From positions 1 through 64,000 of IMG/VR virus record IMGVR_UViG_3300028048_000081: a stretch of 64,000 bases of DNA. The stretch is one strand, 5' to 3'. The notes under the pieces are model-generated. The model did not search any database. It worked only from the letters and a program-made list of their open reading frames with translations, and was not told the DNA's origin. Shown here one piece after another: positions 1-64,000 of this stretch (its first letter is position 1; every line of letters begins with the position of its first letter). Both the position numbers and the translations under genes were made by a program. Source of the DNA: a virus. Its lineage: Duplodnaviria; Caudoviricetes.

Positions 1-69
1 AACTGTAAAACAAAAAATTAAAAATATAAAATTAATAAGGATTGGAATTATATCTGGAATAGAGAATTC

Positions 70-750
70 ATGACCCCTGGTGATTACAAGAAGAATATTT
101 CAATAGGATTCAATGGAAGTAATTTAATACGTAAACAATCTGGTACAGATGCTGGAAAATACTATGGTATGCTGGCCATTAGAGTAGTAACCGCTCGTAA
201 TAATGGATCTACAAATATTCGATTAGCAAATGGAAGTCTTGATAGAAATCTTAGATTCAGACATACATCTAGATCTAATGAAGGATTTAGAGATTCAAGT
301 ATATTTACAATAAAATTCAAAACTACAGATCCTAAAGAATTATTTAAACCTCTTGGAAATTGTACGGCTATACAAAATGATACAAGTTCAAATTTGATAT
401 GGAATGTAATAAGAACAAAATCTGGAGACGAATACTGGACAGTATCTGATCCCCGTGGATCTTTCTGTCCTAGCATTCGTATTCAACCTCCTGCTAAACC
501 AAATTCTACTTTAGACGGGTATCCATTTCTAGGAAGTTATAACATATACGCTCAAAATATTTCAGATGGATACAATGATCAATATACAGTTTATTTACCT
601 AATACTATATCTGATTCAGATAGAATAGTAGGAAGTTTCTTAAATCTTACGGTTACTTTCTGGGTAAATATTCCAAATACGAAACCAATTGATTGGGATT
701 CTATAAATGCGTTATTGCAATCATCTGCCCCACAAAATCCTGCGAATTAA
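70..750 (+). CDS. hypothetical protein, possibly the 3' part of a longer virion-type gene
   Basis: 226 aa N/S/T-rich ORF with no clear RBS; frame is open from nt 22. Confidence 0.55.
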   Translation: MTPGDYKKNISIGFNGSNLIRKQSGTDAGKYYGMLAIRVVTARNNGSTNIRLANGSLDRNLRFRHTSRSNEGFRDSSIFTIKFKTTDPKELFKPLGNCTAIQNDTSSNLIWNVIRTKSGDEYWTVSDPRGSFCPSIRIQPPAKPNSTLDGYPFLGSYNIYAQNISDGYNDQYTVYLPNTISDSDRIVGSFLNLTVTFWVNIPNTKPIDWDSINALLQSSAPQNPAN

Positions 751-751
751 C

Positions 752-1120
752 ATGATAAATTTAAATAAAATAATAAACAGATTAGGAAAATATTTGAACA
801 AACATATTGATGGAGCATATGATTACTATACAGAAAGTAATACATCCATCGTTAAGTTCCTTGTGTATTATCAAATCAAGCAGATTCCAGACCAACCTGG
901 AGGAGAATATGATTATAGTGATCTGAAAGAAATAGATTTTGAAATAAACATAACAACATATCAGGATTTCATCCGGATAAATATACTAGAGATATCTCCA
1001 AATGAAACAACAATCGGATACTTGAAATATGATTCCGGTAACATAGTATTTGGCGATATACTTTCAGATATTCAGAAGAAAATAAGAAGACGATTTGAAG
1101 GATACGAATTTTTGTTCTAG
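752..1120 (+). CDS. hypothetical protein
   Basis: ATG 752 just after the upstream stop (MINLNKII...). Confidence 0.7.
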   Translation: MINLNKIINRLGKYLNKHIDGAYDYYTESNTSIVKFLVYYQIKQIPDQPGGEYDYSDLKEIDFEINITTYQDFIRINILEISPNETTIGYLKYDSGNIVFGDILSDIQKKIRRRFEGYEFLF

Positions 1121-1133
1121 TAGTGTGGTAAAA

Positions 1134-2198
1134 ATGAAAATAATTAAAGACAGTATTACTTCTGCATACAAACAGTACAATGCAAATTCCAGAAATAACT
1201 TTTCGGAAGATTGTGTAAAAAGAGCAATAACACTTGCTTTAGGTATGGATTACGATGATGTAAGCAAACAGTTAAACAAAATAAAAAGGGATATCAATGC
1301 AGATGCGTATAATGTGCCCTCAGTATTTAATAGATTCCTCAAAGATAGAGGTTTAAGTTTTAAAAGTGTTTCAGAACGTATTTCCGTAGAGGAATTTTGT
1401 GAAGATCATCCTGACGGAACTTATCTTCTGCTAACTGGATCAAAAAGAACAGCTGTAAAAGGAATAAGTAATCATATGCTCTGTATAATAGACGGAGATG
1501 TTTATGATAGTTGGGATTCTACTAAAGAAATAGTAATATCACAATGTTTAGTTTCTAGGGATACATCTCAATTTGAAGATCTGGATGTTTATCAAATAGG
1601 ACAAGATGTATTTGAAATTGTATCCGATTATCTGTTTAAACTTTCTAAAAAATCCACATTAGAAAATTTAGATATTAGTTATCAAAGCAAAAATTTCAAA
1701 GAAGACGGAGATGATGGGTATGTCCTCAGGTACTATATAGGAGGAAGAACACCAGAAGATATGCCCCGCAGTTTTAAATATAGACCTAATATAAGATATT
1801 CCCATATGATTTCTGTAAAAGTGAATCCTCGTCTTTCGTACGATGATAATGTTAAACTTTTAGCGAAAAAAGTAAAACAGAAAATGTACGATTGGATATA
1901 CAATATGGATAAGGAAGTAAAAGACGCAAGAAGAGTTAGAAGTTTGGATATTAGCCCAGATTTCAAAGGGGATGTTAATGATCTTAAAATAGTTCCGGAT
2001 TGGGCAATACCTTATGTTACAAATATATATTCCGATTCTTATCCATATAAATATGAAGTATATATAAAAGCACTTCCTGGTGATCCTAGAAAGGATGAAT
2101 ATCCGGAAGTTTCCTTCTATGCTGATTCATTATCTGAACTTAAATGGGAATTCAAAGCTTACAAAGAAAAATTTAGCAGATACCAGTATGATTATTAG
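1134..2198 (+). CDS. protein with N-terminal papain-like Cys/His peptidase-fold domain
   Basis: DCVKRAI ... NHMLCIIDGDVYDSWDS pattern; starts MKIIKDSITSA. Confidence 0.6.
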   Translation: MKIIKDSITSAYKQYNANSRNNFSEDCVKRAITLALGMDYDDVSKQLNKIKRDINADAYNVPSVFNRFLKDRGLSFKSVSERISVEEFCEDHPDGTYLLLTGSKRTAVKGISNHMLCIIDGDVYDSWDSTKEIVISQCLVSRDTSQFEDLDVYQIGQDVFEIVSDYLFKLSKKSTLENLDISYQSKNFKEDGDDGYVLRYYIGGRTPEDMPRSFKYRPNIRYSHMISVKVNPRLSYDDNVKLLAKKVKQKMYDWIYNMDKEVKDARRVRSLDISPDFKGDVNDLKIVPDWAIPYVTNIYSDSYPYKYEVYIKALPGDPRKDEYPEVSFYADSLSELKWEFKAYKEKFSRYQYDY

Positions 2199-2249
2199 AA
2201 ATTTACATTCTGTAATCGTTATATAAAGTATAATAAATGTTACAGATGT

Positions 2250-2326
2250 GGGCCACTAGCTCAGTTGGTTAGAGCATCCGGCTCATAACCGGCAGGTCCT
2301 TGGTTCAAGTCCAAGGTGGCCCACCA
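2250..2326 (+). tRNA. tRNA with CAT anticodon, most likely tRNA-Ile2 (lysidine, reads AUA)
   Basis: GGGCCAC/GTGGCCC acceptor stem, GCTC/GAGC D stem, CTCATAA loop, TTCAAGT T loop, encoded CCA; body resembles Firmicute Ile2 rather than initiator Met. Confidence 0.9.
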
Positions 2327-2366
2327 CATTTGTCACTCCAGTTTACTTTCAACATATTCCATCGTT

Positions 2367-2396
2367 AAAGGATGTAGTAACCTACATCCTTTTTAA
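2367..2396. terminator. intrinsic terminator hairpin
   Basis: AAAGGATGTAG-taac-CTACATCCTTT followed by Ts. Confidence 0.7.
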
Positions 2397-2448
2397 TTTA
2401 TGAATCGTTATTAATATAGTAAAATCAGATTTAATTTGGAGGTCAAAC

Positions 2449-2859
2449 ATGGAAAGATCAGATTTAGAGTATGTAACATATCGTAAGAAACAGATTCAAG
2501 AATTGTGTCAGAAAAGTTTTACTGAAGGTTACTGTGTAGGATCTATCGATACAACAAGGAAGATCCTTAATATTTTAAGAAAGGCAGATATTTCAAATTC
2601 TGAAGCAGTAATTCCTATTTCTGTTACAAGAGAAATAAAGAGAATAATTTCTGATGCAAACTTTGTAAGAGAGCCAGATAAAAAAGTTTCCAAAAAGAAA
2701 AAAGAAGAGGAAGAAGATATTCAAGAAAAGATAGTATGCCCAAAATGTGGATATGAAGAAATTCTATCCGAAGGAAAGAATCTAGAATTCTGTCCTAGTT
2801 GCGGTGAAAGAATACTTCCGGAAGAGTATAAACTTTCACTTAATTTAGAGGAGGTCTAA
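2449..2859 (+). CDS. hypothetical protein with C-terminal zinc ribbon
   Basis: CPKCG...CPSCG; GGAGG RBS. Confidence 0.8.
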   Translation: MERSDLEYVTYRKKQIQELCQKSFTEGYCVGSIDTTRKILNILRKADISNSEAVIPISVTREIKRIISDANFVREPDKKVSKKKKEEEEDIQEKIVCPKCGYEEILSEGKNLEFCPSCGERILPEEYKLSLNLEEV

Positions 2860-2861
2860 TC

Positions 2862-3104
2862 ATGACTGATCTTTTATTGATTACCGTTATTGCGGAATGG
2901 GTAGTTATGGCAGCAATGATAGTTGTTGGAATACTTCTTGTTTATGAATGTTCCTGGCGGACTATTGAAAGACACCTCAAAGATAAAGGTTATATACATA
3001 CTATGAATTCAAAATTTGACGACGATACTATTATCATATGGGACCCATCAAAAAACAGATATGTTTCATTATACATAAAACAAGATGATGAAGAAGAATT
3101 CTAA
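2862..3104 (+). CDS. small membrane protein
   Basis: hydrophobic N-terminal helix; GAGGAGG RBS. Confidence 0.7.
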   Translation: MTDLLLITVIAEWVVMAAMIVVGILLVYECSWRTIERHLKDKGYIHTMNSKFDDDTIIIWDPSKNRYVSLYIKQDDEEEF

Positions 3105-3125
3105 ATAACCTTATTTATAGATGCC

Positions 3126-3172
3126 GGACGGGTTTTGTAACATCCTGAAAGCCCCGTCTAAAAATACTAAAA
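3126..3172 (+). promoter_or_regulatory. preQ1-I riboswitch-like element (atypical, longer loop)
   Basis: GACGGG/CCCGTC stem, loop starting TTTTGTAACATCC, A-rich tail TAAAAATACTAA; upstream of a queuosine-precursor transporter. Confidence 0.5.
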
Positions 3173-3189
3173 ATAAAGGAGGTACAAGT

Positions 3190-3219
3190 ATGAATATTAA
3201 AGATTTAACTCCTGATTAA
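3190..3219 (+). CDS. 9-aa leader peptide MNIKDLTPD (uORF or deletion remnant)
   Basis: AAGGAGGT RBS before ATG; stop lies inside a hairpin. Confidence 0.45.
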   Translation: MNIKDLTPD

Positions 3220-3245
3220 TACTATTGTGTTATCAGGAATTTTTT
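3210..3245 (+). terminator. attenuator-like hairpin plus T tract
   Basis: TCCTGAT...ATCAGGA followed by ATTTTTT. Confidence 0.45.
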
Positions 3246-3270
3246 ATGTGTTTAAGATAAGGAGTATAAT

Positions 3271-4014
3271 ATGAGAAAAATAGGATTATTAGAACAGACA
3301 AAAGACGCTCTCAGAGCAGTACCTGGATTAGTTACATCTATATTCATACTTTCTATAGTAGTAATGAATCTTCTTGCAAATAAGTCAGTATTCAATGTAC
3401 CTTGGCTTGCTGCAACTTCGGGAGTATTTGTATCCTGGGTATCTTTTCTCTGTATGGATTCAGTATGTAAACGATTCGGATATGTTGCGGCGACACTTTT
3501 AAATACTGTTGCTATGGTTGTCAGTCTTGCTACTGCAATTCTTATTATGATTATTATGAAAGTTCCTGGTGTATGGGCAGCCAGTTTTTCTAGTACTGAT
3601 CCTGAAGTTTCAAATGCTATAAATACAAGTTTAGATGTTACATTTTCTTCTGCATGGTACATTATAGTAGGATCTTCCCTTGCAATGTTTTTAGGTGGCG
3701 TAGTAAATACAATAATGAATCATATTGTAGGGGTAAAATTGGATAATCAAGGAACATATAAAGAATTTGCTATAAGAAGTGTTGTTTCTACTGCGCTAGG
3801 TCAATTTACAGATAATTTTGTATTTGGACTTTTTGTTTCTCATTTCTTCTTTGGTTGGACAATGACACAAGTCATTATGTGTTCATTCTTTATGATGATT
3901 CTGGAACTTGTTTTTGAAGTAGTTTTTACACCTGTTGGATACCATGTTTCCAAAATGTGGAAGAAAGAGAAGGTGGGAGAAGAATATATCAAAAAATATG
4001 ATGTTCAGGAGTAA
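3271..4014 (+). CDS. queuosine-precursor (preQ0/preQ1) transporter, Vut_1/YhhQ-like
   Basis: multi-pass membrane protein with MNLLANK and RSVVSTALGQFTDNFVF motifs. Confidence 0.8.
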   Translation: MRKIGLLEQTKDALRAVPGLVTSIFILSIVVMNLLANKSVFNVPWLAATSGVFVSWVSFLCMDSVCKRFGYVAATLLNTVAMVVSLATAILIMIIMKVPGVWAASFSSTDPEVSNAINTSLDVTFSSAWYIIVGSSLAMFLGGVVNTIMNHIVGVKLDNQGTYKEFAIRSVVSTALGQFTDNFVFGLFVSHFFFGWTMTQVIMCSFFMMILELVFEVVFTPVGYHVSKMWKKEKVGEEYIKKYDVQE

Positions 4015-4033
4015 TTAGTATTAGGAGGAAAAG

Positions 4034-5506
4034 ATGAACCTTGAGAATTTATCGGGACTTCAGATAGGTAAACTTGTAAATGACGGAATCATTAAACCTA
4101 CGGAAGTTATTGAGTATTTCAAAGATAGAGTAGAAAAAAGAGATAAATCAATAAACGCTTTCACCTATACAAAATTTGATGAGGCATTTGATGAAGCAAT
4201 TAAACTAGAAGAAAGATTGAAATCAAATGAATATGTTGGACCATTTGCTGGAGTTCCTGTTGCATTAAAAGATTTTCTACCTTCTAAAAAGGGTTGGCAG
4301 AATTCTCATGGAGGAGTCAAATCTCTTATTCGTATAGATGATGCAGATTCTGAGTTTTGTAAATCTGCTGAGAAATTAGGGGCGATACCAATAGGAAAAA
4401 CTAATGCCCCTGCATTTGGGTTCAGCGGAGCATGCCAGAATAAACTGTATGGAGCAACAAGAAACCCGTTCAATACAGATTATACTTGCGGAGGATCTTC
4501 AGGTGGGACTGCTGCCGCTGTAAGTGACGGATTGATTGCTTTTGGAGAAGGCGGAGATGCAGGAGGATCTATCCGAATTCCTTCTGGATGGTGCAATCTA
4601 TTTGGTTTCAAACCGTCATTAGGAACAGTTCCTAGTTATTGTAGACCCGATGCATGGACAGCAACTCATCCTTATTGCTTCAATGGGTGTTTGACAAAAA
4701 CTGTTGAAGATAGTGCAATGATGCTCAACTCAATGGCTCATTTTGATCCAAGAGATCCTATAAGCTTGCCTATTAATTCTAGAAAAGATTTCTATGAATT
4801 AATGAAACGACATATAAAGGATATGAAGATAGGATTTACATATGATTTTGATATGTATCCTGTTGATCCAGAAGTTGCAAAAGCAATAGATGAAACAATC
4901 AAACAGATACGCTTTACAGGTGCTAAAGTAGAACATGTACATTTCAACTTTAAACATACATTAGAAGAAATAATGTTTTGCTGGGCATGGTCAATATCTG
5001 TCGATACTGCATTGGATCTAAGTATGTGGAAGGAACAAGGGCTAGATTTGATCAAAGATCACAGAGACGAACTTCCCGAAGAATTTATTCATTACAATGA
5101 AGTTGCAGCGGATGCAAACATATTCTCTTTTAGAAAATTTAATGAAATAAGAACTGATATACTTGATAATTTTGAGGATAAATTTGAAGATTATGATCTT
5201 ATAATATCTCCTACTGCTTGCTGCCCTCCAATGAAAATAGAGGATGAAGGTAAGATAAAAGAAGTTAACGGAACAATTATGAATCCAGATTACTCATTCA
5301 TAGAATTTGGGGAAACTCCTATGGTCAATTTTGTAGGGTATCCTGCAGCATCTGTTCCTTCAGGATTAATTTATGATAATCTTCCGACAGGTATGCAAGT
5401 TATAGGAAGAAAATATCATGATGAAGATGTTCTTTCTCTTTCCTATACAATTGAACAGATAAAACCTTGGTCTTACAACATTCCAAATGACAGAAAATTA
5501 GATTAA
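4034..5506 (+). CDS. amidase-signature family amidase (GatA-like)
   Basis: GVPVALKD, GKTN, GGSSGG, DAGGSIRIP: intact Lys-Ser-Ser triad motifs. Confidence 0.92.
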   Translation: MNLENLSGLQIGKLVNDGIIKPTEVIEYFKDRVEKRDKSINAFTYTKFDEAFDEAIKLEERLKSNEYVGPFAGVPVALKDFLPSKKGWQNSHGGVKSLIRIDDADSEFCKSAEKLGAIPIGKTNAPAFGFSGACQNKLYGATRNPFNTDYTCGGSSGGTAAAVSDGLIAFGEGGDAGGSIRIPSGWCNLFGFKPSLGTVPSYCRPDAWTATHPYCFNGCLTKTVEDSAMMLNSMAHFDPRDPISLPINSRKDFYELMKRHIKDMKIGFTYDFDMYPVDPEVAKAIDETIKQIRFTGAKVEHVHFNFKHTLEEIMFCWAWSISVDTALDLSMWKEQGLDLIKDHRDELPEEFIHYNEVAADANIFSFRKFNEIRTDILDNFEDKFEDYDLIISPTACCPPMKIEDEGKIKEVNGTIMNPDYSFIEFGETPMVNFVGYPAASVPSGLIYDNLPTGMQVIGRKYHDEDVLSLSYTIEQIKPWSYNIPNDRKLD

Positions 5507-5578
5507 TCACTACTATTCAATCTATATTTATTTTGAACCCAACCTTCTATATGTGTATATAGGAGGCTGGGTCTATTT

Positions 5579-6022
5579 ATGAAATTTTTGAAAATACCAG
5601 AAATAGAAATAACAGATACAATATTATGTTCTAAGAAATTTAGATCCTTCATAAAAATATTTGCTTCTAGTTCTAGAGATTTAACTAGAGATATTGTAAG
5701 AGTTAAATCTTCTAATGTTTGGGGATATAATATTAACATAAGAAAAAATGGGGATAGTACTGGTGATGTATATGTTCAGTTTAAAGGAGATAAAGGAGGA
5801 CCTGGGGACATATATGTGTATTATGATGTTCCGGTAGATATATATAGGCGTTGGCAATCGGCTCCCAGTAAAGGTCACTATTTCTGGAAATATATAAGAG
5901 GTAAATATCAATATTCTAAATTAACTGGGGATAGAAAGACAAAGATGAAAGGTGGGGTAACATCACCTCAATCTATATCTAGGACTCCAAGTGAAGAAGA
6001 AGAACCATCAGAAGCAAGTTAA
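5579..6022 (+). CDS. KTSC-domain protein
   Basis: VKSSNV...YVYYDVP...APSKGHYFWKYIRGKYQY. Confidence 0.75.
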   Translation: MKFLKIPEIEITDTILCSKKFRSFIKIFASSSRDLTRDIVRVKSSNVWGYNINIRKNGDSTGDVYVQFKGDKGGPGDIYVYYDVPVDIYRRWQSAPSKGHYFWKYIRGKYQYSKLTGDRKTKMKGGVTSPQSISRTPSEEEEPSEAS

Positions 6023-6046
6023 TATTATTTTGAGGAGGTAATTTGA

Positions 6047-6988
6047 ATGAAAGGGTTTGATATCAGTTATTGGCAAGGAGACCATAGCGTTTCGGATTTC
6101 AAAAAAGCAAAAGAGAAAAAATGGGAATTTGTGTTTATTCGTATAAGTTACAATTGCCCTGCTTCTCCGGATTCAAAATTTGAAAAGAACTATTCTGCAG
6201 CAATAAAAGCAGGAATGAAGGTAGGCGTATATCACTATTCTAAAGCAACATCTATTGCTAAAGCAAAATCAGAAGCACAATCTGTTTTAAGTATACTGAA
6301 AAAGAGAAAGTTACAGTGCCCAGTATTCTTTGATTGCGAAGATTCTGTTCAAAAGAGACTTGGAAAATCTAGACTGAAGAAAATATGTGAAGAATTCTGC
6401 AGAATAGTAGAAGAGAATGGATATCAAGCAGGAGTATATTCTTCTTATGATTTCTTAACTAATAAGATAGATAAGATTTCAGATAAGTATATGATATGGC
6501 TTGCACAATACCCGAAAGCAACCTATAAGGGGAGATATGAAATACATCAATATTCTAGTTCCGGATCTGTTCCTGGATTTGGAGATTCCATTGATGTAGA
6601 TAAATCAGATAAATTAAAATTTGGAGATTATCCTGTAAATAAGAAAACAACAAGCAAGAAAAAGGAAACTAAGAAAACAACAAGCAAGAAAACGACAAGC
6701 AAGAAAACAAAATCTTCGTCTAAAAAGAAAGAAGTTACAGAATCAATAATAAAAGCAGTTATTGACGGAAAATATGGTAATGGAGATGACAGAAAGAAAA
6801 ATCTTGAAAAAGACGGATATGATTACAAGAAGGTTCAAGATGCAGTTACACTTAGAGTAGTAGCACAAGATGTCATTTCCGGAAAATATGGTAACGGATT
6901 AATTAGAAAACTTAGACTTAAGAGAAAGGGATATGATCCGGAGAAAATTCAGAAAGAAGTAATCAAGCTTCTAAATAAGAAAAAATGA
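6047..6988 (+). CDS. endolysin, GH25 muramidase with two CW_7 (Cpl-7) repeats
   Basis: GFDISYWQG, FFDCED, HQYSS; GKYGNG repeats; Lys/Thr-rich linker. Confidence 0.9.
   Translation: MKGFDISYWQGDHSVSDFKKAKEKKWEFVFIRISYNCPASPDSKFEKNYSAAIKAGMKVGVYHYSKATSIAKAKSEAQSVLSILKKRKLQCPVFFDCEDSVQKRLGKSRLKKICEEFCRIVEENGYQAGVYSSYDFLTNKIDKISDKYMIWLAQYPKATYKGRYEIHQYSSSGSVPGFGDSIDVDKSDKLKFGDYPVNKKTTSKKKETKKTTSKKTTSKKTKSSSKKKEVTESIIKAVIDGKYGNGDDRKKNLEKDGYDYKKVQDAVTLRVVAQDVISGKYGNGLIRKLRLKRKGYDPEKIQKEVIKLLNKKK
6641..6712 (+). repeat. imperfect tandem repeats encoding the KKTTS linker
   Basis: AAGAAAACAACAAGC-type unit recurs about three times. Confidence 0.7.
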
Positions 6989-7085
6989 CCTTGAGATTTA
7001 AGTTATGACCAATTTTATATTTGGTTCTATAAGATAGTACTTTATAATTACATTACCTGATACAATAAATAGTTTATATACTAGT

Positions 7086-7871
7086 TCAAGGTTTAAAACC
7101 CTCTAGCAGATCAATTCTTTTCTTAACTACTTCTACAAGATGTTTTTCTGCTAGAGGGTATAATTTTTTTAACTTGTTGAAATCTATCTGATACATGTTA
7201 GACATTTTCTGTAATTCTGAATCGTCCAATTTATCTTGAAGTATCAGCATATCTTGTATCATTAGTTTGCATAATCCTTCATCGGTATCTATATTGAAAT
7301 CAGAATCAATGTCTAAACTGAATGCAAGATCTGGTTCATCTTCGTCAAATGTAAATAAATCAGTATTGGTTGGATCTTCTGGATATAAAGATCCAAATAT
7401 CATTTTCAAAGATTCCATTTTGTCAGCAGGTAAATCTACATCCTTTAAATCATCATATGTTACCTTTGCCCAATGTTTTCCTAGTTGCTTTCCTGCCTCC
7501 ATACATAAGGACCTTCTAACAGAATATTTTACTGTGTTAAGTTCTCTTTCTATCATCTCACCTAATCTAGGTTTGAAAAACACAGCAAATGATAAGTCTT
7601 GTCTGTAGCCTTTATGCGTTTCGTCACCCTTCCATTTGTACCACCAGAAACAATCGCAGAAATGACAAACGCAAGATTGGAACTTATCTTCGTAATCTAT
7701 TGCAGAATTATTTATAAATGTATGAGACGCAACATATCCAAAAAATTTATAATTGAGTTCTATTATTTCATCTCTTTCAGAGATACAGTTCATTCGTGCT
7801 TCTTTTTCTTGAGGCATGCTGTCATATATCTCTAATGTTCGTTGCTTTATATAATCAGTTGAGTATCCCAC
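7086..7871 (-). CDS. divergent sigma70-like phage transcription factor
   Basis: ERDEIIELNYKFFGYVA...YEDKFQS...FAVFFKPRLGEMIERELN follows sigma region 2 pattern. Confidence 0.6.
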   Translation of the reverse strand: MGYSTDYIKQRTLEIYDSMPQEKEARMNCISERDEIIELNYKFFGYVASHTFINNSAIDYEDKFQSCVCHFCDCFWWYKWKGDETHKGYRQDLSFAVFFKPRLGEMIERELNTVKYSVRRSLCMEAGKQLGKHWAKVTYDDLKDVDLPADKMESLKMIFGSLYPEDPTNTDLFTFDEDEPDLAFSLDIDSDFNIDTDEGLCKLMIQDMLILQDKLDDSELQKMSNMYQIDFNKLKKLYPLAEKHLVEVVKKRIDLLEGFKP

Positions 7872-7895
7872 AATTACCCCTCTGCACTCTAATTA

Positions 7896-8381
7896 TCAAA
7901 GCTCTATAAATGTTTTTCCCTCAAATTGTTTATCATGTTTGATAAGGTACCACAGTTTATCATATGATGTATTGTAATATTCTGCGGCATTTCGTATTGA
8001 ATCAAATTCTTTGTTATCTTCTACGCATTTTACTTTGTTTCCAGAAAATTTATAATTTTCAATATTTGGAATAGGTTTAGACCAAGTAAGATTTGATACT
8101 TTGTTATTTGATTTATTTCCATCTATATGTTTAACTAATTTTAGATGCTCAGGATTGTCTATGAAAGTTTCTGCTATAAGTCGGTGTAATTTTTCAATTT
8201 TTCCATTTATACGAATGTAGTAATATCCAGATGTTGTATGAATATCTACTTGTTCAGGATCAACTTCTTTCTTTGTTCCATCAGAAAATATTTTAGTATA
8301 TCCTCTTTTTCGTATTTCTCCTGAGGTAGATACTTCATACTCTTCAAATTTAGAACATGTTTTCCATTTTGTTTCTGACAT
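7896..8381 (-). CDS. NUMOD4-HNH-NUMOD1-type homing endonuclease
   Basis: YEVSTSGEIR, LHRLIAETF, VKHIDGNKSNNKVSNLTW, C-terminal HTH. Confidence 0.85.
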   Translation of the reverse strand: MSETKWKTCSKFEEYEVSTSGEIRKRGYTKIFSDGTKKEVDPEQVDIHTTSGYYYIRINGKIEKLHRLIAETFIDNPEHLKLVKHIDGNKSNNKVSNLTWSKPIPNIENYKFSGNKVKCVEDNKEFDSIRNAAEYYNTSYDKLWYLIKHDKQFEGKTFIEL

Positions 8382-8410
8382 AAATGTCCTCCTTATACGA
8401 TTACAATAAC

Positions 8411-8439
8411 ATTATAAATATTTTTGATATTGAAGTCAA
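8411..8439 (-). promoter_or_regulatory. sigmaA-type early promoter
   Basis: TTGACT-N17-TATAAT on the minus strand. Confidence 0.75.
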
Positions 8440-8484
8440 TATCAAATATAAATTATGAAGTATGAATTTATTGTTAGAACATAT

Positions 8485-8513
8485 ATTATAGTATATAAAT
8501 TGTATGAAGTCAA
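8485..8513 (-). promoter_or_regulatory. second tandem sigmaA-type promoter
   Basis: TTGACT-N17-TATAAT on the minus strand. Confidence 0.75.
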
Positions 8514-8524
8514 TAATATTATCA

Positions 8525-8760
8525 ATCAAAATGTTATTGAATTCATGATAATTTAAAAAATCAAATGTTATTGAATTCATACAAATTATATAAAGATAAT
8601 TATTCATGAATTCATATAAATTATGATCTTAAATGTTATTGAATTCATACAAATTATGAAATACAAAACTGTTAAATTCATAAACTTTTAAAAAATCTAC
8701 ATTATATTAAACAATTATAAACAATTAAGTAAACAATTATAAACAATTGTTTGTAAAATT
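8525..8760. repeat. AT-rich iteron-like repeats, candidate replication origin
   Basis: AAATGTTATTGAATTCAT x3, AAACAATT x4, extreme AT content just upstream of replication genes. Confidence 0.55.
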
Positions 8761-8929
8761 TCATTTAAATTTTATCGCTCATTCAAATCTTCTATATCTG
8801 TCCTTAATATTTATTAAGATTTAAATATAAGAAACCAGTTGATATTTTTTCAAATATATATTATCATTGAAATATGATCCAAAATTTCTGAGATTGAAAT
8901 AATATAATGACACTCAGAGTAGATCAGCG

Positions 8930-9027
8930 AATGCGGCGTTGGTATACACTATCGTGTAGAAAGTCCGCATTACTTCCTACAAGGATTGAAGACTTTGATC
9001 CGTGATAGTGTATATCAACGTCGCATT
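8930..9027 (+). ncRNA. structured element: 24-bp basal stem with two inner hairpins
   Basis: AATGCGGCGTTGGTATACACTATC pairs with GATAGTGTATATCAACGTCGCATT using two G-U pairs. Confidence 0.55.
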
Positions 9028-9080
9028 TATATTTTCAAATCGTTAGTATCTGTGTGAAATTATAAAGAAAAGGAATTCAT

Positions 9081-9875
9081 ATGGATATTTTTGGAGCACA
9101 ATCACATATGAAAAAACTTTTAGCATATGTTGAGAAGATTTCCAAATCTGACGCTCATGTTTATGCAAAGTCTAGAACACGATTGAAGGATTTATATGAT
9201 ACATGTAATCATATAGAAGATCTTATTTCAAGTATGTTAGAAGACGATATGTTTGAACAATCTGAAAATGAGTTTGCAGGATTAGATGTAATTGAAAATA
9301 ATAGTTATTCGGAATTGGATAACAAAGATAAGAAATTAGCATTTAAACTCTACTGTGAGATATTAGAGCAAACATCATTATCTGATCTGAATATAGATAA
9401 AGCACTTGATTGTTCCAAATTGATATGGTATTGGTTCAATCATAGATTTATTCTTTCTAAAGATACATGCCCAGGATTCTTATATAACATGAATAACTTC
9501 CCTGCTTGGATACAGTCTATAGTTTTATGCTATGGAAAGAGTATAGAAGAGTTAAAAGACGTTGAATTTACAAATGATGTAAGATGTTGGTGTGACGATC
9601 TTGTTACAAAAGGAAACAACAATTATCCGCTTCCTGTAAATGTAAATATAATGCTTCAATCAAATTGTAGTAATCTTACATCTGTTGTTCTTTGGGACAT
9701 ACTTATGAATAATGGATATGATTCATTATGCAATAAGCATCCGAAGGAGGTTTATCTTTCGGAAGATTCTATATACAATTATTGTGGTAAACAAGATCCT
9801 TCAGTATTAGATGATTATGTTCAATATGATCATGATCCGTCAATCCTCGATAGATGCAATTTAGGAAGGAGGTAG
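9081..9875 (+). CDS. hypothetical protein (first gene of replication operon)
   Basis: 264 aa ORF with RBS. Confidence 0.75.
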   Translation: MDIFGAQSHMKKLLAYVEKISKSDAHVYAKSRTRLKDLYDTCNHIEDLISSMLEDDMFEQSENEFAGLDVIENNSYSELDNKDKKLAFKLYCEILEQTSLSDLNIDKALDCSKLIWYWFNHRFILSKDTCPGFLYNMNNFPAWIQSIVLCYGKSIEELKDVEFTNDVRCWCDDLVTKGNNNYPLPVNVNIMLQSNCSNLTSVVLWDILMNNGYDSLCNKHPKEVYLSEDSIYNYCGKQDPSVLDDYVQYDHDPSILDRCNLGRR

Positions 9876-9879
9876 GAAT

Positions 9880-10986
9880 ATGAAATTCACAGAAATTCCA
9901 GATTTGTTACAATATCCTTCAGTATTGCGTTCCAAGATGTCGACAGCACATTCCAGTATAGTTAGTTGGGTTGTTTCAAATTATACCGGTACATACAAAG
10001 AAAGAAGAGATATCATTTCACTTATGAATAGTGTATCATATCTTTATATGTCTGGAGATTCATTTCCTCGGGATTGGAATATAGAAGACCCTTTGGTCAA
10101 TCCTCCACATGTAGATGATGATACCTGCAGGAAATATTTGAATGGGGTATATATTGTTGAAAAACATGTAGATTGGGATGTTGATATACACGAAGAATCT
10201 GAAATCCATCATGAAAGTAAGAAGAAGGTAGAAATAACCGGATCTGAAAATGTACACAAAATAGAAACGCCTAAAGAAGATCTATATATACAATCACCCA
10301 AGATTCCTCAATTCGATAAAAAGGATAAGTGGTTATCAGGTAATGTAGAAGGAGATGAATTTGTTATATATTCGTCTCTTCCTAAAATACCTACAAAACA
10401 AAATGAAATATCTGTAACTACAGATGTAAATATAATGATGAGTTCTGATTTGCTCAAGTTATACCCAAATGTTCCTATACATACTAGAGCAAATTGTATG
10501 TACGAAGACCTAGAAAAGGTGAAGAACCATCCGGTTCTAGGATTATTGCTGCCTATAGAAGGATTTACAGAAAAACAGATACAGAAAAATATAATTGAGT
10601 ATCCCCATCTTTATAGATTGTCGAAGATAGTTGATGGAGAAATAACTAATTTTTATTCTTCTATTGAAATAGATGGAAAATTATACTCTGTTGGAGATGT
10701 TTGGAAAGATATTCCTGAATGTAAGAAAATCCCATATACTCCGGATTTTGTAAAAGAATATGTTACCAGAAGATACTTATTAGAAAGGGATATAAAGAAT
10801 ATACACCATAATTATCCGATGTACGGAGATTTAGATCCATTTCTAACATTGTTCCTTACAAAAGAAGAATATATCAAGTTAGGATACAATGATTTGGAAG
10901 ATCTTGCAAGAAAGTGTGTTGTTTCTAGAATTCGTTATAAACAATCCAGAAATCCTATCATAAGGAGGTTAAAAGACAATGCGTAA
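9880..10986 (+). CDS. hypothetical protein, possible replication initiator by position
   Basis: 368 aa ORF directly before loader and helicase. Confidence 0.7.
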   Translation: MKFTEIPDLLQYPSVLRSKMSTAHSSIVSWVVSNYTGTYKERRDIISLMNSVSYLYMSGDSFPRDWNIEDPLVNPPHVDDDTCRKYLNGVYIVEKHVDWDVDIHEESEIHHESKKKVEITGSENVHKIETPKEDLYIQSPKIPQFDKKDKWLSGNVEGDEFVIYSSLPKIPTKQNEISVTTDVNIMMSSDLLKLYPNVPIHTRANCMYEDLEKVKNHPVLGLLLPIEGFTEKQIQKNIIEYPHLYRLSKIVDGEITNFYSSIEIDGKLYSVGDVWKDIPECKKIPYTPDFVKEYVTRRYLLERDIKNIHHNYPMYGDLDPFLTLFLTKEEYIKLGYNDLEDLARKCVVSRIRYKQSRNPIIRRLKDNA

Positions 10987-11590
10987 TTGTATATTCACTG
11001 CTCATTGTATGGAACCTTTTTGTGATAAGTCTTGTCCAATATTTGCGGAGATTTCTTATCTATTAGAAAGGAACAGATTAATAGATTCTGATTCTGTTTA
11101 TGACGTTCCATCTTCGGATATAAAAGAAATTTCAAATATGTTAAACATGTGTGAAGAAGGAGTATGTACATTCATAGTTCCACAAGGTAAAACATCTAAT
11201 TATTATTCTGATCTTATAACATATTGTGCAATATGCAAGTACTGGAAGGGTAGCCAGTTACATTTGAATGTTTACAATCTTAGATATTCTACTTATTTAG
11301 ATAGTGTTAAAAAAAGTTGGTCTAAAAAATCAGAATCTGAGGATCTGGAGTATTTAGAGATTTGGATGAAATCTACTAAAGTACTTATTGTTTCTAATTT
11401 TGATTATGTTAATTTTGGGGATTTTGAATCTCAGCAGTTGTTATCATTGATACAAGAAAGGCAATCAGAGGGGTTACTTACTATATTTGTATCTCCTAAT
11501 CTTAATTCATTAGTTAGTACAAAATCAAGCGCATTTTTCCGCAGTTTGAAACGTATATTCAAAGAATCTGTAATGGAGGTGAATAAATGA
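10979..11590 (+). CDS. DnaC/IstB-like helicase loader, degenerate ATPase
   Basis: Cys-rich N-terminus, PQGKT remnant, VLIVSNFD in Walker B position, LIQERQSEGLLTIFVS; precedes dnaB. Confidence 0.55.
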   Translation: MRNCIFTAHCMEPFCDKSCPIFAEISYLLERNRLIDSDSVYDVPSSDIKEISNMLNMCEEGVCTFIVPQGKTSNYYSDLITYCAICKYWKGSQLHLNVYNLRYSTYLDSVKKSWSKKSESEDLEYLEIWMKSTKVLIVSNFDYVNFGDFESQQLLSLIQERQSEGLLTIFVSPNLNSLVSTKSSAFFRSLKRIFKESVMEVNK

Positions 11591-12930
11591 TCACCTCTGT
11601 AGAATTACAGGTAATATCCAAGATTTTAACATCTGAAGATCCAAAAGAAGTTGAAAAACTTTGCGGGTACGATAGGTCATACTATTCTGTTTTTCAACCA
11701 CAGATAGAATTCATATTAGACCACAGACAGAAGTATAAAGATGTTCCTGATGTATTTACATTTCAGTCTGAGTTTCCAGATGTGAATCTTGTTTCTGTTT
11801 CTGAATCAATAGAATATCTTCAGGAGCAGATGAAGAAAAATAAACAGCATATAATACTGCTGGAAACATTCAATAAGATAAAAGATTTAGGATCCGGGGA
11901 TGTAACTGAGGCATGGAAATATTTAACAGATCAATGTAATAGAATAGCAAACTTAGATACCAGTTTACCGCTTGATCTTGTAAAAGATTCAAAGAAACGT
12001 AGTGAACAGATAGTTGAATTTAGTAAACAAGCAAGAATACCTACTGGATTCAAAGAAATTGATAAATTGATGTACGGTGGGCTTTCAACAGTAGAGGAAC
12101 TTCTGTTAATAGTTGCTCGTACAAATAGTGGTAAATCTTGGATGTGTGTAAAAATGATGGAATCTGCACAACAGAATGGGTTCCCGTGTTTGTATTATTC
12201 TCCAGAGATGCAAGGATCTTTCTTAGGAACAAGATTTGATACTTGGAGAGGGCATTTTCAGAACAATCTTCTTCAGCAAGGTAAGTATTCGCAGGATTAT
12301 TTAGATTATATAGATAAATTAAGTAGTCAAGATACAAGCGCGTATGTTATAGAAGATAAGGATGCAGAAGAAGGAGAAATAAATGTACAAGTATTGAAAA
12401 ATATTGTAAAACAGCATGGAATAAAATTATTGATAATTGATGGTCTATCATATATGTCAGATATGAAGAAGTCGGACACAGATTACACAAAATATAAGAA
12501 TCTTTGCCTAGATCTATTTAAATTAAGTAAGCAATTTGGTTGTGCTGTTGTTATTGCAATGCAAGCAAATAGAGAAACAAAAGAAAATAAAGATGATAAG
12601 GGGGAAGTATTTCCAAACTTATACAATGTAGAGGGTAGTGATCATCCTGCTAGAATTGCAACACAAGCATTTGCATTAAGACAAGTTTTTGATAAACATG
12701 TTTTAGATATAAGATTAGAAAAATCTAGAAATGCAAATAATCAGAAACCTACATTGAGTTATGCGTGGGATGTGAATACAGGAAATATGCAGTATATACC
12801 AGGAGAAGATGATGTTGATACTCAGCCAACGGATGTTCCACAAGTTGCAGCAAAGATTGAGACACATTCAGCTCCTACGGACATACCATTAGATGATGAT
12901 GATTTTGGAGAATCAGATGTAGAATTTTAA
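11587..12930 (+). CDS. dnaB: replicative DNA helicase
   Basis: IPTGFKEID, ARTNSGKS, YSPEM, IIDGL, QANR. Confidence 0.9.
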   Translation: MITSVELQVISKILTSEDPKEVEKLCGYDRSYYSVFQPQIEFILDHRQKYKDVPDVFTFQSEFPDVNLVSVSESIEYLQEQMKKNKQHIILLETFNKIKDLGSGDVTEAWKYLTDQCNRIANLDTSLPLDLVKDSKKRSEQIVEFSKQARIPTGFKEIDKLMYGGLSTVEELLLIVARTNSGKSWMCVKMMESAQQNGFPCLYYSPEMQGSFLGTRFDTWRGHFQNNLLQQGKYSQDYLDYIDKLSSQDTSAYVIEDKDAEEGEINVQVLKNIVKQHGIKLLIIDGLSYMSDMKKSDTDYTKYKNLCLDLFKLSKQFGCAVVIAMQANRETKENKDDKGEVFPNLYNVEGSDHPARIATQAFALRQVFDKHVLDIRLEKSRNANNQKPTLSYAWDVNTGNMQYIPGEDDVDTQPTDVPQVAAKIETHSAPTDIPLDDDDFGESDVEF

Positions 12931-12951
12931 TTTATTGAGGGGGAGAGAAAG

Positions 12952-13413
12952 TTGGTTCCGGTTATAGTAATTATATTTTTAGGCCTGTTAATCGTTATGG
13001 TATTAGCAGCATTTCACGTATCCGAAGAATCTTCAAGGCATGATACTGTAAAAGAGCAAGATTCTAAAAATAAACATGTTTATGTGCCTACTTTAAACAA
13101 AGATGTTTCTTCTAGTGTGTTAGATAAATACGGGTTTCGGGAAATAGAAGGAAAATGGTATTATACTAAATATGTTTCTCACGATGATCTGATATCGTTT
13201 AATATCATGATTGATTTATCTAAAAAATGTATTGATATGAATGTTTTAGACGAACTTACATTTGAAGATTTTCCATATTTAGATAAGTTAGAGTCCGCCC
13301 CTGCTGGAGCACAGTATGAAATTCAACATATATCCTATAATGTTATGGATGAATTAGTTCATTTAGAAAGAGAAGGAATAATAACAGGATATCATGTAGG
13401 GGATAGTATTTAA
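12952..13413 (+). CDS. membrane-anchored hypothetical protein
   Basis: N-terminal hydrophobic helix; TTG start after GAGGGG. Confidence 0.65.
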   Translation: MVPVIVIIFLGLLIVMVLAAFHVSEESSRHDTVKEQDSKNKHVYVPTLNKDVSSSVLDKYGFREIEGKWYYTKYVSHDDLISFNIMIDLSKKCIDMNVLDELTFEDFPYLDKLESAPAGAQYEIQHISYNVMDELVHLEREGIITGYHVGDSI

Positions 13414-14405
13414 TGGATGTAGAATTGATATTAGAAAAATTGAGTCAATTAGGACTTTTACGACTTAGTAGGAAATCTGGAGATTATTATCAAGTATACT
13501 GCCCTATTCATAATGACGGAAATGAGAAGAAACCTTCTTGTGGAATATTGTTGCATGAGCAGATTAAAAATGGAGTAACATATCCTCAAGGCTTCTGTCA
13601 TTGTTTTGCTTGTTCATATAGCAACAGTTTAGAAGGCATGATAACAGATATACTGAAAGCAAAGAATATATCTGTAACTGGAAGAGATTGGCTGGTTAAG
13701 AATGTTCCTGGGTTTGAACCTGATCAAGATTTTGAGCATCTGATCTCTTCTGATATGTATTCTCAACTTGAATCCAAGTATGCAACAAATTATATACTAT
13801 CAAAATCAGAAAATAACGAAAATTATGTAGAAGAGTCAGAACTTAAAAATTACAGATACACAGTTCCGTATTTGTATGAACGAAAACTTACAGATAACAT
13901 AATAGAAAAATATGATGTTGGTGTAGATATGAATTGGGTACCTCCAGGGAGATCAAAAAAGGTACCAGCAGTTACATTTCCAGTAAGAGATTCAAACGGA
14001 AGGACGCTTTTCTTGTGTAGAAGATCAATTTCCGGAAAGTTATATAATTATCCCTCAGGTGTAACAAAGCCAGTGTATGGTATATATGAACTGCCAAAAA
14101 ATTGTAAGTCCGTGATAGTATGTGAGAGCTGTTTCAATGCTCTTACAGCAGAAGTTTATGGATATGATGCAGTTGCACTTCTAGGAACAGGTAATTCGTA
14201 TCAAATAGATCAACTTAAGCAATTAGGAGTTTCTGATTTTGTTTTGTGCATGGACGGAGATGACGCAGGTCAACGTGCAACTTTGAAATTGAAACGAGCG
14301 TTATCAAGTTGTGCAATGATTTGGACAATACATATGCCAAAAGGAAAAGACCTGAATGATTGTTCAAAATCAGAATTTGATGATTTATACAGTAGAAGAG
14401 ATTAA
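13413..14405 (+). CDS. dnaG: DNA primase (CHC2 zinc finger + TOPRIM)
   Basis: CPIH...HCFAC; VCES; MDGDDAG; KDLND. Confidence 0.9.
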   Translation: MDVELILEKLSQLGLLRLSRKSGDYYQVYCPIHNDGNEKKPSCGILLHEQIKNGVTYPQGFCHCFACSYSNSLEGMITDILKAKNISVTGRDWLVKNVPGFEPDQDFEHLISSDMYSQLESKYATNYILSKSENNENYVEESELKNYRYTVPYLYERKLTDNIIEKYDVGVDMNWVPPGRSKKVPAVTFPVRDSNGRTLFLCRRSISGKLYNYPSGVTKPVYGIYELPKNCKSVIVCESCFNALTAEVYGYDAVALLGTGNSYQIDQLKQLGVSDFVLCMDGDDAGQRATLKLKRALSSCAMIWTIHMPKGKDLNDCSKSEFDDLYSRRD

Positions 14406-14406
14406 C

Positions 14407-14667
14407 ATGCATCGTTATATAGAATTGGAAGACATGATAAATATTCTTGCAGTAGGTTCGTACAAAGGATTAACAATTGACGAACTTATAGCAACATTAG
14501 TAGATATGGATAACAAGGGAATATTACCTTGTGTCCAATTTACACAGTGTAGCGAATGCAACAACTATGTATCTTCTACAGGATATTGTAAATTGTGGAA
14601 ATCATATGAACATCCTTCCACAATGAGTTGTAGCTGCGGAGAAGATATTTCAGAACATTTATCATAA
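14407..14667 (+). CDS. Cys-rich hypothetical protein
   Basis: CSEC...C...CSC. Confidence 0.6.
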   Translation: MHRYIELEDMINILAVGSYKGLTIDELIATLVDMDNKGILPCVQFTQCSECNNYVSSTGYCKLWKSYEHPSTMSCSCGEDISEHLS

Positions 14668-14698
14668 TTGTATCAATGTTTATCAAGGAGGAAGTATT

Positions 14699-14953
14699 AT
14701 GTTGTTACTTAAGAATGGGGATTGTCTGGATCTTATCCGTAGGGTATATGGTATTACCATATCCGATATTAGTTCTGTTACAGAGTTATCTAAAGCATCT
14801 GTATATAATTTTTCGGGAAATAGAGATGTTACTAAACCTAGTAGAATAGCAATATCATATGCTGTGCTAGATCTTATGCAAAAAAGTAATGTAACAAAAA
14901 AGTTCTATGATATTCTATTTGAAGAATGTTTTGAAGAAGACAAGAAGCAGTGA
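14699..14953 (+). CDS. small HTH-like DNA-binding protein
   Basis: ITISDISSVTELSKASVYNF. Confidence 0.55.
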   Translation: MLLLKNGDCLDLIRRVYGITISDISSVTELSKASVYNFSGNRDVTKPSRIAISYAVLDLMQKSNVTKKFYDILFEECFEEDKKQ

Positions 14954-14962
14954 GGATGTCAA

Positions 14963-15229
14963 ATGCGTTTATATGATCTTGATTCAGCAGACGATTACCT
15001 TTTAGACGGAAGGTATGCAATAAAGGGTATGAAATGGCATGATGCCAAAAAGGAGAAGCCGATACAAAACAAAGAAGTATTATTACTTCTACAAGACGGA
15101 AATGTTCATTCCGGGTTCTGGCTTAAAAACGCAAGTAAGTATGAAATGAATGTACGCAGATGGAAAGTTTATTACGGAAATCGTTGGTATGATGAAGATG
15201 AAGTAATTGGATGGAAATTGCTCCAATAA
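14963..15229 (+). CDS. DUF551-like phage protein
   Basis: WHDAKKEKP...VLL...VIGWKLL. Confidence 0.55.
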   Translation: MRLYDLDSADDYLLDGRYAIKGMKWHDAKKEKPIQNKEVLLLLQDGNVHSGFWLKNASKYEMNVRRWKVYYGNRWYDEDEVIGWKLLQ

Positions 15230-15240
15230 CTTATAGTGAT

Positions 15241-15745
15241 GACGCAGCACTTATCCTGCGTCCCAGCCGCGAGAGCGGCCACTAATACTTTCTGTACCGA
15301 TGGCGCGACGGGTTGTATCGCGCTTAATCTTCTTTGACTGCTTATGACGGAGTAGCATCATATTTACTGCAGATATGTAAAACTCCGTCCCACGTCCGGT
15401 AGGACGAATAATGTAACCTCCTTTGGTACATTAAATTTGTGAACCCCGATCACGCGGCGGGTCGTACCGCGTGCCAGCCCGAAGGGGCAGTTCTGAAACT
15501 TTCGGCTTGACGGAGAGCCTGATAATACGTACTAACACGTACTATACAAATCTCCGTCCCAGCGTCCCAAGTTGTGGACGCTTCACAGTGCACTTTACGT
15601 GCCTAACTATCAAGATCGCTGATAGAGCGGCGGACAATACTCTATCAAAGTAGGGCAGACGTGCCCGAGGGTACCCACTATATGATTGTGGGTAAGCACG
15701 TTAAGCAGGGCGGGAAAAGCGTGCTCCGTTGCGGAAAGGAGCAAG
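15241..15745. ncRNA. GC-rich array of structured RNA-like elements (four stem-CCA-stem units and more hairpins)
   Basis: units at 15241-15279, 15346-15406, 15451-15488 and 15509-15581 with different but fully paired stems. Confidence 0.55.
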
Positions 15746-15749
15746 GAAA

Positions 15750-16004
15750 ATGTTAAGAACGATTAACGAATTACTTAGTGTTATTGGAAAGAATATTGAC
15801 GATGTTCAGGAGAACGTACAGCAGAGCGTAAGAATCACAAGGCTTGAGAGAGCAGAGGCAACAGAAAAATTGGCAAAGCAGTTTATCAATGCTTGTGGTC
15901 TTGTTCAGAAAGGCGATGTTATGTCAGGCAGACACGACAGAACAGATGCGGTCATTGGAGATATTAAATGCGCTACTTCACAGCAGACGAAAACAAATGG
16001 ATAG
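15750..16004 (+). CDS. small helical protein paired with an HNH gene
   Basis: MLRTINELL...; RBS upstream. Confidence 0.6.
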   Translation: MLRTINELLSVIGKNIDDVQENVQQSVRITRLERAEATEKLAKQFINACGLVQKGDVMSGRHDRTDAVIGDIKCATSQQTKTNG

Positions 16005-16636
16005 TCGAGCATTATTGGGATGCGCCGCCGAAGATGCTGTGTGAGCGGTTCAATGAGATATTTGAGCCGAGAGACCAAAGCACGTTCAGGCATCATTGTG
16101 TCAAGTTGGGTCTAACAAGAGCCTTTACAATAGAGCATGATATGTGGCTAAAGGCAAACATAGATAACTACTCCCGAAAAGGACTTGTCCTTAAGTTTAA
16201 TGAAGTGTTTGACCAAAGGAGAACAGAAGATGTATTGAAAGTGCATTGTAATCGAGATTTGGGGTTGAGGTTCTCTGATAATCGAGAGCGTTTTCTTGAA
16301 GCAAAGCGAAAAGTAAGGCAGCCTAACGGGACATTGATACAACGTAAAAACGGTCAGTGGGTAGTCAAAACAGGTGTACATCAATACGAACCCGCAGGAC
16401 GTTATTACTATGAACAGGCACATGGAGAGATACCAACAGGCTATCAAGTAGTGCATTTAGACCACGATACGAGCAATAATGACATTGACAATTTGTATTG
16501 CACTACTGGGAAAGTAATTCGTGAAATGTCAAAGAATAGTTGGTGGTTCGACAATCAGTTGTTAACGCTAACCGCATTAAAGTATTGTGAGTTGCATTAT
16601 TTAGTAAAGGATAGTAAACATGGTACAGTATTGTAG
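15968..16636 (+). CDS. HNH endonuclease with N-terminal helical repeats
   Basis: YEQAHGEIPTGYQVVHLDHDTSNNDIDNL. Confidence 0.8.
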   Translation: MRYFTADENKWIVEHYWDAPPKMLCERFNEIFEPRDQSTFRHHCVKLGLTRAFTIEHDMWLKANIDNYSRKGLVLKFNEVFDQRRTEDVLKVHCNRDLGLRFSDNRERFLEAKRKVRQPNGTLIQRKNGQWVVKTGVHQYEPAGRYYYEQAHGEIPTGYQVVHLDHDTSNNDIDNLYCTTGKVIREMSKNSWWFDNQLLTLTALKYCELHYLVKDSKHGTVL

Positions 16637-16865
16637 ATATTGCAGTCATATGTATTGTGGTGACAGCAACTATTGTGAAGCGAACGAGTGTTGCTTTTCA
16701 GATAGCGTAATAAAGCACACGAACAAATGCAGATGCTTTGATTTTCTCCCAATAGATGCGCTTGGAGAAAACGAAAGAGGATATATGCCGAGAAAAGGGC
16801 ATTACATAAGCGAGAAACCTGATAAAGATTTATTGGACATGATAAAGGATCAAGAGCATGAGTAA
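16620..16865 (+). CDS. Cys-rich hypothetical protein
   Basis: CRYC...C...C pattern. Confidence 0.6.
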   Translation: MVQYCRYCSHMYCGDSNYCEANECCFSDSVIKHTNKCRCFDFLPIDALGENERGYMPRKGHYISEKPDKDLLDMIKDQEHE

Positions 16866-17058
16866 GTATATGGATATAGTGACAGGATCGCAGAAAGTGT
16901 TCCCGAGTGATGCTGATGTAGTCGAGGTAGTCCGTTGTAAGGACTGTAAATATTGTTCGATTGATTTTGTAGGAGATTATCAATGCGATAGCCATAGGAT
17001 GGAAGTCATAGAAGAAGACGACTTTTGCAGTTACGGAAAGAGAAAGCAAGAAGAATGA
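16858..17058 (+). CDS. small Cys-rich phage protein
   Basis: ADVVEVVRCKDCKY...DFCSYGKR. Confidence 0.7.
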   Translation: MSKYMDIVTGSQKVFPSDADVVEVVRCKDCKYCSIDFVGDYQCDSHRMEVIEEDDFCSYGKRKQEE

Positions 17059-17059
17059 G

Positions 17060-17430
17060 CGAGTACATAACGGAGAACGTACAAATGCAAGGTACGAGGG
17101 CGCAGGAACAGCGACAGCCGAGCAGGTGGGGGTAAGGCAAGTGCGCTGACCGCTTCGAATAGTCAGCATGTGTTAGGGAAGATTCTTGTTCGCCTCTTAA
17201 CAATGCGTACCATACAAGAGTTGAAGCAGGGTGAATACTCTGTGACAAGTGGGAAACGTCAAAACAATGCTCTTTACGAGCCGAACATTCTGACAGGCTT
17301 TGCAGGTGGGGGCAAGGCAATTATGATGCCAACAGTAAGTCCTGCGTAAGCGCCTTTATCAGGGTAAGCGTCATGTGTTGGCGCCGCTCGCAGGCAACTG
17401 GCATCTATGTTGGTGGGGGATGAAAGGAGC
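17060..17430. ncRNA. second GC-rich structured intergenic region with repeated GCAGGTGGGGGYAAGGCAA
   Basis: 19-mer at 17122 and 17302; nested stems GATGCCA/TGGCATC, CCTGCG/CGCAGG, GCGCC/GGCGC. Confidence 0.45.
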
Positions 17431-17442
17431 AAGAGCATAAGT

Positions 17443-17601
17443 ATGTTCAAGAGGAAAAAGAAATGGATACATATAGGAGGGATGCTGTATATGTGCCCAA
17501 ATTGTAGAAAGCGATTTAACTTCGATAAAAGAATACTTTGGAAATGTTGTCCAATATGCGAACAAAAGATGAATGGGGTGAAAGAGCAAGAGAATGAGTG
17601 A
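17443..17601 (+). CDS. zinc-ribbon small protein
   Basis: CPNC...CPIC. Confidence 0.6.
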   Translation: MFKRKKKWIHIGGMLYMCPNCRKRFNFDKRILWKCCPICEQKMNGVKEQENE

Positions 17602-17851
17602 TTACATAAAGAGAGAAGATGCAATTAAGCAGATAGTCAAGGGCGAAGAAATGTACGGCGAAGAGTTCGTAACAGATACAGGACGAGTAAAGGACTTTTT
17701 AGATACAGGACGAGTAAAGGACTTCTTGAATGTGTTGCCGAGTACCGATGTTGTAGAGTGCTCCGTCATTCTTGCAAAGGCAGACGATCAGGAGAAACAA
17801 GGGTTCATACAGACGGCAGATGTATTAAGAGATTTAGTTAAGGGGAGATAA
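17594..17851 (+). CDS. hypothetical phage protein with 27-nt tandem duplication
   Basis: MSDYIKREDAI; DTGRVKDFL twice (17674-17727). Confidence 0.7.
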   Translation: MSDYIKREDAIKQIVKGEEMYGEEFVTDTGRVKDFLDTGRVKDFLNVLPSTDVVECSVILAKADDQEKQGFIQTADVLRDLVKGR

Positions 17852-17856
17852 CAAAT

Positions 17857-18024
17857 ATGTTTGAATGTTTTCACTGTATGACGAAATCTGTTATTTGGGA
17901 TTCAGATTTTAATTTTGAAGATTATGGATTAGAAGGGGAAGGAATTGTTCATGTTTGTCACTGTACTAATTGTGGCGCAAGAATAACATATGAAATACCT
18001 CTAGATAAAAAAGATGAAGAATAA
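17857..18024 (+). CDS. 55-aa zinc-ribbon protein (not in ORF track)
   Basis: MFECFHC...CHCTNCGARITY; GGGGAG RBS. Confidence 0.7.
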   Translation: MFECFHCMTKSVIWDSDFNFEDYGLEGEGIVHVCHCTNCGARITYEIPLDKKDEE

Positions 18025-18037
18025 ATTAAATCAGGTA

Positions 18038-18066
18038 TTGACTTCTGAAAAAATATACCTTATAAT
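18038..18066 (+). promoter_or_regulatory. sigmaA-type early promoter
   Basis: TTGACT-N17-TATAAT. Confidence 0.8.
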
Positions 18067-18125
18067 ATTAATGTAAACTTATCAATAGTTAATCATATCA
18101 AGAAGTATCAAAGGGGAGTCAACAA

Positions 18126-18845
18126 ATGAATAACGAATTTAAGGAAACTAAATCATTCTTCGAACAATTTTTAGATTATCATGCTAATCAACCGCTCGAT
18201 TGGGAAGACTGGATGAAATATCCGGACGACCAAAAATCGGCGGTTTTATATTTGGCGTTTTATAAAGAAATTACTCTTGCATGGGATAAAACCAAGAGCT
18301 ATTATACTCCTACTTGCGATGGCGTAAGTATACTTTTACAGTACCTTGAAAAAAATGTTCCTATAATAAAATCAAGCAAACAGAAATTTACACCTAGATA
18401 CATATATAGGGTAGCGTATAACTGTCTATATTGTGAATGTCATGATAAATGTTTGCTTAAAAATGCTTATATGAATGAAGTTTCTGCAGATCAGATAAGT
18501 AATGATCCAGATTTATCCGAATTTAGTTATTACGATATATTGAGCGATAGTAGTCAAACAGTAGAAAGTATATTATTTGATAAATTATCTGATGAGCATA
18601 AATTTGACATTTGGAAAGTGTTAGATAATGTTGATATTGAAACAGAGATAATAATTGAAAAGATGTTGGGAACAGAATCTGATGTTATATGGAGCGAAAT
18701 AAAATCTAGACCTGATTATAGAGATTATGAAAGTAAGTATGAAAAGGACCATCCGGGCCAACCTGTTAAACTAGTTTCGTTGAGTAAATCCAGAATAAAT
18801 CAAGCAATAACAGTTGTTCAAGGACAACTACATCAATATATGTAA
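18126..18845 (+). CDS. divergent ECF-sigma-like factor
   Basis: LYLAFYKEI...DGVSILLQYL...RYIYRVAYNCL resembles sigma region 2; C-terminal LSKSRINQ helix. Confidence 0.5.
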   Translation: MNNEFKETKSFFEQFLDYHANQPLDWEDWMKYPDDQKSAVLYLAFYKEITLAWDKTKSYYTPTCDGVSILLQYLEKNVPIIKSSKQKFTPRYIYRVAYNCLYCECHDKCLLKNAYMNEVSADQISNDPDLSEFSYYDILSDSSQTVESILFDKLSDEHKFDIWKVLDNVDIETEIIIEKMLGTESDVIWSEIKSRPDYRDYESKYEKDHPGQPVKLVSLSKSRINQAITVVQGQLHQYM

Positions 18846-18876
18846 TATCGTTAATATAATATAGATTGGAGAAGAT

Positions 18877-19356
18877 ATGAATTATAATGAATCTATAACA
18901 GTTAGGTCAGAATTTGCTTGTGCGTATCTTACAGCTTTGGATATATCTTATGAGGATATGAAAATTGATCCTCATAGATATAGATTTGAAGCAACTGTTT
19001 CTAAAAAGTTAGATATGTTTTGTAGCGATTCGGGTCCATGTTGTAGAATATTAGATTTTGAAAAGATACATAAGATATTGAATAATATATTGCCAAAAGA
19101 TACTTATCTATATTGTAAATGGAGTGATAAAGTAGATAAAACGATAGGAGATATACTTTCAGAACACAATTGTTCTGTTATAGGAATTCCAGATATAATA
19201 TGTGCTGAAAGTATATGTAACTACATATCTCAAAATTTAGAGAATAGATTTCTACAATTATCTAAGATAGATTCTGATTATAGAAATGTTCATTTGATAC
19301 ATTCAGTTTTGAGGGAAGATAGTAACAATTATGTTACTTGGGATCCTCAAGACTAA
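18877..19356 (+). CDS. QueD/PTPS-fold protein with degenerate active site
   Basis: FACAYL, PHRYRFEATVS, ILDF, ICAESICNYI, LREDSNNYVTW follow QueD motif order, but AAH/HGH are altered. Confidence 0.6.
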   Translation: MNYNESITVRSEFACAYLTALDISYEDMKIDPHRYRFEATVSKKLDMFCSDSGPCCRILDFEKIHKILNNILPKDTYLYCKWSDKVDKTIGDILSEHNCSVIGIPDIICAESICNYISQNLENRFLQLSKIDSDYRNVHLIHSVLREDSNNYVTWDPQD

Positions 19357-19397
19357 AGTATATTCAATATTAATCTAAAATGTCAAGGAGGTAGAAT

Positions 19398-20078
19398 ATG
19401 GCGTTTAAAAAGATGACAGAATACAACGAAGAACGATATGGGAACATGTTCCTTCTTAGGAATGACGGTGATAGCGCAGATGTGGTTATTCTCTATAGAA
19501 GTATTGAAGATGTACTAGTTGCCGATGTTCATTATATCAAATCCCCGGAATATTCCGGATATGTTCATTGCTGTGGTAGAGGATGCCCTGCATGTTCAAA
19601 AGGTATCAGAGTTCAGAATAAACTTTTCATCCCGCTCTACAACATAAAAGAAAAACAGATACAGTTCTTTGATAGATCAACTAGATTTGAGAATATTCTT
19701 CAGAGTGAAGTATTCAGCAAGTTTTCTGATCCGACCGAATATGTGTTTAGAATTACTAGAAGAGGCGAGGCAGGATCTATGGATACAAGATACGAAATTG
19801 TTCCTGTAGGTACTAATACAGATCCTAATCTTTCTTATGATAATATTCTAAAATCTGCAAATACATCTTTCCCAGATGCTTATGAAAGTATCTGCAAGGA
19901 TCTTTCACCGGATAAACTTCAAGATATGTTAAATGTGCATGATTCTGAAAATGCGGATTATGGCGATATGCCAAGTTACCAGGTAACTCCTAGAGGGGTA
20001 ACTTCTTCTGAGGATGTTCAGATGCCAAAAGAAGATGTAGATGAAGACGAAGAAGCAGATGAAAAGGTTAACTTTTAG
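19398..20078 (+). CDS. single-stranded DNA-binding protein (Zn-containing, gp32-like)
   Basis: HCCGRGCPAC, FRITRRG...TRYEI, acidic tail ending in F; precedes polymerase. Confidence 0.7.
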   Translation: MAFKKMTEYNEERYGNMFLLRNDGDSADVVILYRSIEDVLVADVHYIKSPEYSGYVHCCGRGCPACSKGIRVQNKLFIPLYNIKEKQIQFFDRSTRFENILQSEVFSKFSDPTEYVFRITRRGEAGSMDTRYEIVPVGTNTDPNLSYDNILKSANTSFPDAYESICKDLSPDKLQDMLNVHDSENADYGDMPSYQVTPRGVTSSEDVQMPKEDVDEDEEADEKVNF

Positions 20079-20087
20079 AGGATCGTC

Positions 20088-21641
20088 ATGGGATTATTTT
20101 CTTCTGAAGATATCAATAAAATAAATGAAGTTGCGTTAAAAAGTAAATCAAAATTTGATGCACCAAGAATTCAATCAGATCGTGTTTCAGATGAAATAAA
20201 TTCAGCATCTGAAAGAGTTTTGGAATATTTCAAGGATTCTCCTGCAATACTTATTGATTCAAAGGAAAAACTGCATGATTATGTAGATGGAATATTGGAA
20301 TGTGGGTATGCAGGAATAGATACAGAAACTACAGGTCTGGATAGAATAAATGATACAATTGTAGGTGCATCATTATACTATCCAGGATCTTCAGAGTGTT
20401 ATATCCCGATGAAACATCTTACGCCTATATTTGATACTGTAAGAGATCATCAATTGACATATGAAGAGGTAGGATCGGAACTTCAAAGAATTGCAGATAG
20501 TGATGTAAAGTTAATATTTGCAAATGCTGATTTCGACTTGTCTATGATTTATAAAGATTTGAAAGTAGATCTGAATGATAGATGTTATTATGATGTTATA
20601 CTTGCCTGGCGTTGTTTGAAAGAGGATGAAAGGGACAATGCCTTGAAAGTCCTTTATAATAAGTATGTTATGAAAGGGAAGGGAGATCCTATGAAATTTA
20701 CTGATTTCTTTTCCCCAAAATTGTTTCCATATAGTAAACCAGAAGTTGCAATGCTTTATGCTGCAAATGATGCAAAAATAACATATGATTTATTTAAATG
20801 GCAATTACCTTATGTCACTAAAACAAACGATAAGTGTAAAAAAGCACATCTTGAGGGAATAGCAGATCTTATATGGAATCTAGAACTTCCGTTGATAAAA
20901 GTGTGTCAGATGATGCACAGAAACGGAATGTATTTAGATAAAAATACCGCAAGGATATTGATGAAGCGATACAATGATGAGTATTCATCTGAAATGAATA
21001 AATTGTATGATATGGTTGATGAACTTATATCTGATACACCATATCAAAATACAGTTAATTCTAAGAGACCATTTAATTCTGGTAAAGATTTCAATCCAAA
21101 TTCTACTCCTCATGTTAAGTATCTAGTATATACTATGCTTAAAGTTGAGAAGCAAGGAAACAAAGAAAGTACAGATAAATCTGTATTAGCAGATTTAGAT
21201 CTTCCAGTTACAAATCAGATACTTAAAGTTAGAAGTTTGAAAACACTTATAAGTACATTTGTAGATAAGCTACCAGAAGCAACTACTCCGGATAGTAGAA
21301 TTCACGCACAGTTTAAACAGATTGGAGCAAGTACAGGAAGATTTTCAAGTGCAGATCCTAACCTTCAGAACATTCCATCTCATGCAGATGATATAAGACA
21401 TATGTTTAGAGCAACTCCTGCAACGAATAAGGAGTTAGATTGCGAAGTAGATGATGATGAAATATCTGTAAAATTATATTCATATGATTATGTTAATACT
21501 AAAGACGGTTTAAAGCAAGTTAATAAACTGTCTGTAGGAGATCAAGTATTGTTAAAAAATGATGGCGAGGAGGTGTATAAGTATGTCCAAGAAGTGGACA
21601 ATTCCGATTCAGACGACTCCATATATAATGTTGTCTTCTGA
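20088..21641 (+). CDS. polA: DNA polymerase I-like, N-terminal subunit (3'-5' exonuclease, thumb, palm start) with Hint-like tail
   Basis: DTETTG, YAANDA, TGRFSSADPNLQNIP, IRHMFRA; stops before motif A. Confidence 0.9.
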   Translation: MGLFSSEDINKINEVALKSKSKFDAPRIQSDRVSDEINSASERVLEYFKDSPAILIDSKEKLHDYVDGILECGYAGIDTETTGLDRINDTIVGASLYYPGSSECYIPMKHLTPIFDTVRDHQLTYEEVGSELQRIADSDVKLIFANADFDLSMIYKDLKVDLNDRCYYDVILAWRCLKEDERDNALKVLYNKYVMKGKGDPMKFTDFFSPKLFPYSKPEVAMLYAANDAKITYDLFKWQLPYVTKTNDKCKKAHLEGIADLIWNLELPLIKVCQMMHRNGMYLDKNTARILMKRYNDEYSSEMNKLYDMVDELISDTPYQNTVNSKRPFNSGKDFNPNSTPHVKYLVYTMLKVEKQGNKESTDKSVLADLDLPVTNQILKVRSLKTLISTFVDKLPEATTPDSRIHAQFKQIGASTGRFSSADPNLQNIPSHADDIRHMFRATPATNKELDCEVDDDEISVKLYSYDYVNTKDGLKQVNKLSVGDQVLLKNDGEEVYKYVQEVDNSDSDDSIYNVVF

Positions 21642-21648
21642 CTACAGT
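21583..21648 (+). CDS. polA: DNA polymerase C-terminal subunit, exon 1 (MSKKWTIPIQTTPYIMLSSDYS)
   Basis: GAGGAGGTG RBS at 21567-21575; encodes the DYS of motif A; different frame from the upstream ORF. Confidence 0.8.
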
Positions 21649-22695
21649 AGGTAACAGTGCTGTAGTAAAACTCCCTTAATTCGGTGAAATCCTATTGGGA
21701 CAATACCGAGCAAGTATATCCTGAGAACAATAACCTTATATCATCTTGTAATCAATAATCAGGAGGTGGATATGATAATATACAAGATTGAAAATAAGGT
21801 TACAGGAAAAGTGTATATAGGCCAAACACGGAGAACACTTGAACAAAGGTTTAAAGAGCATATCAATGCTGCTGAACGAGGAGAAGATTTCTATATAGGC
21901 CAAGCTATTCGCAAGTATGGAAAATCCAATTTTGAATGTTCTATAATTGATGAAGTAGATAATTTAGATGATCTCAATAAATTAGAGCAGTATTATATTC
22001 ATAAGTATGAAAGTGATACTAAAGGATATAATCTTGCCCCTGGAGGATATTCAAATACTATGGATTCGGATAAAGTTAAGATCCATCATGATGAAGTAAT
22101 GCGAACAGATGAAGTTAGAAATAAGATATCTCAAACTCTTAAGAAACGAATATTAGAAGAAGGTCGTAGAGATGAATATCTTAGAAATTTGAGAACAGGA
22201 TTTCAAAGATATCTTAAATCTAATAAGTTTAAAGAGGATTGTAAAAAGAGGCATCTATCTCCTGAACACTATAAAGCATTGAATGATGCAAAAAATAAAT
22301 CTGTATATTGTATTGATATTGATGGTAATGAAGTTGCAAGTTTTTCTCGTGTTAAAGATGCTGCAATATGGTGGATGAATTCTGGATACAAAGTCAAAAG
22401 TTATGATCAATTGATGGATAGAATAAAAGAATCATCTAAGAATAATAAATATATACACGGCCTCAAATGGATATATCGTGTGTAGAGACTATCGAAAACT
22501 AGAAATTTACATTCGCAGAAATGCGTAAATAGATGTATATCTAGGTAAGTTGAAATAATCAAGTGAGTAGAGTACATTTCAAGCGAAATGGAAATGGGGA
22601 GGTTCATGATATTTGGTAGTAGAATATCATGTTCAAGATATAGTCCGACACTCTCAGTAATGAGAGAGATGCGTAGCGAACATCAAAACAGAAAG
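21649..22695 (+). mobile_element. group I intron (IA2-like) with embedded homing endonuclease
   Basis: P1 ACTACAGT/GCTGTAGT with U-G; AATTCGGTGAAA, AATACCGAGCAAG, GTAGAGACTA, AAGATATAGTCCG elements; terminal G; splicing restores DYS-AQEPR. Confidence 0.9.
21772..22485 (+). CDS. intron-encoded GIY-YIG homing endonuclease
   Basis: IIYKIENKVTGKVYIGQT...RFKEH...LEQYYI...GYN; own AGGAGG RBS and AACCTT motif at 21732. Confidence 0.9.
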   Translation: MIIYKIENKVTGKVYIGQTRRTLEQRFKEHINAAERGEDFYIGQAIRKYGKSNFECSIIDEVDNLDDLNKLEQYYIHKYESDTKGYNLAPGGYSNTMDSDKVKIHHDEVMRTDEVRNKISQTLKKRILEEGRRDEYLRNLRTGFQRYLKSNKFKEDCKKRHLSPEHYKALNDAKNKSVYCIDIDGNEVASFSRVKDAAIWWMNSGYKVKSYDQLMDRIKESSKNNKYIHGLKWIYRV

Positions 22696-23913
22696 GCTCA
22701 AGAACCTCGGATAACTGCATTTGTAAGTCAAGATCAAAAGATGATAAAGTCTTTCCAAGAAGGAAAAGATATATATGCAAGTATAGCAAGTATGGCATTT
22801 GGAGTACCATATGAAAATTGTTTGGAGTTCAATCCTATAACAGGGGAGAATCAACCTGATGGAAAAGAAAGAAGAGGACAGGCAAAATTCATTGTATTGG
22901 GAATTACCTATGGGCGTTCTGTACCTTCTATAGCTGATCAGTTATTTGGTAAAGACGATACAATGTCTGAAGAAACTAAGTTGAAAAAAGCACAGAAGAT
23001 ATATGATGCAGTTCTTAATGCTTTTCCAAACTTAAGAAGTTTCATGATAAGTTCTCAAAAATTTGCAAAGAAACATGGATATACAGAAACAATATTGAAA
23101 CGTAGACGTCATATTCCAGATATGCAGTTACCTGAGTTTGAATTTAAACCTATGAAAGGTTATGTTAATCCAGATGTTGACCCATTAGATTCGGAAACTT
23201 TAAAGAATAAAGATACTATTCCGCAGTATGTTGTGGATAGTTTAGATCACGAACTTAAAAGTTATAAATATTTTGGGCAGATAGCAAGAAGAATTCGGGA
23301 GTTGAACGAAGAACACATAAAAGTAATAAATAACAGGCCTAAGATAACAGATGCATCAAGAAAAGTTATAAATTCGATTGTTCAAGGTTCTGCTGCTGAC
23401 CAAACTAAACTTGCAATATTGATGTTAGAGAACAATGAAGAGTGGAAAAAGATGGGTGGAAGATTGTTAGTACCTGTTCATGATGAATTGATATGTGAAG
23501 TTCCACTTGATAAATGGGAAGAAGGCGGAAAACTTGTAAGCGATATTATGAAAGAGGCTGCGAGTTATCTTCCGTTTGACAGTAAGTGCGATGTTACAAC
23601 TACACTGAGATGGTATGGACTTGAGTATCCTTGCGTATATAAGAAACCAGAAAGTATTGAGGATATTTCTAAACTTTCCGAAGATGAAATAAAGTGGATT
23701 CAGTATCACCTAATAGAACTTGAGTATCTTCTACCTATAGTTAAGAACGAAGATGGATCTCCATTGTTAGGAGATGCTGCGGTAGGTGTTAATGGAAAAT
23801 ATACTTTAGAATTACAGAACCTAGTAGAAGAATATATTAGAACTAGAAATATATCTTCTGATAAGTTTATTGACCATATAGATAAGGAAGTTGTATATGG
23901 CCAAATAAGTTAG
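22696..23913 (+). CDS. polA: DNA polymerase C-terminal subunit, exon 2
   Basis: AQEPR, RGQAKFIVLGITYG (motif B), QGSAAD, VHDE (motif C). Confidence 0.9.
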   Translation, partial: AQEPRITAFVSQDQKMIKSFQEGKDIYASIASMAFGVPYENCLEFNPITGENQPDGKERRGQAKFIVLGITYGRSVPSIADQLFGKDDTMSEETKLKKAQKIYDAVLNAFPNLRSFMISSQKFAKKHGYTETILKRRRHIPDMQLPEFEFKPMKGYVNPDVDPLDSETLKNKDTIPQYVVDSLDHELKSYKYFGQIARRIRELNEEHIKVINNRPKITDASRKVINSIVQGSAADQTKLAILMLENNEEWKKMGGRLLVPVHDELICEVPLDKWEEGGKLVSDIMKEAASYLPFDSKCDVTTTLRWYGLEYPCVYKKPESIEDISKLSEDEIKWIQYHLIELEYLLPIVKNEDGSPLLGDAAVGVNGKYTLELQNLVEEYIRTRNISSDKFIDHIDKEVVYGQIS

Positions 23914-23998
23914 ATGAATACCAACGGCGGGGTGTCGATTTTTTAGACTAACCCCAACACCCCTAAAAAACTCTAATTCGCCCCGCTGTTGTATTCAT
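23914..23998 (+). ncRNA. long G-U-containing hairpin with inner stem
   Basis: ATGAATA-CAACGGCGGGGTG pairs with CGCCCCGCTGTTG-TATTCAT; inner TTTTTTAG/CTAAAAAA. Confidence 0.55.
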
Positions 23999-24024
23999 AT
24001 ATTATTTGTTAAGGAGGAGATAGA

Positions 24025-24420
24025 ATGGAAAGTAAATGGTATGATATAATCGGGTATGAAGGACTCTATCAGATTAGTGATGAAAAATTAGTTAGAAGTT
24101 TGGATAGAGTTATAAACGGAAGAAAGTTTTCTGGGAAGATGTTAAGTGGTCCTAATTTGTCTAAGGATGTTAAAGCAATAAAGTTGTCTAAAGACGGAAA
24201 TAGGAAAACATTTTCTCTTAATGAATTGTTTGAACTTCGTTGCAAAGATGATGTAAAAACAAAAGTAAAGCGGTCTGTAAAGATAAAATGTGTAGATGAT
24301 GGAAATATTTTTTCAAGCGAAACAGAAGCCGCAAAATATTATGGAATGCATGTTTCTTCAGTTAGCGATTGTATACATGACGGAAAGCATCATTGTGGTC
24401 ATGCTTTTGAACGTCTTTAA
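24025..24420 (+). CDS. NUMOD4 + NUMOD1-like DNA-binding protein lacking an HNH core
   Basis: WYDIIGYEGLYQISD...VRSLDR; C-terminal FSSETEAAKYYG. Confidence 0.7.
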   Translation: MESKWYDIIGYEGLYQISDEKLVRSLDRVINGRKFSGKMLSGPNLSKDVKAIKLSKDGNRKTFSLNELFELRCKDDVKTKVKRSVKIKCVDDGNIFSSETEAAKYYGMHVSSVSDCIHDGKHHCGHAFERL

Positions 24421-24453
24421 TCGTTATTGATATTGTAAGGATAGGAGGAAAAT

Positions 24454-25560
24454 ATGAAGTTTACAGTAAATACTAAACCACTTATAGACGCATTGAATCT
24501 AGGAGTAATAAATAATAACATATCCCCGTTTCATAAGAAATCTACAATAATTCAAGTATCCGCATCTAAGAAGGAGCTTACACTAAATATTGAAGCAGAA
24601 TCAATAAAGACGGAGATTAAACTTCAGGGAAGCAGTGATGGAGGAGAGGATAGTAGAATATTTGTAAGCAGTTCTCTTATGAAGGAACTAGTTAATACAT
24701 TTGAATTTGCTACAACAGATCTTGAATTTGCAGAAGGTGGGTTAGTCCTCCATTCAGGTAAAGGAAAGTTCAATCTCCCTAAACTTGTAGATGATTCTGA
24801 TGTTCAGTTAGACAAACCGAATAGTGGAGTTGATTTCTCTTCTGGAATAGATATAAATAAAGATGAATGGAAATTCATTCAAGATAATCAGATGTATGCC
24901 ATCGCAATGTCCTTCATACATCCAGTATATACTTATATGTGGATAAGTAAAGACGGAGATGTTCTTGTTGGGGATTATGATAATAGCTTGTTTACACATT
25001 CTAAGAAGAGTAAACTAGGAAATACATGTTTACTTTCTAGTACTATTGTAAATCTGTTTGAATCTTTACCTGAAGGATCAAAACTTATTCAGAATGACAA
25101 GAATTATTTGATAAGTTATGAATCTGACAGCATGTCATATCTTTCAGAATTTATTCCCAAGTATGAAGATGAAGATGATATGGGAAGTTATAATTCTCAA
25201 ATATTTTTAGATATGATGAGTCATAAAGGCCAATCGTTAAAAGTAAGTGCAACAACTATGGTCAAGTATTTGAACCAAGCAAGACTGCTTTCTTCTAATT
25301 CCGATGATACTATTGATATTCATTTGGAAAATGATATCTTGCAGTTAAAAGACAACAATGTTAATTGTAAGTTAGGAGTAGAAGGAGAATCTCTGATTGA
25401 TGATTTTCATATAGAATTCAAGACGGAGTTACTCAGGAAAGTTATTTCTAATTATGAAGATGAATATATCAATATGATGCCAGTTATTCAAGAGGAAGAT
25501 GTGGTAGGGATGTTATTCTGGAATGACAGTTTAACTACAGTTATAGCAGGAGTAGATTGA
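24454..25560 (+). CDS. dnaN: DNA polymerase III beta-like sliding clamp
   Basis: MKFTVNTKPL start, 368 aa, beside clamp-loader genes. Confidence 0.7.
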   Translation: MKFTVNTKPLIDALNLGVINNNISPFHKKSTIIQVSASKKELTLNIEAESIKTEIKLQGSSDGGEDSRIFVSSSLMKELVNTFEFATTDLEFAEGGLVLHSGKGKFNLPKLVDDSDVQLDKPNSGVDFSSGIDINKDEWKFIQDNQMYAIAMSFIHPVYTYMWISKDGDVLVGDYDNSLFTHSKKSKLGNTCLLSSTIVNLFESLPEGSKLIQNDKNYLISYESDSMSYLSEFIPKYEDEDDMGSYNSQIFLDMMSHKGQSLKVSATTMVKYLNQARLLSSNSDDTIDIHLENDILQLKDNNVNCKLGVEGESLIDDFHIEFKTELLRKVISNYEDEYINMMPVIQEEDVVGMLFWNDSLTTVIAGVD

Positions 25561-26369
25561 TGTCATTTAAACCTGTAAATTTTGATAGGTTGGCAAGGTT
25601 CAACTCAGATGCCAGTTCCAAGTTATTGAATATATGCGAAAATTCTTGGAAGAATGAAATTGATAAGAACAGGGAAAGAATACCTCATAAAACATTTGCG
25701 CCATCTTCTATGAGATGCAAAAGAAGATCCTGGTTTCGTTTACGAGGTGTTTCCCCAGATAAAATAGATGATCCAGATACAGGATTGGATTTTTCTGCAA
25801 GAATTGGAACAGATTGTCATATATTTCTTCAGACATTACTGAAAAGATATCTCAAAGGAGATTGGATTCAAGTATATGATTATATCCTTAACAACAAGAA
25901 TAAGTTACTTTATTCTTCTGAAGATTATGGAGTTGTTCAAAAGGCAGGAGATCTAGAGGCTCAAGTGTCCTTAGTGAATCCACCGGTTAATTTTGCCTGT
26001 GATGGAGTTATTCGTATAAACAGTACTATATATCTTCTAGAGATAAAAACTTGTGAATTTAGTGTTTGGGATGATTTAACAGAACCTAGAGAAGAGCACA
26101 TAGAGCAAATAAAAGCATATGGTTCTATATTAGGGATACATAATATATTGATGATTTATCAAGATAGGCAGTATGGAAGAATAAAGTGTTATGAATTGAC
26201 TTTGAAATCATCTGATATTGATGATATAAAACAATATTTTGATTCTGTAATGATATCAGTTAAGAATAATATCGCGCCAGAAGGTCTTCCTGTTGGTAAT
26301 AAATGGTGTACCCCAAGTATGTGTCCATATTATAAGAAGTGTCAAGAATACGGTAGGAAAAAGATATGA
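25560..26369 (+). CDS. Cas4-like PD-(D/E)xK exonuclease
   Basis: PSSMRC, GTDCH, CDG...EIKT, Q...Y, C-x4-C-x2-Y-x2-C. Confidence 0.8.
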   Translation: MSFKPVNFDRLARFNSDASSKLLNICENSWKNEIDKNRERIPHKTFAPSSMRCKRRSWFRLRGVSPDKIDDPDTGLDFSARIGTDCHIFLQTLLKRYLKGDWIQVYDYILNNKNKLLYSSEDYGVVQKAGDLEAQVSLVNPPVNFACDGVIRINSTIYLLEIKTCEFSVWDDLTEPREEHIEQIKAYGSILGIHNILMIYQDRQYGRIKCYELTLKSSDIDDIKQYFDSVMISVKNNIAPEGLPVGNKWCTPSMCPYYKKCQEYGRKKI

Positions 26370-27376
26370 ATCTAGCAAATAAGTATAGACCTCATAAATT
26401 CGAAGATATGATGGAGCAATCCGTCATAGTGGATATGATAAGATCCATATGTAAAAATTCAAACTTAGATAATAGAAATTTTCTTTTCATTGGTCCAGCG
26501 GGTTGTGGTAAGACAACTATAGCAAGAATAATGGCAGATACATTGAATGAGGGTGAAGGAGACCCCATTGAAATTGATGCTGCTTCTCATGGGTCTATTG
26601 ATAGTGTTAGGGATATTGTGGAGCAGGCCCGTAAATATCCTGTAGGATCTAATTACAAAGTTTTCATAATAGATGAGGTTCATTCACTGTCTAATGCAGC
26701 ATGGCAAGTTCTTCTCAAGACATTGGAGGAGGGGCCTGCCAAAAGTATATTTGTTTTATGTACTACTGATCCAGAAAAGATTCCAAAAACAATACTTTCT
26801 AGAGTTCAAGTATTTCATTTATCAAAAATAAGTTTAAGTGGAATAGATAAGAGATTGCATCACGTATTAGATTCCGAAATAAAAGAAGGAAGAGAGATAA
26901 AGTATGAAGATGATGCAGTTAATTTCATAGCTAAACTTGCAAATGGAGGAATGAGAGATGCTTTAACATTAACAGACAAGGCATTATCTTATAGTAATGA
27001 TATAAATCTAGAAAATATAAGCAAAGCATTGGATCTTCCAAATTATGATGATTATTTTGATTTGTTACAGGCATGCGCTAGTAAAGATAAGGGCAAGATA
27101 ACAGAAATAGTTGATAAGGTGTATAATAGCGGAGCGAATTTCATAAAATGGTTTGAGCAGTTCCATTCATTTGTTATGAATGTTGTTAAATATATATTTA
27201 TGCAAGACATTCACCATACTCTCATACCGTCGTACTATAAAGATAGGATATCAAATTATACAACAGCTCATTCTGTTGTTTGTTTGAAGTTAAGTAATAG
27301 ATTGCTTGAAATGAACCATGAATTGAAATATACACAATATTATCAAGAAGTAGCTTTAACTTATTTGTGTAGATAG
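26366..27376 (+). CDS. dnaX: clamp loader gamma/tau subunit
   Basis: LANKYRP, GPAGCGKTT, IDAAS, IIDEVH, LLKTLEE, GGMRDA. Confidence 0.92.
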   Translation: MNLANKYRPHKFEDMMEQSVIVDMIRSICKNSNLDNRNFLFIGPAGCGKTTIARIMADTLNEGEGDPIEIDAASHGSIDSVRDIVEQARKYPVGSNYKVFIIDEVHSLSNAAWQVLLKTLEEGPAKSIFVLCTTDPEKIPKTILSRVQVFHLSKISLSGIDKRLHHVLDSEIKEGREIKYEDDAVNFIAKLANGGMRDALTLTDKALSYSNDINLENISKALDLPNYDDYFDLLQACASKDKGKITEIVDKVYNSGANFIKWFEQFHSFVMNVVKYIFMQDIHHTLIPSYYKDRISNYTTAHSVVCLKLSNRLLEMNHELKYTQYYQEVALTYLCR

Positions 27377-27389
27377 AAGAGGTTACAGT

Positions 27390-27872
27390 ATGAAATTAGA
27401 AAACAATGTTCCAGAACTTGAACCCGCAAAAGATTTATATGATCGACTTTATGATGATAATTTCAAATCTGTCTTTGATAAAGTTAAAACACTATATAAA
27501 TCTATGAAATCTGAATTTCATCCGATTTCTAACGAGGATTTAGAATGGATAATTACTATGTTGCCATTAGAACTTTATAATGCCGCAGAATCTTTGAATA
27601 AACTCATATTATTTTCAGAGGTTATGAAGTTGAAGTTGAAAGAGTTGAAGTCTAGTAAGGATGAAGACATATCAAATAAGATTTCAGAAATACATGTTGC
27701 TAAGATTGTATATGATACAGTTATATCTAGAATTCAAAATGAAATTACATTTTCAAAAGAACTGATAATGGGAGCAAAAAAGATTTGGGACTCTAGACAA
27801 GAATCTACTAAATCAAATCCTATATCTGAAATAACTGATTTACCGGAATACAAACAACAATACATCAAATAA
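27390..27872 (+). CDS. helical hypothetical protein
   Basis: 160 aa ORF with GAGG RBS. Confidence 0.7.
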   Translation: MKLENNVPELEPAKDLYDRLYDDNFKSVFDKVKTLYKSMKSEFHPISNEDLEWIITMLPLELYNAAESLNKLILFSEVMKLKLKELKSSKDEDISNKISEIHVAKIVYDTVISRIQNEITFSKELIMGAKKIWDSRQESTKSNPISEITDLPEYKQQYIK

Positions 27873-27882
27873 GGAGGAACAA

Positions 27883-29046
27883 ATGTCTCAAACATATTTA
27901 GAAATATTGAAAAAGAAACAAAAAGAATGGAACTGTTCAGATTTGATGGAAAGTGCAAAAGCGGAAAGAGGATCTAAGATTCCATTTTCTAGTCCACTTT
28001 TGAATTACTGTACATATGGTGGTATTCCTAGAAATCAGATAACAGAATTCTTTGGAGATCCAGGAGGTGGAAAAACATCTACAAGCATAGATATATGTAA
28101 AAACGCATATGAAATTTTTCAAAAAGAGTATGAGGATCGTGTAAATAAACTTCAACAGAAGGCAAATTCTGATAAATCAATAAAGTTAGAATTAGAGGAA
28201 CTTGAAGAACTTGGGCCAAAAAGAGTTTTGTTTATAGATCTTGAGCATTCGTTTGATAGTGCTTGGGCAAAATCTTTAGGAATACAAGATGGGACAATTG
28301 ATATAATGCAACCACCAGATATAGTGGCGGAAGATCTATTGCAGACTGTTCAGTCTTTGATAGAAACAAATCAATTAGGATTAGTAGTATTAGACAGTAT
28401 TCCTTCTTTAACTACTCGTCAGGAACTAGAAAAGAAGTATGGGGAAAGAACTGTAGCGTCTTTAGCAGGACTATTAACAGTTTTCTGTAGAAAAATAATA
28501 CCTCTTCTTACACGTTATAATACTACACTTTTAGTTATAAACCAAGTTAGAGATAATATGGACAATCCATATGTAATAAATACACCTGGAGGCAAAGCAC
28601 TTAAATTTTATGCATCTCTTAGGATCTTATTTAGGATTGGTAACCCGGTAGATATACTTGGTGGAGATCTTCCTCAGAGTGCTGAGAATCCAGCGGGATA
28701 CATAATCAATGCAAAGATTATGAAACAAAAATCAGCCCCATTTGATAGAAAAAATGGTTCATATTATCTTATGGCACAGTCTGGTATTCGTATAGATATG
28801 GACTATGCAAAATTAGCAACAGTTAAATATAACATCATTCAAAGAAAGGGGGCATGGTTCAGTCTTACTGACCCGTATACTGGTGAATTCTTGGAACAAG
28901 ATGGAAGTATCGTTAAACTAAACGGACTTGCAAAAGTATATGATTTTCTTCAGAGTAATCAAGAATATTATTCAAAACTTAAAAAGTATATATCAGATGA
29001 TATTCAAGGAAAATCGCCAGATGAGGTACTAGACGATGTCGACTAA
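27883..29046 (+). CDS. recA: RecA/UvsX recombinase
   Basis: GDPGGGKT, FIDLEH, LDSI, INQVR, TPGGKALKFYAS, GAWF. Confidence 0.93.
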   Translation: MSQTYLEILKKKQKEWNCSDLMESAKAERGSKIPFSSPLLNYCTYGGIPRNQITEFFGDPGGGKTSTSIDICKNAYEIFQKEYEDRVNKLQQKANSDKSIKLELEELEELGPKRVLFIDLEHSFDSAWAKSLGIQDGTIDIMQPPDIVAEDLLQTVQSLIETNQLGLVVLDSIPSLTTRQELEKKYGERTVASLAGLLTVFCRKIIPLLTRYNTTLLVINQVRDNMDNPYVINTPGGKALKFYASLRILFRIGNPVDILGGDLPQSAENPAGYIINAKIMKQKSAPFDRKNGSYYLMAQSGIRIDMDYAKLATVKYNIIQRKGAWFSLTDPYTGEFLEQDGSIVKLNGLAKVYDFLQSNQEYYSKLKKYISDDIQGKSPDEVLDDVD

Positions 29047-29542
29047 GGACTACAGTTCAAAACAAGAAAAGATGATATCAGACTTTTTAGGTTGGAGGAC
29101 TGTATCTGGAAGTGGGGCAAGACCCTTGCATCCTGGTGATGTGATATCTAATGAATTCCTAGGTGAATGTAAAACTCATACAGAGATAAAAGATGATATA
29201 ATCTTTAAATTTAATCATTGGAAAAAGATTCAAGAAGAAGCAGTATCACAATTTAAATCTTCTGTTCTTTTTGTAGATGACGGAAGCCAAACTATATTGA
29301 ATACTTGGTGTTTGTTTAATAGATTGCCATCTAAAGATTTCATATTGAAGGACATACCTGTTAAGCACAATAAATCAATAAGGCTGAATAAGAAATATAT
29401 GAAAGATAAATGTATTGATATATTAGATAACGAAAAAGAAGAAAACTGGTCTTCTCAAATAGTTTTCCGGGTTGAAGATTGGAATTGTTATTTGTGCTCC
29501 CTTTCAGATTTTTCTTATTTCTTTGGTGAAGAAAATGCTTGA
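29036..29542 (+). CDS. Holliday junction resolvase (PD-(D/E)xK, Hjc-like)
   Basis: QE...SGSG...GDV...ECKT. Confidence 0.7.
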   Translation: MSTKDYSSKQEKMISDFLGWRTVSGSGARPLHPGDVISNEFLGECKTHTEIKDDIIFKFNHWKKIQEEAVSQFKSSVLFVDDGSQTILNTWCLFNRLPSKDFILKDIPVKHNKSIRLNKKYMKDKCIDILDNEKEENWSSQIVFRVEDWNCYLCSLSDFSYFFGEENA

Positions 29543-30446
29543 TATTCAAGTTGCAGGTTCAGAAATATTAAATGGATATCCAAGAAAATTTTATATATTT
29601 TCTGGTACGGAATATGGAATAAAAAGTAAATATATTGATATACTTGCAGATCATTTCGGAAAGAAAATTGAATGCTCAAATGTTAAATCGATACTAGATA
29701 TGATGAATACTAAACATATAGTTCCGCTGGATCCTGCTCTGTATGTAGTTAGATATGATGAGGATTTTGTAAGAAATGTAGATAGTAGTACAAGTACTAG
29801 TATTGATAATTGTTCCATAGTAGGAACTATAGTTTGTATATATGAGTCCAAGAAGACAGAAGAAAAATTAGATAAGTACTTACCGGATTTTGTAGTAGAT
29901 ATATCTGGAATAAACAATAAGTTTGCTATAAAATATCTTAGGCAAGAATTTCCTCATATACCGGATGATGTAGTAAAAAGAATATGTAAAATAAGTTCAA
30001 ATTTTGAGCATAGTAGAAATATATGTAGAAGTATATCTAAAGATATTGTAGATTCTATATATCCGCTATCTGAATCAGATATGAAAGATTTATTTGGAGT
30101 ATCCAAAGATAGTAGCGAAAATAGATTTAGAATTGGATTTGTATCCGGTAGTTTTAACATCATGTTAGATTCTCTAAACAGTTTAGAGAACAAAGATAAC
30201 GCATTTTATATTATATTTAATTCTTTGTTAGAATTGGAAAAGTTAAAGTATAATAGTTATATTGAATCGGATATTAGAAAATATTCCTCATATTGGACAG
30301 TTGAAAACATATATAATATGTTTATGCAAACTTATGATCAACTTAAGAAGGTTCGGAAATTTTCTTCAGATTCTGAAACTAGTTTAATATATCTCATATC
30401 TTTAAGCAGATTTAAGAAGATTCCTAATGTTAGGAGTATGGCATGA
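29535..30446 (+). CDS. clamp loader delta-like subunit
   Basis: FYIFSGTEYGIK degenerate P-loop; precedes holB-like gene. Confidence 0.55.
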   Translation: MLDIQVAGSEILNGYPRKFYIFSGTEYGIKSKYIDILADHFGKKIECSNVKSILDMMNTKHIVPLDPALYVVRYDEDFVRNVDSSTSTSIDNCSIVGTIVCIYESKKTEEKLDKYLPDFVVDISGINNKFAIKYLRQEFPHIPDDVVKRICKISSNFEHSRNICRSISKDIVDSIYPLSESDMKDLFGVSKDSSENRFRIGFVSGSFNIMLDSLNSLENKDNAFYIIFNSLLELEKLKYNSYIESDIRKYSSYWTVENIYNMFMQTYDQLKKVRKFSSDSETSLIYLISLSRFKKIPNVRSMA

Positions 30447-31228
30447 ATTTTGAATTTCAGAGCAATATACTTTCAGAATTGAATAAGTGTGCAAAGTCAG
30501 ATATTCATTCTATTCTCCTTTCTGGATTATCCGGATGTGGTAAAACTTATTTGTCGCATCAGTATGGAAGAATACTTAAAGTAGATGATATAATTTCAGT
30601 AGAACCTACTGTAGAGGAACTTCAAAAAGCAATACAGGCAGGTTATGAAACTTCTAATAGAATGCTATTTGTAATAGAAAATCTAGATGCAGGTGTATTG
30701 AAAGCATCTTACACCATATTAAAGTTTTTAGAAGAACCTGTAAGTAATGTTTATGTAGTTGTTACTTGTAGGAATACTTATAAGATACCTAACACGATAT
30801 TAAGCAGATGTTCTGTTTTTAATATAGGTCATCCTACAGAAGAAGATATTGAAGAATATGGAAAAAGTAAGGATATAAATAAGTATCAGAAATATAAGAA
30901 ATATTCTATTTGGAATACAGTAAAAACTTTTTCTAATGTTGAATCAATATTTAACCTTTCATTATCTCAGATAGAGTATTTTGAATCGTTCAAAAATTTG
31001 TTAAGATGTAAAGATTCTGTTTCAAATTTAATTTGGAATATTTCGCATTTTCCAGATAAATCTGAAATTGATTATGAATTAGTATTTCGTTATATATTAT
31101 GTACTACGGACAATAAACACATTTCTGATTTGTGTTTGAAGTGCATGGAGGACATAGATTCTGCAAATATATCCCCTTATACAGTTTTGCAGAAGTTTGT
31201 ATTAGATTGTAAGTATGGAGGGTACTGA
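30443..31228 (+). CDS. holB: clamp loader delta-prime-like subunit
   Basis: HSILLSGLSGCGKT, ILKFLEEP, TILSRC. Confidence 0.8.
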   Translation: MNFEFQSNILSELNKCAKSDIHSILLSGLSGCGKTYLSHQYGRILKVDDIISVEPTVEELQKAIQAGYETSNRMLFVIENLDAGVLKASYTILKFLEEPVSNVYVVVTCRNTYKIPNTILSRCSVFNIGHPTEEDIEEYGKSKDINKYQKYKKYSIWNTVKTFSNVESIFNLSLSQIEYFESFKNLLRCKDSVSNLIWNISHFPDKSEIDYELVFRYILCTTDNKHISDLCLKCMEDIDSANISPYTVLQKFVLDCKYGGY

Positions 31229-32187
31229 TGTCATTAACTTATTATTTTAGCGGGTCTTTGACACAAAGTATGATGGATTATCTTTCGTCTATGCCTGGTT
31301 ATGAACCTATAGATGTTTTAGTTACACAGTTAGATAGAAGTTCTATTCGAAAGATGATTGAGTTTCAAGAAAAGGGACTTGTAAACAAACTTTTCATAGA
31401 TTCCGGTGCTTTCAGTTTTCATACAGGAAAAGCAAAATTGGATTTAGATGAATACATATCGTTTTTGAATTCAATCGATGATAAGATAACCATATGCGCA
31501 CAAGTAGATACTATTCCAGGAAAGTTTGGACAACCTAAATCTAAAAAGGATTATGAAGAATCTGCAAAGAAATCCTGGGAGAATTATCTATATATGAGAG
31601 ATAAATTGAAATCTCCGGAAAAGTTGACCCCGGTATTTCATTTTGGAGAGGATTTTGATGCTCTTCGTAACATATTAGAATGGAGAGGTCCAAATGGAGA
31701 GAAGGTTGAATATATGGGACTTAGTCCTGCAAATGATACAGATACAAGGATAAAGAACAGATATTTGAATGAATGTTATGATGTCATAAGAGAGTCTAGC
31801 AATCCAGATATAGGGACACATCTGTATGGATATACATCTCTTCCGGGAATACCAAAACTTCCTTGTACATCGGTTGACAGTATATCACATAGACATATAG
31901 CGGCATATAACAAACTGTATCTTCCTAAGTACGGAGTAGTTTCTATAACAGATCGTGCAAGGACAGTAGGAAATAAGTCTAGTATGAGTTTTATACAAAC
32001 TGCAGATGATGCCGCTAAAACAGAAGTTCAGGAATACTTGAAAAAATTGGGAACAACATTAGAAGAATGTAGAGAATCTTCCAGTATGCGTTGTGCTGTA
32101 ACAATGTATGGGATAATGAATTATGTTAAAGAAAATCCCTATAAACCAGAAAATGTAAAGAAAGCAAAGAAACTGTTTAATATATGA
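31228..32187 (+). CDS. dpdA: DpdA-like 7-deazaguanine DNA transglycosylase (TGT fold)
   Basis: LFIDSGAFS, QVDTIP, PVFH, HLYG, SVDS motifs. Confidence 0.8.
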   Translation: MSLTYYFSGSLTQSMMDYLSSMPGYEPIDVLVTQLDRSSIRKMIEFQEKGLVNKLFIDSGAFSFHTGKAKLDLDEYISFLNSIDDKITICAQVDTIPGKFGQPKSKKDYEESAKKSWENYLYMRDKLKSPEKLTPVFHFGEDFDALRNILEWRGPNGEKVEYMGLSPANDTDTRIKNRYLNECYDVIRESSNPDIGTHLYGYTSLPGIPKLPCTSVDSISHRHIAAYNKLYLPKYGVVSITDRARTVGNKSSMSFIQTADDAAKTEVQEYLKKLGTTLEECRESSSMRCAVTMYGIMNYVKENPYKPENVKKAKKLFNI

Positions 32188-32342
32188 TAAAGTATATAAG
32201 AATATCAGATGGAAAGACAGTACATTCTTGGGAAGAGCTTCAAGAATGCATACATGATAATGAATCTGATTGTGATAATTCAGTAAAAGATACTGAAAAA
32301 GATAAACAGAAACATATCAAGAAGTTATTTGAAATTGATTAG
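32184..32342 (+). CDS. 52-aa hypothetical protein (not in ORF track)
   Basis: ATGA overlap with dpdA stop; MIKYIRISDG...IKKLFEID. Confidence 0.55.
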   Translation: MIKYIRISDGKTVHSWEELQECIHDNESDCDNSVKDTEKDKQKHIKKLFEID

Positions 32343-32350
32343 GAGGTAGT

Positions 32351-32677
32351 ATGGATAAATTGATATCAAGAGCAGTTGAGCTTGTTGAGGAAGAATTGGA
32401 TAGGGCAAATGAGCAGTATCCTTTATTTGCTTCTCCTCATGAAGGGTATGGTGTAATATTAGAAGAAGTGGAAGAAACAGAAAATGAGTCACTATCTGTT
32501 ACAAAGTGTTTGAATGATCTTTGGAAAAATATTAAATCAGATAATAAAGTTAGTGAATACGAATCTGTTTTAGGGAGGATGGCACAATCTGCTATTCTTG
32601 CAGCATGTGAGAATATTCAAGTTGCGGCCATGTGTCGTAAGTATATACAGAGTTTAGAAGATAAGGAGGAAAAATAA
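32351..32677 (+). CDS. MazG-like all-alpha NTP pyrophosphohydrolase-fold protein
   Basis: EGYGVILEEVEE...ENIQVAAM. Confidence 0.55.
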   Translation: MDKLISRAVELVEEELDRANEQYPLFASPHEGYGVILEEVEETENESLSVTKCLNDLWKNIKSDNKVSEYESVLGRMAQSAILAACENIQVAAMCRKYIQSLEDKEEK

Positions 32678-33237
32678 TGCCAGGAAGATCTGTTACTTGT
32701 ATAACTACAGGAGAAGTTTATTCATCAATATCTTCTGCGGAAAGAGAGAATGGTATCAAATCAGGAACTTTATCGTCTTGTATTAAATCTGGAGATCCTA
32801 TCGACGGAAAAATTTATAAATTTACAGATGAATTAGATGTTCCTGATAGTTTTGAAGAAGAGGTAGTAGAAGATACCGAAAAAGAAACAGAAGAAGATCC
32901 AGATACAATATATATTTCTGATGTAGAAGTTGATAGTGTAGATGTAGAAGAGAAGGAGGATGAAGAGCAAGCAGAAAATGATTTGAATAAGAAAGATAAT
33001 CTTAATTACAATGTTGTAGGATCTCTTTCTAAAATGTATGAATTAGCACAAAAGTATCGTCTGAAAGGATATGATTGTGAGGTAGTTGAAGAAACAATTG
33101 TATTTTTCCAGATACAAGACGAGGATGAAATTAGAAAGATAGCAACAATAGCAAATCAGAATCCAGAATTTTCTGGTAGATTCAAAGTAACCCCTTATGA
33201 TTCGGCAAGATACCTGGATATGATAAGCACAAAATAG
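32677..33237 (+). CDS. acidic protein with N-terminal NUMOD1-like HTH
   Basis: VTCITTGEVYSSISSAERENGI. Confidence 0.6.
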   Translation: MPGRSVTCITTGEVYSSISSAERENGIKSGTLSSCIKSGDPIDGKIYKFTDELDVPDSFEEEVVEDTEKETEEDPDTIYISDVEVDSVDVEEKEDEEQAENDLNKKDNLNYNVVGSLSKMYELAQKYRLKGYDCEVVEETIVFFQIQDEDEIRKIATIANQNPEFSGRFKVTPYDSARYLDMISTK

Positions 33238-33262
33238 ATAACACTCAAACAAATAAAAATAT

Positions 33263-33288
33263 AAGGTTGGTCATATTGACCAACCTTT
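33263..33288. terminator. hairpin at the replication/morphogenesis boundary, overlapping an AACCTT motif
   Basis: AAGGTTGGTCA-tat-TGACCAACCTT. Confidence 0.65.
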
Positions 33289-33336
33289 AATATTATATGT
33301 AATAATATTAATGATATCAATGTTTGGAGGTATTGA

Positions 33337-33600
33337 ATGAGTGTTGAATTGATTCCCAGCGATGAGATGACAACTTTAAAACCTGCATCAGAAGTTAAGA
33401 CAATCGCAGATGAAGCTGAGGAAATATTAGAACAACAATCTGTTGCCTACCTTATAAACGAAGCAGCAAATACTGGAAGTCATATGGTTGTATGGTCTAA
33501 AAGTATAAGCGATGAGTTGAAACAGGTACTTGAAGGCCAAGGATATAAAGTAATAAAATCAAATACTTATCCTAATAGATATACGATAAAGGGATTCTAA
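33337..33600 (+). CDS. hypothetical protein
   Basis: GGAGG RBS, 87 aa. Confidence 0.7.
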   Translation: MSVELIPSDEMTTLKPASEVKTIADEAEEILEQQSVAYLINEAANTGSHMVVWSKSISDELKQVLEGQGYKVIKSNTYPNRYTIKGF

Positions 33601-33603
33601 TAA

Positions 33604-34008
33604 ATGCTCAAGGATATCAGAATATTTTCAATTGTATTTGAGGCGGTAAGAAGGGATCAAGTATCCGCTTTTGATCAGGTTTTTCATAAGGATGAATTAC
33701 CATACTATGGTTGGATACATTTACCTACAGATATTGCAAAATATTTAGATCTTGTAGAAGTTAAAAATGTAGATACAGATAAAGATGTAGATTTTCATTT
33801 AGATTGGGAAAGAGAAGATATACATCCTTGGTATAAATTACGTCTAGAGTCGTTAGATCTTACTCTAGGAACTCATATGTATAAGTTAAAATTTGATAAT
33901 ACATTCTTACATGATGAGTTAGATTTATATTTTAGATATACTATACAAGATGATAATCCAGATAAGCCATATGTATATATGAATAGATCTGAAGGTGAGG
34001 ATAAATGA
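33604..34008 (+). CDS. hypothetical protein
   Basis: tightly packed 134 aa ORF. Confidence 0.7.
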   Translation: MLKDIRIFSIVFEAVRRDQVSAFDQVFHKDELPYYGWIHLPTDIAKYLDLVEVKNVDTDKDVDFHLDWEREDIHPWYKLRLESLDLTLGTHMYKLKFDNTFLHDELDLYFRYTIQDDNPDKPYVYMNRSEGEDK

Positions 34009-34697
34009 ATATATTTTCTTGTAAATTATATAAGTCCAACAAACATAAAGATAAAATACGTGCTGCTATAGAAGATCCTATAAATAAAGAATTGTTAGAG
34101 CAGGCGATAGAATACTTAGATGAAGAGTATGTTGACGAGAAATACTTAGGAGAATCTAATAAGTCAAAAGATGATAATATTGATAAAGACAACAGTTCAG
34201 AAGATATAGATAGTAATGAACCGGAGTTCAAACCTTCCGGAGGTGGCTCTGCATCATCATTTAGCGAGGGGTTTGAGCCAGTAGAAGATGAAGATGATGA
34301 AAAATTAAGCGATAAATTAGCTGAGGAAGAAAATACTGAAGAAGAAGTTTCAGAGAGTACTTCTATTACTTCAGCTGCATCTCCGATTACTATAACATCT
34401 GGTTCTGAATGTGCTTTGGGACATTCAATAGATTTAGATACATTACTAGGAACTATAAATTCAGAAGAAGAAACTTCTGGTGCTGTAAGGATACTGATTA
34501 AAAACAATTCCGAACTTTGGATATATTATAATGATAGTATAAATTTAAATAACATAATGGAAGCGGTTATATCTAAGATAGATAAACTTGGATACACTAC
34601 ATTAGAATTTAATAGGTTGGCAAGGACAGATAATGCAATAGTATTTTTTATAAATAATGAATCGTCTCAAAGCATTATGGATTCTAAAGAAGAATGA
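34005..34697 (+). CDS. acidic hypothetical protein (possible head/scaffold associated)
   Basis: acidic linker with ITSA/ITSG motifs. Confidence 0.7.
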   Translation: MNIFSCKLYKSNKHKDKIRAAIEDPINKELLEQAIEYLDEEYVDEKYLGESNKSKDDNIDKDNSSEDIDSNEPEFKPSGGGSASSFSEGFEPVEDEDDEKLSDKLAEEENTEEEVSESTSITSAASPITITSGSECALGHSIDLDTLLGTINSEEETSGAVRILIKNNSELWIYYNDSINLNNIMEAVISKIDKLGYTTLEFNRLARTDNAIVFFINNESSQSIMDSKEE

Positions 34698-34724
34698 TAC
34701 CTTTTATATATACAGAGGAAGAAT

Positions 34725-35018
34725 ATGATAGGCATATTTGATTTACAACAGAAATATATGAATTTCTACAAGTATTTTAGAAATTATATTTGGAATTTTC
34801 CTACTATAGAGCATTTAGCAGATTTAGAAATGTGTATATTTTCTGCGTTTCCAGATATTGTTCAAGCAAGGAATCTTTTAAAGCTGTTAAATTATGATAT
34901 GAAAGATGGAATGAAGGATTCTGATCCAGATTTAGATGAAGCATATCAAGAACTTTCAGATGCTGTAAATGAATCTGATGAAACCTACTACAAGTTGACA
35001 CAAGTAAATGAGGTGTAA
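34725..35018 (+). CDS. hypothetical protein
   Basis: GAGG RBS, 97 aa. Confidence 0.7.
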   Translation: MIGIFDLQQKYMNFYKYFRNYIWNFPTIEHLADLEMCIFSAFPDIVQARNLLKLLNYDMKDGMKDSDPDLDEAYQELSDAVNESDETYYKLTQVNEV

Positions 35019-35020
35019 AT

Positions 35021-35215
35021 ATGAAAGTTTCTAAAAAGAGCATAAAATCTTCAAATATTGTTCCTACAGTTGAATCTTTAGGAAAGTATAGTTGTTGTAT
35101 AGAGAATATACAGTCCGCCATTGATTGTTTGTGCCAGTTTGGCCCAGAGGATGAAAAAGCAAAAGAAGCAGTTGCAAATCTAAGCGTAGTATTATTAGAT
35201 CTTAAATCAGAATAA
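35021..35215 (+). CDS. small protein with IKSS-type N-terminal tag
   Basis: MKVSKKSIKSS; GAGGTG RBS. Confidence 0.65.
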   Translation: MKVSKKSIKSSNIVPTVESLGKYSCCIENIQSAIDCLCQFGPEDEKAKEAVANLSVVLLDLKSE

Positions 35216-35240
35216 TATCAATCTTAATTGAGGGATATGT

Positions 35241-35762
35241 ATGGCAAACTTCAAAACTGTTGATGTTCCAGCTACATCTCCGGATGCATTACGAGATAAG
35301 AAGCAAGAGGACGTCGCTAAAATGCGGACGTCCTTATTAGCATGTGGAGATGATCCAAGAGAAATAGTCCATTCTATAAAAACAGTAACTGTATTACGTG
35401 TTATACATCAAGTTTCTAGAATAGTATCTTATCTAGATATGATGGATAGAATTGAAGATAAACTCTATCAATCTATAGATGAAGTTATAGATACTTTAGA
35501 TACGCAAGACCTAACTACATGGAGTATACTTTTAAATTTACAATCTAGGTTGCAACAAAATATGATTGAGAGTCATAAGTTGTTAGAGCCATATCTTAAT
35601 ATAGAAGATTTAGGAATGATAGAATTATCTGAATCGGTATCTCCTGATGTTGTACCTGAATCAGAAATATTATCTAGAGAGTCTAGAGATGAATTGCGCG
35701 AAAACGCTAGGAAAGTCCTTGCACTTTTAGAACCCGTAGCTGAGGAATCAAAAGATGAATGA
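35241..35762 (+). CDS. possible terminase small subunit
   Basis: helical 173 aa ORF overlapping terL start; positional call only. Confidence 0.45.
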   Translation: MANFKTVDVPATSPDALRDKKQEDVAKMRTSLLACGDDPREIVHSIKTVTVLRVIHQVSRIVSYLDMMDRIEDKLYQSIDEVIDTLDTQDLTTWSILLNLQSRLQQNMIESHKLLEPYLNIEDLGMIELSESVSPDVVPESEILSRESRDELRENARKVLALLEPVAEESKDE

Positions 35763-37671
35763 TCCTGTAGATATATTGAACAGAATAAAAAGGATATATT
35801 CTAGCTGTACTGTAGAACAGAAAGAGTACCTCAGGAGAATACTTGAAGAAATTCGGGATACGGGGTATTCTACTACTTATGAAGATATCTGGCTTGCGGA
35901 TTATAAAGAGATACCTGTAGATATAGATACTTTTTTAGATGATGATTATTATTTAGGGAAAGTAACTCGGGAAGGAGAAGCAATATATCCTTATTGGAGA
36001 GATACCTTACACACAATATTTAATTCTGGTAACAAATATCAAGAACTTATGTTTACTGGTGCAACAAGAATCGGAAAAACATCAACAGCAATAACAGGAT
36101 TAGCATATATGCTATATAGATTGATGTGTTTAAAGGATCCCCAACTATTCTTTAAGAAAAAGGATGTATCCAAATTTTCAATATTATTTTTCAATGTGAC
36201 AAAAGATCTTGCGAAAGGAGTAGCTTTCAGAGAATTCAATGATACATTAAAAGCAAGTCCTTGGTTCAAGAATCATGGAACATATTCAAGAAGTGAAAAA
36301 GATTTCTATTACATACCAGAAGGCGGAAAGATTGATGTAGATTATGGTAGTTCTGGAGAGCATGGACTTGGGAAACAGATTTTTGCAGCAATATTGGATG
36401 AAGTTAACTTTCAACGTACTGGGATAAAAGATGTAACTAAAGCAAAAGAAAATATGAAATCTACATATAATACTGTAGTAACTCGTGTAAAGGGTACATT
36501 CCGTCAAGAGGGAGAAGTATATGGAAAAGTATTTGCAGTAAGTTCTAAGAAAAGCGATTCAGATTTCATGGAAGCATATATAGAAGAGCAGATGGCAGCG
36601 GGTGCTGAAGATCATATGTATGTTGCAGATGCTCCTCAGTGGGAAGTTCTTCCTCCTTCAATGTTTCATGATGAAACATTCTGTATAGCTGTAGGAGACA
36701 GATATAAACGAGGATTTGTGGTACCGGATAATGAATGTTTTCCTGAAGCATTAGAAGAGTTAAGGGGTCAGGGCTATAAGATACTTACCCCACCTATAGA
36801 TATGAGACCAGAGTTCCAAGCAGATTTTGATATTGCTTTACGAGATATAGCAGGAATATCTGTTCCAGGAGCGTTATCGTTCATAACGCAAGAAAGTTTG
36901 ACATCATGTATAGATGAAACAAGAAAGAATCCATTTTTCAACGATATATTGAGTATAGGTACTCAAGATACTTTATCCATAGATGAATTTTATCATGATG
37001 ATGTTGTTCCTGCCATATGTAAAAGGACTCCTATGTTTATACATTTAGACCTTTCATTGACTACTGATAGAACAGGAATTTCAGGGTCCTGCATTACCGG
37101 AAGGCAGGATATAACCGGGTCAGACGGAAAAATAACGTCTCAGTTGAAATTCACTCACGTGTTTTCCATAGCTTTAGAGGCACCTAAGGGGGATAAAATA
37201 CCTTATAGTAAGATCACAGCGTTTATATGCTGGTTAAGAAGACAAGGATATAATATACAGAGGATCAGTCGAGACCAATTCCAAAGTGAATATATGGCAC
37301 AGCTTTTAACTGAACAAGGATTTACAGTGGATAAGATTTCTTTAGATAGAACTCCAGATGGGTATATGGCTGGTAGATCTATAATAATGGAAAAGCGTGT
37401 CGATATGCTCGATTGTAAGCTGCTCCAGGATGAACTTATTCATTTACAGCGAGATAGTGTTACAGGTCGCGTCGATCACGTGGTCGGCAGGTCGAAGGAC
37501 GTGAGCGATTCTTTCATCGGCAGTATGTGGAATGCTATGTTAAACAATCCTGGTATTCCAGTTCAAGCGCATACTGCAGCATCTGCAATCGCAGCAATAA
37601 ACGGACCTAAGCAATCAAATTTAGGTGCTACTGTTCCTGGACTATTTCCAGGTCTAAATAAAATCAGATAG
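35755..37671 (+). CDS. terL: terminase large subunit
   Basis: TGATRIGKT, AILDE, HLDLS...D, DH...SKDVSD. Confidence 0.88.
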   Translation: MNDPVDILNRIKRIYSSCTVEQKEYLRRILEEIRDTGYSTTYEDIWLADYKEIPVDIDTFLDDDYYLGKVTREGEAIYPYWRDTLHTIFNSGNKYQELMFTGATRIGKTSTAITGLAYMLYRLMCLKDPQLFFKKKDVSKFSILFFNVTKDLAKGVAFREFNDTLKASPWFKNHGTYSRSEKDFYYIPEGGKIDVDYGSSGEHGLGKQIFAAILDEVNFQRTGIKDVTKAKENMKSTYNTVVTRVKGTFRQEGEVYGKVFAVSSKKSDSDFMEAYIEEQMAAGAEDHMYVADAPQWEVLPPSMFHDETFCIAVGDRYKRGFVVPDNECFPEALEELRGQGYKILTPPIDMRPEFQADFDIALRDIAGISVPGALSFITQESLTSCIDETRKNPFFNDILSIGTQDTLSIDEFYHDDVVPAICKRTPMFIHLDLSLTTDRTGISGSCITGRQDITGSDGKITSQLKFTHVFSIALEAPKGDKIPYSKITAFICWLRRQGYNIQRISRDQFQSEYMAQLLTEQGFTVDKISLDRTPDGYMAGRSIIMEKRVDMLDCKLLQDELIHLQRDSVTGRVDHVVGRSKDVSDSFIGSMWNAMLNNPGIPVQAHTAASAIAAINGPKQSNLGATVPGLFPGLNKIR

Positions 37672-37687
37672 GATAGGAGGTATTATT

Positions 37688-39280
37688 ATGTCTGATAGAA
37701 ACCGTCTTTCAGCGGGAGATTATCTAGTTCCTTTACCAGAAGGAATACAGATCACATTACAATATGATGATCAGGGAGTAATCAAAAAGATATTTAGAGG
37801 ATACGAATCTAACGAAGTTTTAGAAGACTGTTCTGATATGTTTTTAGATCCTCTTGTATCTAATAAATTAATTCCAAATTTGATACCACTTAAACATGGG
37901 GCAACATATATTGAGGGAGTATTGAATACAAGTAATGAATGTTACGATTCGGGAGAACTTCCTGAATGTATTCAAGACAGTTTACAAAGTATGTTTTTAA
38001 AAGATCCTAATAGTTTTAAATTCTTTGCAATAAGTGTAAGAAGTTTAACTGCTATGTTTAGAGGATCAATAGCTGTAAGACAGTGGTTGAATTTTGTTAA
38101 ATTTAATCTACCCCCTGGATATCTTATTCCAGCAAAATTGGAGGGTACAGATGACAGCTATTTAACAAAATTGGAAGATCTTATAGGAGGAAGTAAGTAT
38201 ATATTTAATTATCCTAGGATACCAGAATATGTAATATTTCATAATCAGAATATGTTACACGGAACTTTTCATATAAAACAGACATCTATAAAGAAGATAG
38301 AAAAGATTGTAAACCATTCTGGTGTAATATCTGCAGAGTTACATACAGATTTAGGAAAAATTATTGTTCCTTATTCCAGTGTTGTTAATTTTGACCTTAA
38401 GAAGTCATCAAACATATTGTTAGATGAGTATGATAACATATTATATTCTAACTATTCTGGAAGATATAAGAATAAACATGCATCTAGTAGAATAACATGT
38501 GATTTTTGTGGGAAGATAATTGATGTACCAAAAACTGGTGTTGTAACTTGTTCGGATCCAAATTGCAATTCGAGATTGTATCCTAGAATAGAACAGTTCT
38601 TGACAACATTAAAACTTCCAATAATTTCATATGATAGATATAGAGAAATAACAGATAATGAAGGACCGGGATTTTCTATTCCAGATATACTTCTTATACA
38701 AGAATTTGAAGATGCAGATATTTCTGTAAGTCCTTCTGATCTTTTGAGAGCAATTGTTCCTATGTATGTTGAACCAGATTCTTCTCATATAAACAGATAC
38801 TGTAACAGCTGTAAAAATTCAATACACACTATTGAATACTACTTATCCCATCCGGAGAAGATTGAATTTGATTTAGGAGAAGATATATACAGATGTTCAA
38901 AGCATATTGTAAACTGGTTCGTTCAGTATCCTGAAAATCTTGTTGATTTTCAAACATTATTATATGATAAGAAAGTAAACGTAGATTCTCAAAATAAGAT
39001 GTTTAATGGACCACAGATATTTAGAAATAAAAATATTATGTTGACTGGTACTTTTTATCATGGTAGTGTTTCTGATATAGAATCAATACTTAAAAGTTAT
39101 GGAGGGTCAGTTGTTTCTGATTTCAATAACAAAGTAGATTGTATAATAATTGGAGGATTGCAAGAAAGAACAGATGGGAGTATAATAAGAGAGGGAAGAA
39201 ATAAACGAATTCCGATATTTGAAGAACAACAATTTTTTACTCAGTATGATATTGAATCAGATATGGCTGAGAACCTTTAA
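37688..39280 (+). CDS. NAD-dependent DNA ligase-like protein lacking the catalytic KxDG lysine
   Basis: PLPEGIQITLQYDDQG...FRG, CDFC...C..C zinc finger, C-terminal BRCT (IMLTGTF...LKSYGG...EEQQF). Confidence 0.7.
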   Translation: MSDRNRLSAGDYLVPLPEGIQITLQYDDQGVIKKIFRGYESNEVLEDCSDMFLDPLVSNKLIPNLIPLKHGATYIEGVLNTSNECYDSGELPECIQDSLQSMFLKDPNSFKFFAISVRSLTAMFRGSIAVRQWLNFVKFNLPPGYLIPAKLEGTDDSYLTKLEDLIGGSKYIFNYPRIPEYVIFHNQNMLHGTFHIKQTSIKKIEKIVNHSGVISAELHTDLGKIIVPYSSVVNFDLKKSSNILLDEYDNILYSNYSGRYKNKHASSRITCDFCGKIIDVPKTGVVTCSDPNCNSRLYPRIEQFLTTLKLPIISYDRYREITDNEGPGFSIPDILLIQEFEDADISVSPSDLLRAIVPMYVEPDSSHINRYCNSCKNSIHTIEYYLSHPEKIEFDLGEDIYRCSKHIVNWFVQYPENLVDFQTLLYDKKVNVDSQNKMFNGPQIFRNKNIMLTGTFYHGSVSDIESILKSYGGSVVSDFNNKVDCIIIGGLQERTDGSIIREGRNKRIPIFEEQQFFTQYDIESDMAENL

Positions 39281-39303
39281 TAGTAACGAGGAGGTGACAG
39301 ATT

Positions 39304-40803
39304 TTGGCTAACAAATGGTGGGATAGATTAGTAACCCGAAAGACAAAATATTCTGGTGTTACATCTTATCTTCGTGAATTAGTAACAGGATCATTATACA
39401 AAGTATCAGATATGCGATCAGATTCTAGTATATCTGATATAAAAACTCAGATTGATACGATGCGTGCATTATCCAGGGACTCTCAGATAAGTACTGCATT
39501 ATCATATTATGCAACAGATGCAACTACTACGAATACTGCAGGTCATGTAATATGGGCAACAGCAACTGATGATTCTTCAGAAGACATAGCTGAAGTAATA
39601 AATGGGTTGTTTGCAAAATGGAATGTAGATGCATACGCAAGGGACCACATATTAGAGTTGGCAACAATAGGAAATCTATACATACCTACAACTTATATGT
39701 ATAAAGAGGATACTAGAAATCAATCTAACATAGGAGTAGTATTAGATAATAATACTATTCTAGATGAAGATTTTGATATAGTCCCTTCTTATAAGATACC
39801 TCCGGAATCAATTGTTCATTTATGGCAGAAAGGGGAACCAAAAGGGTTCATATTAGATCCAGATTCAGATAATATGAATTCTTCTGAAAGATTGATACTT
39901 CCTGAATCTGCATGTATACATTTTGCATTAGGTGGATTACTAGGAGATTATACACTTGATACTGAAGATAGTGAGGGGAATGAAGTTGAATATGATATTC
40001 AATTTGCAACTCCTATGTTATCTCAAGCAGTTCAACCTACACAAACATTACAGTTATTAGAAGATGCTAATATACTTTCGTCATTAACCAGAACAATCAA
40101 ATTTATACATGTTGAATGTGGTACTCAAGAAGAAGAAATTCGAGAATCTTTACAACAAATAAAAGATGCAATAGAGCAACAGATTTCTTTAAATACTGCT
40201 ACCGGAGATACACAGAGTTTTGTTAATCCACAGAGTCCTAATAACTTGATATATCTTCCGAAAATAAATGGAAATGAAGCATTAACAATTACAGATTTAA
40301 ATATGGCAGAATCAACCGATGCCGATAATAAACTTTTAGAGTATTATCAGGATAAAAAGTTATCTGTATTAGGTGTACCTAAAGAGGCAATGAACTACTC
40401 TTCAAATGAAGGATTGGGTGGTGCTGGAACAGTAATGTCACAAAGATCTGCATTGTATGCAAATCTACTTGATAGACTTGAAACTTCATATATGGCAGGT
40501 TGGAAACAAGCACTCAACAAATATTTCTTAGAAAGAAATCTTTCAGGATTCATTGATAAATTTGAACTTCACATGCAGCCTATCATAACCACACAGAGTA
40601 CCGTTCAATTTGAGAAACGTGATGCTGCATTATCTCAAGCTTCTGCAGCAATACAGATGCTCAAAGATATAGGAGTTAAAGATACTGATTCGTACTTGAG
40701 TGCATTAACAGAAATATTAACAGAGGTATTTCCACAGATGGGTGCTGAGTCTTCTACCTGGCATGCTGAAATAAATACAGAATCTGAAGGGGGTGGATTT
40801 TAA
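39304..40803 (+). CDS. portal protein
   Basis: 499 aa after terL; YYQDKKLSVLGVPK motif; TTG start after GAGGAGGTG. Confidence 0.75.
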   Translation: MANKWWDRLVTRKTKYSGVTSYLRELVTGSLYKVSDMRSDSSISDIKTQIDTMRALSRDSQISTALSYYATDATTTNTAGHVIWATATDDSSEDIAEVINGLFAKWNVDAYARDHILELATIGNLYIPTTYMYKEDTRNQSNIGVVLDNNTILDEDFDIVPSYKIPPESIVHLWQKGEPKGFILDPDSDNMNSSERLILPESACIHFALGGLLGDYTLDTEDSEGNEVEYDIQFATPMLSQAVQPTQTLQLLEDANILSSLTRTIKFIHVECGTQEEEIRESLQQIKDAIEQQISLNTATGDTQSFVNPQSPNNLIYLPKINGNEALTITDLNMAESTDADNKLLEYYQDKKLSVLGVPKEAMNYSSNEGLGGAGTVMSQRSALYANLLDRLETSYMAGWKQALNKYFLERNLSGFIDKFELHMQPIITTQSTVQFEKRDAALSQASAAIQMLKDIGVKDTDSYLSALTEILTEVFPQMGAESSTWHAEINTESEGGGF

Positions 40804-40805
40804 CA

Positions 40806-41177
40806 ATGTTATCTAGTTTAGAATTAGTTACTCTTTTCTTTCATGATTTGAAAGAATATAATTCTACTAATTTTCGTACTATTCAGAAAGCAGATCTTAC
40901 AAAAGATAATGCAACAGTACACAAAGCATTTTCTAGTGCAGTAACTAGATATTTCATATTTGCTGAAAGACATCCAGAAATATCAGAGACTGAGAGAAAT
41001 CTTCTTTATTTTAAATTGAAGATAGATATGGTTGCTCAATATTTTAGCGAATATCCTGATACAAATTTAGATCTGCTCAAAGCATTTCAATTAGAACTTC
41101 AACAGCATGTTAGGCGTGAACAAAGTTTAAGGAAGGGAGAACAATCAGATGACACAGATGATGCCGTTGCGGTATAA
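40806..41177 (+). CDS. hypothetical protein
   Basis: 123 aa ORF in morphogenesis operon. Confidence 0.7.
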   Translation: MLSSLELVTLFFHDLKEYNSTNFRTIQKADLTKDNATVHKAFSSAVTRYFIFAERHPEISETERNLLYFKLKIDMVAQYFSEYPDTNLDLLKAFQLELQQHVRREQSLRKGEQSDDTDDAVAV

Positions 41178-41775
41178 GATATATAATTGGGAACAATTAT
41201 CTGAGTGTAAATCAAACAACAGTAGAGATTTGCATATTGTAGTAACCCATGTGTTAGATGATGATGATTTTTCTGGATTAAAAATTTCAGTTGTTCATCC
41301 TAAATATGGAACTTTGTTCTCTCATGTTATACAATGCAGTGGAAGTTTAGTTACAGATGATGAGGAAACAGGAATACCTCATGAATTTTCTTATGACGAA
41401 TTAATTAAAGAGTTATACAAATATGGATTTGATGTTGAATTCAGTATGAGATTAAAACTTCCAGTATCTGTTGTTGAGTATCTTATGACGATAAGATCTC
41501 TCAAATATGAAAAGTTACGTATAATAAATATAAAAGAAGCATATTATGATAAAGATGATGTTTTAGAACAATATTATATAGTAGCATTCATGCCTCATGA
41601 ATTAAGTAATTGGATGAATAATCTTTACATGCCTTCAAAGACAGAATTCATGGATGCTTTGGTCAAAGGTTATGCTTGTAATGTTTCTAAATCACCAGAA
41701 GGAAAACATCTGAATTGGTCTTGGGTAGACGGTGTACTGAATATTGATGATATATTGGAAGAAATATCGGAGTAG
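41149..41775 (+). CDS. hypothetical protein
   Basis: 208 aa ORF. Confidence 0.7.
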   Translation: MTQMMPLRYKIYNWEQLSECKSNNSRDLHIVVTHVLDDDDFSGLKISVVHPKYGTLFSHVIQCSGSLVTDDEETGIPHEFSYDELIKELYKYGFDVEFSMRLKLPVSVVEYLMTIRSLKYEKLRIINIKEAYYDKDDVLEQYYIVAFMPHELSNWMNNLYMPSKTEFMDALVKGYACNVSKSPEGKHLNWSWVDGVLNIDDILEEISE

Positions 41776-41777
41776 AT

Positions 41778-42314
41778 ATGAGTAAGCGATTAATAGAATC
41801 AGATGTAAAACTGATGAGATTGAGATACGATGAAGCATTAGAAATGCAGGGAATTGAAGCAAAATATCAATATCCTAACATTTCTGATCCTAATGGTCTA
41901 GGGGAAACTATTATTGATAGCTATTCTGATATGGTTGATACTTATGTATTTTTTGATGGTTCTCCGAAGATAAAAACGCTCAAGAGATTTGGCTGGGTAG
42001 TAGATAATGATTCAGATTTACCATTTTTGATACATTGTAGTTTTCAGTTACCACATCTACAAAAGGATTGTTTGTTTAGATTATCTGGGCATTATAGTGA
42101 AGTTCCAGATAGAACATTTAAGGTTACAGAAATATCATATGATCCGGAAGCACCAGATCATTTAGTTTGTCAAATAGTTCCAGTATACGATGATAAACCT
42201 ACAGGGAGAACAAGGAAAGAAGAACAGAAAACATTTAATACATCTCATCATTTCTTATCTGATAATACAGATTATCGTGGAGATTATCATAAAACAAAGG
42301 AGGATGTCGAATGA
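41778..42314 (+). CDS. putative head-closure/neck protein
   Basis: position and LKRFGW...FKVTEI pattern. Confidence 0.45.
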   Translation: MSKRLIESDVKLMRLRYDEALEMQGIEAKYQYPNISDPNGLGETIIDSYSDMVDTYVFFDGSPKIKTLKRFGWVVDNDSDLPFLIHCSFQLPHLQKDCLFRLSGHYSEVPDRTFKVTEISYDPEAPDHLVCQIVPVYDDKPTGRTRKEEQKTFNTSHHFLSDNTDYRGDYHKTKEDVE

Positions 42315-42898
42315 TATATCTTTATGATAGGGCAATATGCGAAGATCTTAATAAATCTTTTAACAATAAAAAGAGTGTAGTTCAAGTTATAGATCCAGAA
42401 GGTGCAATAAATATACTTGCGCAGATCCAAAATGACGAAATACATTATCCTGCTGTTTGCCTTAAGCGACTAGATAATCAAATAGATAATGGCAGACTTA
42501 ATTTTTCTAGAGCACAAAAAGGCTTTGGTGCAGTATTTGATGAGAAAGATAATATATATTATCTTGAAAAATCAATTCCAATTGATTTATCCTATGAACT
42601 TCATATATATACTACAAATACAGTAGATATGGATGAACTCATCCGCGAATTGATATTCAAATACACTAACATGTATTTTCTTACTATTAAATTACCTTAT
42701 GAAAGTAAGAGAAAAATAAGGTTTGGTGTTAGTGTAGATACTGATGCAGGAATTTCTCACACGTCCGGAACATTTGACTATCTTAGTGCAGGAAAATTAT
42801 ATGAATCTATACTAACATTAAAGTGTGATGGATGTATAATGTTAACATATGATGGTTCTAAATTACAGAGGACAGAACACAAGGTTATTCCTGAATAA
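42311..42898 (+). CDS. putative tail completion/terminator protein
   Basis: YPAVCLKR...IPIDLSYELHIYT...MDELIREL; precedes sheath. Confidence 0.55.
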   Translation: MIYLYDRAICEDLNKSFNNKKSVVQVIDPEGAINILAQIQNDEIHYPAVCLKRLDNQIDNGRLNFSRAQKGFGAVFDEKDNIYYLEKSIPIDLSYELHIYTTNTVDMDELIRELIFKYTNMYFLTIKLPYESKRKIRFGVSVDTDAGISHTSGTFDYLSAGKLYESILTLKCDGCIMLTYDGSKLQRTEHKVIPE

Positions 42899-42940
42899 TA
42901 TGTAATTTGAACCTTATATAACTATGAAAAGGAGGTAAGC

Positions 42941-43312
42941 ATGATAAAATATAAAAACTTATCCTCTTCCATAAAAACGTTTTATGGAATAAAATTTAGA
43001 CCTGGAGAAGTTCATTCAGTTCCGGGTCCAATCAACCATAAGAAGTTTATTCGGATTCCAGTATCTCAGGAACTTCCTAAGAACGTAAAAGCAAGCAGTA
43101 AGAACTATTCTTGGAAACCTTCGGAAAAGAAATCACAGGATAAAGTAACTGCTGAATCAATGAAAGAGACGAAGAAAGAATCAGAAGATAAGGAAACTCA
43201 TCATAAGAGGCCATATCATAGAAGAAAGACTGAATCGGATTCGTCTAACACGGATAAATCTTCAATTCAGAAACCAGTAGAAACTAAAGAAGAAGAAGGA
43301 GGAAAAGAATAA
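42941..43312 (+). CDS. small protein with charged low-complexity tail
   Basis: AGGAGG RBS after AACCTT motif. Confidence 0.7.
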   Translation: MIKYKNLSSSIKTFYGIKFRPGEVHSVPGPINHKKFIRIPVSQELPKNVKASSKNYSWKPSEKKSQDKVTAESMKETKKESEDKETHHKRPYHRRKTESDSSNTDKSSIQKPVETKEEEGGKE

Positions 43313-45729
43313 TGGCGCAAATAGTTATAAATGAAGTAAGCCAAAATTATTCATATAATATTGGTAATAACTCATTTGCTACTGTTGCTCTCCCTATTAC
43401 AGCATGCTGGGGTCCAGGATACTTTGAGCCGGATACTAATGAAGGCGAAGAGGTAGATCGTGAAGAAATGTTGGAATACACTGCTTGGCAAAGATTTCCA
43501 GCAAATCAAACAGGACTTGAGTCATTTGTTTCAACATATAGGGGTCCAGCAACAAATTACAGACTTACTCAGGATTATTCGTACCAGATGGCAATGACAC
43601 TTATGACTGCGGGGTATGATGTTCTTACATGCAGATTATCCCCAGGAATAAAATCGGAAGGTCTTTTGATGACAAAAGATAAATCCGGTTCTGTTCATGT
43701 TAAGGCTAAGTATCCTGGAACATTTGGTAATAATCTCCGGGTAGAGATTAAAAAGTTTTCTTATAAGAAACGTCAGAATGGTCAATATGTAAATGGGTAC
43801 TATTGGAATCTCATTACATCGATAATTGATGATTCTGGAATTAAAACATCTTTAGAGAATAAGACTTTTGTATTCCAGATTGAAAATGCTTCAGATACTA
43901 TTGTACATTGGAGTGAAATTGATTCTAATTTCATTGATCTTGAAGTAGACGGTACTATATTAGATGCAGAAACAACTGAATTTGATTTTGTAGATAACGA
44001 AGGTAAACAGATACCGGAAGATAAACGTCTTAGTGCAATTCCTTATACAGACCTTATTGGAGGAACTGATAAGGCTGCTAATCCTGAGATAGATGCTGAA
44101 GTTCAAGCTGCATTTGATGCTGCAGAAGAAGCATTTGAGCCTTATAAATCTCTGTTTGATGATAATCCAGAGAATCATGAATTGGAAATTGCATATGCAA
44201 ATGCTGCTGAAGAATATAATACTGCTAAGACAGCTTACAAAACTGCAACAGGACTTGATTTTGATGAAACTACTACTGTTGAAGCTGCGGAAGCAGATGC
44301 AGAAAGTAAGAAGGATGCACATGATGCTGCAATAGAAGTTCCAGAAGATGAAAGAACAGATGAACAGAAAGCTGCAATAAAAGCATATGAAGATGCACTT
44401 CTTAATGTATCTGCTGCTCAAGCATATAAGGATAAAGTAGATGCTAAAGCTGAATTAGATGCTGCAGTAGAAGGGCCTGCAGCAGATGCTCTTGCAGCAT
44501 ATGAAGATGCAAAGATTGCATTAGAAAGTTCTGTATTTGATCAGCTCATGGAACAAGCAATTGATCTTGCGGAGTCTAGATATGAATATGATGGATCCGA
44601 TTATTCTGGATACAGATATCTTTCATGTCTTGCAGATTTTGCAGGGGGCGGATCGAATGATGTTGTTAAAGCAAGTAATATCAGGTATCTTGAATGGCTG
44701 TATACAAACGCAGTAGGATATAAAACTTCAACAGGACAGGTAGAAGGTGTTTATGATCTTCTGAAAGATAAACTTACTTACAATCCTAATAGAATTGCAA
44801 GTCCGGGTTGGGATGATCAGAACATCAGATACATAACAGATGAAGATGATTTATATGATGATCTCAGATTGTCACCTCTTTCGTTGAAGATTTTAGATGT
44901 TGCATATTACAGTAGATGTGCAACAGGAATGATTGATATTCCAAGGAGTCTTAAGAGATCCAAAGTTTACAACGATGATATTGATCCGGATAAAGAAGGA
45001 TATGTTCAGAAGTTAGCAAGATACATACCTGATGATACTGCAGGAGATGTAAATGGGTCGCTTTATCAGTCTCATTCAGCTATATTTGGCCCTTGGGGCA
45101 AATATACATATGTAGGGACAAGTAAACAAGCAATCGCTTCTCCGTCATTCCTTGCACTTATGATTCAAAGAGCACAGATTTTGAATCAGGCAAATCAATT
45201 TGAGTGGGCACTTCCGACAAACAGAAAGCATAATCTCAGAATTGGAAAGATGGATTACAATGTTCCAAAGAAACTTTTGGATACATGGCAAACTCTTGAA
45301 GGAGTAGGTGTAAACGTAATTACAACTATTCCGGATCTTGGAACTAACATCTGGGGTAATTCAACATTGTTCGAAGTACCTCCTGCAACATATCAAGCAC
45401 TTGCGAATCTGTCAACAAGATATCTTGTAAATGCGATAGAAGATGTCATTTACAGAGTAGGAATTGGAATAACATTCAGTTATAATAATGACCAAGCATA
45501 CAATAAATTCTATGCAGGATGTACTCCAATCTTAGATACGATGAAGAATGTCGGAGCAATCGATGATTACTACGTAAAGATGTCGGCAGATATAAACGGA
45601 CTTGATCATGTAAATGCTAATTCCGTAATCGGAAAAGTTTATCTTGTGGTCAATGGAGTTATAAACGATATCACCTGTGATCTTGTTGCACTTCCGCCGG
45701 GGGTAGATCTTAACCAGTTTAGAGGATAA
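43312..45729 (+). CDS. tail sheath protein with Ala/Glu-rich helical insertion
   Basis: AKYPGTFGNNLRVEI, IWGNSTL, NLSTRYL, GAIDDYYV. Confidence 0.85.
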   Translation: MAQIVINEVSQNYSYNIGNNSFATVALPITACWGPGYFEPDTNEGEEVDREEMLEYTAWQRFPANQTGLESFVSTYRGPATNYRLTQDYSYQMAMTLMTAGYDVLTCRLSPGIKSEGLLMTKDKSGSVHVKAKYPGTFGNNLRVEIKKFSYKKRQNGQYVNGYYWNLITSIIDDSGIKTSLENKTFVFQIENASDTIVHWSEIDSNFIDLEVDGTILDAETTEFDFVDNEGKQIPEDKRLSAIPYTDLIGGTDKAANPEIDAEVQAAFDAAEEAFEPYKSLFDDNPENHELEIAYANAAEEYNTAKTAYKTATGLDFDETTTVEAAEADAESKKDAHDAAIEVPEDERTDEQKAAIKAYEDALLNVSAAQAYKDKVDAKAELDAAVEGPAADALAAYEDAKIALESSVFDQLMEQAIDLAESRYEYDGSDYSGYRYLSCLADFAGGGSNDVVKASNIRYLEWLYTNAVGYKTSTGQVEGVYDLLKDKLTYNPNRIASPGWDDQNIRYITDEDDLYDDLRLSPLSLKILDVAYYSRCATGMIDIPRSLKRSKVYNDDIDPDKEGYVQKLARYIPDDTAGDVNGSLYQSHSAIFGPWGKYTYVGTSKQAIASPSFLALMIQRAQILNQANQFEWALPTNRKHNLRIGKMDYNVPKKLLDTWQTLEGVGVNVITTIPDLGTNIWGNSTLFEVPPATYQALANLSTRYLVNAIEDVIYRVGIGITFSYNNDQAYNKFYAGCTPILDTMKNVGAIDDYYVKMSADINGLDHVNANSVIGKVYLVVNGVINDITCDLVALPPGVDLNQFRG

Positions 45730-45756
45730 AATACACTTCTAATAAGGTCGTTATAA

Positions 45757-45790
45757 ATATAGTAGGTGAGGATTCACCTACTATATTTTA
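45757..45790 (+). terminator. intrinsic terminator
   Basis: ATATAGTAGGTGA-ggat-TCACCTACTATAT then Ts. Confidence 0.75.
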
Positions 45791-45856
45791 TTATTATATC
45801 ATATTGTTTGAACCTTGTATATTTGTAGATGATACTGTATAAAATGAGGATAGGAT

Positions 45857-48800
45857 ATGAATGATAAAACCCCAGTTAAATTTGTAGATATTACAGAAAC
45901 TCAATATTTAGCACTTACTACAAAAGATCCCGGAACAGTATATTTTGTACATGGGTCTAGTGGTAACAGACTTTATGTGGGAAATTCTGAATGGTGTTAT
46001 AACGTAGTTGATTATGATGATCTAACCGATAAGCCCTCTATAAATGGAGTTACACTATCTGGCAGTAAAACTTCTGATGATCTTAAATTGCAAGATAAGA
46101 TGGTAGTACTTTCATATGGTCATTCTACTTGGGCAGAATTTGATTTAGATTATCATGAAAATGCAGTTGTCTATTGTCGAGCTTCATCTAACTCAGATCC
46201 TGCTACAGGGTCTCAAACAAGACTTGCTTTTATGGCATATGTTAACAGCGGAGATAATCCTACTGAAGTAGAATTTCAATACTATAGATCAGTAGCTACA
46301 CACAGCGCAACTCAGCAAGGAGATCAAGTATATGTCTATAAACTTAATAAAACAAATGGTTGGAGTGTAACAGTTAGAGAAGCATGTATAAAGATTGCTG
46401 CAGGTGGAGATATAACTCAATCTTTTGCAAATAATACGCTTACACTTTCTGCTACTGCTCAAAGTTTAGGGGCAGTATCTACATCAGATGTAGGAGTAGC
46501 CGACGGAGTTGCTGAATTAGATAGTAACGGAAAAGTTCCTACCTCCCAACTTCCTTCTTATGTAGATGATGTTTTGGAATATAACAGTCTTTCTGATTTT
46601 CCATCTGAAGGAGAGACCGGAAAGATTTATATTGCTCTAGATACAAATATAACATATAGATGGAGTGGAAGTGCTTATGTAGAGATTTCTCCATCTCTTG
46701 CTTTAGGAGAAACAAGTTCTACTGCATACAGAGGAGATAGGGGTGCTGCTGCATATGCACATTCTGTTACAAATAAAGGAAGTGCATTCAGTAGTGGTAT
46801 GTATAAAATTACTACTAATTCTGAAGGGCATGTGACCGCAGCAACATCTGTTGCAAAAAGTGATATAACAGGATTGGGAATACAGGAGGAATTAACTTCT
46901 GGAACTAATATTAAAACAATAAACAATCAAAGTATATTAGGATCTGGAAATCTGTCCATAAGTGGTGGAGTATCAGATGTAACTGTAGATGGAACATCAG
47001 TTGTTTCTGGTGGAGTAGCGGCAATTGATTTAAGTGATTATGTTGCAGAAGACTCTAATGGTGATATAACTATAACACGCGATGTTATTGCTAGTAGAGA
47101 TGTTCAAGCAGACGGCTCGATTTCAAGTAATACAGGAATAAGCACAGCAGGAACTATATTATCCGAAGGAGGAATAACAGATTCTGATGGTACAAATACA
47201 GTAGATATTAGCAGTGGAGGAATTATCACAACAGGAGATGTAAGTGTAGGAGGAGATCTTACAGCCGGTGGAGACGTTGAAGACGGAAGTGGAAATATTC
47301 TCTCTGATAAAGCAGACCTTGCAGATATTCCAGGAGAAGCCACTTCTTCTACCACAGGAACAATTAAATTAAATCCGAATGAATCAATTGATTTAAATGC
47401 TAGTGGGCAGTTAACAGTAGGCGGCCGCCTTGGACAATTCACAAACGGAGGTCTTTATTATCCTACTTCTTCAGATCCTACTAACGTCGGGAACTATTCT
47501 TTACTTATTAGTGAAGGTAAAGGATTATCTACTGCGCATAGGGCCTTCATTGTTGCGGGTGGTACTAATGTAACATTAAAGACAACTGCTGCTGCTGGAG
47601 CAACACAGTATGTTGTTTCTAATACTTCAAATAATAGGTTTGCTTGTTCTTCATTTCGTGGAGGACGTCTTGCTGTTAGTGAAGCTGAAGCAAAGAATAA
47701 AACTGTTGAAATATTGTCTGTTCAATTTCAAAATGGAGGGGATGTAATTCCCTACTCTGGGGGAACAGACTCTAGTAATAATATAATCATAACTGTAGAT
47801 GAGTCCCTTAATCCCAGTGGAACACTGTCATCTGTAAGAGGATATGGTACTTGGACTGCATCAGATACCATAAGTTCTGGACAAGGAAATAGATCAACTG
47901 GTGGTAAAACATTACAAGTAGGGCAATCATTAACAAATGACGGCGGTAATCAAGTGTTAATGGTTGGTAATAGACTTTATAATACGAGTAATTCATCTAC
48001 ATTATTCGGATATGACCATATAAATAAAGTTCAACAAGCTTTTATGTCTGGTCAAGGACACGATTCTACTAATGGTGTAAAAGGTGTTACTGCATTTGGT
48101 ACTTGGAGTGTAATTGATTCAAGTACTATGTTTGTAATCGGAGACGGTTCAAGTTCGAGTGCGAGACATAATGTATTTGAAATAGATACAAATGGAGATA
48201 CTAAGGTTACACACGACCTAACAGTAGGAGAACATATAACTGCGACAGGGAACATTACTGATGGAAGTGGAAATGTCCTTGCAAATAAATTAGATGCTGG
48301 AGACGTCCCAGATGCATTAACATACTATGGAGTTTGTACTCAATCTGGAACCGGAAGGACTGTTGTTTTAGACCAAACGGGATATGAAACTTTTACACTT
48401 ACAAGAGGTGTACTTTTAAGCGTTAAATTTAGTTATGCTATTACAAGTTCTACCACTATATCTGTAGATAGTGAAAAGAGTCCTGACAGTGTAAGAATAA
48501 ATTACATGGGTAGCGCTCTTTCTCAATCAGGAATAATAACAGCTGGAGATATCGCTCTACTCCAATATGATGGCACATATTGGGAAGTTATTACAGTAAA
48601 TAGAAGAAATGTTTTAAAGGTTGGATCTAGTGGTGATATATTACAAAATAGGGGTCTATATGTAGGGACTCAAGAATTCAGTTCAGATAATATATCTATT
48701 ACACAAACAGGAACAGATTCTGCTCACACAATTGATGTTTCAAAAACAGGTTGTACACCTATTTCAATTTCTGGATTTAAAATTGAAAATGCAACATCTA

Positions 48801-48937
48801 GTGGGTCTGGTGGAGGACTTTGTTCAATGAACCAGATGTATATAAGTGGAAATACATTGAATTTCAGACTATTAAATAGAGGTACAAGCGCAGTTAAAGT
48901 AAAAGTAACATTTGACGTATTATATGTTTATAATTAA
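45857..48937 (+). CDS. fibre/appendage-like virion protein
   Basis: 1026 aa G/S/T-rich mosaic; GVAELDSNGKVP.SQLPSYVDDVLE and IKTINNQSILGSGN modules typical of fibres. Confidence 0.7.
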   Translation: MNDKTPVKFVDITETQYLALTTKDPGTVYFVHGSSGNRLYVGNSEWCYNVVDYDDLTDKPSINGVTLSGSKTSDDLKLQDKMVVLSYGHSTWAEFDLDYHENAVVYCRASSNSDPATGSQTRLAFMAYVNSGDNPTEVEFQYYRSVATHSATQQGDQVYVYKLNKTNGWSVTVREACIKIAAGGDITQSFANNTLTLSATAQSLGAVSTSDVGVADGVAELDSNGKVPTSQLPSYVDDVLEYNSLSDFPSEGETGKIYIALDTNITYRWSGSAYVEISPSLALGETSSTAYRGDRGAAAYAHSVTNKGSAFSSGMYKITTNSEGHVTAATSVAKSDITGLGIQEELTSGTNIKTINNQSILGSGNLSISGGVSDVTVDGTSVVSGGVAAIDLSDYVAEDSNGDITITRDVIASRDVQADGSISSNTGISTAGTILSEGGITDSDGTNTVDISSGGIITTGDVSVGGDLTAGGDVEDGSGNILSDKADLADIPGEATSSTTGTIKLNPNESIDLNASGQLTVGGRLGQFTNGGLYYPTSSDPTNVGNYSLLISEGKGLSTAHRAFIVAGGTNVTLKTTAAAGATQYVVSNTSNNRFACSSFRGGRLAVSEAEAKNKTVEILSVQFQNGGDVIPYSGGTDSSNNIIITVDESLNPSGTLSSVRGYGTWTASDTISSGQGNRSTGGKTLQVGQSLTNDGGNQVLMVGNRLYNTSNSSTLFGYDHINKVQQAFMSGQGHDSTNGVKGVTAFGTWSVIDSSTMFVIGDGSSSSARHNVFEIDTNGDTKVTHDLTVGEHITATGNITDGSGNVLANKLDAGDVPDALTYYGVCTQSGTGRTVVLDQTGYETFTLTRGVLLSVKFSYAITSSTTISVDSEKSPDSVRINYMGSALSQSGIITAGDIALLQYDGTYWEVITVNRRNVLKVGSSGDILQNRGLYVGTQEFSSDNISITQTGTDSAHTIDVSKTGCTPISISGFKIENATSSGSGGGLCSMNQMYISGNTLNFRLLNRGTSAVKVKVTFDVLYVYN

Positions 48938-48945
48938 GGAGGTAA

Positions 48946-49134
48946 ATGATGTATAAGAATGATAAAGATTTGGTAGCGGATGAGTGTATTCGTGTAGCAG
49001 ATGATTTGTCTGAGTTATTAGATAAACTCTCAAAGCTTCCTGATGTGTATGATTATCTTGCAGAAGAAGAGATGAATGAATTAGGGGACGCTCATGACAT
49101 ATTATTTGATTTAAATTATTATTTAAAAAATTGA
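48946..49134 (+). CDS. small acidic protein, paralog of 49962..50132
   Basis: AAGGAGG RBS; shared DY...EM..L.D..DIL.D. Confidence 0.7.
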   Translation: MMYKNDKDLVADECIRVADDLSELLDKLSKLPDVYDYLAEEEMNELGDAHDILFDLNYYLKN

Positions 49135-49141
49135 TTTTCTA

Positions 49142-49170
49142 TTGACATCTGATAAAATATATTATATAAT
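49142..49170 (+). promoter_or_regulatory. perfect sigmaA promoter
   Basis: TTGACA-N17-TATAAT. Confidence 0.85.
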
Positions 49171-49216
49171 ATTATTGTAATCAATTATCAAAGGTTCGAT
49201 AGAACAGGAGGATATC

Positions 49217-49624
49217 ATGAGTACAGACAGAATAGTTACACCAAGGAATTATTTAGAAGAATGTGAAGATGCCCGGATAGGTATAAATTCTGCTATAAGA
49301 AGGACATTCAAAGATCTTCCAGGAACACTTAAAGTAATATCTGCTCAACTTGAAGATATGAAAAAGATGGTTGATATTGCCCATGGTGGTGAACTTCTTG
49401 AGAATTATGACATTGAGGATTGGGAGAATTATTCTTGGGCAGATGATCTTACACAGAGCGAAAGATCGAGTGTAAATGAAGCTTTCAATAATCTTTGCTA
49501 CGCAAATGATAACTTCAATGACTATCTTGACCAGGTATCTTCAATATGCAAGGATCTAGAAAACATACTAGAAAATGCACATTATTATGTTTCAGATCTT
49601 GAAGATGGAGTATTTGATAATTAA
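49217..49624 (+). CDS. acidic coiled-coil protein
   Basis: AGGAGG RBS, 135 aa. Confidence 0.75.
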   Translation: MSTDRIVTPRNYLEECEDARIGINSAIRRTFKDLPGTLKVISAQLEDMKKMVDIAHGGELLENYDIEDWENYSWADDLTQSERSSVNEAFNNLCYANDNFNDYLDQVSSICKDLENILENAHYYVSDLEDGVFDN

Positions 49625-49633
49625 GGAGTTGAA

Positions 49634-49945
49634 ATGAAAAGAGTAATAAAATCTTCATACTATTATGATGATGAAGAATACGATAGAGTAGATAGAATGG
49701 GGGATCCTAAGGAGATTGCTATTGCTGCGATTGCATACAATTATGGCATATCTAGAGAAGAAGCAATGAAGGAATACGAAGATATAGATGAAGAGAAATT
49801 AAGATCCTTCATTTCATATTATTTTCTTAGAGATATACCTGTAACTCCAGGAGGGAAAAATAATCATAAAAGTTTCAATAAAGAAGATTTTCAATCTTCT
49901 TCTGATGAGGCAGCACAGGATGTATGTGATGAATTATTTGGGTAA
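49634..49945 (+). CDS. tagged small acidic protein (MKRVIKSS)
   Basis: shared N-terminal motif, RBS. Confidence 0.75.
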   Translation: MKRVIKSSYYYDDEEYDRVDRMGDPKEIAIAAIAYNYGISREEAMKEYEDIDEEKLRSFISYYFLRDIPVTPGGKNNHKSFNKEDFQSSSDEAAQDVCDELFG

Positions 49946-49961
49946 TATTTAGGAGGATATT

Positions 49962-50132
49962 ATGGGAGATAAGGTTGAAGATGTAGCTTTAACATTAGGA
50001 GATCTTTTGACAGAAATGCAAGATGATCCTTCAATTTCTGATTATATTTCAAAAGATGAAATGGATAGATTGTGGGATTCTTATGATATTCTTATGGATG
50101 CATCTAAAATGATGGATCAGGATGAAGAATAG
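49962..50132 (+). CDS. 56-aa acidic protein (not in ORF track)
   Basis: AGGAGG RBS; MGDKVEDVALTLGDLL... Confidence 0.7.
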   Translation: MGDKVEDVALTLGDLLTEMQDDPSISDYISKDEMDRLWDSYDILMDASKMMDQDEE

Positions 50133-50146
50133 AGAAGGAGTACATT

Positions 50147-50563
50147 ATGAAAATAATAAAAGCAAGTAGAACTTTTGATAAATGGTACGATCTATTGTCC
50201 AAAGAAGATCAGACCTGGGTAGATGATCTTGCAGATAGTGAAGGACTTCCGTATTATGATGATTGTTCTGAATCAGATTTAAATTTTCTGATGAGTGCAT
50301 ATCAAAATCATTTTGACAAGTTTGGTGCGGAAGAAGATCCGGATTATCTTAGAATCAAAAAGATATCAGATTTTCTAGATAAAGAATATCCTGATTCTGT
50401 AGAACCTGGAACAGATGGATATTTCCTCAAATGGGGAGATGAGACTGCTGTTCAGGAATATGGATATGATGAAGCACAAAGAATATGCGACGATATACTT
50501 GAGGAAACGGGTATAAATGTAAATATATCTGGAAACGGTGAATTTGTTGTAGCATATTATTGA
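50147..50563 (+). CDS. tagged acidic protein (MKIIKAS); C-domain paralogous to 55631..55891
   Basis: PG..GY..KWG...YG......DI...TGI shared. Confidence 0.75.
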   Translation: MKIIKASRTFDKWYDLLSKEDQTWVDDLADSEGLPYYDDCSESDLNFLMSAYQNHFDKFGAEEDPDYLRIKKISDFLDKEYPDSVEPGTDGYFLKWGDETAVQEYGYDEAQRICDDILEETGINVNISGNGEFVVAYY

Positions 50564-50585
50564 TAAGTTAGAAAGGTGATATATT

Positions 50586-51563
50586 ATGAAAGTTTATATT
50601 CATGCAGCAGAAGATGCTGATAAAAAAAAGTTAGCGAGAACAAGCGAAGATCCAAAAGTTCTTGCAAAATTGTCTGATGATGAGGGTATGGAAGTAAGAC
50701 TTGGAGTTGCAAATAACAAAAATACTCCGCCAGAAATTCTTGCAAAATTAGCCGATGATGAGAATCAGTATGTGAGACATGAAGTTGCAGATAATAAAAA
50801 CACTCCGGTAGAAGTTCTTGCAAGATTAGCTGATGATGAGGATCGGAGTGTGAGATGGTATGTTGCACAGAATCCAAGCACTCCAGCAGAAGCTCTTGCA
50901 AAATTAGCTGATGACGAGGATCCTGATGTGAGAACGATACTTGCATTAAATTCAAACACTCCTCCAGAAGCTCTTACAAGATTAGCTGATGATGAGTATT
51001 TTAAGGTGAGAGAATATGTTGCAGATAATTCAAACACTTCTCCAGAAGTTCTTACAAAATTAGCTGATGACGAGGATCCTGATGTGAGATGGTATGTTGC
51101 AAAAAATAAAAACACTCCAGCAGAAGCTCTTGCAAAATTAGCTGATGATAAGAATAAGAGTGTGAGACGAGAAGTTGCATATAATGAAAACACTCCGGCA
51201 GAAATCAAAGAGAAGTTAACACAAAAATCAAATAGAATAAACTGGAAATCAATTGTTAATCAAATTAAATCTGAAGGCGAAGACGGAAGAGATTCTCTTT
51301 ATGAGCAAACAAACGCCGGAATGTATATTGAAGGTTTACAAAATCAAGTAGAAGATAAATTAGGAGTATGGTTAGAACCCTCAATTGAAGGAGGAATGGG
51401 TGGAATCTGGATCTACTCAAACAAGGATGACTCAACGCTTGCAGAAAATATAGATTATGAAGGATTCAATGAAGATGTTCTTGATGCAGCTTGCAACTCC
51501 AAGAACAAAACAGAATTCTTAAAATGGTATAAATCTTATCTTGAAAGCTTGATCGGAGAGTAG
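50586..51563 (+). CDS. tagged LRV/HEAT-like repeat protein (MKVYIHAA)
   Basis: about 8 24-aa repeats LAKLADDE...VR..VA.N.NTP. Confidence 0.85.
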   Translation: MKVYIHAAEDADKKKLARTSEDPKVLAKLSDDEGMEVRLGVANNKNTPPEILAKLADDENQYVRHEVADNKNTPVEVLARLADDEDRSVRWYVAQNPSTPAEALAKLADDEDPDVRTILALNSNTPPEALTRLADDEYFKVREYVADNSNTSPEVLTKLADDEDPDVRWYVAKNKNTPAEALAKLADDKNKSVRREVAYNENTPAEIKEKLTQKSNRINWKSIVNQIKSEGEDGRDSLYEQTNAGMYIEGLQNQVEDKLGVWLEPSIEGGMGGIWIYSNKDDSTLAENIDYEGFNEDVLDAACNSKNKTEFLKWYKSYLESLIGE

Positions 51564-51578
51564 AAATAGGAGAAACAT

Positions 51579-51917
51579 ATGAAAAAAGTAATCATATCAA
51601 GAAAAACGAATTCTTCATATCTTAATTCGGTATTTGGAAGTTCAATAAGTTCTAGATATAATAAAGTAAGAAGAGTATTTTATGATGTAGCTAAGACCTG
51701 GAAAGATTCTGCCAATATAGATATTGAAGTTGCGGATGACGGTAGAGGTATAACATATCCAAATAAAAATAATTTTCCCTTCACACAACGTGTAGATGTC
51801 AAGATGGTACCAGAATATCATCTGTATAATAATTTACAAGATGAAATACTGGTGACAACAGATTTATCCGAACTTGAATCCACTATCTCTGATGTAGTTT
51901 CTGAAGATATCAAATAA
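51579..51917 (+). CDS. tagged small protein (MKKVIIS)
   Basis: AGGAG RBS. Confidence 0.7.
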   Translation: MKKVIISRKTNSSYLNSVFGSSISSRYNKVRRVFYDVAKTWKDSANIDIEVADDGRGITYPNKNNFPFTQRVDVKMVPEYHLYNNLQDEILVTTDLSELESTISDVVSEDIK

Positions 51918-52006
51918 TGACCAAAATTCCAGAGGTATCATCATACCACACCATATATAAAACCGTGAGAGAACTTAAATCTCACGGTCGTTTACTGTAA
52001 GGGCCA

Positions 52007-52660
52007 TTATTTGAAGGCGTAGACGCGTTGACCACAGTCATATAGTGGTACGTACCCTGAATTTAACATATGTTCTCTAGAAAAATGCTTTTGACGACGA
52101 GACGCGTCAGAAATTCTATCGTTATTTCGTATCCACCATAGTGTTTTCTGATTGTCACGGATATATTTCATTCCGATATATTCATAATCTTTAAAATTTT
52201 CAAATGACATGTTAACATAAGCTACGATATTACTTATTCCAAAGTTAGATGCTTCTTGAGATAATATATCATATCCATGTTTAATATCATATGTTGGTAA
52301 CATCCACATCCGAGATAATTCTGCATCATATTTTTTGTTTCGTGATTTTTTGAAAGTCATGATGCAGTAAATTTCATTATCTTTGATAAGACCTAGTGCT
52401 AAAACATTTCCTTTAGGTGACTTGAAGGGGTGATATTCATCTAACCATCTGTTTGCAACATTAATATCTAATCTGTATGTATTGAGAGTATGTCCGTCAA
52501 CAACATGTATTCGAGGTTCTTGATAAAATATCAAAATATCTTTTTTGGTTTCAAATGTATGTTGTCGTTTTTGTTGAACTTCTTTAAGCATACATACATT
52601 CTTAACACCATATCTTTTCAAACATGTTTGTTGTCTTTTTTCATTAGAGTTAATTTTCAT
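52007..52660 (-). CDS. protein with TCLKRYG repeat and Mom/GNAT-like domain, no nuclease core seen
   Basis: similar to C-half of 53945..55591 (ELSR, YDCG). Confidence 0.65.
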   Translation of the reverse strand: MKINSNEKRQQTCLKRYGVKNVCMLKEVQQKRQHTFETKKDILIFYQEPRIHVVDGHTLNTYRLDINVANRWLDEYHPFKSPKGNVLALGLIKDNEIYCIMTFKKSRNKKYDAELSRMWMLPTYDIKHGYDILSQEASNFGISNIVAYVNMSFENFKDYEYIGMKYIRDNQKTLWWIRNNDRISDASRRQKHFSREHMLNSGYVPLYDCGQRVYAFK

Positions 52661-52751
52661 TAAATAAAAAATCCAGATACTCTTTCAAAGTAGTGTTTCT
52701 AGCTTCATCAAAATATTTATTTTTAGATTCTCGCAGATATTTCCATTCCAT
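52650..52751 (-). CDS. 33-aa upstream ORF
   Basis: GGGGG RBS, MEWKYLRE..., overlaps next ATG. Confidence 0.35.
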   Translation of the reverse strand: MEWKYLRESKNKYFDEARNTTLKEYLDFLFNEN

Positions 52752-52883
52752 CTTAAGTCCCCCTACAATTATATTATAACGAATTTTTATTTGTAAATAA
52801 ATATATAATATAAAAATACTTTTAAAGGTATCAAATCTTATATATCTACATAAAATATAGATTATTTATAAGGAGGTAGAAAA

Positions 52884-52907
52884 ATGTTTAGTCCTTTACA
52901 AATGGGT
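52884..52907 (+). CDS. tail tube protein, exon 1 (MFSPLQMG)
   Basis: AAGGAGG RBS; in-frame TAG two codons into the intron. Confidence 0.7.
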
Positions 52908-53277
52908 AACTAGTGCCCTTCATATTGAGTAATCAGTATGAACTACCGAGTTAATTGCTTTGAATCCCTAAAGCTCTCTTGCTACAGTGAATTCAGAAAT
53001 GAAAAACACGATAGAGCGAAAGCAGAAAAAAGTAGAGAGATGTTACATGGTTAAATCCTAAATAATATTGCAATGGGTGTTTAGCAGCCAAACTTCTAAT
53101 CAGATTGTATGAAGTAGGTCCAACGATCATCTCCTTGAGGGAGAGTAGAACTGCAAGCAGATGGCAGAAGAAAAATTCGGGCCCTAGTTACATAGGGATA
53201 AGATATGATCTCATCTTCAATGAAAGTTGAAGCAGTATAAACGGTACAGACGTTGCGAATCTGTACGAAGATAATGT
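52908..53277 (+). mobile_element. ORF-less group I intron (boundaries +/-1 nt)
   Basis: P1 GGGT/GCCC; AATTGCTTTGAA, TTAGCAGCCAA, CCAACGATCA, AAGATATGATCT elements; td-like ...ATAATG end. Confidence 0.8.
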
Positions 53278-53799
53278 ACCAACCATATGCTTGGGGTAGA
53301 TAATTATGTTCCATTAACAACAAACAACTTTGAGGTTAGAATATACAACATGGATGGGAGTTCCCCATCAGAATTTTCAGAACTTCTTACATTATCGACA
53401 GATGAAGTAGGAGATATTCAAGAAGAACAAGATTCTATTGTTGTACATTATGGTAATGGTCTTATCAAGTTTCCAAGTAAAGTAACATTTGGAGATGTTG
53501 ATTGGACTCTCAACTGCTATTGTGAACCAAATGTCCTTGGAGCACTTAGAGAGTGGAGAAAACAAGTTTATGATCCTGATACAGAGAGAATGGGTCTTCC
53601 GTCAGAATACATGAGACAAGTATTCTTCTTAAGGTATGATGGTCAAGGAAATATCAGAGATGGCGTGAGATGCCCGGGAACTTGGATCGGAGCACTTGAT
53701 AACGGTGCAATGTCTCAGCAAGGCGGAGATGTCGTTAAAGTTAGAGTTCCGTTTGTTATTTCTAGAGCGATTTATATGACACCTGAAGATTTGAGATAA
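53278..53799 (+). CDS. tail tube protein (T4 gp19-like), exon 2
   Basis: NNFEVRI, LREWRKQVYDP.T..MG..SEY...F.RYD..G; 170 aa frame lacks its own RBS. Confidence 0.8.
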   Translation, partial: TNHMLGVDNYVPLTTNNFEVRIYNMDGSSPSEFSELLTLSTDEVGDIQEEQDSIVVHYGNGLIKFPSKVTFGDVDWTLNCYCEPNVLGALREWRKQVYDPDTERMGLPSEYMRQVFFLRYDGQGNIRDGVRCPGTWIGALDNGAMSQQGGDVVKVRVPFVISRAIYMTPEDLR

Positions 53800-53835
53800 G
53801 TTGGAATTCTGGAAAATAATTATATATACATATAT

Positions 53836-53872
53836 AAATAAAGGTCAAATTACGGCCTTTATTTATTTTTTT
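53836..53872 (+). terminator. terminator-like hairpin
   Basis: AAATAAAGGTC...GGCCTTTATTT then Ts. Confidence 0.55.
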
Positions 53873-53944
53873 GTATTTTTAAATGTGCTCCTATCCAGTT
53901 AACCTTTTATATGTACGAATCGTTATCACATATGAGGAGTACAT

Positions 53945-55591
53945 ATGAAGCCTAAAAAATGTAAAGAATGTGGAAAAATATTTTTCCCTAAAAGTGGATC
54001 CCAATTGTATTGCAATGGGCCTCATGAATCTATTTGTGTAATATGTGGCAAGAAATTTCCATATACATGCAGACCGACTGAAAAACCTAAAACTTGTTCA
54101 AAAGAATGTCAAGAGAAGTTACGATCGAGGACAGCATTTGAAAAATATGGAGTTAAAAATGTTTCTGAATTAGATTCTGTTAGAAAGAAGATAAGTGAAA
54201 GAAATAGTTCTAAAGAAGTTGATCTAAAAAGACGAAAAACAAACTTAGCCCATTGGGGAGTAGATAATCCTTCCAAGAATAAAGATATTCGTGAGAAGTT
54301 ATCTGCTGTAATGAAAACTGAAAGGTATTTATCTGGTAGAGAGACCACATGTTTAGAAAAGTATGGTTATCGCAGTCCTATGCAATCAGATGTAGTTAAA
54401 GATAAACAGAGAAAAACATGTTTAGAACGATATGGTATGTCAGGGCATCCCCATACAGCGGAAGATTTTTCTAGAATGATGATAGATAGTTCTAAATGCA
54501 AAGATTATATTATGTTTAGATCGGATCCAAAGAAATATATTGAAGATCATTATTCTACGCCCCCATCCATATATGAACTTAAACGGGACTTAGGAGTTAC
54601 AGATACACCAGTATATGATATATTAATTGCAAAGAATTGTAGGGATTTATTGCTTAGCAGTTATAGCTATATGGAGAAAGATGTATCAGATTTCATAGTA
54701 TCGTTAGATCCAAACATTGATATAGTTAGACATGATAGAAAAATTATCCAACCTCAAGAATTAGATATATATTTACCAGAATATAAATTAGGTATTGAGT
54801 GTAATCCAACCGCTACTCATAATTCATCATTTAAAGATCCATGGGGAGGGGACCCTAAATATTACAAGTATCATCAGAATAAATCCATGAAATCTGGCGA
54901 CGCGGGGGTTTTTCTGTTTCATATATTTGGATATGAATGGGTGAATCGTAGGCATGTAATTGAATCTATGCTTGCAAATCTATTAGGTAAGAACAAATAT
55001 AAGTATGGTGGTAGAGATACATATGTATGCAAAGTATCTCCAGAAGAAAGTAAACAATTTTTAAACGATAATCATCGTCAGGGTAGTACAGTATCTAAGG
55101 TTCAAATTGGTCTAAGATTAAAATCTAACGATAAATTAGTATCCATAATGACGTTTGGTCATACACGTAATACTATAGGAAAAACGGATGATTCTACAGA
55201 AAATACCTGGGAACTTTCTAGATTCTGCAATAAACTGTATACTACAGTAAATGGGGGTGCAAGCAAGCTGTTCAAATATTTTATTGAAAATTATTCATTT
55301 GATAAGATTATTTCATTTTCAGATATAGCTCATACTAAAGGTACGCTATATGAAAAATTGAATTTTCATCAGATTTCTATATCTGCTCCAAGTTATGTTT
55401 GGTGTGATGGATATGATAACATATACTATAATAGAGTTTCTTGCCAGAAATCAAATCTTAAGAAATTATTGAAAGATGATAGCATTGATATTGAAAATCA
55501 ATCCGAAGCAAAGATAATGGAAGCACATAAATTTGCTCGAGTATATGATTGTGGAGTAATCAGATGGGAATATAATTATCATGAACCTTAA
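53945..55591 (+). CDS. free-standing Hef-like endonuclease: Zn fingers, TCLEKYG repeats, PD-(D/E)xK core, Mom/GNAT-like C-domain
   Basis: ELDIYLPEYKLGIECN; WELSRFC...GGASKLF...SFSD...GTLYEKLNF...YDCG. Confidence 0.7.
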   Translation: MKPKKCKECGKIFFPKSGSQLYCNGPHESICVICGKKFPYTCRPTEKPKTCSKECQEKLRSRTAFEKYGVKNVSELDSVRKKISERNSSKEVDLKRRKTNLAHWGVDNPSKNKDIREKLSAVMKTERYLSGRETTCLEKYGYRSPMQSDVVKDKQRKTCLERYGMSGHPHTAEDFSRMMIDSSKCKDYIMFRSDPKKYIEDHYSTPPSIYELKRDLGVTDTPVYDILIAKNCRDLLLSSYSYMEKDVSDFIVSLDPNIDIVRHDRKIIQPQELDIYLPEYKLGIECNPTATHNSSFKDPWGGDPKYYKYHQNKSMKSGDAGVFLFHIFGYEWVNRRHVIESMLANLLGKNKYKYGGRDTYVCKVSPEESKQFLNDNHRQGSTVSKVQIGLRLKSNDKLVSIMTFGHTRNTIGKTDDSTENTWELSRFCNKLYTTVNGGASKLFKYFIENYSFDKIISFSDIAHTKGTLYEKLNFHQISISAPSYVWCDGYDNIYYNRVSCQKSNLKKLLKDDSIDIENQSEAKIMEAHKFARVYDCGVIRWEYNYHEP

Positions 55592-55630
55592 ATATATATG
55601 AAACATTATTCTATATAGGAAGGTATAAGT

Positions 55631-55891
55631 ATGAAACGAGTTATTACATCCGGAACAAGAAGTCCACGTAAAGAAAATATAAGGAAGATATGTGATTACA
55701 TGGATTGGAATCTTCCTACATTTTCTGATCCTGGATCATACGGGTATTCATGTAAATGGGGCGGTAGAACTTTAGTTGATAAGTATGGTATAGAACAGGT
55801 TGAAGAGTGGATACAAGATATAAAAGACGGAACTGGAATAGAATGTAAATTAACTCGTTCCGGAAAATTAATTGTTCCTTACGCAGAATAG
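55631..55891 (+). CDS. tagged small protein (MKRVITSG)
   Basis: shared motif; paralog of 50147 C-domain. Confidence 0.75.
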   Translation: MKRVITSGTRSPRKENIRKICDYMDWNLPTFSDPGSYGYSCKWGGRTLVDKYGIEQVEEWIQDIKDGTGIECKLTRSGKLIVPYAE

Positions 55892-55933
55892 ATATACACA
55901 TCTTGAAAATTTTATTGGATAGAGGTTCAAACA

Positions 55934-56338
55934 ATGTATAGATACATAAGATCATCCGAAATAACAAATTCTAGAATAAGAAAATGTAAGAAATTAGTTC
56001 GTGATTATATATGGCAGTGTTTTTCTCAAGGTGGGGAATATTTCAATGATCCAGAAATGTTATCTAATATTGAATATATGAAATGGTATGATTCTGACGA
56101 AGATATTAGTTGGGCAGAATATGTATACAAACATAGACATGATATATTTGATAAGTATATTTTAGATAAAATAGAAAATGATCCTGAAATAAAAACAGAA
56201 GAAGAGCAAAACTGTATGATTGATTATTTTAATAATTTACAGCCGTCAGATTATAATCGGATACTATATCTTAAAAGAGATTCTACTAAAGATGGTATAT
56301 CTAATAGAATTCGTAGAATAAGGGAATATGATAAGTAG
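55934..56338 (+). CDS. tagged protein (MYRYIRSS)
   Basis: shared motif, GAGG RBS. Confidence 0.75.
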   Translation: MYRYIRSSEITNSRIRKCKKLVRDYIWQCFSQGGEYFNDPEMLSNIEYMKWYDSDEDISWAEYVYKHRHDIFDKYILDKIENDPEIKTEEEQNCMIDYFNNLQPSDYNRILYLKRDSTKDGISNRIRRIREYDK

Positions 56339-56361
56339 ACATTCAACATAGTATTTTCATC

Positions 56362-56395
56362 AAAGAGATCTTCTAATCAGGAAGGTCTCTTTTAT
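56362..56395 (+). terminator. terminator-like hairpin
   Basis: AAAGAGATCTTCT...GGAAGGTCTCTTT. Confidence 0.6.
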
Positions 56396-56479
56396 TATAC
56401 TGATTCGTTATTTATTATGTAGAACCTTGTATAAATTTAGAAGAAATATTTAAGTTAAAATAGAAAGAAGGACGTAGAG

Positions 56480-56893
56480 ATGAAGTTATATGTTCGTTCA
56501 GCTTTTGATGACAACATGAATTTTGTTGCAGTAATAGATTCAAAAGGCTATGAAGATTATTCAAGTATAATACCGATATTGAATGCTGAAATTGACAGAT
56601 ACAATAGCATATTTGATAGAGTTGAATCTTTACCTCCAGAAGAGTATGAACAGATTGAAAACAATAATGAGGATTATAAGAAGTTTGTAGATACCTTTCA
56701 AAAATATTATGAATATATAGATAGGATGGAAGAAGCATTAGATTCTGATGAATTCATAGTAGATGAAAACAATAATCATAATGTAGATAACAGTATAACT
56801 GTTAGAAATCGTATATTTACATATGAAGATTTAATTGACATACTTTCTGAACTGAAAGAATGTCGTATCAATTTTGAAGATGAGGTGAAATAA
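56480..56893 (+). CDS. tagged acidic protein (MKLYVRSA)
   Basis: shared motif, downstream of AACCTT. Confidence 0.75.
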   Translation: MKLYVRSAFDDNMNFVAVIDSKGYEDYSSIIPILNAEIDRYNSIFDRVESLPPEEYEQIENNNEDYKKFVDTFQKYYEYIDRMEEALDSDEFIVDENNNHNVDNSITVRNRIFTYEDLIDILSELKECRINFEDEVK

Positions 56894-56894
56894 A

Positions 56895-57080
56895 ATGACA
56901 GTAGGAGAATTAAAAGAAATTGTAAATTCTATTCCGTCAGAAGATGATGACAAGAGAGTATTTGAATTTCGCGGTAATCGGTATTATGATTTTGATCTTT
57001 ACGGGTTAGATGAATGTGAAGTACAGGCTGAGTATTACGTTTATCAAGGATACTGCGTAGATATGGACCCAGGATATTGA
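56895..57080 (+). CDS. small acidic protein (MTVGELKE type)
   Basis: GAGGTG RBS. Confidence 0.7.
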   Translation: MTVGELKEIVNSIPSEDDDKRVFEFRGNRYYDFDLYGLDECEVQAEYYVYQGYCVDMDPGY

Positions 57081-57094
57081 TAAGGAGGTTTATG

Positions 57095-57727
57095 ATGAAA
57101 AGAGTTATTACAAGTACTGTTCAAAGTATGGATACAAAGGATTTTCAATCTTATTTTGAAAACAAATATGGATTTGAATTAGATTTTGCAAGAAGAACAG
57201 TAGAGGGTTTGAATGAAAAATACAGTGGGGAAATAATTTGTATTCCTACAGGTATTGGGCAGGCGATGCCATCCTCATATTCTAACTATGATTGTCTTCG
57301 TAATATGTTAGGAGAATCGAAAGATTATGAATTGACAGAAGATGATGTATTAGAAGTAATGAAGACGATAAAACAGGATTTTCAAAATGATCATCCGATG
57401 TCCTCTACAAGTGTTAGGTTCCGTGGAAATCTTCGTCAGATTCATATTAGAATATCGTCATCTTATGAATTAACAGATATTAATGATATTACTAAAGCAT
57501 GTGTTAAGGGGACAAATAAGATAGTAAAAAGTACTGAAACTAAATGTAATAAAGTAATGGATACATTGGATGAATTGCTTGATTATTCTGAAGGAAATGT
57601 AAAATTAACATCTGAAGGATATAATGAAATATCTGAAAATTTGGATAGCCTTATAAATTATATAGATGTTAACTTAATTGATAGAATAAATAAATATAAG
57701 AGCAATTTAAAAAACCGAGTTGAATGA
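57095..57727 (+). CDS. tagged protein (MKRVITST)
   Basis: AAGGAGG RBS; start 57092 or 57095. Confidence 0.75.
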   Translation: MKRVITSTVQSMDTKDFQSYFENKYGFELDFARRTVEGLNEKYSGEIICIPTGIGQAMPSSYSNYDCLRNMLGESKDYELTEDDVLEVMKTIKQDFQNDHPMSSTSVRFRGNLRQIHIRISSSYELTDINDITKACVKGTNKIVKSTETKCNKVMDTLDELLDYSEGNVKLTSEGYNEISENLDSLINYIDVNLIDRINKYKSNLKNRVE

Positions 57728-57764
57728 GTACATACTGTTTTAGCTCTAGGGGAGAGATATTAAT

Positions 57765-58019
57765 ATGTATAGATATATAAGATCAGATTCTGAAGGGGAA
57801 ATTATCAGCTGGGATTCATTATCCGGATCAGATCAACTTGCTGCAGAAAGAGCATCTGAATACATGAGTGAAGGAATGAGTATCGAGGATGCAGTCCGTA
57901 AAGGATGTATGGATATTTCTGAAGGCAATTCAGAACCTGAATATGAAAATGAAGATTTCTATTTAGAGGAACCAGATTACAATAAAGTATTGAAATACAT
58001 GAAGGGTAACGAAAGGTAG
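57765..58019 (+). CDS. tagged acidic protein (MYRYIRSD)
   Basis: shared motif. Confidence 0.75.
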   Translation: MYRYIRSDSEGEIISWDSLSGSDQLAAERASEYMSEGMSIEDAVRKGCMDISEGNSEPEYENEDFYLEEPDYNKVLKYMKGNER

Positions 58020-58023
58020 CAGT

Positions 58024-58248
58024 ATGAAAAAATACATAAAATCTTCAGAAGAATGGGAAGAATGGGACGGAGTATTCACTCCGGAATTCATAATGGAATA
58101 TTCTGATATAGAAGATGAAGATGAAGCACAAAGACTTTCTGATTATCTGTATGAACATGAATATGATTCAGGATTTTCAACACCTGAAGAATTTCTTGAA
58201 ACATTTGATTTAGATGAATTATACGATGATATGATTAATGAACAATAG
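58024..58248 (+). CDS. tagged, extremely acidic protein (MKKYIKSS)
   Basis: shared motif; very D/E rich. Confidence 0.75.
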   Translation: MKKYIKSSEEWEEWDGVFTPEFIMEYSDIEDEDEAQRLSDYLYEHEYDSGFSTPEEFLETFDLDELYDDMINEQ

Positions 58249-58262
58249 ATGAGGAGAATAAA

Positions 58263-58604
58263 ATGAATGTTATTCATTCAAATATTTCAAGTAGTGCAAA
58301 ATGCATAGAAACATATAAAGGATATAGAATATATTTCGATGAAGGAACTGCAACATATCATATTTTCTTACATGATACAAAAATAGAATTTCCAGATATG
58401 TCGGAAGTAACAGAATACATAGACGATATTTCATTAGAAGACACAGAAGATCTAAAAGAATATGAAGTAAGATACATAGACGCAGATGATATTACACACA
58501 GTACAGATGTAGTTGCTGTATCTGATAAAGATGCGATGTCTAAAGCATGCTCAATGTTAGGAAGCAACTGTTATAGAATAATAGATGTATCCGAATTAAA
58601 ATAG
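58263..58604 (+). CDS. small acidic protein (MNVIHSNISSS, variant tag)
   Basis: GAGGAG RBS. Confidence 0.7.
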   Translation: MNVIHSNISSSAKCIETYKGYRIYFDEGTATYHIFLHDTKIEFPDMSEVTEYIDDISLEDTEDLKEYEVRYIDADDITHSTDVVAVSDKDAMSKACSMLGSNCYRIIDVSELK

Positions 58605-58617
58605 ATAGGGAGGCAAT

Positions 58618-58863
58618 ATGTATAAATATATAAAATCTAATTATGCTGGATCGCAACCTATGAAAATATATAATGTATACTTCAAAGATCAGTTTTATGG
58701 TCAAGTTGAAGCAGAATCCGAGGATGATGCCTGGTATCAGTACGAAGATGTAATTCCAGGGGATGAATTGGCTTCGGTTGATCATGATTATCTTCCAGAT
58801 TATATTTTTGTTGTACCTGCGGATGAAGATGATATTGAAGGCTGCGATAAAGTATCATGGTAA
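58618..58863 (+). CDS. tagged acidic protein (MYKYIKSN)
   Basis: GGAGG RBS; may continue to 59041 via a frameshift. Confidence 0.7.
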   Translation: MYKYIKSNYAGSQPMKIYNVYFKDQFYGQVEAESEDDAWYQYEDVIPGDELASVDHDYLPDYIFVVPADEDDIEGCDKVSW

Positions 58864-59055
58864 AGAAGAAATAGTACCTGTTTTAGCAAGGTTCATCTGC
58901 CACTACGGTTATGAGGGACAAACATTTCATAACAAGAAAGATGCAGCAGTTCTTGCACTTGAACTCTTAGAAGAAATGACCGGAACATATTGGGATCCTA
59001 CTCAAGAAGAGTTTGACGATATATTATATAGCATATATTAGAAAGGTGTGTAATC

Positions 59056-59322
59056 ATGAAGCGAGTTATAATTTCTTCTACAATAGCGGATATGGAGAAA
59101 GATATCAAGAAGAGTAAGAATAAGCTCAAGAAGAAACCATTAGTAGAAAACTTCGGACAAGATGAAGTAAGACGTATAAGTGATAAGTATTTTGATCTTC
59201 AGATAGAAAACTATCAGCAATACAGCTCACTTATCAGAGAATTTTCAGATTGGTGTGCAAATTATGAAGGGGACAACATAAGATCGTCTGTTCATTCGTC
59301 TGAAGATATTCATAAAGGATGA
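59056..59322 (+). CDS. tagged protein (MKRVIISS)
   Basis: shared motif; C-terminal IRSS/VHSS copies. Confidence 0.75.
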   Translation: MKRVIISSTIADMEKDIKKSKNKLKKKPLVENFGQDEVRRISDKYFDLQIENYQQYSSLIREFSDWCANYEGDNIRSSVHSSEDIHKG

Positions 59323-59323
59323 T

Positions 59324-60451
59324 ATGTTAGATTACAGATACGCACCAGAATTAGAATCAAAAGTAATATCTAATATAAAATTAGATTATAATTGGATATT
59401 AGTAAATGATGAATCCAAAGTTAAATCTCATTCCATTGTATTCATATATGAAGATACAGATAGGAGATTTTTAGATTCGCTTTTTAGATATTCCGATATC
59501 ATATTAGTATACATAAATAGAAAAATAGATGATAGTTTAAAAGATTTCAGGAGTATAGAATTAAAAGCAATTTCAGATTCCAATCGTATGATACGGTATC
59601 CTGAAGAAGTAACACTATATTTAGAGTCAGGTTTAAAGACCGTTATAAATAATGAAGATAAATTATTGTTAAAACATAAGTCAAAAGAAATGAAGAAAGA
59701 TAACTGGTATGAACGGTATCTTTGTAATGACGGGCAAGCAAATCTAGATGATACACCAAAAGATATAGTATATGTATTAAAGAATGATGTTAAAGCAAAT
59801 GAATTAAGGTACAGTCTGAGATCTGTAGTTAAAAATTTCAAATTCAATCGCATATTCTTCTATGGGGGATGTCCGAAAAACATTCACCCAGATGTTTATG
59901 TAAATTATGAACAGTCAGGAAAAACTAAATATGCTAGAACACGTGGAATGTTTAAAAGTATATTTACAAATAATGATATAACAGAAGACTTCTGGTTATT
60001 CAATGATGATTTTTTCATATTAAGACCTATTGATAGAGTACCTTATATAATAGATGGAACAGTTCAAAAGTATAGGGATGCGATTAGGAAAAGATATGGA
60101 AGAGATTCTGTTTACACTATTAGATTAAGTAAATCAATAGATATACTTGAGAAACATGAACTAGACACTTTAAATTATGAATGTCATGTCCCTATGTTAA
60201 TAAATAGAAACAAAGGCCGAAGACTTCTTAGAGTATTTGATGATGATGCAATATTCAGAAGTACTTACGGGAACTATTTTAAAGTAGGGGGAATGATACA
60301 GAAGGATGTAAAGATCATAAGTTTAAAGAGTATTCCTGAAAATAATGATATATTGCTTTCTACATCAGATGAAAGTTTTAAACACGGAAAAGTTGGAAAA
60401 TATATAAAGGATATGTTCAGCGATAAATGTAGATATGAGGAGGGTATTTAA
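59324..60451 (+). CDS. Stealth-like sugar phosphotransferase/glycosyltransferase
   Basis: DIVY...ELRYSLRSV...FNDDFF. Confidence 0.6.
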   Translation: MLDYRYAPELESKVISNIKLDYNWILVNDESKVKSHSIVFIYEDTDRRFLDSLFRYSDIILVYINRKIDDSLKDFRSIELKAISDSNRMIRYPEEVTLYLESGLKTVINNEDKLLLKHKSKEMKKDNWYERYLCNDGQANLDDTPKDIVYVLKNDVKANELRYSLRSVVKNFKFNRIFFYGGCPKNIHPDVYVNYEQSGKTKYARTRGMFKSIFTNNDITEDFWLFNDDFFILRPIDRVPYIIDGTVQKYRDAIRKRYGRDSVYTIRLSKSIDILEKHELDTLNYECHVPMLINRNKGRRLLRVFDDDAIFRSTYGNYFKVGGMIQKDVKIISLKSIPENNDILLSTSDESFKHGKVGKYIKDMFSDKCRYEEGI

Positions 60452-60825
60452 TGAAGAAATATATTAAATCATCCAGTGGTTATAATAAAGTAGAAATAAT
60501 GAGTTCTGAGGATGGCTTGTATACACTTTATGAAGAAGAAGGTGTGGGAAGAAATGATACTCGTTATACAGGCCTTATAGTAGAATCTTTTGGTACTGCA
60601 TATGATAATGTAATAGAAATAAGACCTATAGCGAAAAATTCTCCAGAATTCAATGGTGGAAAAGTAAAGTACGAATATTCCGGATGTTATATTTCGCATG
60701 GTATGAACGGGCATACAGACACATTAGAAGAAACAGAACAGTATATTTCAGATCTTCAATCTGCTGTCAAGTTTGCTAAAAGAATAAACAATTACATTCG
60801 AGATGCTTGGACGAGGATATTTTAA
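60451..60825 (+). CDS. tagged protein (MKKYIKSS)
   Basis: shared motif, GAGGAGG RBS. Confidence 0.75.
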   Translation: MKKYIKSSSGYNKVEIMSSEDGLYTLYEEEGVGRNDTRYTGLIVESFGTAYDNVIEIRPIAKNSPEFNGGKVKYEYSGCYISHGMNGHTDTLEETEQYISDLQSAVKFAKRINNYIRDAWTRIF

Positions 60826-60848
60826 TTAATAAGGAGTGTATGATAATT

Positions 60849-61148
60849 ATGAAAAAGTATGTTAGATCTAGTAGTCAAGATGTACAGGGAATTGTAGACA
60901 AGTGCAATGAAAATGTCCCGGAACTGCTTTCTAAATTGATGGATGCGTTATATGGATTACAATCATTACAGGAAGATATGGATCCGGTAAGTGATTATGA
61001 AGTGTCAATTCGACATAAGAATGGTCAAGAATATTATTCTGGTCAGAATGAATTTGAAGATTTAGATGCTTGTAAACACAATATAGACGGAGCAGTTGAT
61101 TCTATAAATGATGCAATTGAATATCTTTCGGACTGGAAGGGCATGTAA
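60849..61148 (+). CDS. tagged helical protein (MKKYVRSS)
   Basis: shared motif; AAGGAG upstream. Confidence 0.7.
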   Translation: MKKYVRSSSQDVQGIVDKCNENVPELLSKLMDALYGLQSLQEDMDPVSDYEVSIRHKNGQEYYSGQNEFEDLDACKHNIDGAVDSINDAIEYLSDWKGM

Positions 61149-61175
61149 ATATTAATATACATGTTCATATACATA

Positions 61176-61205
61176 GGAGATGCTACTTATGTAGCATCTT
61201 TTTAT
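61176..61205 (+). terminator. intrinsic terminator
   Basis: GGAGATGCTAC-ttat-GTAGCATCTT then Ts. Confidence 0.75.
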
Positions 61206-61274
61206 TGTGTTTTGAACCTTTTATATCAATAGATAAAAATATACTATTCTAAAACTGTTAGGAGGTACAACAAT

Positions 61275-62105
61275 ATGGCAATTTCCGAAACTGTTGAATT
61301 GCTTGGAAAAGGATTATATGATACTATTCCAGATACTTTAACTCTAAAAGCTATACCTACAGCGTCTGAGCTTGAGGAAGTAGGTAATGAAGATTTTGAT
61401 AAAACAATGTTAGAATCTGTATTGCCTCAAGCTGTTGAAGAGAAGATAGATTTCAGAGATCTTCTTGAAATTGATTTTCAGTGGATATGTAGATGTTTGA
61501 GAATTCTAAATTACGGTCCATATCACACTACAAATGTTATTTTTTGTGATAAGTGTGGAAAATCTTCTTATGGAGAATATGTAGTAAATCTTAAAACAAT
61601 AGAATGCAAACCTCTTCCAGAAGGATTTGTAAATGATATAGAAATAAAGAGAGATGAATTCATAGATTTTGATGGAGATATTCATATTAAACTTCCTACC
61701 ATTCAGCAAGTTCTCAATTCACAGAAAGATAAAGCATTTATGAATTCTAAGGGAGAAGTTAATAGAGAATTATCTAGAATATGTTATATGATATCTTCTG
61801 TAAAAGGAAAAGATACGTTGACACCTCCAGAAATAAAAATATTACTTCAAGACCAAATGTCCTCGGCAGATTTCTTACTGTTAAAGGGCAGAGTAAGAGA
61901 ATTAACGGATTATGGATTAAGAGCAGGAGGATCTGCTCAATGTCCTAAGTGTGGAAATCCAGATGCAGGATTTTTAGCACTTGTAGACGATAGATTTTTT
62001 CGTCCGTCCCTGGGAGCTTTACGACAGTGGAAGCTTGATAGAAGTTCAGGGGAAGATGAAAACACATCAAGAAGTAAGACAGGAACTGTACGAAAACATA
62101 GTTGA
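61275..62105 (+). CDS. tail/baseplate assembly chaperone (T4 gp26-like)
   Basis: CDKCG and CPKCG, ..FF end motif; upstream of tape measure. Confidence 0.6.
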   Translation: MAISETVELLGKGLYDTIPDTLTLKAIPTASELEEVGNEDFDKTMLESVLPQAVEEKIDFRDLLEIDFQWICRCLRILNYGPYHTTNVIFCDKCGKSSYGEYVVNLKTIECKPLPEGFVNDIEIKRDEFIDFDGDIHIKLPTIQQVLNSQKDKAFMNSKGEVNRELSRICYMISSVKGKDTLTPPEIKILLQDQMSSADFLLLKGRVRELTDYGLRAGGSAQCPKCGNPDAGFLALVDDRFFRPSLGALRQWKLDRSSGEDENTSRSKTGTVRKHS

Positions 62106-62271
62106 TGAGATATTATTCATATCTAGAGCTTCAGAAGGTGCTGTTTCTCCGGAATGGATAATGAATCAACCTATACTCATAAGAAAGAAATATGTTGATA
62201 CTTTTACGAAGGAATTGAAGGAAAGAGAGAAAAAAGCAAATATAAATAGTTCGAAAAATAAGGTGAAATAA
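61987..62271 (+). CDS. second chaperone frame (gp51/GT-like), possibly reached by frameshift
   Basis: +1 frame open from 61987 across the T run; SPEWIMNQPILIRKKYV...LKE. Confidence 0.55.
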   Translation, partial: TIDFFVRPWELYDSGSLIEVQGKMKTHQEVRQELYENIVDEILFISRASEGAVSPEWIMNQPILIRKKYVDTFTKELKEREKKANINSSKNKVK

Positions 62272-64000
62272 TGGCGGATGGTAATGGATCAAAATTTGAT
62301 ATAGACGGAGCAAAGCAGGCCAAGTTTTTAGATACAAGTAATAATCAGCCTGTAAATAAGTCAATTGAAACAAACATTCTGTCTGAATTGCGTAAAATGA
62401 ATGAGCAGATATCTGCGCTTAATGGTAACATGCGTGGGATGTCACAGACGAATGCTCAGAATACTGTCTTTGGAAATACTCAAACACAATTTAGAGATGA
62501 TTACAGTAGCCGATTTGGTCAAAACAATAGTGGATCGGATTATGTAAATACTAGATCCGGAGAAAATGTAAAACGTCCTGAAGGTAAGAAGCGTGGGATG
62601 GACGATTCATTACAAGAAACACTCTTCAAGGACTTTTTAGGGGATTCTTTCAAGAAATCTTTCCAAAGTAATCTTTCGGATAAAGCTGCAGATATGTTCA
62701 AGGGTATAAAGGGAAAGGATATATCTGGAGTATTCAAAGATAATCTCAGTAAACAATCTGCAGATTGGTTCAAGGGAACCGATATGGGCAAATCGTTGTT
62801 AGGCCCATTAAATAATCTTGGTGATGTTGCAGGAAAATCTGCTGGAGAGATTGTTTCCGCTTTTGGTAGTGGAGGACTCAAAGGTGCAGCATCTGCAGCA
62901 GAGGCAGCAATAGGACCACTAAGTACTGCTGCAGGTAGTGCTGCAACAGCAATAGGTTCCGCAGCAGTAGCAGCAGCGCCTGCGGCAGCAGCATTGTTAG
63001 CTCTTGATTATGCAACTGAAGTTCTCGGTCATTCATTTAAACTGGCATCTGATGCATTTAGCAGATTAGGAGAGGGAATAAGTAATTCTGCTAATAGAGA
63101 AGAAAAATCCAGCAAACGAAATAGAGAAGAAGCACAGAAACGTCTTGTAGCAGATGTTGAAACTTTAATAAAGAAACCTTTTGAGATATTAGAAGAATCT
63201 GCTCAAAGAGTATATGATGCTTGGGACAGTAATATCAGGTTAATAAATCAGACCCAAGGTTATACTAAATCGGATCTTCAGTTACTGATGGGAGGATTTG
63301 CAGAAAGGGCAAGATCTGAAGGTTTATCTAAATATGTTAATGCTGCAGATATTACTCAAAATCTAGCAAAAGTTTTACAATCTGGATTATCTGGAAAGGT
63401 TGCAGAAGAGTTTGCTTATCAAGCAACAATATTAAATGCTGCAATTCCATTCCAAGATTTCTTCTCATTTGCGGATACATATGCTTCAGTTGCTGCAAAT
63501 CTTATTAAGAATGGAGCAAGCCAAGATGAAGCAATCGCAGCAGCAACATCTAATTTAAGAACATTTGCAAGCACTGTATTATCAGCAAGTAGAGAGTTAT
63601 CAGGTGGGTTCTCAACAGGCCTGAAAGATGCTCAAGGAATATATGAAAAAGCAGTAAAGATTGCAAATGCAGCAAGAATAAGTAATCCTTCTCAGATAGC
63701 AGGAGTACTAACATCTGCTGCAGCAGCAACAGGAGCAATAGCACCTGATTTAGTTTCTACTATAACAGATACAATATATCAAGTTGCAACAGGAGGAAAT
63801 ACAGATCAAGTAGTTGCTCTTAGATCTCTTTATGGGGCAGCAGAAAATACAGAATTCTTAAGGCAGTTTGCAAATGATCCTCAAGGTGTAATGAGGACGA
63901 TATTTACTAATCTTGCAGGAATGTTTAATTCCAGTTCTGGTGTTTATATGACAGCAGCAGGACCGTATGCAGAATTATTTGGAATGTCTTCCGAAGCATT
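62271..64000 (+). CDS. tape measure protein (5' part, truncated by window end)
   Basis: ATG 62271 (MADGNGSKF...), long Ala/Gly-rich helical frame after the chaperones. Confidence 0.75.
   Translation, partial: MADGNGSKFDIDGAKQAKFLDTSNNQPVNKSIETNILSELRKMNEQISALNGNMRGMSQTNAQNTVFGNTQTQFRDDYSSRFGQNNSGSDYVNTRSGENVKRPEGKKRGMDDSLQETLFKDFLGDSFKKSFQSNLSDKAADMFKGIKGKDISGVFKDNLSKQSADWFKGTDMGKSLLGPLNNLGDVAGKSAGEIVSAFGSGGLKGAASAAEAAIGPLSTAAGSAATAIGSAAVAAAPAAAALLALDYATEVLGHSFKLASDAFSRLGEGISNSANREEKSSKRNREEAQKRLVADVETLIKKPFEILEESAQRVYDAWDSNIRLINQTQGYTKSDLQLLMGGFAERARSEGLSKYVNAADITQNLAKVLQSGLSGKVAEEFAYQATILNAAIPFQDFFSFADTYASVAANLIKNGASQDEAIAAATSNLRTFASTVLSASRELSGGFSTGLKDAQGIYEKAVKIANAARISNPSQIAGVLTSAAAATGAIAPDLVSTITDTIYQVATGGNTDQVVALRSLYGAAENTEFLRQFANDPQGVMRTIFTNLAGMFNSSSGVYMTAAGPYAELFGMSSEA

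Follow-up and report, generated by a model that had tools for sequence, protein, structure and literature searches.

A family A replicative DNA polymerase encoded in the window (the whole 64,000-nt stretch of gut phage DNA analysed) is probably produced as two polypeptides from two overlapping genes. The break would lie within a probable intein relic that does not splice and that would aid the non-covalent assembly of the two chains, and the inserted segment appears to move between phages as a cassette. A more far-reaching version is one to which we give somewhat less than an even chance: a dead half-intein would form an obligatory non-covalent clasp, with its last two strands dual-coded in a 59-nt overlap, the relic, the recoded motif A, and a group I intron would spread together as a homing cassette in gut phages, and duplicating the overlap in tandem could restore a continuous gene. 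An earlier note on this locus had proposed a dead relic acting as a clasp; the two-gene split and the absence of splicing are borne out here, whereas the support for the Hint ancestry stays below threshold and that for the clasp role is weak.

Organization of the Split Polymerase Gene

The gene is assigned to the family A DNA polymerases (PF00476) with a 3'-5' exonuclease (PF01612) by its profile matches (Table 1) and by the motifs recognizable in the translations, which comprise the exonuclease motifs DTET, NADFD, and YAAND and the catalytic motifs A (DYSxxEPR), B (RRxxAKxxxxGxxYG), and C (VHDE). Both halves are colinear with the uninterrupted polymerase of a relative (P0005, 859 aa). ORF1 had been described as continuing past IRHMFRA for about 75 non-polymerase residues to a stop at 21641, and the coordinates and the translation agree with this description; the protein has 517 aa, and FRA ends at residue 442, leaving a 75-aa tail. 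Homologues of ORF1 form approximately 90 protein clusters of 511–543 aa, tail included.

The DNA_pol_A profile (Pfam) is covered up to position 152 by ORF1 and from position 163 by the second exon of ORF2, and the 10 positions absent between them correspond to the hidden exon of 22 codons. This exon ends in ..SSDYS at T21648, and the second exon, which starts with GCT CAA GAA (AQEPR), encodes the remainder of motif A, motifs B and C, and a C-terminal extension, so that motif A is complete only once the two exons are spliced. In the proposed arrangement, chain 1 (517 aa) would carry the exonuclease, the thumb, and the first palm strand, and chain 2 (427 aa after group I splicing) would carry the motif A strand, the fingers, and motif C. 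The palm hairpin that immediately precedes motif A bears at its tip an insert of approximately 90 residues, and the break would fall inside this insert. Most of it (a small β-barrel) would end chain 1, while its last strand, WTIPIQT, would start chain 2.

Table 1. Features of the split polymerase locus (positions in the window).
Feature	Position	Strand	Basis or content
ORF1 (chain 1)	20088..21641	+	PF01612 3e-12; PF00476 1e-25, profile 26-152
Insert (tail): linker strand and small β-barrel, Hint N-lobe-like, no splicing residues	21414..21638	+	AF2 pLDDT 84
ORF2 Shine–Dalgarno sequence GAGGAGGTG	21567..21575	+	inside ORF1 codons Glu-Glu-Val
ORF2 exon 1, 22 codons	21583..21648	+	strand WTIPIQT and motif A strand YIMLSSDYS
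Dual-coding overlap of ORF1 (frame 0) and ORF2 (frame +1), 59 nt	21583..21641	+	identical overlap independently called in L084
Group I intron, endonuclease ORF in peripheral (P6) loop	21649..22695	+	core alignment to L082 orthologue
GIY-YIG homing endonuclease ORF, likely start ATG 21772	21766..22485	+	PF01541 2.3e-11, 44.3 bits vs cut-off 22.6
ORF2 exon 2, 405 codons and stop	22696..23913	+	PF00476 2.9e-42 from profile position 163

Initiation of the Second Half and Conservation of the Split

Motif A had been placed by the earlier note in another frame, behind the ribosome-binding site GAGGAGGTG and ATG 21583, and all of these elements are present. The ATG lies 9 nt after GGAGG in a +1 frame that is open from 21556, and in the window the Shine–Dalgarno sequence is made up of rare codons (in the neighbouring genes, GAG accounts for 25% of Glu and GTG for 8% of Val). 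A strong Shine–Dalgarno sequence occurs 7–12 nt upstream of the start in 11 of the 13 split loci, with its position conserved, and the second halves, which form approximately 45 clusters, begin at a homologous Met or Leu 13–20 residues before SSDYS, with the N-terminal pattern M-S-x-x-[WYF]-x-[ILV]-x-[VI]-x-[TS]-P. The ORF1 frame is open across the overlap, for which the chance is 0.1–0.6 per lineage. Tail, ribosome-binding site, and second start recur in dozens of diverged relatives, which exceeds chance, and one relative, the intron-less L084, shares the 59-nt overlap; the tail is found in approximately 90 first-half clusters from gut and rumen phages, at 50–72% identity. Judged by this conservation at the sequence level, the two-gene split with its own ribosome-binding site and start is genuine and selected, and chain 2 would be initiated independently at ATG 21583 from a Shine–Dalgarno sequence within the coding sequence of chain 1. 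The frames, the overlap, and the start are shared by many independent assemblies from different samples, which leaves virtually no weight for an assembly or sequencing indel in a gene that is truly continuous.

The layout at the break varies among the relatives. The halves abut in L009 and L026, with the break at the same structural point, and other relatives broken at this point have halves that are 170 nt, 0.9 kb (with an HNH_3 ORF), or 1.8 kb apart; endonuclease genes lie exactly at the break in L045 (HNH_3, 8.7e-14) and L014. Continuous homologues exist in small number, and in these forms (L020, P0059/P0064, and P0102), the insert of approximately 90 residues is read in one frame. A suggestive signal of tandem duplication is found in another continuous form, L085 (offset 66, 14 of 18 matches), and is absent from L020 at the same threshold. 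MW202554 was considered as a distant continuous insert on account of a longer tblastn match and was rejected, since its translation shows no insert. The earlier note had overlooked the continuous in-frame versions, the versions that contain homing endonuclease genes, and the linkage of the insert to the intron as a mobile cassette.

The overlap of the frames speaks for an alternative in which recoding, through a programmed +1/-2 frameshift or through ribosome hopping inside these 59 nt, yields one fused polymerase and leaves the ORF2 start minor or unused. If the ribosome shifted by +1 at the ORF1 stop, for instance at TTC TGA C to give ..NVVF-DYS.., the catalytic Asp would be immediately preceded by a hydrophobic strand. 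However, no shift site or stimulator is common to the window, L082–L084, L008, L013, and L018, and the closest relative, L082, is without the TGA, its ORF1 continuing to a TAG at the intron border. A late shift would, moreover, delete the N-terminal strand of chain 2, yet this strand is conserved, as are the Shine–Dalgarno sequence and the start. Halves that abut in the same frame or lie 0.17–1.8 kb apart in relatives cannot be fused by a shift, which excludes frameshifting as a general solution, and the frameshift that the earlier note had offered as an alternative is very improbable, although a minor frameshifted fusion product may occur alongside the two chains. A 202-nt bypass between ACTCC direct repeats (21414 and 21616), giving the canonical FRATP-Y.., was rejected as well, since the nucleotides passed over encode a conserved segment that folds with confidence.

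The Group I Intron

The group I intron that the earlier note had recognized at 21649–22695, joining exon 1 to AQEPR, is supported by the score of an orthologous intron and by intron-less relatives. An Rfam scan of the window's own intron gave no match, the intron being missed because of its ORF of approximately 760 nt. The orthologous intron of L082 (4562–4848), which is free of a homing endonuclease gene, matches RF00028 with 54.7 bits against a cut-off of 50 (E 2e-13), and its core shows high identity to the window's intron outside the ORF insertion. The splice-site bases are canonical, with a T preceding the 5' site and a G ending the intron, and the intron-less relatives P0005 and L084 read SSDYSAQEPR without interruption. 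A gathering-threshold Rfam scan of eight relatives returned tRNAs only, and the short intron of L019 reached only 14 bits. Removal of the intron leaves the halves unfused, just as had been noted, with exon 1 in a different frame from ORF1.

Fold and Likely Origin of the Insert

In the AF2 model of the window's tail, the barrel is confident, and residues 1–18 lack structure, as would be expected if a partner strand were missing; the homologue of the chain 2 N-terminal strand has a pLDDT of approximately 92 in the model of a continuous form. The alignment used for the first fold (A2) had the last 4–8 tail residues misplaced by MAFFT, and that used for the second fold (A6) is free of this problem. 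A structure search with the window's tail placed inteins at ranks 1–4 of 48,161 chains (Z 5.8–6.5, rmsd 1.3–1.9 Å over 50–54 residues), with every Z below 8, and the model of the continuous form matched inteins with Z of 5–6.8. For the insert overall, intein N-lobes are the best structural matches (Z 5–6.5, rmsd 1.3–2.0 Å). Values up to the maximum structural Z of 7.2 are, however, common among small barrels; Z similar to that of inteins is reached by RND adaptor barrels and by phage tail-tip domains, and a Foldseek search against the PDB returned nothing at E <= 0.001.

Pfam Hint_2 matches the window's tail with E 0.059 (14.2 bits against a cut-off of 28.4) and 13 of 76 relatives with a best E of 7.6e-5, and hhalign of the tail against the relatives' own mini-inteins gives a P of 4.4e-4 at a probability of 34%; in a PDB profile search with the tail, a designed OB protein, Ufd1, and ataxin rank above gp41-1 (E 0.7). 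The earlier note had read an intein N-terminal pattern in the tail, with Lys in place of Cys1. Its register and its Lys hold, as intein residue 1 aligns with model residue 28, a Lys at the Cys1 position, but Hint ancestry stays below threshold. Only the N-lobe and the last strand of the Hint fold are present, and the models suggest that the insert is most likely a shrunken intein remnant composed of these elements. Descent of the tail from the real inteins of relatives was considered and rejected; those inteins occupy two other sites of the gene, between GAR and TGR (C..SHN) and between TGRM and SS (C..VHN), and the same proteins also carry the tail.

The residues needed for splicing are all absent from the insert, in keeping with the earlier statement that it has no His-Asn end. 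Position 1 holds no Cys or Ser (Lys in the window; K, T, E, P, or N in relatives), the block B TxxH occurs neither in the tail nor in the continuous forms, and the residue before the +1 position is never Asn (Q in the window; K, R, E, or V elsewhere). Judged from these positions, the insert is unable to splice. The earlier note had also considered atypical protein trans-splicing at ..IQ/T, by which the tail and the 10-residue leader would act as a split intein to join FRA.. to T-P-Y... Likeness of the segment to a Hint N-lobe, conservation of Thr or Ser at +1, and a His two residues before +1 in one subgroup (I-K-H-K/T) would fit such a reaction, but besides the missing residues, the relic has approximately 85 residues against at least approximately 130 for a Hint domain, the conserved Cys of the linker is lost in several relatives, and the insert is retained in continuous in-frame forms, all of which leaves trans-splicing with only the slightest of chances.

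Apparent Behaviour of the Insert as a Mobile Cassette

Polymerases that are otherwise nearly identical differ in carrying or lacking the insert, in most cases along with the intron, which points to mobile-cassette behaviour and indicates that the insert is dispensable to the enzyme as such. At least eight changes of gain or loss are placed on well-supported branches of the tree. L088 and L089 share approximately 96% DNA identity on both sides of a single block of approximately 630 nt, which extends exactly from after the FRA-Thr codon to the 3' end of the intron, and L086 and L087 share approximately 97% identity as far as the insertion point. Together with the neighbouring intron and the recoded codons of motif A, the insert may be transferred between phages as one cassette, probably by endonuclease-stimulated recombination.

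The insert could instead be a functional accessory domain unrelated to inteins, such as a dock for the clamp, the helicase, or another replisome partner, with the split being incidental. A confident and conserved small barrel at the outer tip of the palm hairpin would suit such a role, the profile matches are to OB-/SH3-like barrels and not to inteins, and continuous forms exist. Against this stand the coexistence of close polymerases with and without the insert (flanks of approximately 96–97% DNA identity), the endonuclease genes exactly at the break in L045 and L014, and the first-place ranking of intein N-lobes among the structural matches to the window's own model, and we consider this explanation unlikely.

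Assembly of the Two Chains

In the preferred reading, the relic would have been left by a homing-endonuclease-associated gene fracture, and the two chains would join non-covalently through ordinary polymerase interfaces, with the pairing of the relic strands aiding assembly; the halves might also assemble without the insert. The earlier note had predicted that the tail would co-fold with the chain 2 strand. For the relative L084, whose sequence was used in place of the window's, the tail and the chain 2 N-terminus gave a score of 0.59, against 0.02 for the best of three controls. Of 80 solved complexes, 58 attained this mark, as did 2 of 110 mismatched pairs, but scores of 0.60 or below occurred in only seven of those 80 complexes and in both mismatches. 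At least 86% of the contacts agree between runs, with a partner pLDDT of at least 54. The co-fold weakly supports a clasp role for the insert.

At this locus, an essential replication enzyme would have survived cutting by selfish DNA with no splicing at the break. Should assembly depend on the relic, it would represent a natural equivalent of the engineered inactive split inteins that serve as dimerizers, and a compact one, with approximately 75 and 10 residues on the two chains; the 59-nt stretch appears to encode structural strands in two frames. The overlapping, abutting, spaced, continuous, and insert-free alleles form a rare series of how fractured genes may arise, spread, and heal. Annotation pipelines would be prone to overlook the 22-codon exon and to label such a polymerase as truncated or as a pseudogene.

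Comparison with Known Systems

In Aeromonas phage Aeh1, nrdA is split by the homing endonuclease mobE, and tails on NrdA-a and NrdA-b assemble the enzyme (Crona et al. 2010, PMC3045599). As in the window, two genes encode the fragments of an essential phage enzyme, with neither RNA nor protein splicing at the break, and the C- and N-terminal tails derived from the mobile element serve as interaction modules, of which the tails in the window are putative counterparts. The window differs in that its enzyme is a family A polymerase, its tail is a folded, probably Hint-derived barrel, and its break has lost the endonuclease gene, with the genes overlapping by 59 nt in two frames. No endonuclease gene is present between the halves in the window, whose overlap leaves no gap for one.

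Fractured genes in which split inteins flank a free-standing homing endonuclease gene have been described, with a model that includes endonuclease loss (Dassa et al. 2009, PMC2677866). The same layout (an N-half with a Hint-like piece, an endonuclease, and a Hint-like piece with a C-half) is seen in the relatives L045 (HNH_3) and L014, and phage replication genes are affected in both cases. Those inteins keep their splicing blocks and trans-splice, whereas Cys1, TxxH, and the terminal Asn are all absent here and the C-side piece is a single strand of approximately 10 residues.

Phage DNA polymerases are known to carry group I introns with GIY-YIG endonucleases (RF00028), and the intron in the window, between DYS and AQEPR, is an ordinary member of this group. 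Its setting differs, as the intron lies 30 nt downstream of a split, and at least one pair of relatives shows intron and split moving as a single block. To our knowledge, neither an intein-like relic nor overlapping frames have been reported for split gp43 genes. In T4-related phages, the family B polymerase gp43 is split into two genes, sometimes with a GIY-YIG gene between them (Petrov and Karam, cited in PMC2677866). As far as it is summarized there, split gp43 resembles the window in that a replicative polymerase comes from two genes and works as two chains, and it differs in polymerase family and break point.

In phage T4, MobA splits the topoisomerase gene, and gene 60 is read by a bypass of 50 nt (bioRxiv 10.1101/2022.08.31.505936). 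There, as in the window, a mobile endonuclease cassette in an essential gene brings the means to keep the product functional; gene 60 relies on translational bypass, whereas separate initiation and a protein-level relic would serve this end in the split polymerase.

Two genes for one polymerase

The window covers the initial 64 kb of a phage genome that forms a single contig of 124,241 bp. The family A DNA polymerase of this phage is very probably encoded by two genes and produced as two polypeptide chains. ORF1, the first half, continues for 75 residues (the tail) beyond ..IRHMFRA, and ORF2, the second half, starts inside ORF1 behind its own Shine-Dalgarno sequence (Table). After the group I intron, the frame of ORF2 resumes with AQEPR.., and the DNA_pol_A match restarts at profile position 163. 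Because uninterrupted relatives read FRATPGY(A/V)M(I/L)SSDYSAQEPR (as in protein P0005), the short first exon of ORF2 supplies precisely the motif A strand that was missing, and the splice junction is placed correctly. Removal of the intron does not fuse the halves, as the earlier note had stated, since the frames still differ after splicing.

Table. Features of the polymerase locus in the window and in related loci (L numbers)
Feature	Locus	Coordinates	Strand	Details
ORF1	window	20088-21641	+	517 aa; 3'-5' exonuclease family and DNA_pol_A profile positions 26-152; TGA 21639-21641
Direct repeat ACTCC	window	21414 and 21616
Open +1 frame	window	from 21556
Shine-Dalgarno GAGGAGGTG	window	21567-21575	+	9 nt ahead of ATG 21583
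ORF2 exon 1	window	ATG 21583 to T21648	+	22 codons, ending ..YIMLSSDYS
Group I intron	window	21649-22695		1047 nt, last base G22695
Intron endonuclease ORF	window	listed from GTG 21766		ATG 21772, 6 nt after AGGAGG, likelier start
131-aa ORF	window	24025-24420	+	NUMOD4 (2.6e-5), I-HmuI NUMOD-like (3e-4)
ORF1, ORF2	L084	3001-4578, 4520-5785		public gene calls
606-aa ORF	L014	5048-6868		DUF7487 4.6e-19, weak Mom-like region 2e-4
Second insertion	L082	5282-6100		GIY-YIG/NUMOD3 ORF
Offset self-similarity	L085	4517-4645		66-nt offset, 14/18 matches
tRNA cluster	L045	530-2326
tRNA cluster	L022	574-1069
Overlap type	window, L008, L013, L018, L082-L084, L086, L088
Abutting type	L009			TGA, then TTG start 4 nt later
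Abutting type	L026			TAA, then in-frame ATG codon directly; SD-preceded start ATG 21 nt on
Spaced type	L022			gap 170 nt
Spaced type	L045			gap 0.9 kb, HNH_3 endonuclease ORF (8.7e-14)
Spaced type	L014/L015			gap 1.8 kb, 606-aa ORF
Continuous, single frame	L020, P0059/P0064, P0102 (P, proteins)

A homologue search with ORF1 residues 300-517 returned dozens of proteins of 511-543 aa in which the tail is covered at 50-72% identity, together with uninterrupted forms of 855-862 aa without it. Among 117 clusters sorted, about 90 are split, about 24 lack the insert (roughly 90 residues, comprising the tail and the N-terminal strand of the second chain), and 3 carry it in continuous form. With a second-half query from a relative, about 45 clusters begin 13-20 residues before SSDYS, with the N-terminal pattern M-S-x-x-[WYF]-x-[ILV]-x-[VI]-x-[TS]-P. 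Of 13 split loci, 11 have a strong Shine-Dalgarno sequence 7-12 nt ahead of the start codon (ATG or TTG). The window's copy is read in codons GAG-GAG-GTG, though neighbouring genes use GAG for just 25% of Glu and GTG for just 8% of Val codons. The gene calls of L084 show an identical 59-nt overlap with the intron absent. The homologues thus bear out a two-gene split in which the second gene has its own start and ribosome-binding site. As the split relatives come from independent assemblies of cattle, pig and other gut samples, an indel artefact is ruled out as the source, and assembly error is an unlikely explanation. The closest cultured phage records reach at most 42% identity.

The break falls at one structural point in all relatives, just before the strand YQIKH / WTIPIQ, and takes five arrangements (ARRANGEMENTS): overlap, abutting, spaced, continuous and no insert. 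A frameshift within the overlap could in principle join the halves, but it cannot serve the abutting or spaced forms, and the overlap TGA is not conserved, being absent from L082, where ORF1 continues to a TAG at the intron border. Frameshifting is therefore unlikely, and two chains would be the general solution across these arrangements, as judged from sequence. The 606-aa ORF that fills the gap in L014 has ATGA-type overlaps with both halves and Cys-rich repeats, and lies outside the recognised homing endonuclease families. In L045 and L022, the polymerase gene is preceded at a distance of about 1-3 kb by a cluster of 4-5 tRNA genes (Rfam tRNA, 46-72 bits).

Apparent dual coding in the overlap

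In the overlap type, the motif A codons, read in the other frame, give the last residues of ORF1 (..S-L/I-C/Y-N-V-V/I-F), yet these residues are homologous to a strand that is separately encoded in L009 (..APYTLITMREV) and L020 (..APNNLITFKIV). Under local codon usage, ORF1 would remain free of stops across the overlap with a probability of 0.10-0.59 per locus; the product is ~1e-6 over nine loci that are not fully independent. As the approximately 76 aligned tails are also all full length, both frames seem to be under selection. In the continuous form L085, the first copy of an offset self-similarity reads like the ORF1 tail and the second like the ORF2 start; the split may have been healed here by tandem duplication of the overlap. 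A scan of L020 found no such self-similarity at that threshold.

Nature of the insert

The earlier note described the tail as a dead, Hint-like split-intein relic with Lys in place of Cys1. Of 76 relatives, 13 match Pfam Hint_2 (best 7.6e-5) and one matches Vint; in an hhalign comparison of 91 tails with mini-inteins from the relatives themselves, tail columns 25-74 pair with intein positions 7-62 (P 4.4e-4). When a profile built from 14 tails is searched against the PDB, gp41-1 (E 0.7) comes only after a designed OB protein, Ufd1 and ataxin.

The continuous form of L020 (122 residues including flanking palm strands) is predicted as an all-beta domain with a mean pLDDT of 83.7, exceeding 90 at residues 11-100, in which the strand homologous to the second chain's N-terminus (residues 93-98) is confidently placed. 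In the window tail model (83 residues, pLDDT 84), confidence is high for the barrel and for the last strand, IYNVV, but the first 18 residues are unstructured. The same stretch forms a strand in the continuous model; its disorder here is as expected if its partner strand is missing. In an exhaustive structural search, the tail model has inteins at ranks 1-4, namely the PolII mini-intein (Z 6.5, rmsd 1.3 Å over 50 residues), MchDnaB-1 (Z 6.2), gp41-1 (Z 6.1, 24% identity) and PI-SceI (Z 5.8), with eight further inteins lower in the list. Every Z is below 8, a range flagged as common, with similar scores for RND-adaptor barrels and phage tail-tip domains. The alignment puts intein residue 1 on model residue 28, the very Lys named in the earlier note. 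The L020 model gives the same intein picture, and because the matched chain ranges span whole inteins, the insert's last strand maps to the final intein strand. Hint_2, hedgehog and PT-HINT clusters also came up in an Atlas search, and Foldseek returned nothing for the insert at E <= 0.001.

The aligned Cys1 position is variable among relatives, no TxxH block was found in the insert, and Asn never precedes the conserved +1 Thr/Ser in the second halves compared, so the segment is splicing-dead and protein trans-splicing of the tail is unlikely. The register, the leading intein ranks and the missing splicing residues fit the relic reading. The modest Z values, the similar barrels, the empty Foldseek search and the late rank of gp41-1 speak against making the assignment firm, and the Hint ancestry is probable.

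Proposed association of the two chains

The earlier note further proposed that the tail and the second chain complete one fold by strand complementation. The L084 tail (77 aa) was co-folded with the first 38 residues of L084 ORF2, each given as an alignment; because the first chain was given without the palm strand FRA, the textbook hairpin is not the source of the signal. The pair scored 0.59, whereas the best of 3 controls scored 0.02. Of 80 solved complexes, 58 attain the mark set by this pair, as do 2 of 110 mismatched pairs; a score no higher than 0.60, however, occurs in just 7 of the 80 complexes and in both of those mismatches. At least 86% of contacts agree between runs, and partner pLDDT is at least 54. 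For this pair, the co-fold lends complementation weak support, short of demonstrating it; such pairing is plausible, and so, by a slight margin, is a clasp function in which the insert would hold both chains together.

Mobile elements at the locus

An Rfam scan of the window's intron copy gave no call. The closest split relative, L082, carries at the same site an orthologous 287-nt intron without an ORF, which matches RF00028 (54.7 bits against a gathering threshold of 50, E 2e-13). The cores share high identity, and the difference is a ~760-nt insertion in the peripheral (P6) hairpin carrying a GIY-YIG ORF (PF01541, 2.3e-11). The window's element is thus an ordinary group I intron with a GIY-YIG ORF.

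In a tree of the N-terminal 440 residues, the split and insert-free states require at least 8 changes on well-supported branches, and the window protein is sister to an insert-free protein (support 99). L086 (split) and L087 (no insert) share ~97% DNA identity up to the insertion point. L088 and L089 are ~96% identical on both flanks of a single ~630-nt block, which runs from right after the FRA-Thr codon to exactly the intron 3' splice site, with the motif A codons within it recoded; the window and L090 differ by the same kind of block, with flanks ~80% identical. The insert occurs without the intron in L084, L009 and L013, and the intron without the insert in L019 and L075. The two are separable but frequently travel together, as would be expected if endonuclease-stimulated recombination co-converts them.

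At least four kinds of mobile insertion are found in the polymerase gene, which makes it a hot spot. Genuine inteins (Cys1, terminal HN) occur in P0042, P0050, P0083, P0086, L021, L025 and L075 at two other sites, GAR|C..SHN|TGR and TGRM|C..VHN|SS, in proteins that carry the tail too; mini forms have 141-157 aa and HNH_3-bearing forms ~335 aa. L082 has a second insertion downstream in the gene. Beyond ..AKT(V/I)LLG, the C-termini of P0059 and P0064 are no longer in frame, which hints at a further intron site in motif B. The 131-aa ORF directly 3' of the window's polymerase gene, with similar ORFs in L090 and L082, matches DNA-binding motifs only, with no nuclease domain match, and may be a free-standing endonuclease remnant. 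In some split forms (P0051, P0083, tails starting FRATPGY..), TPGY opens the insert and T/S-P-x-Y closes it; this, with the ACTCC pair in the window, looks like a short target-sequence duplication around the insert.

Comparison with known split phage enzymes

Three published cases come closest. In phage Aeh1, nrdA is split by mobE, and element-derived tails are essential for assembly (PMC3045599). In fractured genes, the split inteins are active and flank a free-standing endonuclease (PMC2677866, which also cites the third case, split gp43 polymerases). PMC10580990 mentions split phage polymerases but gives no mechanism. In contrast to Aeh1 nrdA, the fractured genes and split gp43, this locus encodes a family A enzyme, its relic is splicing-dead and reduced to ~75 + 10 residues, its genes overlap with apparent dual coding, and its alleles range from HEG-bearing (carrying a homing endonuclease gene) to healed.

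Follow-up and report, generated by a model that had tools for sequence, protein, structure and literature searches.

The region around the tail tube gene of an uncultured gut phage encodes about 15 otherwise unrelated small proteins that begin with a common 8-residue tag, M-K-[KR]-[YV]-[IV]-[KR]-[SA]-[SA]. Because the tag ends in a motif that the T4-type head protease of this phage apparently cuts, the tagged proteins are probably taken into the capsid and cut there, by analogy with the internal proteins of T4. The reading that we favor, and consider fairly likely, is that the tag serves capsid targeting and cleavage in the style of T4 but has been recoded to suit a protease whose cuts, like those of herpesvirus assemblin, follow small residues. 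An earlier note on this DNA had proposed a signal resembling the T4 capsid-targeting sequence (CTS) with the rule [IV]-x-[SA]-[SA], and its core idea is supported by comparative evidence from the head genes, the capsid propeptide, other leaders and a tag-like add-on to a head-module protein. The window analyzed here is a 64,000-nucleotide stretch of the 124,241-bp genome, and its tagged genes and variants are as follows.

1134..2198, plus strand: 354-aa protein, variant start MKIIKDS; relative L008 has the orthologue in its tube-flanking region
35021..35215, plus strand: 64-aa ORF with the longer leader MKVSKKSIKSS; immediately precedes the terminase genes
49634..49945, plus strand: tagged gene MKRVIKSS, 103 aa, body pI 4.3
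50147..50563, plus strand: short-variant tag MKIIKAS, 138 aa; paralogous with 55631 in its C-terminal domain
50586..51563, plus strand: tagged gene MKVYIHAA, 325 aa, LRV/HEAT repeats
51579..51917, plus strand: tagged gene MKKVIISR, 112 aa
55631..55891, plus strand: tagged gene MKRVITSG, 86 aa; body close to neutral; preceded at 47 nt by an AACCTT motif
55934..56338, plus strand: tagged gene MYRYIRSS, 134 aa; L004 orthologue begins MKLYVKSG
56480..56893, plus strand: tagged gene MKLYVRSA, 137 aa; preceded at 57 nt by AACCTT-N-TATA
57095..57727, plus strand: tagged gene MKRVITST, 210 aa, without family match
57765..58019, plus strand: tagged gene MYRYIRSD, 84 aa
58024..58248, plus strand: tagged gene MKKYIKSS, 74 aa, 39% Asp+Glu; L071 orthologue begins MKIYVKGS
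58263..58604, plus strand: short-variant tag MNVIHSN, 113 aa
58618..58863, plus strand: tagged gene MYKYIKSN, 81 aa
58823..59041, plus strand: possible variant MKMILKAA, overlapping the 3' end of the 58618 gene; uncertain because it has no clear ribosome-binding site
59056..59322, plus strand: tagged gene MKRVIISS, 88 aa; body close to neutral
60451..60825, plus strand: tagged gene MKKYIKSS, 124 aa
60849..61148, plus strand: tagged gene MKKYVRSS, 99 aa

All 14 starts listed in the earlier note exist, each with a Shine-Dalgarno site 5 to 10 nt upstream, and 13 gene starts between 49634 and 60849 fit M-[KY]-x-[YV]-[IV]-x-[SA]. When every ATG in the six frames of the genome was scanned with a regular expression built from the listed starts, M[KY][KRLIV][YVI][IVY]x[SAT], 13 gene starts matched in this interval, and the only other matches in the genome were two non-start sites. 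By our gene calls, 12 of the 22 genes in 48.9-61.2 kb match, compared with 0 of 127 outside (Fisher p = 4e-12), where 0.012 matches are expected by chance from N-terminal composition. The common tag is thus real, and the replication genes lack it, as had been claimed; a bias of translation initiation in AT-rich DNA, named beforehand as one of the explanations that could overturn the proposal, is ruled out by the same counts. The sequence information of the tagged starts ends after residue 8, and the tags carry no conserved Glu. Codons within the tag vary freely, with Arg written as AGA, CGA and CGT and Ser as both TCN and AGY, so selection acts on the tag peptide. The variants at 50147 and 58263 are one residue shorter than the canonical tag; those at 58263, 35021 and 1134 had been pointed out before and are, respectively, this shorter form, a longer leader and a variant start. 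Beyond the tag, BLASTP at E < 0.05 links a single pair of proteins, 50147 and 55631, which are paralogous; the description of the bodies as unrelated therefore applies to most of them and fails for this pair. They had also been called mostly very acidic, which agrees with a median body pI of 4.7, only 55631 and 59056 being near neutral.

The tagged genes lie in a variable region between conserved tail genes, and the landmarks needed to place them are the following.

39304..40803, plus strand: T4 gp20-type portal, marking a T4-type head context
43312..45729, plus strand: tail sheath, bounding the variable region on the left
49142..49170, plus strand: perfect promoter-like site TTGACA-17-TATAAT, upstream of the first tag cluster
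52884..53799, plus strand: tail tube gene, interrupted by an intron of ~370 nt; exon 1 is 52884-52907
61275..62105, plus strand: conserved 276-aa gene, bounding the variable region on the right; L010, the minimal relative, has it directly after its tube gene

L010 has its genes for the sheath, the tube, a 271-aa protein and the tape measure next to one another. Across ~90 related loci we found 115 tagged proteins in 84 BLAST families, with 0 to at least 20 strict tag starts per related genome, and in orthologues across relatives the tag is kept while the bodies have diverged. The tagged genes are a variable accessory set, in keeping with the modular locus that had been suggested. Some relatives with the same capsid propeptide have zero strict tag matches, so the system is dispensable. 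Pfam gave no match for ~94% of the tagged proteins, and structure and atlas searches of these proteins gave no functional lead. The remark that several tagged genes follow an AACCTT motif holds for 55631 and 56480 only, and the link of this promoter-like motif to tagged genes is not a specific one.

The head system of this phage is, judging from sequence matches, T4-type, with gp20-, gp21- and gp23-type genes: the hits were Portal_T4 for the portal (2e-14), Gp23 for the capsid protein (7e-20), and for the protease both Pfam Peptidase_S77 (28.1 bits, cut-off 27) and the head maturation protease family phrog_207 (3e-22). In a Foldseek search with the protease model, T4 gp21 (5JBL) ranks first (E = 1e-3, probability 1.0), and herpesvirus (S21) proteases give weak structural matches (E ~0.5). 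His71 and Ser126 are invariant across the protease family. The enzyme is fused to a scaffold-like C-terminal region, and directly after the protease domain [IVL]-A-A-[SA] is invariant in 45 relatives, in short I/V-A-A-S.

The capsid protein points to the same motif. In a set of 41 distinct relatives (median propeptide, 71 aa), the propeptides hold 172 [IV]x[AS][AGSNT] motifs, compared with 43.6 +/- 6.2 in shuffled sequences; in the stricter form [IV]-x-[AS]-[AGS] there are about four per propeptide. Motif density in the mature part is 4.3-fold lower, although the motif, being short and of low complexity, still occurs there 1.3 times per 100 aa. The final propeptide motif, I-[TM]-[AG]-A, adjoins the conserved mature start TNT...PDF. 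The earlier note had suggested looking for [IV]x[SA][SA] sites in capsid and scaffold proteins; the motif is enriched in the capsid propeptides and invariant at the protease boundary. The propeptides are basic and nearly Glu-free, and 18 of the 41 lack Glu altogether, which makes a Glu-specific cut impossible for those 18. The characterized gp21-type proteases (T4, phiKZ, SPN3US, 201phi2-1) all cut after Glu (PMC9026906); that of the present lineage appears to cut after Ala/Ser instead. Similar N termini occur elsewhere in the head module. A conserved 120-aa protein encoded just upstream of the protease carries, in some clades only, an N-terminal add-on, MKKVIHAA or MKKRYIRSA, and another head-region family has leaders of variable length that all end in I-x-A-[AS] before an acidic body. 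The sites in the capsid propeptide, at the protease boundary and in these leaders are putative cleavage sites.

From these comparisons we infer a pathway in which the tagged proteins would enter the core of the assembling prohead, where the gp21-family (Pfam S77) protease would remove the tag, probably between residues 7 and 8, so that P3 is Ile/Val, P1 Ser/Ala and P1' Ser/Ala. The mature, mostly acidic proteins would remain in the head and exit with the DNA at infection, and they may then act in anti-defense or as DNA mimics, as had been proposed. The tag would have changed to match the small-residue specificity of the protease.

T4 offers the closest parallel. In T4 IPIII, a leader of the first 10 residues is enough for encapsidation and is taken off by gp21, and within the CTS targeting depends mainly on residues 4 and 7 and processing on residues 8 and 10 (PMC9026906). 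Internal protein genes are diverse, the CTS being their sole common part (PMC3012670). Like the CTS of IPI, IPII, IPIII and Alt, the present tag accompanies a gp20/gp21/gp23-type head, is a short N-terminal leader (8 residues here, 10 in T4) that ends in a protease motif with Ile at P3, and is found on proteins that are unrelated beyond it and whose genes differ from one related phage to the next. The differences are that P1 is Ser/Ala rather than the Glu of T4 (L/I-x-E), that far more genes are tagged (~15 here, at least 20 in a relative), and that the genes of these putatively packaged proteins lie between tail genes and encode mostly acidic bodies. The T4 leader likewise begins M-K-x-Y, and beyond these first residues the two share no sequence homology. 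Internal proteins of T4 are basic.

In the giant phages phiKZ (gp175), SPN3US (gp245) and 201phi2-1, which have ejection and inner-body proteins, a gp21-family protease processes many head proteins (PMC10052503; PMC9026906), and there too a propeptide holds several redundant sites. Those proteases, in contrast, cut after Glu (S/A-x-E or A-x-E), and most of the propeptides are long (20-254 residues) rather than a fixed 8-residue tag. The assemblin of pseudorabies virus cuts at a release (R) site, YLQA-T, and a maturation (M) site, VQA-S (PMC4498786). In assemblins (MEROPS S21) the R site marks the end of the protease domain. This cut after Ala and before Ser/Thr resembles Y-I-K-[AS]-[SA] in the tag and I-A-A-S after the protease domain, a likeness in sequence pattern to the cuts predicted here, and assemblin is likewise fused to a scaffold-like C-terminal region. 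The present enzyme, unlike assemblin, matches Pfam S77/T4 gp21 and not S21. Loading of a library of tagged cargo is not known for assemblin. The Dar proteins of phage P1 and the polyvalent proteins found in phages and conjugative elements are virion-carried and delivered with the DNA, as would be the case here, but they have no common N-terminal tag and are incorporated via specific head proteins or by fusion to MuF/portal domains. One tagged protein of a relative contains a YodL-like domain, a domain typical of Firmicutes polyvalent proteins (PMC5512222).

The likeness of the tag to the protease motif could be coincidental if the tag is read not by the head protease but by another partner, for example a chaperone, a modifying enzyme or a factor for loading the tail lumen; we regard this as unlikely. 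Tag residues 2 to 4 (K-R-Y/V) differ from the R-R-S/P that precedes internal capsid-propeptide sites, so that a reader other than the protease could be at work, and the tagged genes sit among tail genes, not head genes. Yet no gene family co-occurs with tag-rich tube-flanking loci except a homing endonuclease (p = 0.008, uncorrected), tag-rich loci have no associated enzyme family of the kind that a RiPP-like leader with a modifying partner would call for, and the 375-aa gene at 59324, inside the cluster, is a singleton. The tag is also found on the head-module protein whose gene adjoins that of the protease, and related phages with Glu-site capsid propeptides lack it. More distant gp23 relatives (<=35% identity), like the three nearest cultured phages, carry acidic propeptides in which the sites are L/I-x-E, and the three cultured genomes (482 kb in total) are without the tag, the pattern matching 0, 1 and 0 times.

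A further explanation, which we judge quite improbable, is that the tag is a substrate site of the protease and not a targeting signal, the proteins reaching the prohead in some other way or being processed or degraded without retention and injection. The part common to the tag, capsid and protease sites is indeed the cleavage motif alone. Its position is nonetheless fixed in 108 distinct tagged proteins, with Ile always at residue 5 of the minimal 8-residue start, while bona fide propeptide leaders vary in length, which speaks for a role of the N-terminal unit as a whole, as in the T4 CTS. That the common start is the remnant of an ancient paralogous family, or a nucleotide element for translation initiation or recombination, is very improbable and largely refuted. 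Paralogy does link 50147 to 55631 and several tagged genes of relative L038 to each other, and AT-rich genomes often have A-rich codons behind the ATG; but residues are kept while codons vary, the 127 other genes lack the tag, the tagged proteins form many BLAST families, and a conserved head gene gained the tag. Against the recoded capsid-targeting tag that we favor, acidic bodies are less obviously suited than basic ones to dense packing beside DNA. The shortness and low complexity of the motif, the residues that set the tag apart from the propeptide sites and the dispensability of the system also count against it. In addition, two host-type promoters, the perfect one at 49142 and a strong one at genome position 97321 that precedes a second group of tag-like genes, give a hint of early transcription, and such timing would not fit prohead assembly.

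A broader proposal, that a gp21-family lineage switched from Glu to an assemblin-like cut after Ala/Ser and that the 8-residue tag suffices to load any protein into the capsid, is plausible but tentative. If true, the injected proteome would be readable from sequence (15 proteins here and at least 20 in relatives, almost all orphans), and it would form a large untapped set of early-acting host-takeover or anti-defense proteins. Should the reading that we favor hold, this would be the first case of a gp21-type head protease in a phage for which cleavage after small residues is inferred, and the maturation proteases of phages and herpesviruses would be linked in specificity as well as in fold. 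The 8-residue tag would also be a compact means of bringing foreign proteins into capsids, a use to which the T4 CTS has already been put. A simple sequence rule would then predict, for an abundant gut-phage lineage that is uncultured, the orphan proteins that travel in the capsid to the host, and the search for new anti-defense or host-takeover proteins would be narrowed. The tag is kept in orthologues: the 60451 protein has one relative among 5.8 billion proteins, with 47% identity, and it begins MKRVIKAS, and an orthologue of the variant protein at 1134 begins MNQVIYSA in a relative.

The window covers the left half of one contig of 124,241 bp; G+C is about 32%, and nearly all coding lies on the + strand. 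The earlier note had proposed that some 15 small proteins at 49634-61148 share one N-terminal tag of eight residues, and we confirmed all 14 of the starts that it named, each of which has a Shine-Dalgarno site upstream (tagged genes are named here by start coordinate). A regular expression built from these starts and scanned on every ATG in six frames of the whole genome matched 13 gene starts within 49634-60849 and two non-start sites elsewhere. By our own gene calls, the pattern is present in 12 of the region's 22 genes versus 0 of 127 outside (Fisher p = 4e-12), with 0.012 matches expected from the N-terminal residue frequencies of other genes; the codons also vary. The pattern is therefore not a product of start-codon context or translation-initiation bias. 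Some starts deviate: the variants at 50147 and 58263 are one residue short, the leader at 35021 is longer, and 1134 begins with a further variant, its orthologue elsewhere likewise having a tag-like start. The bodies behind the tag, described as unrelated, are indeed so for every tagged pair except 50147/55631, which have similar bodies. Their strongly acidic character is borne out by a median body pI of 4.7, and across relatives pI falls below 5 in 72% of tagged versus 39% of untagged proteins. Two small acidic paralogues among the tagged genes, 48946-49134 and 49962-50132, are untagged (40% identity over 35 aa).

The tag recurs in related IMG/VR loci, of which 39 were collected via a tube-protein search and 50 via a capsid-protein search. 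The 115 tagged proteins in these loci fall into 84 BLAST families, mostly singletons, and orthologues retain the tag while their bodies drift. The 108 distinct tags give the consensus M-K-[RK]-[YV]-[IV]-[KR]-[SA]-[SA], with no conservation beyond residue 8. The residues are kept while their codons vary (Arg as AGA, CGA or CGT; Ile as all three codons; Ser as TCN and AGY), so selection acts on the tag peptide and not on DNA. Strict tag starts number 20 in a complete 162.8-kb relative, all on the coding strand, and some other relatives have none.

The head genes of this phage are of the T4 type, with matches to Portal_T4 for the portal, to Gp23 for the capsid protein (genome 91484-92938; propeptide at 91484-91700), and to Peptidase_S77 and PHROG 207 for the protease (genome 90065-91450). 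The best structural match of a model of the protease N-terminal domain is T4 gp21 (5JBL), which comes from fold search only; with the single protease sequence or a profile as query, HMMER matched no PDB sequence. One His and one Ser are invariant in the protease family. The earlier note had suggested looking for tag-like sites in the capsid protein, and they are abundant there: in 41 distinct relatives, the capsid propeptides contain [IV]-x-[AS]-[AGSNT] 172 times versus 43.6 +/- 6.2 in shuffled sequences, and the final motif lies immediately before the conserved mature start. These propeptides are basic (18.8% Lys+Arg, 0.9% Asp+Glu), and in 45 relatives the protease domain is directly followed by an invariant [IVL]-A-A-[SA]. 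Two natural experiments tie the tag to the head. In some clades only, MKKVIHAA or MKKRYIRSA has been added to a conserved acidic protein of 120 aa whose gene immediately precedes that of the protease, and another family has leaders of differing length, every one ending I-x-A-[AS] before an acidic body.

From these observed sequence relations we infer the biochemical steps of loading, clipping and ejection. The tagged proteins would be loaded into the head by the tag, by analogy with the capsid-targeting sequence (CTS) of T4 internal proteins; the tag would be clipped by the phage's own gp21-type protease, most likely after residue 7, because Ile would then be kept at P3 as in the T4 I-x-E site; and the mature proteins would be ejected together with the DNA. 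The caveats are that the motif is short, that the capsid sites lack tag residues 2-4, that the bodies are acidic, and that host-type promoters before two groups of tagged or tag-like genes hint at early expression. A partner enzyme rather than the head protease might instead read the tag, but no enzyme family co-occurs with the tags. A Prp/L27-type leader, reportedly known from Staphylococcus phage 80alpha, was rejected because its sequence is dissimilar and because the phage here encodes a protease of its own.

Loading and clipping in the head, the reading we favor, shares its concept with T4, in which the first 10 residues of the CTS are enough for loading and are removed by gp21 (PMC9026906). 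What would be new here is a recoded tag, a putative change in protease specificity and a far larger cargo set. All characterized gp21-type proteases follow a Glu rule, with T4 cutting at L/I-x-E, phiKZ at S/A-x-E and SPN3US at A-x-E (PMC9026906, PMC10052503). Glu is absent from 18 of the 41 capsid propeptides, so by their sequence this rule cannot apply to those 18. Herpesvirus protease-scaffold fusions have a release site at the same position as [IVL]-A-A-[SA] here, and the pseudorabies virus protease sites YLQA-T and VQA-S (PMC4498786) are close in sequence to Y-I-K-[AS]-[SA] of the tag. A literature search for the tag strings found no paper containing them.

The small-residue sites appear specific to this lineage. 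When 1.84 billion representative proteins were searched exhaustively with HMMER, the window's clade was reduced to one full-length representative, at 73% identity, and the next relative stood at 35%. Farther out, almost every gp23 homologue has an acidic propeptide in which x-E sites occur and small-residue motifs are lacking. Glu-type propeptides are also present in the cultured phages closest to this one, Bacillus HSE3, Streptococcus GXN1 and Listeria LIS04, whose three genomes (482 kb together) contain 0, 1 and 0 tag-pattern matches, respectively. The nearest cultured capsid proteins reach only 26% identity, and no cultured phage record matched the region in megablast. Whole related phage contigs (127-145 kb) lie in genome bins labeled Bacteroidaceae, Clostridia and Muribaculaceae, so bin labels are an unreliable guide to the host; a Firmicutes host is favored by the strong Shine-Dalgarno sites.

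The tagged genes are located between the sheath gene (43312), the tube gene and the usual post-tube gene (61275), alongside two homing-endonuclease genes.

Tube gene and homing endonuclease genes
Window 52884-53799: tail tube gene, split; exon 1 ATG at 52884 (MFSPLQMG)
Window 52007-52660, - strand: HNH-type homing endonuclease gene, one of three paralogues, flanking the tube gene
Window 53945-55591, + strand: HNH-type homing endonuclease gene, one of three paralogues, flanking the tube gene
Genome 77750-78772: HNH-type homing endonuclease gene, third paralogue

The conserved genes are adjacent in the minimal relative L010, so that, judged by gene order, the tagged genes are accessory insertions in variable spots. 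Among the 39 tube loci, the HNH endonuclease family is present in all of the 12 that are tag-rich and in 16 of the remaining 27. After exon 1 of the tube gene, about 370 nt lack an ORF before the frame resumes near 53278 (TNHMLGVD), matching the unbroken MFTPLYMGTNHMLG start of relatives; Rfam detected no intron family in the tube-gene intron at E <= 0.1. Within the tag cluster lies a 375-aa untagged gene (59324-60451) with a phrog_7999 match (6e-39), sub-threshold Stealth_CR2 similarity and no homologue in any of about 90 related loci.

Pfam and PHROGs searches with the window's tagged proteins gave nothing beyond LRV/HEAT repeats in 50586. Among 99 tagged proteins, Pfam matched about 6, leaving about 94% without a match; the matches were LRV/HEAT repeats, LRR repeats and one YodL-like domain, a kind that also occurs in polyvalent proteins encoded by conjugative elements of Firmicutes (PMC5512222). 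Nothing usable came from ESM Atlas searches with 57095 and 60451. The homologue search for 60451 returned one relative only. Its AlphaFold model, built from a two-sequence alignment, had a pLDDT of 44.5, too poor for use.

Tag-like leaders also occur elsewhere. Those adjoining the capsid gene are MFIQKRKITAG (genome 94204) and MKISNTKVEAG (genome 94600), and a second group of tag-like starts lies at genome 99695-106726 (MKIVSS, MKRLSRINAA, MKRVVSN, MKRIASSS, MKIKKSRIVAA). Next to the terminase genes, a 230-aa protein (34005-34697) may be a further protease substrate: its basic leader ends in KIRAA, its middle is very acidic, and SITSA and ITITSG motifs precede a C-terminal domain.

The AACCTT motif that the earlier note had associated with tagged genes is real in its extended form, AACCTT-N1-2-TATA, yet this form precedes them no more often than other genes, which rules it out as a tag-specific promoter.

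AACCTT-N1-2-TATA sites, mostly 30-60 nt upstream of structural genes
Window 5541, 42910, 45811, 53901, 56423, 61215: + strand
Genome 78871, 86959, 99270, 106332, 115051, 118050: + strand

The motif is strand specific, with 12 copies on the + strand versus 0 on the - strand of this genome and 117 on the coding strand versus 4 on the opposite strand in 1.5 Mb of related loci; this lineage of phages probably uses it as its late promoter. Perfect TTGACA-17-TATAAT sites number only two in the genome, at genome 113838 and at window 49142-49170, the latter directly upstream of the first tag cluster; three 11-of-12 matches on the + strand (genome 18038, 97321 and 108331) are all intergenic. The site at 49142 is thus a perfect host-type promoter, and a strong one precedes the second tag-like group (genome 99.7-106.7 kb); together the two hint at possible early expression of some of these genes.
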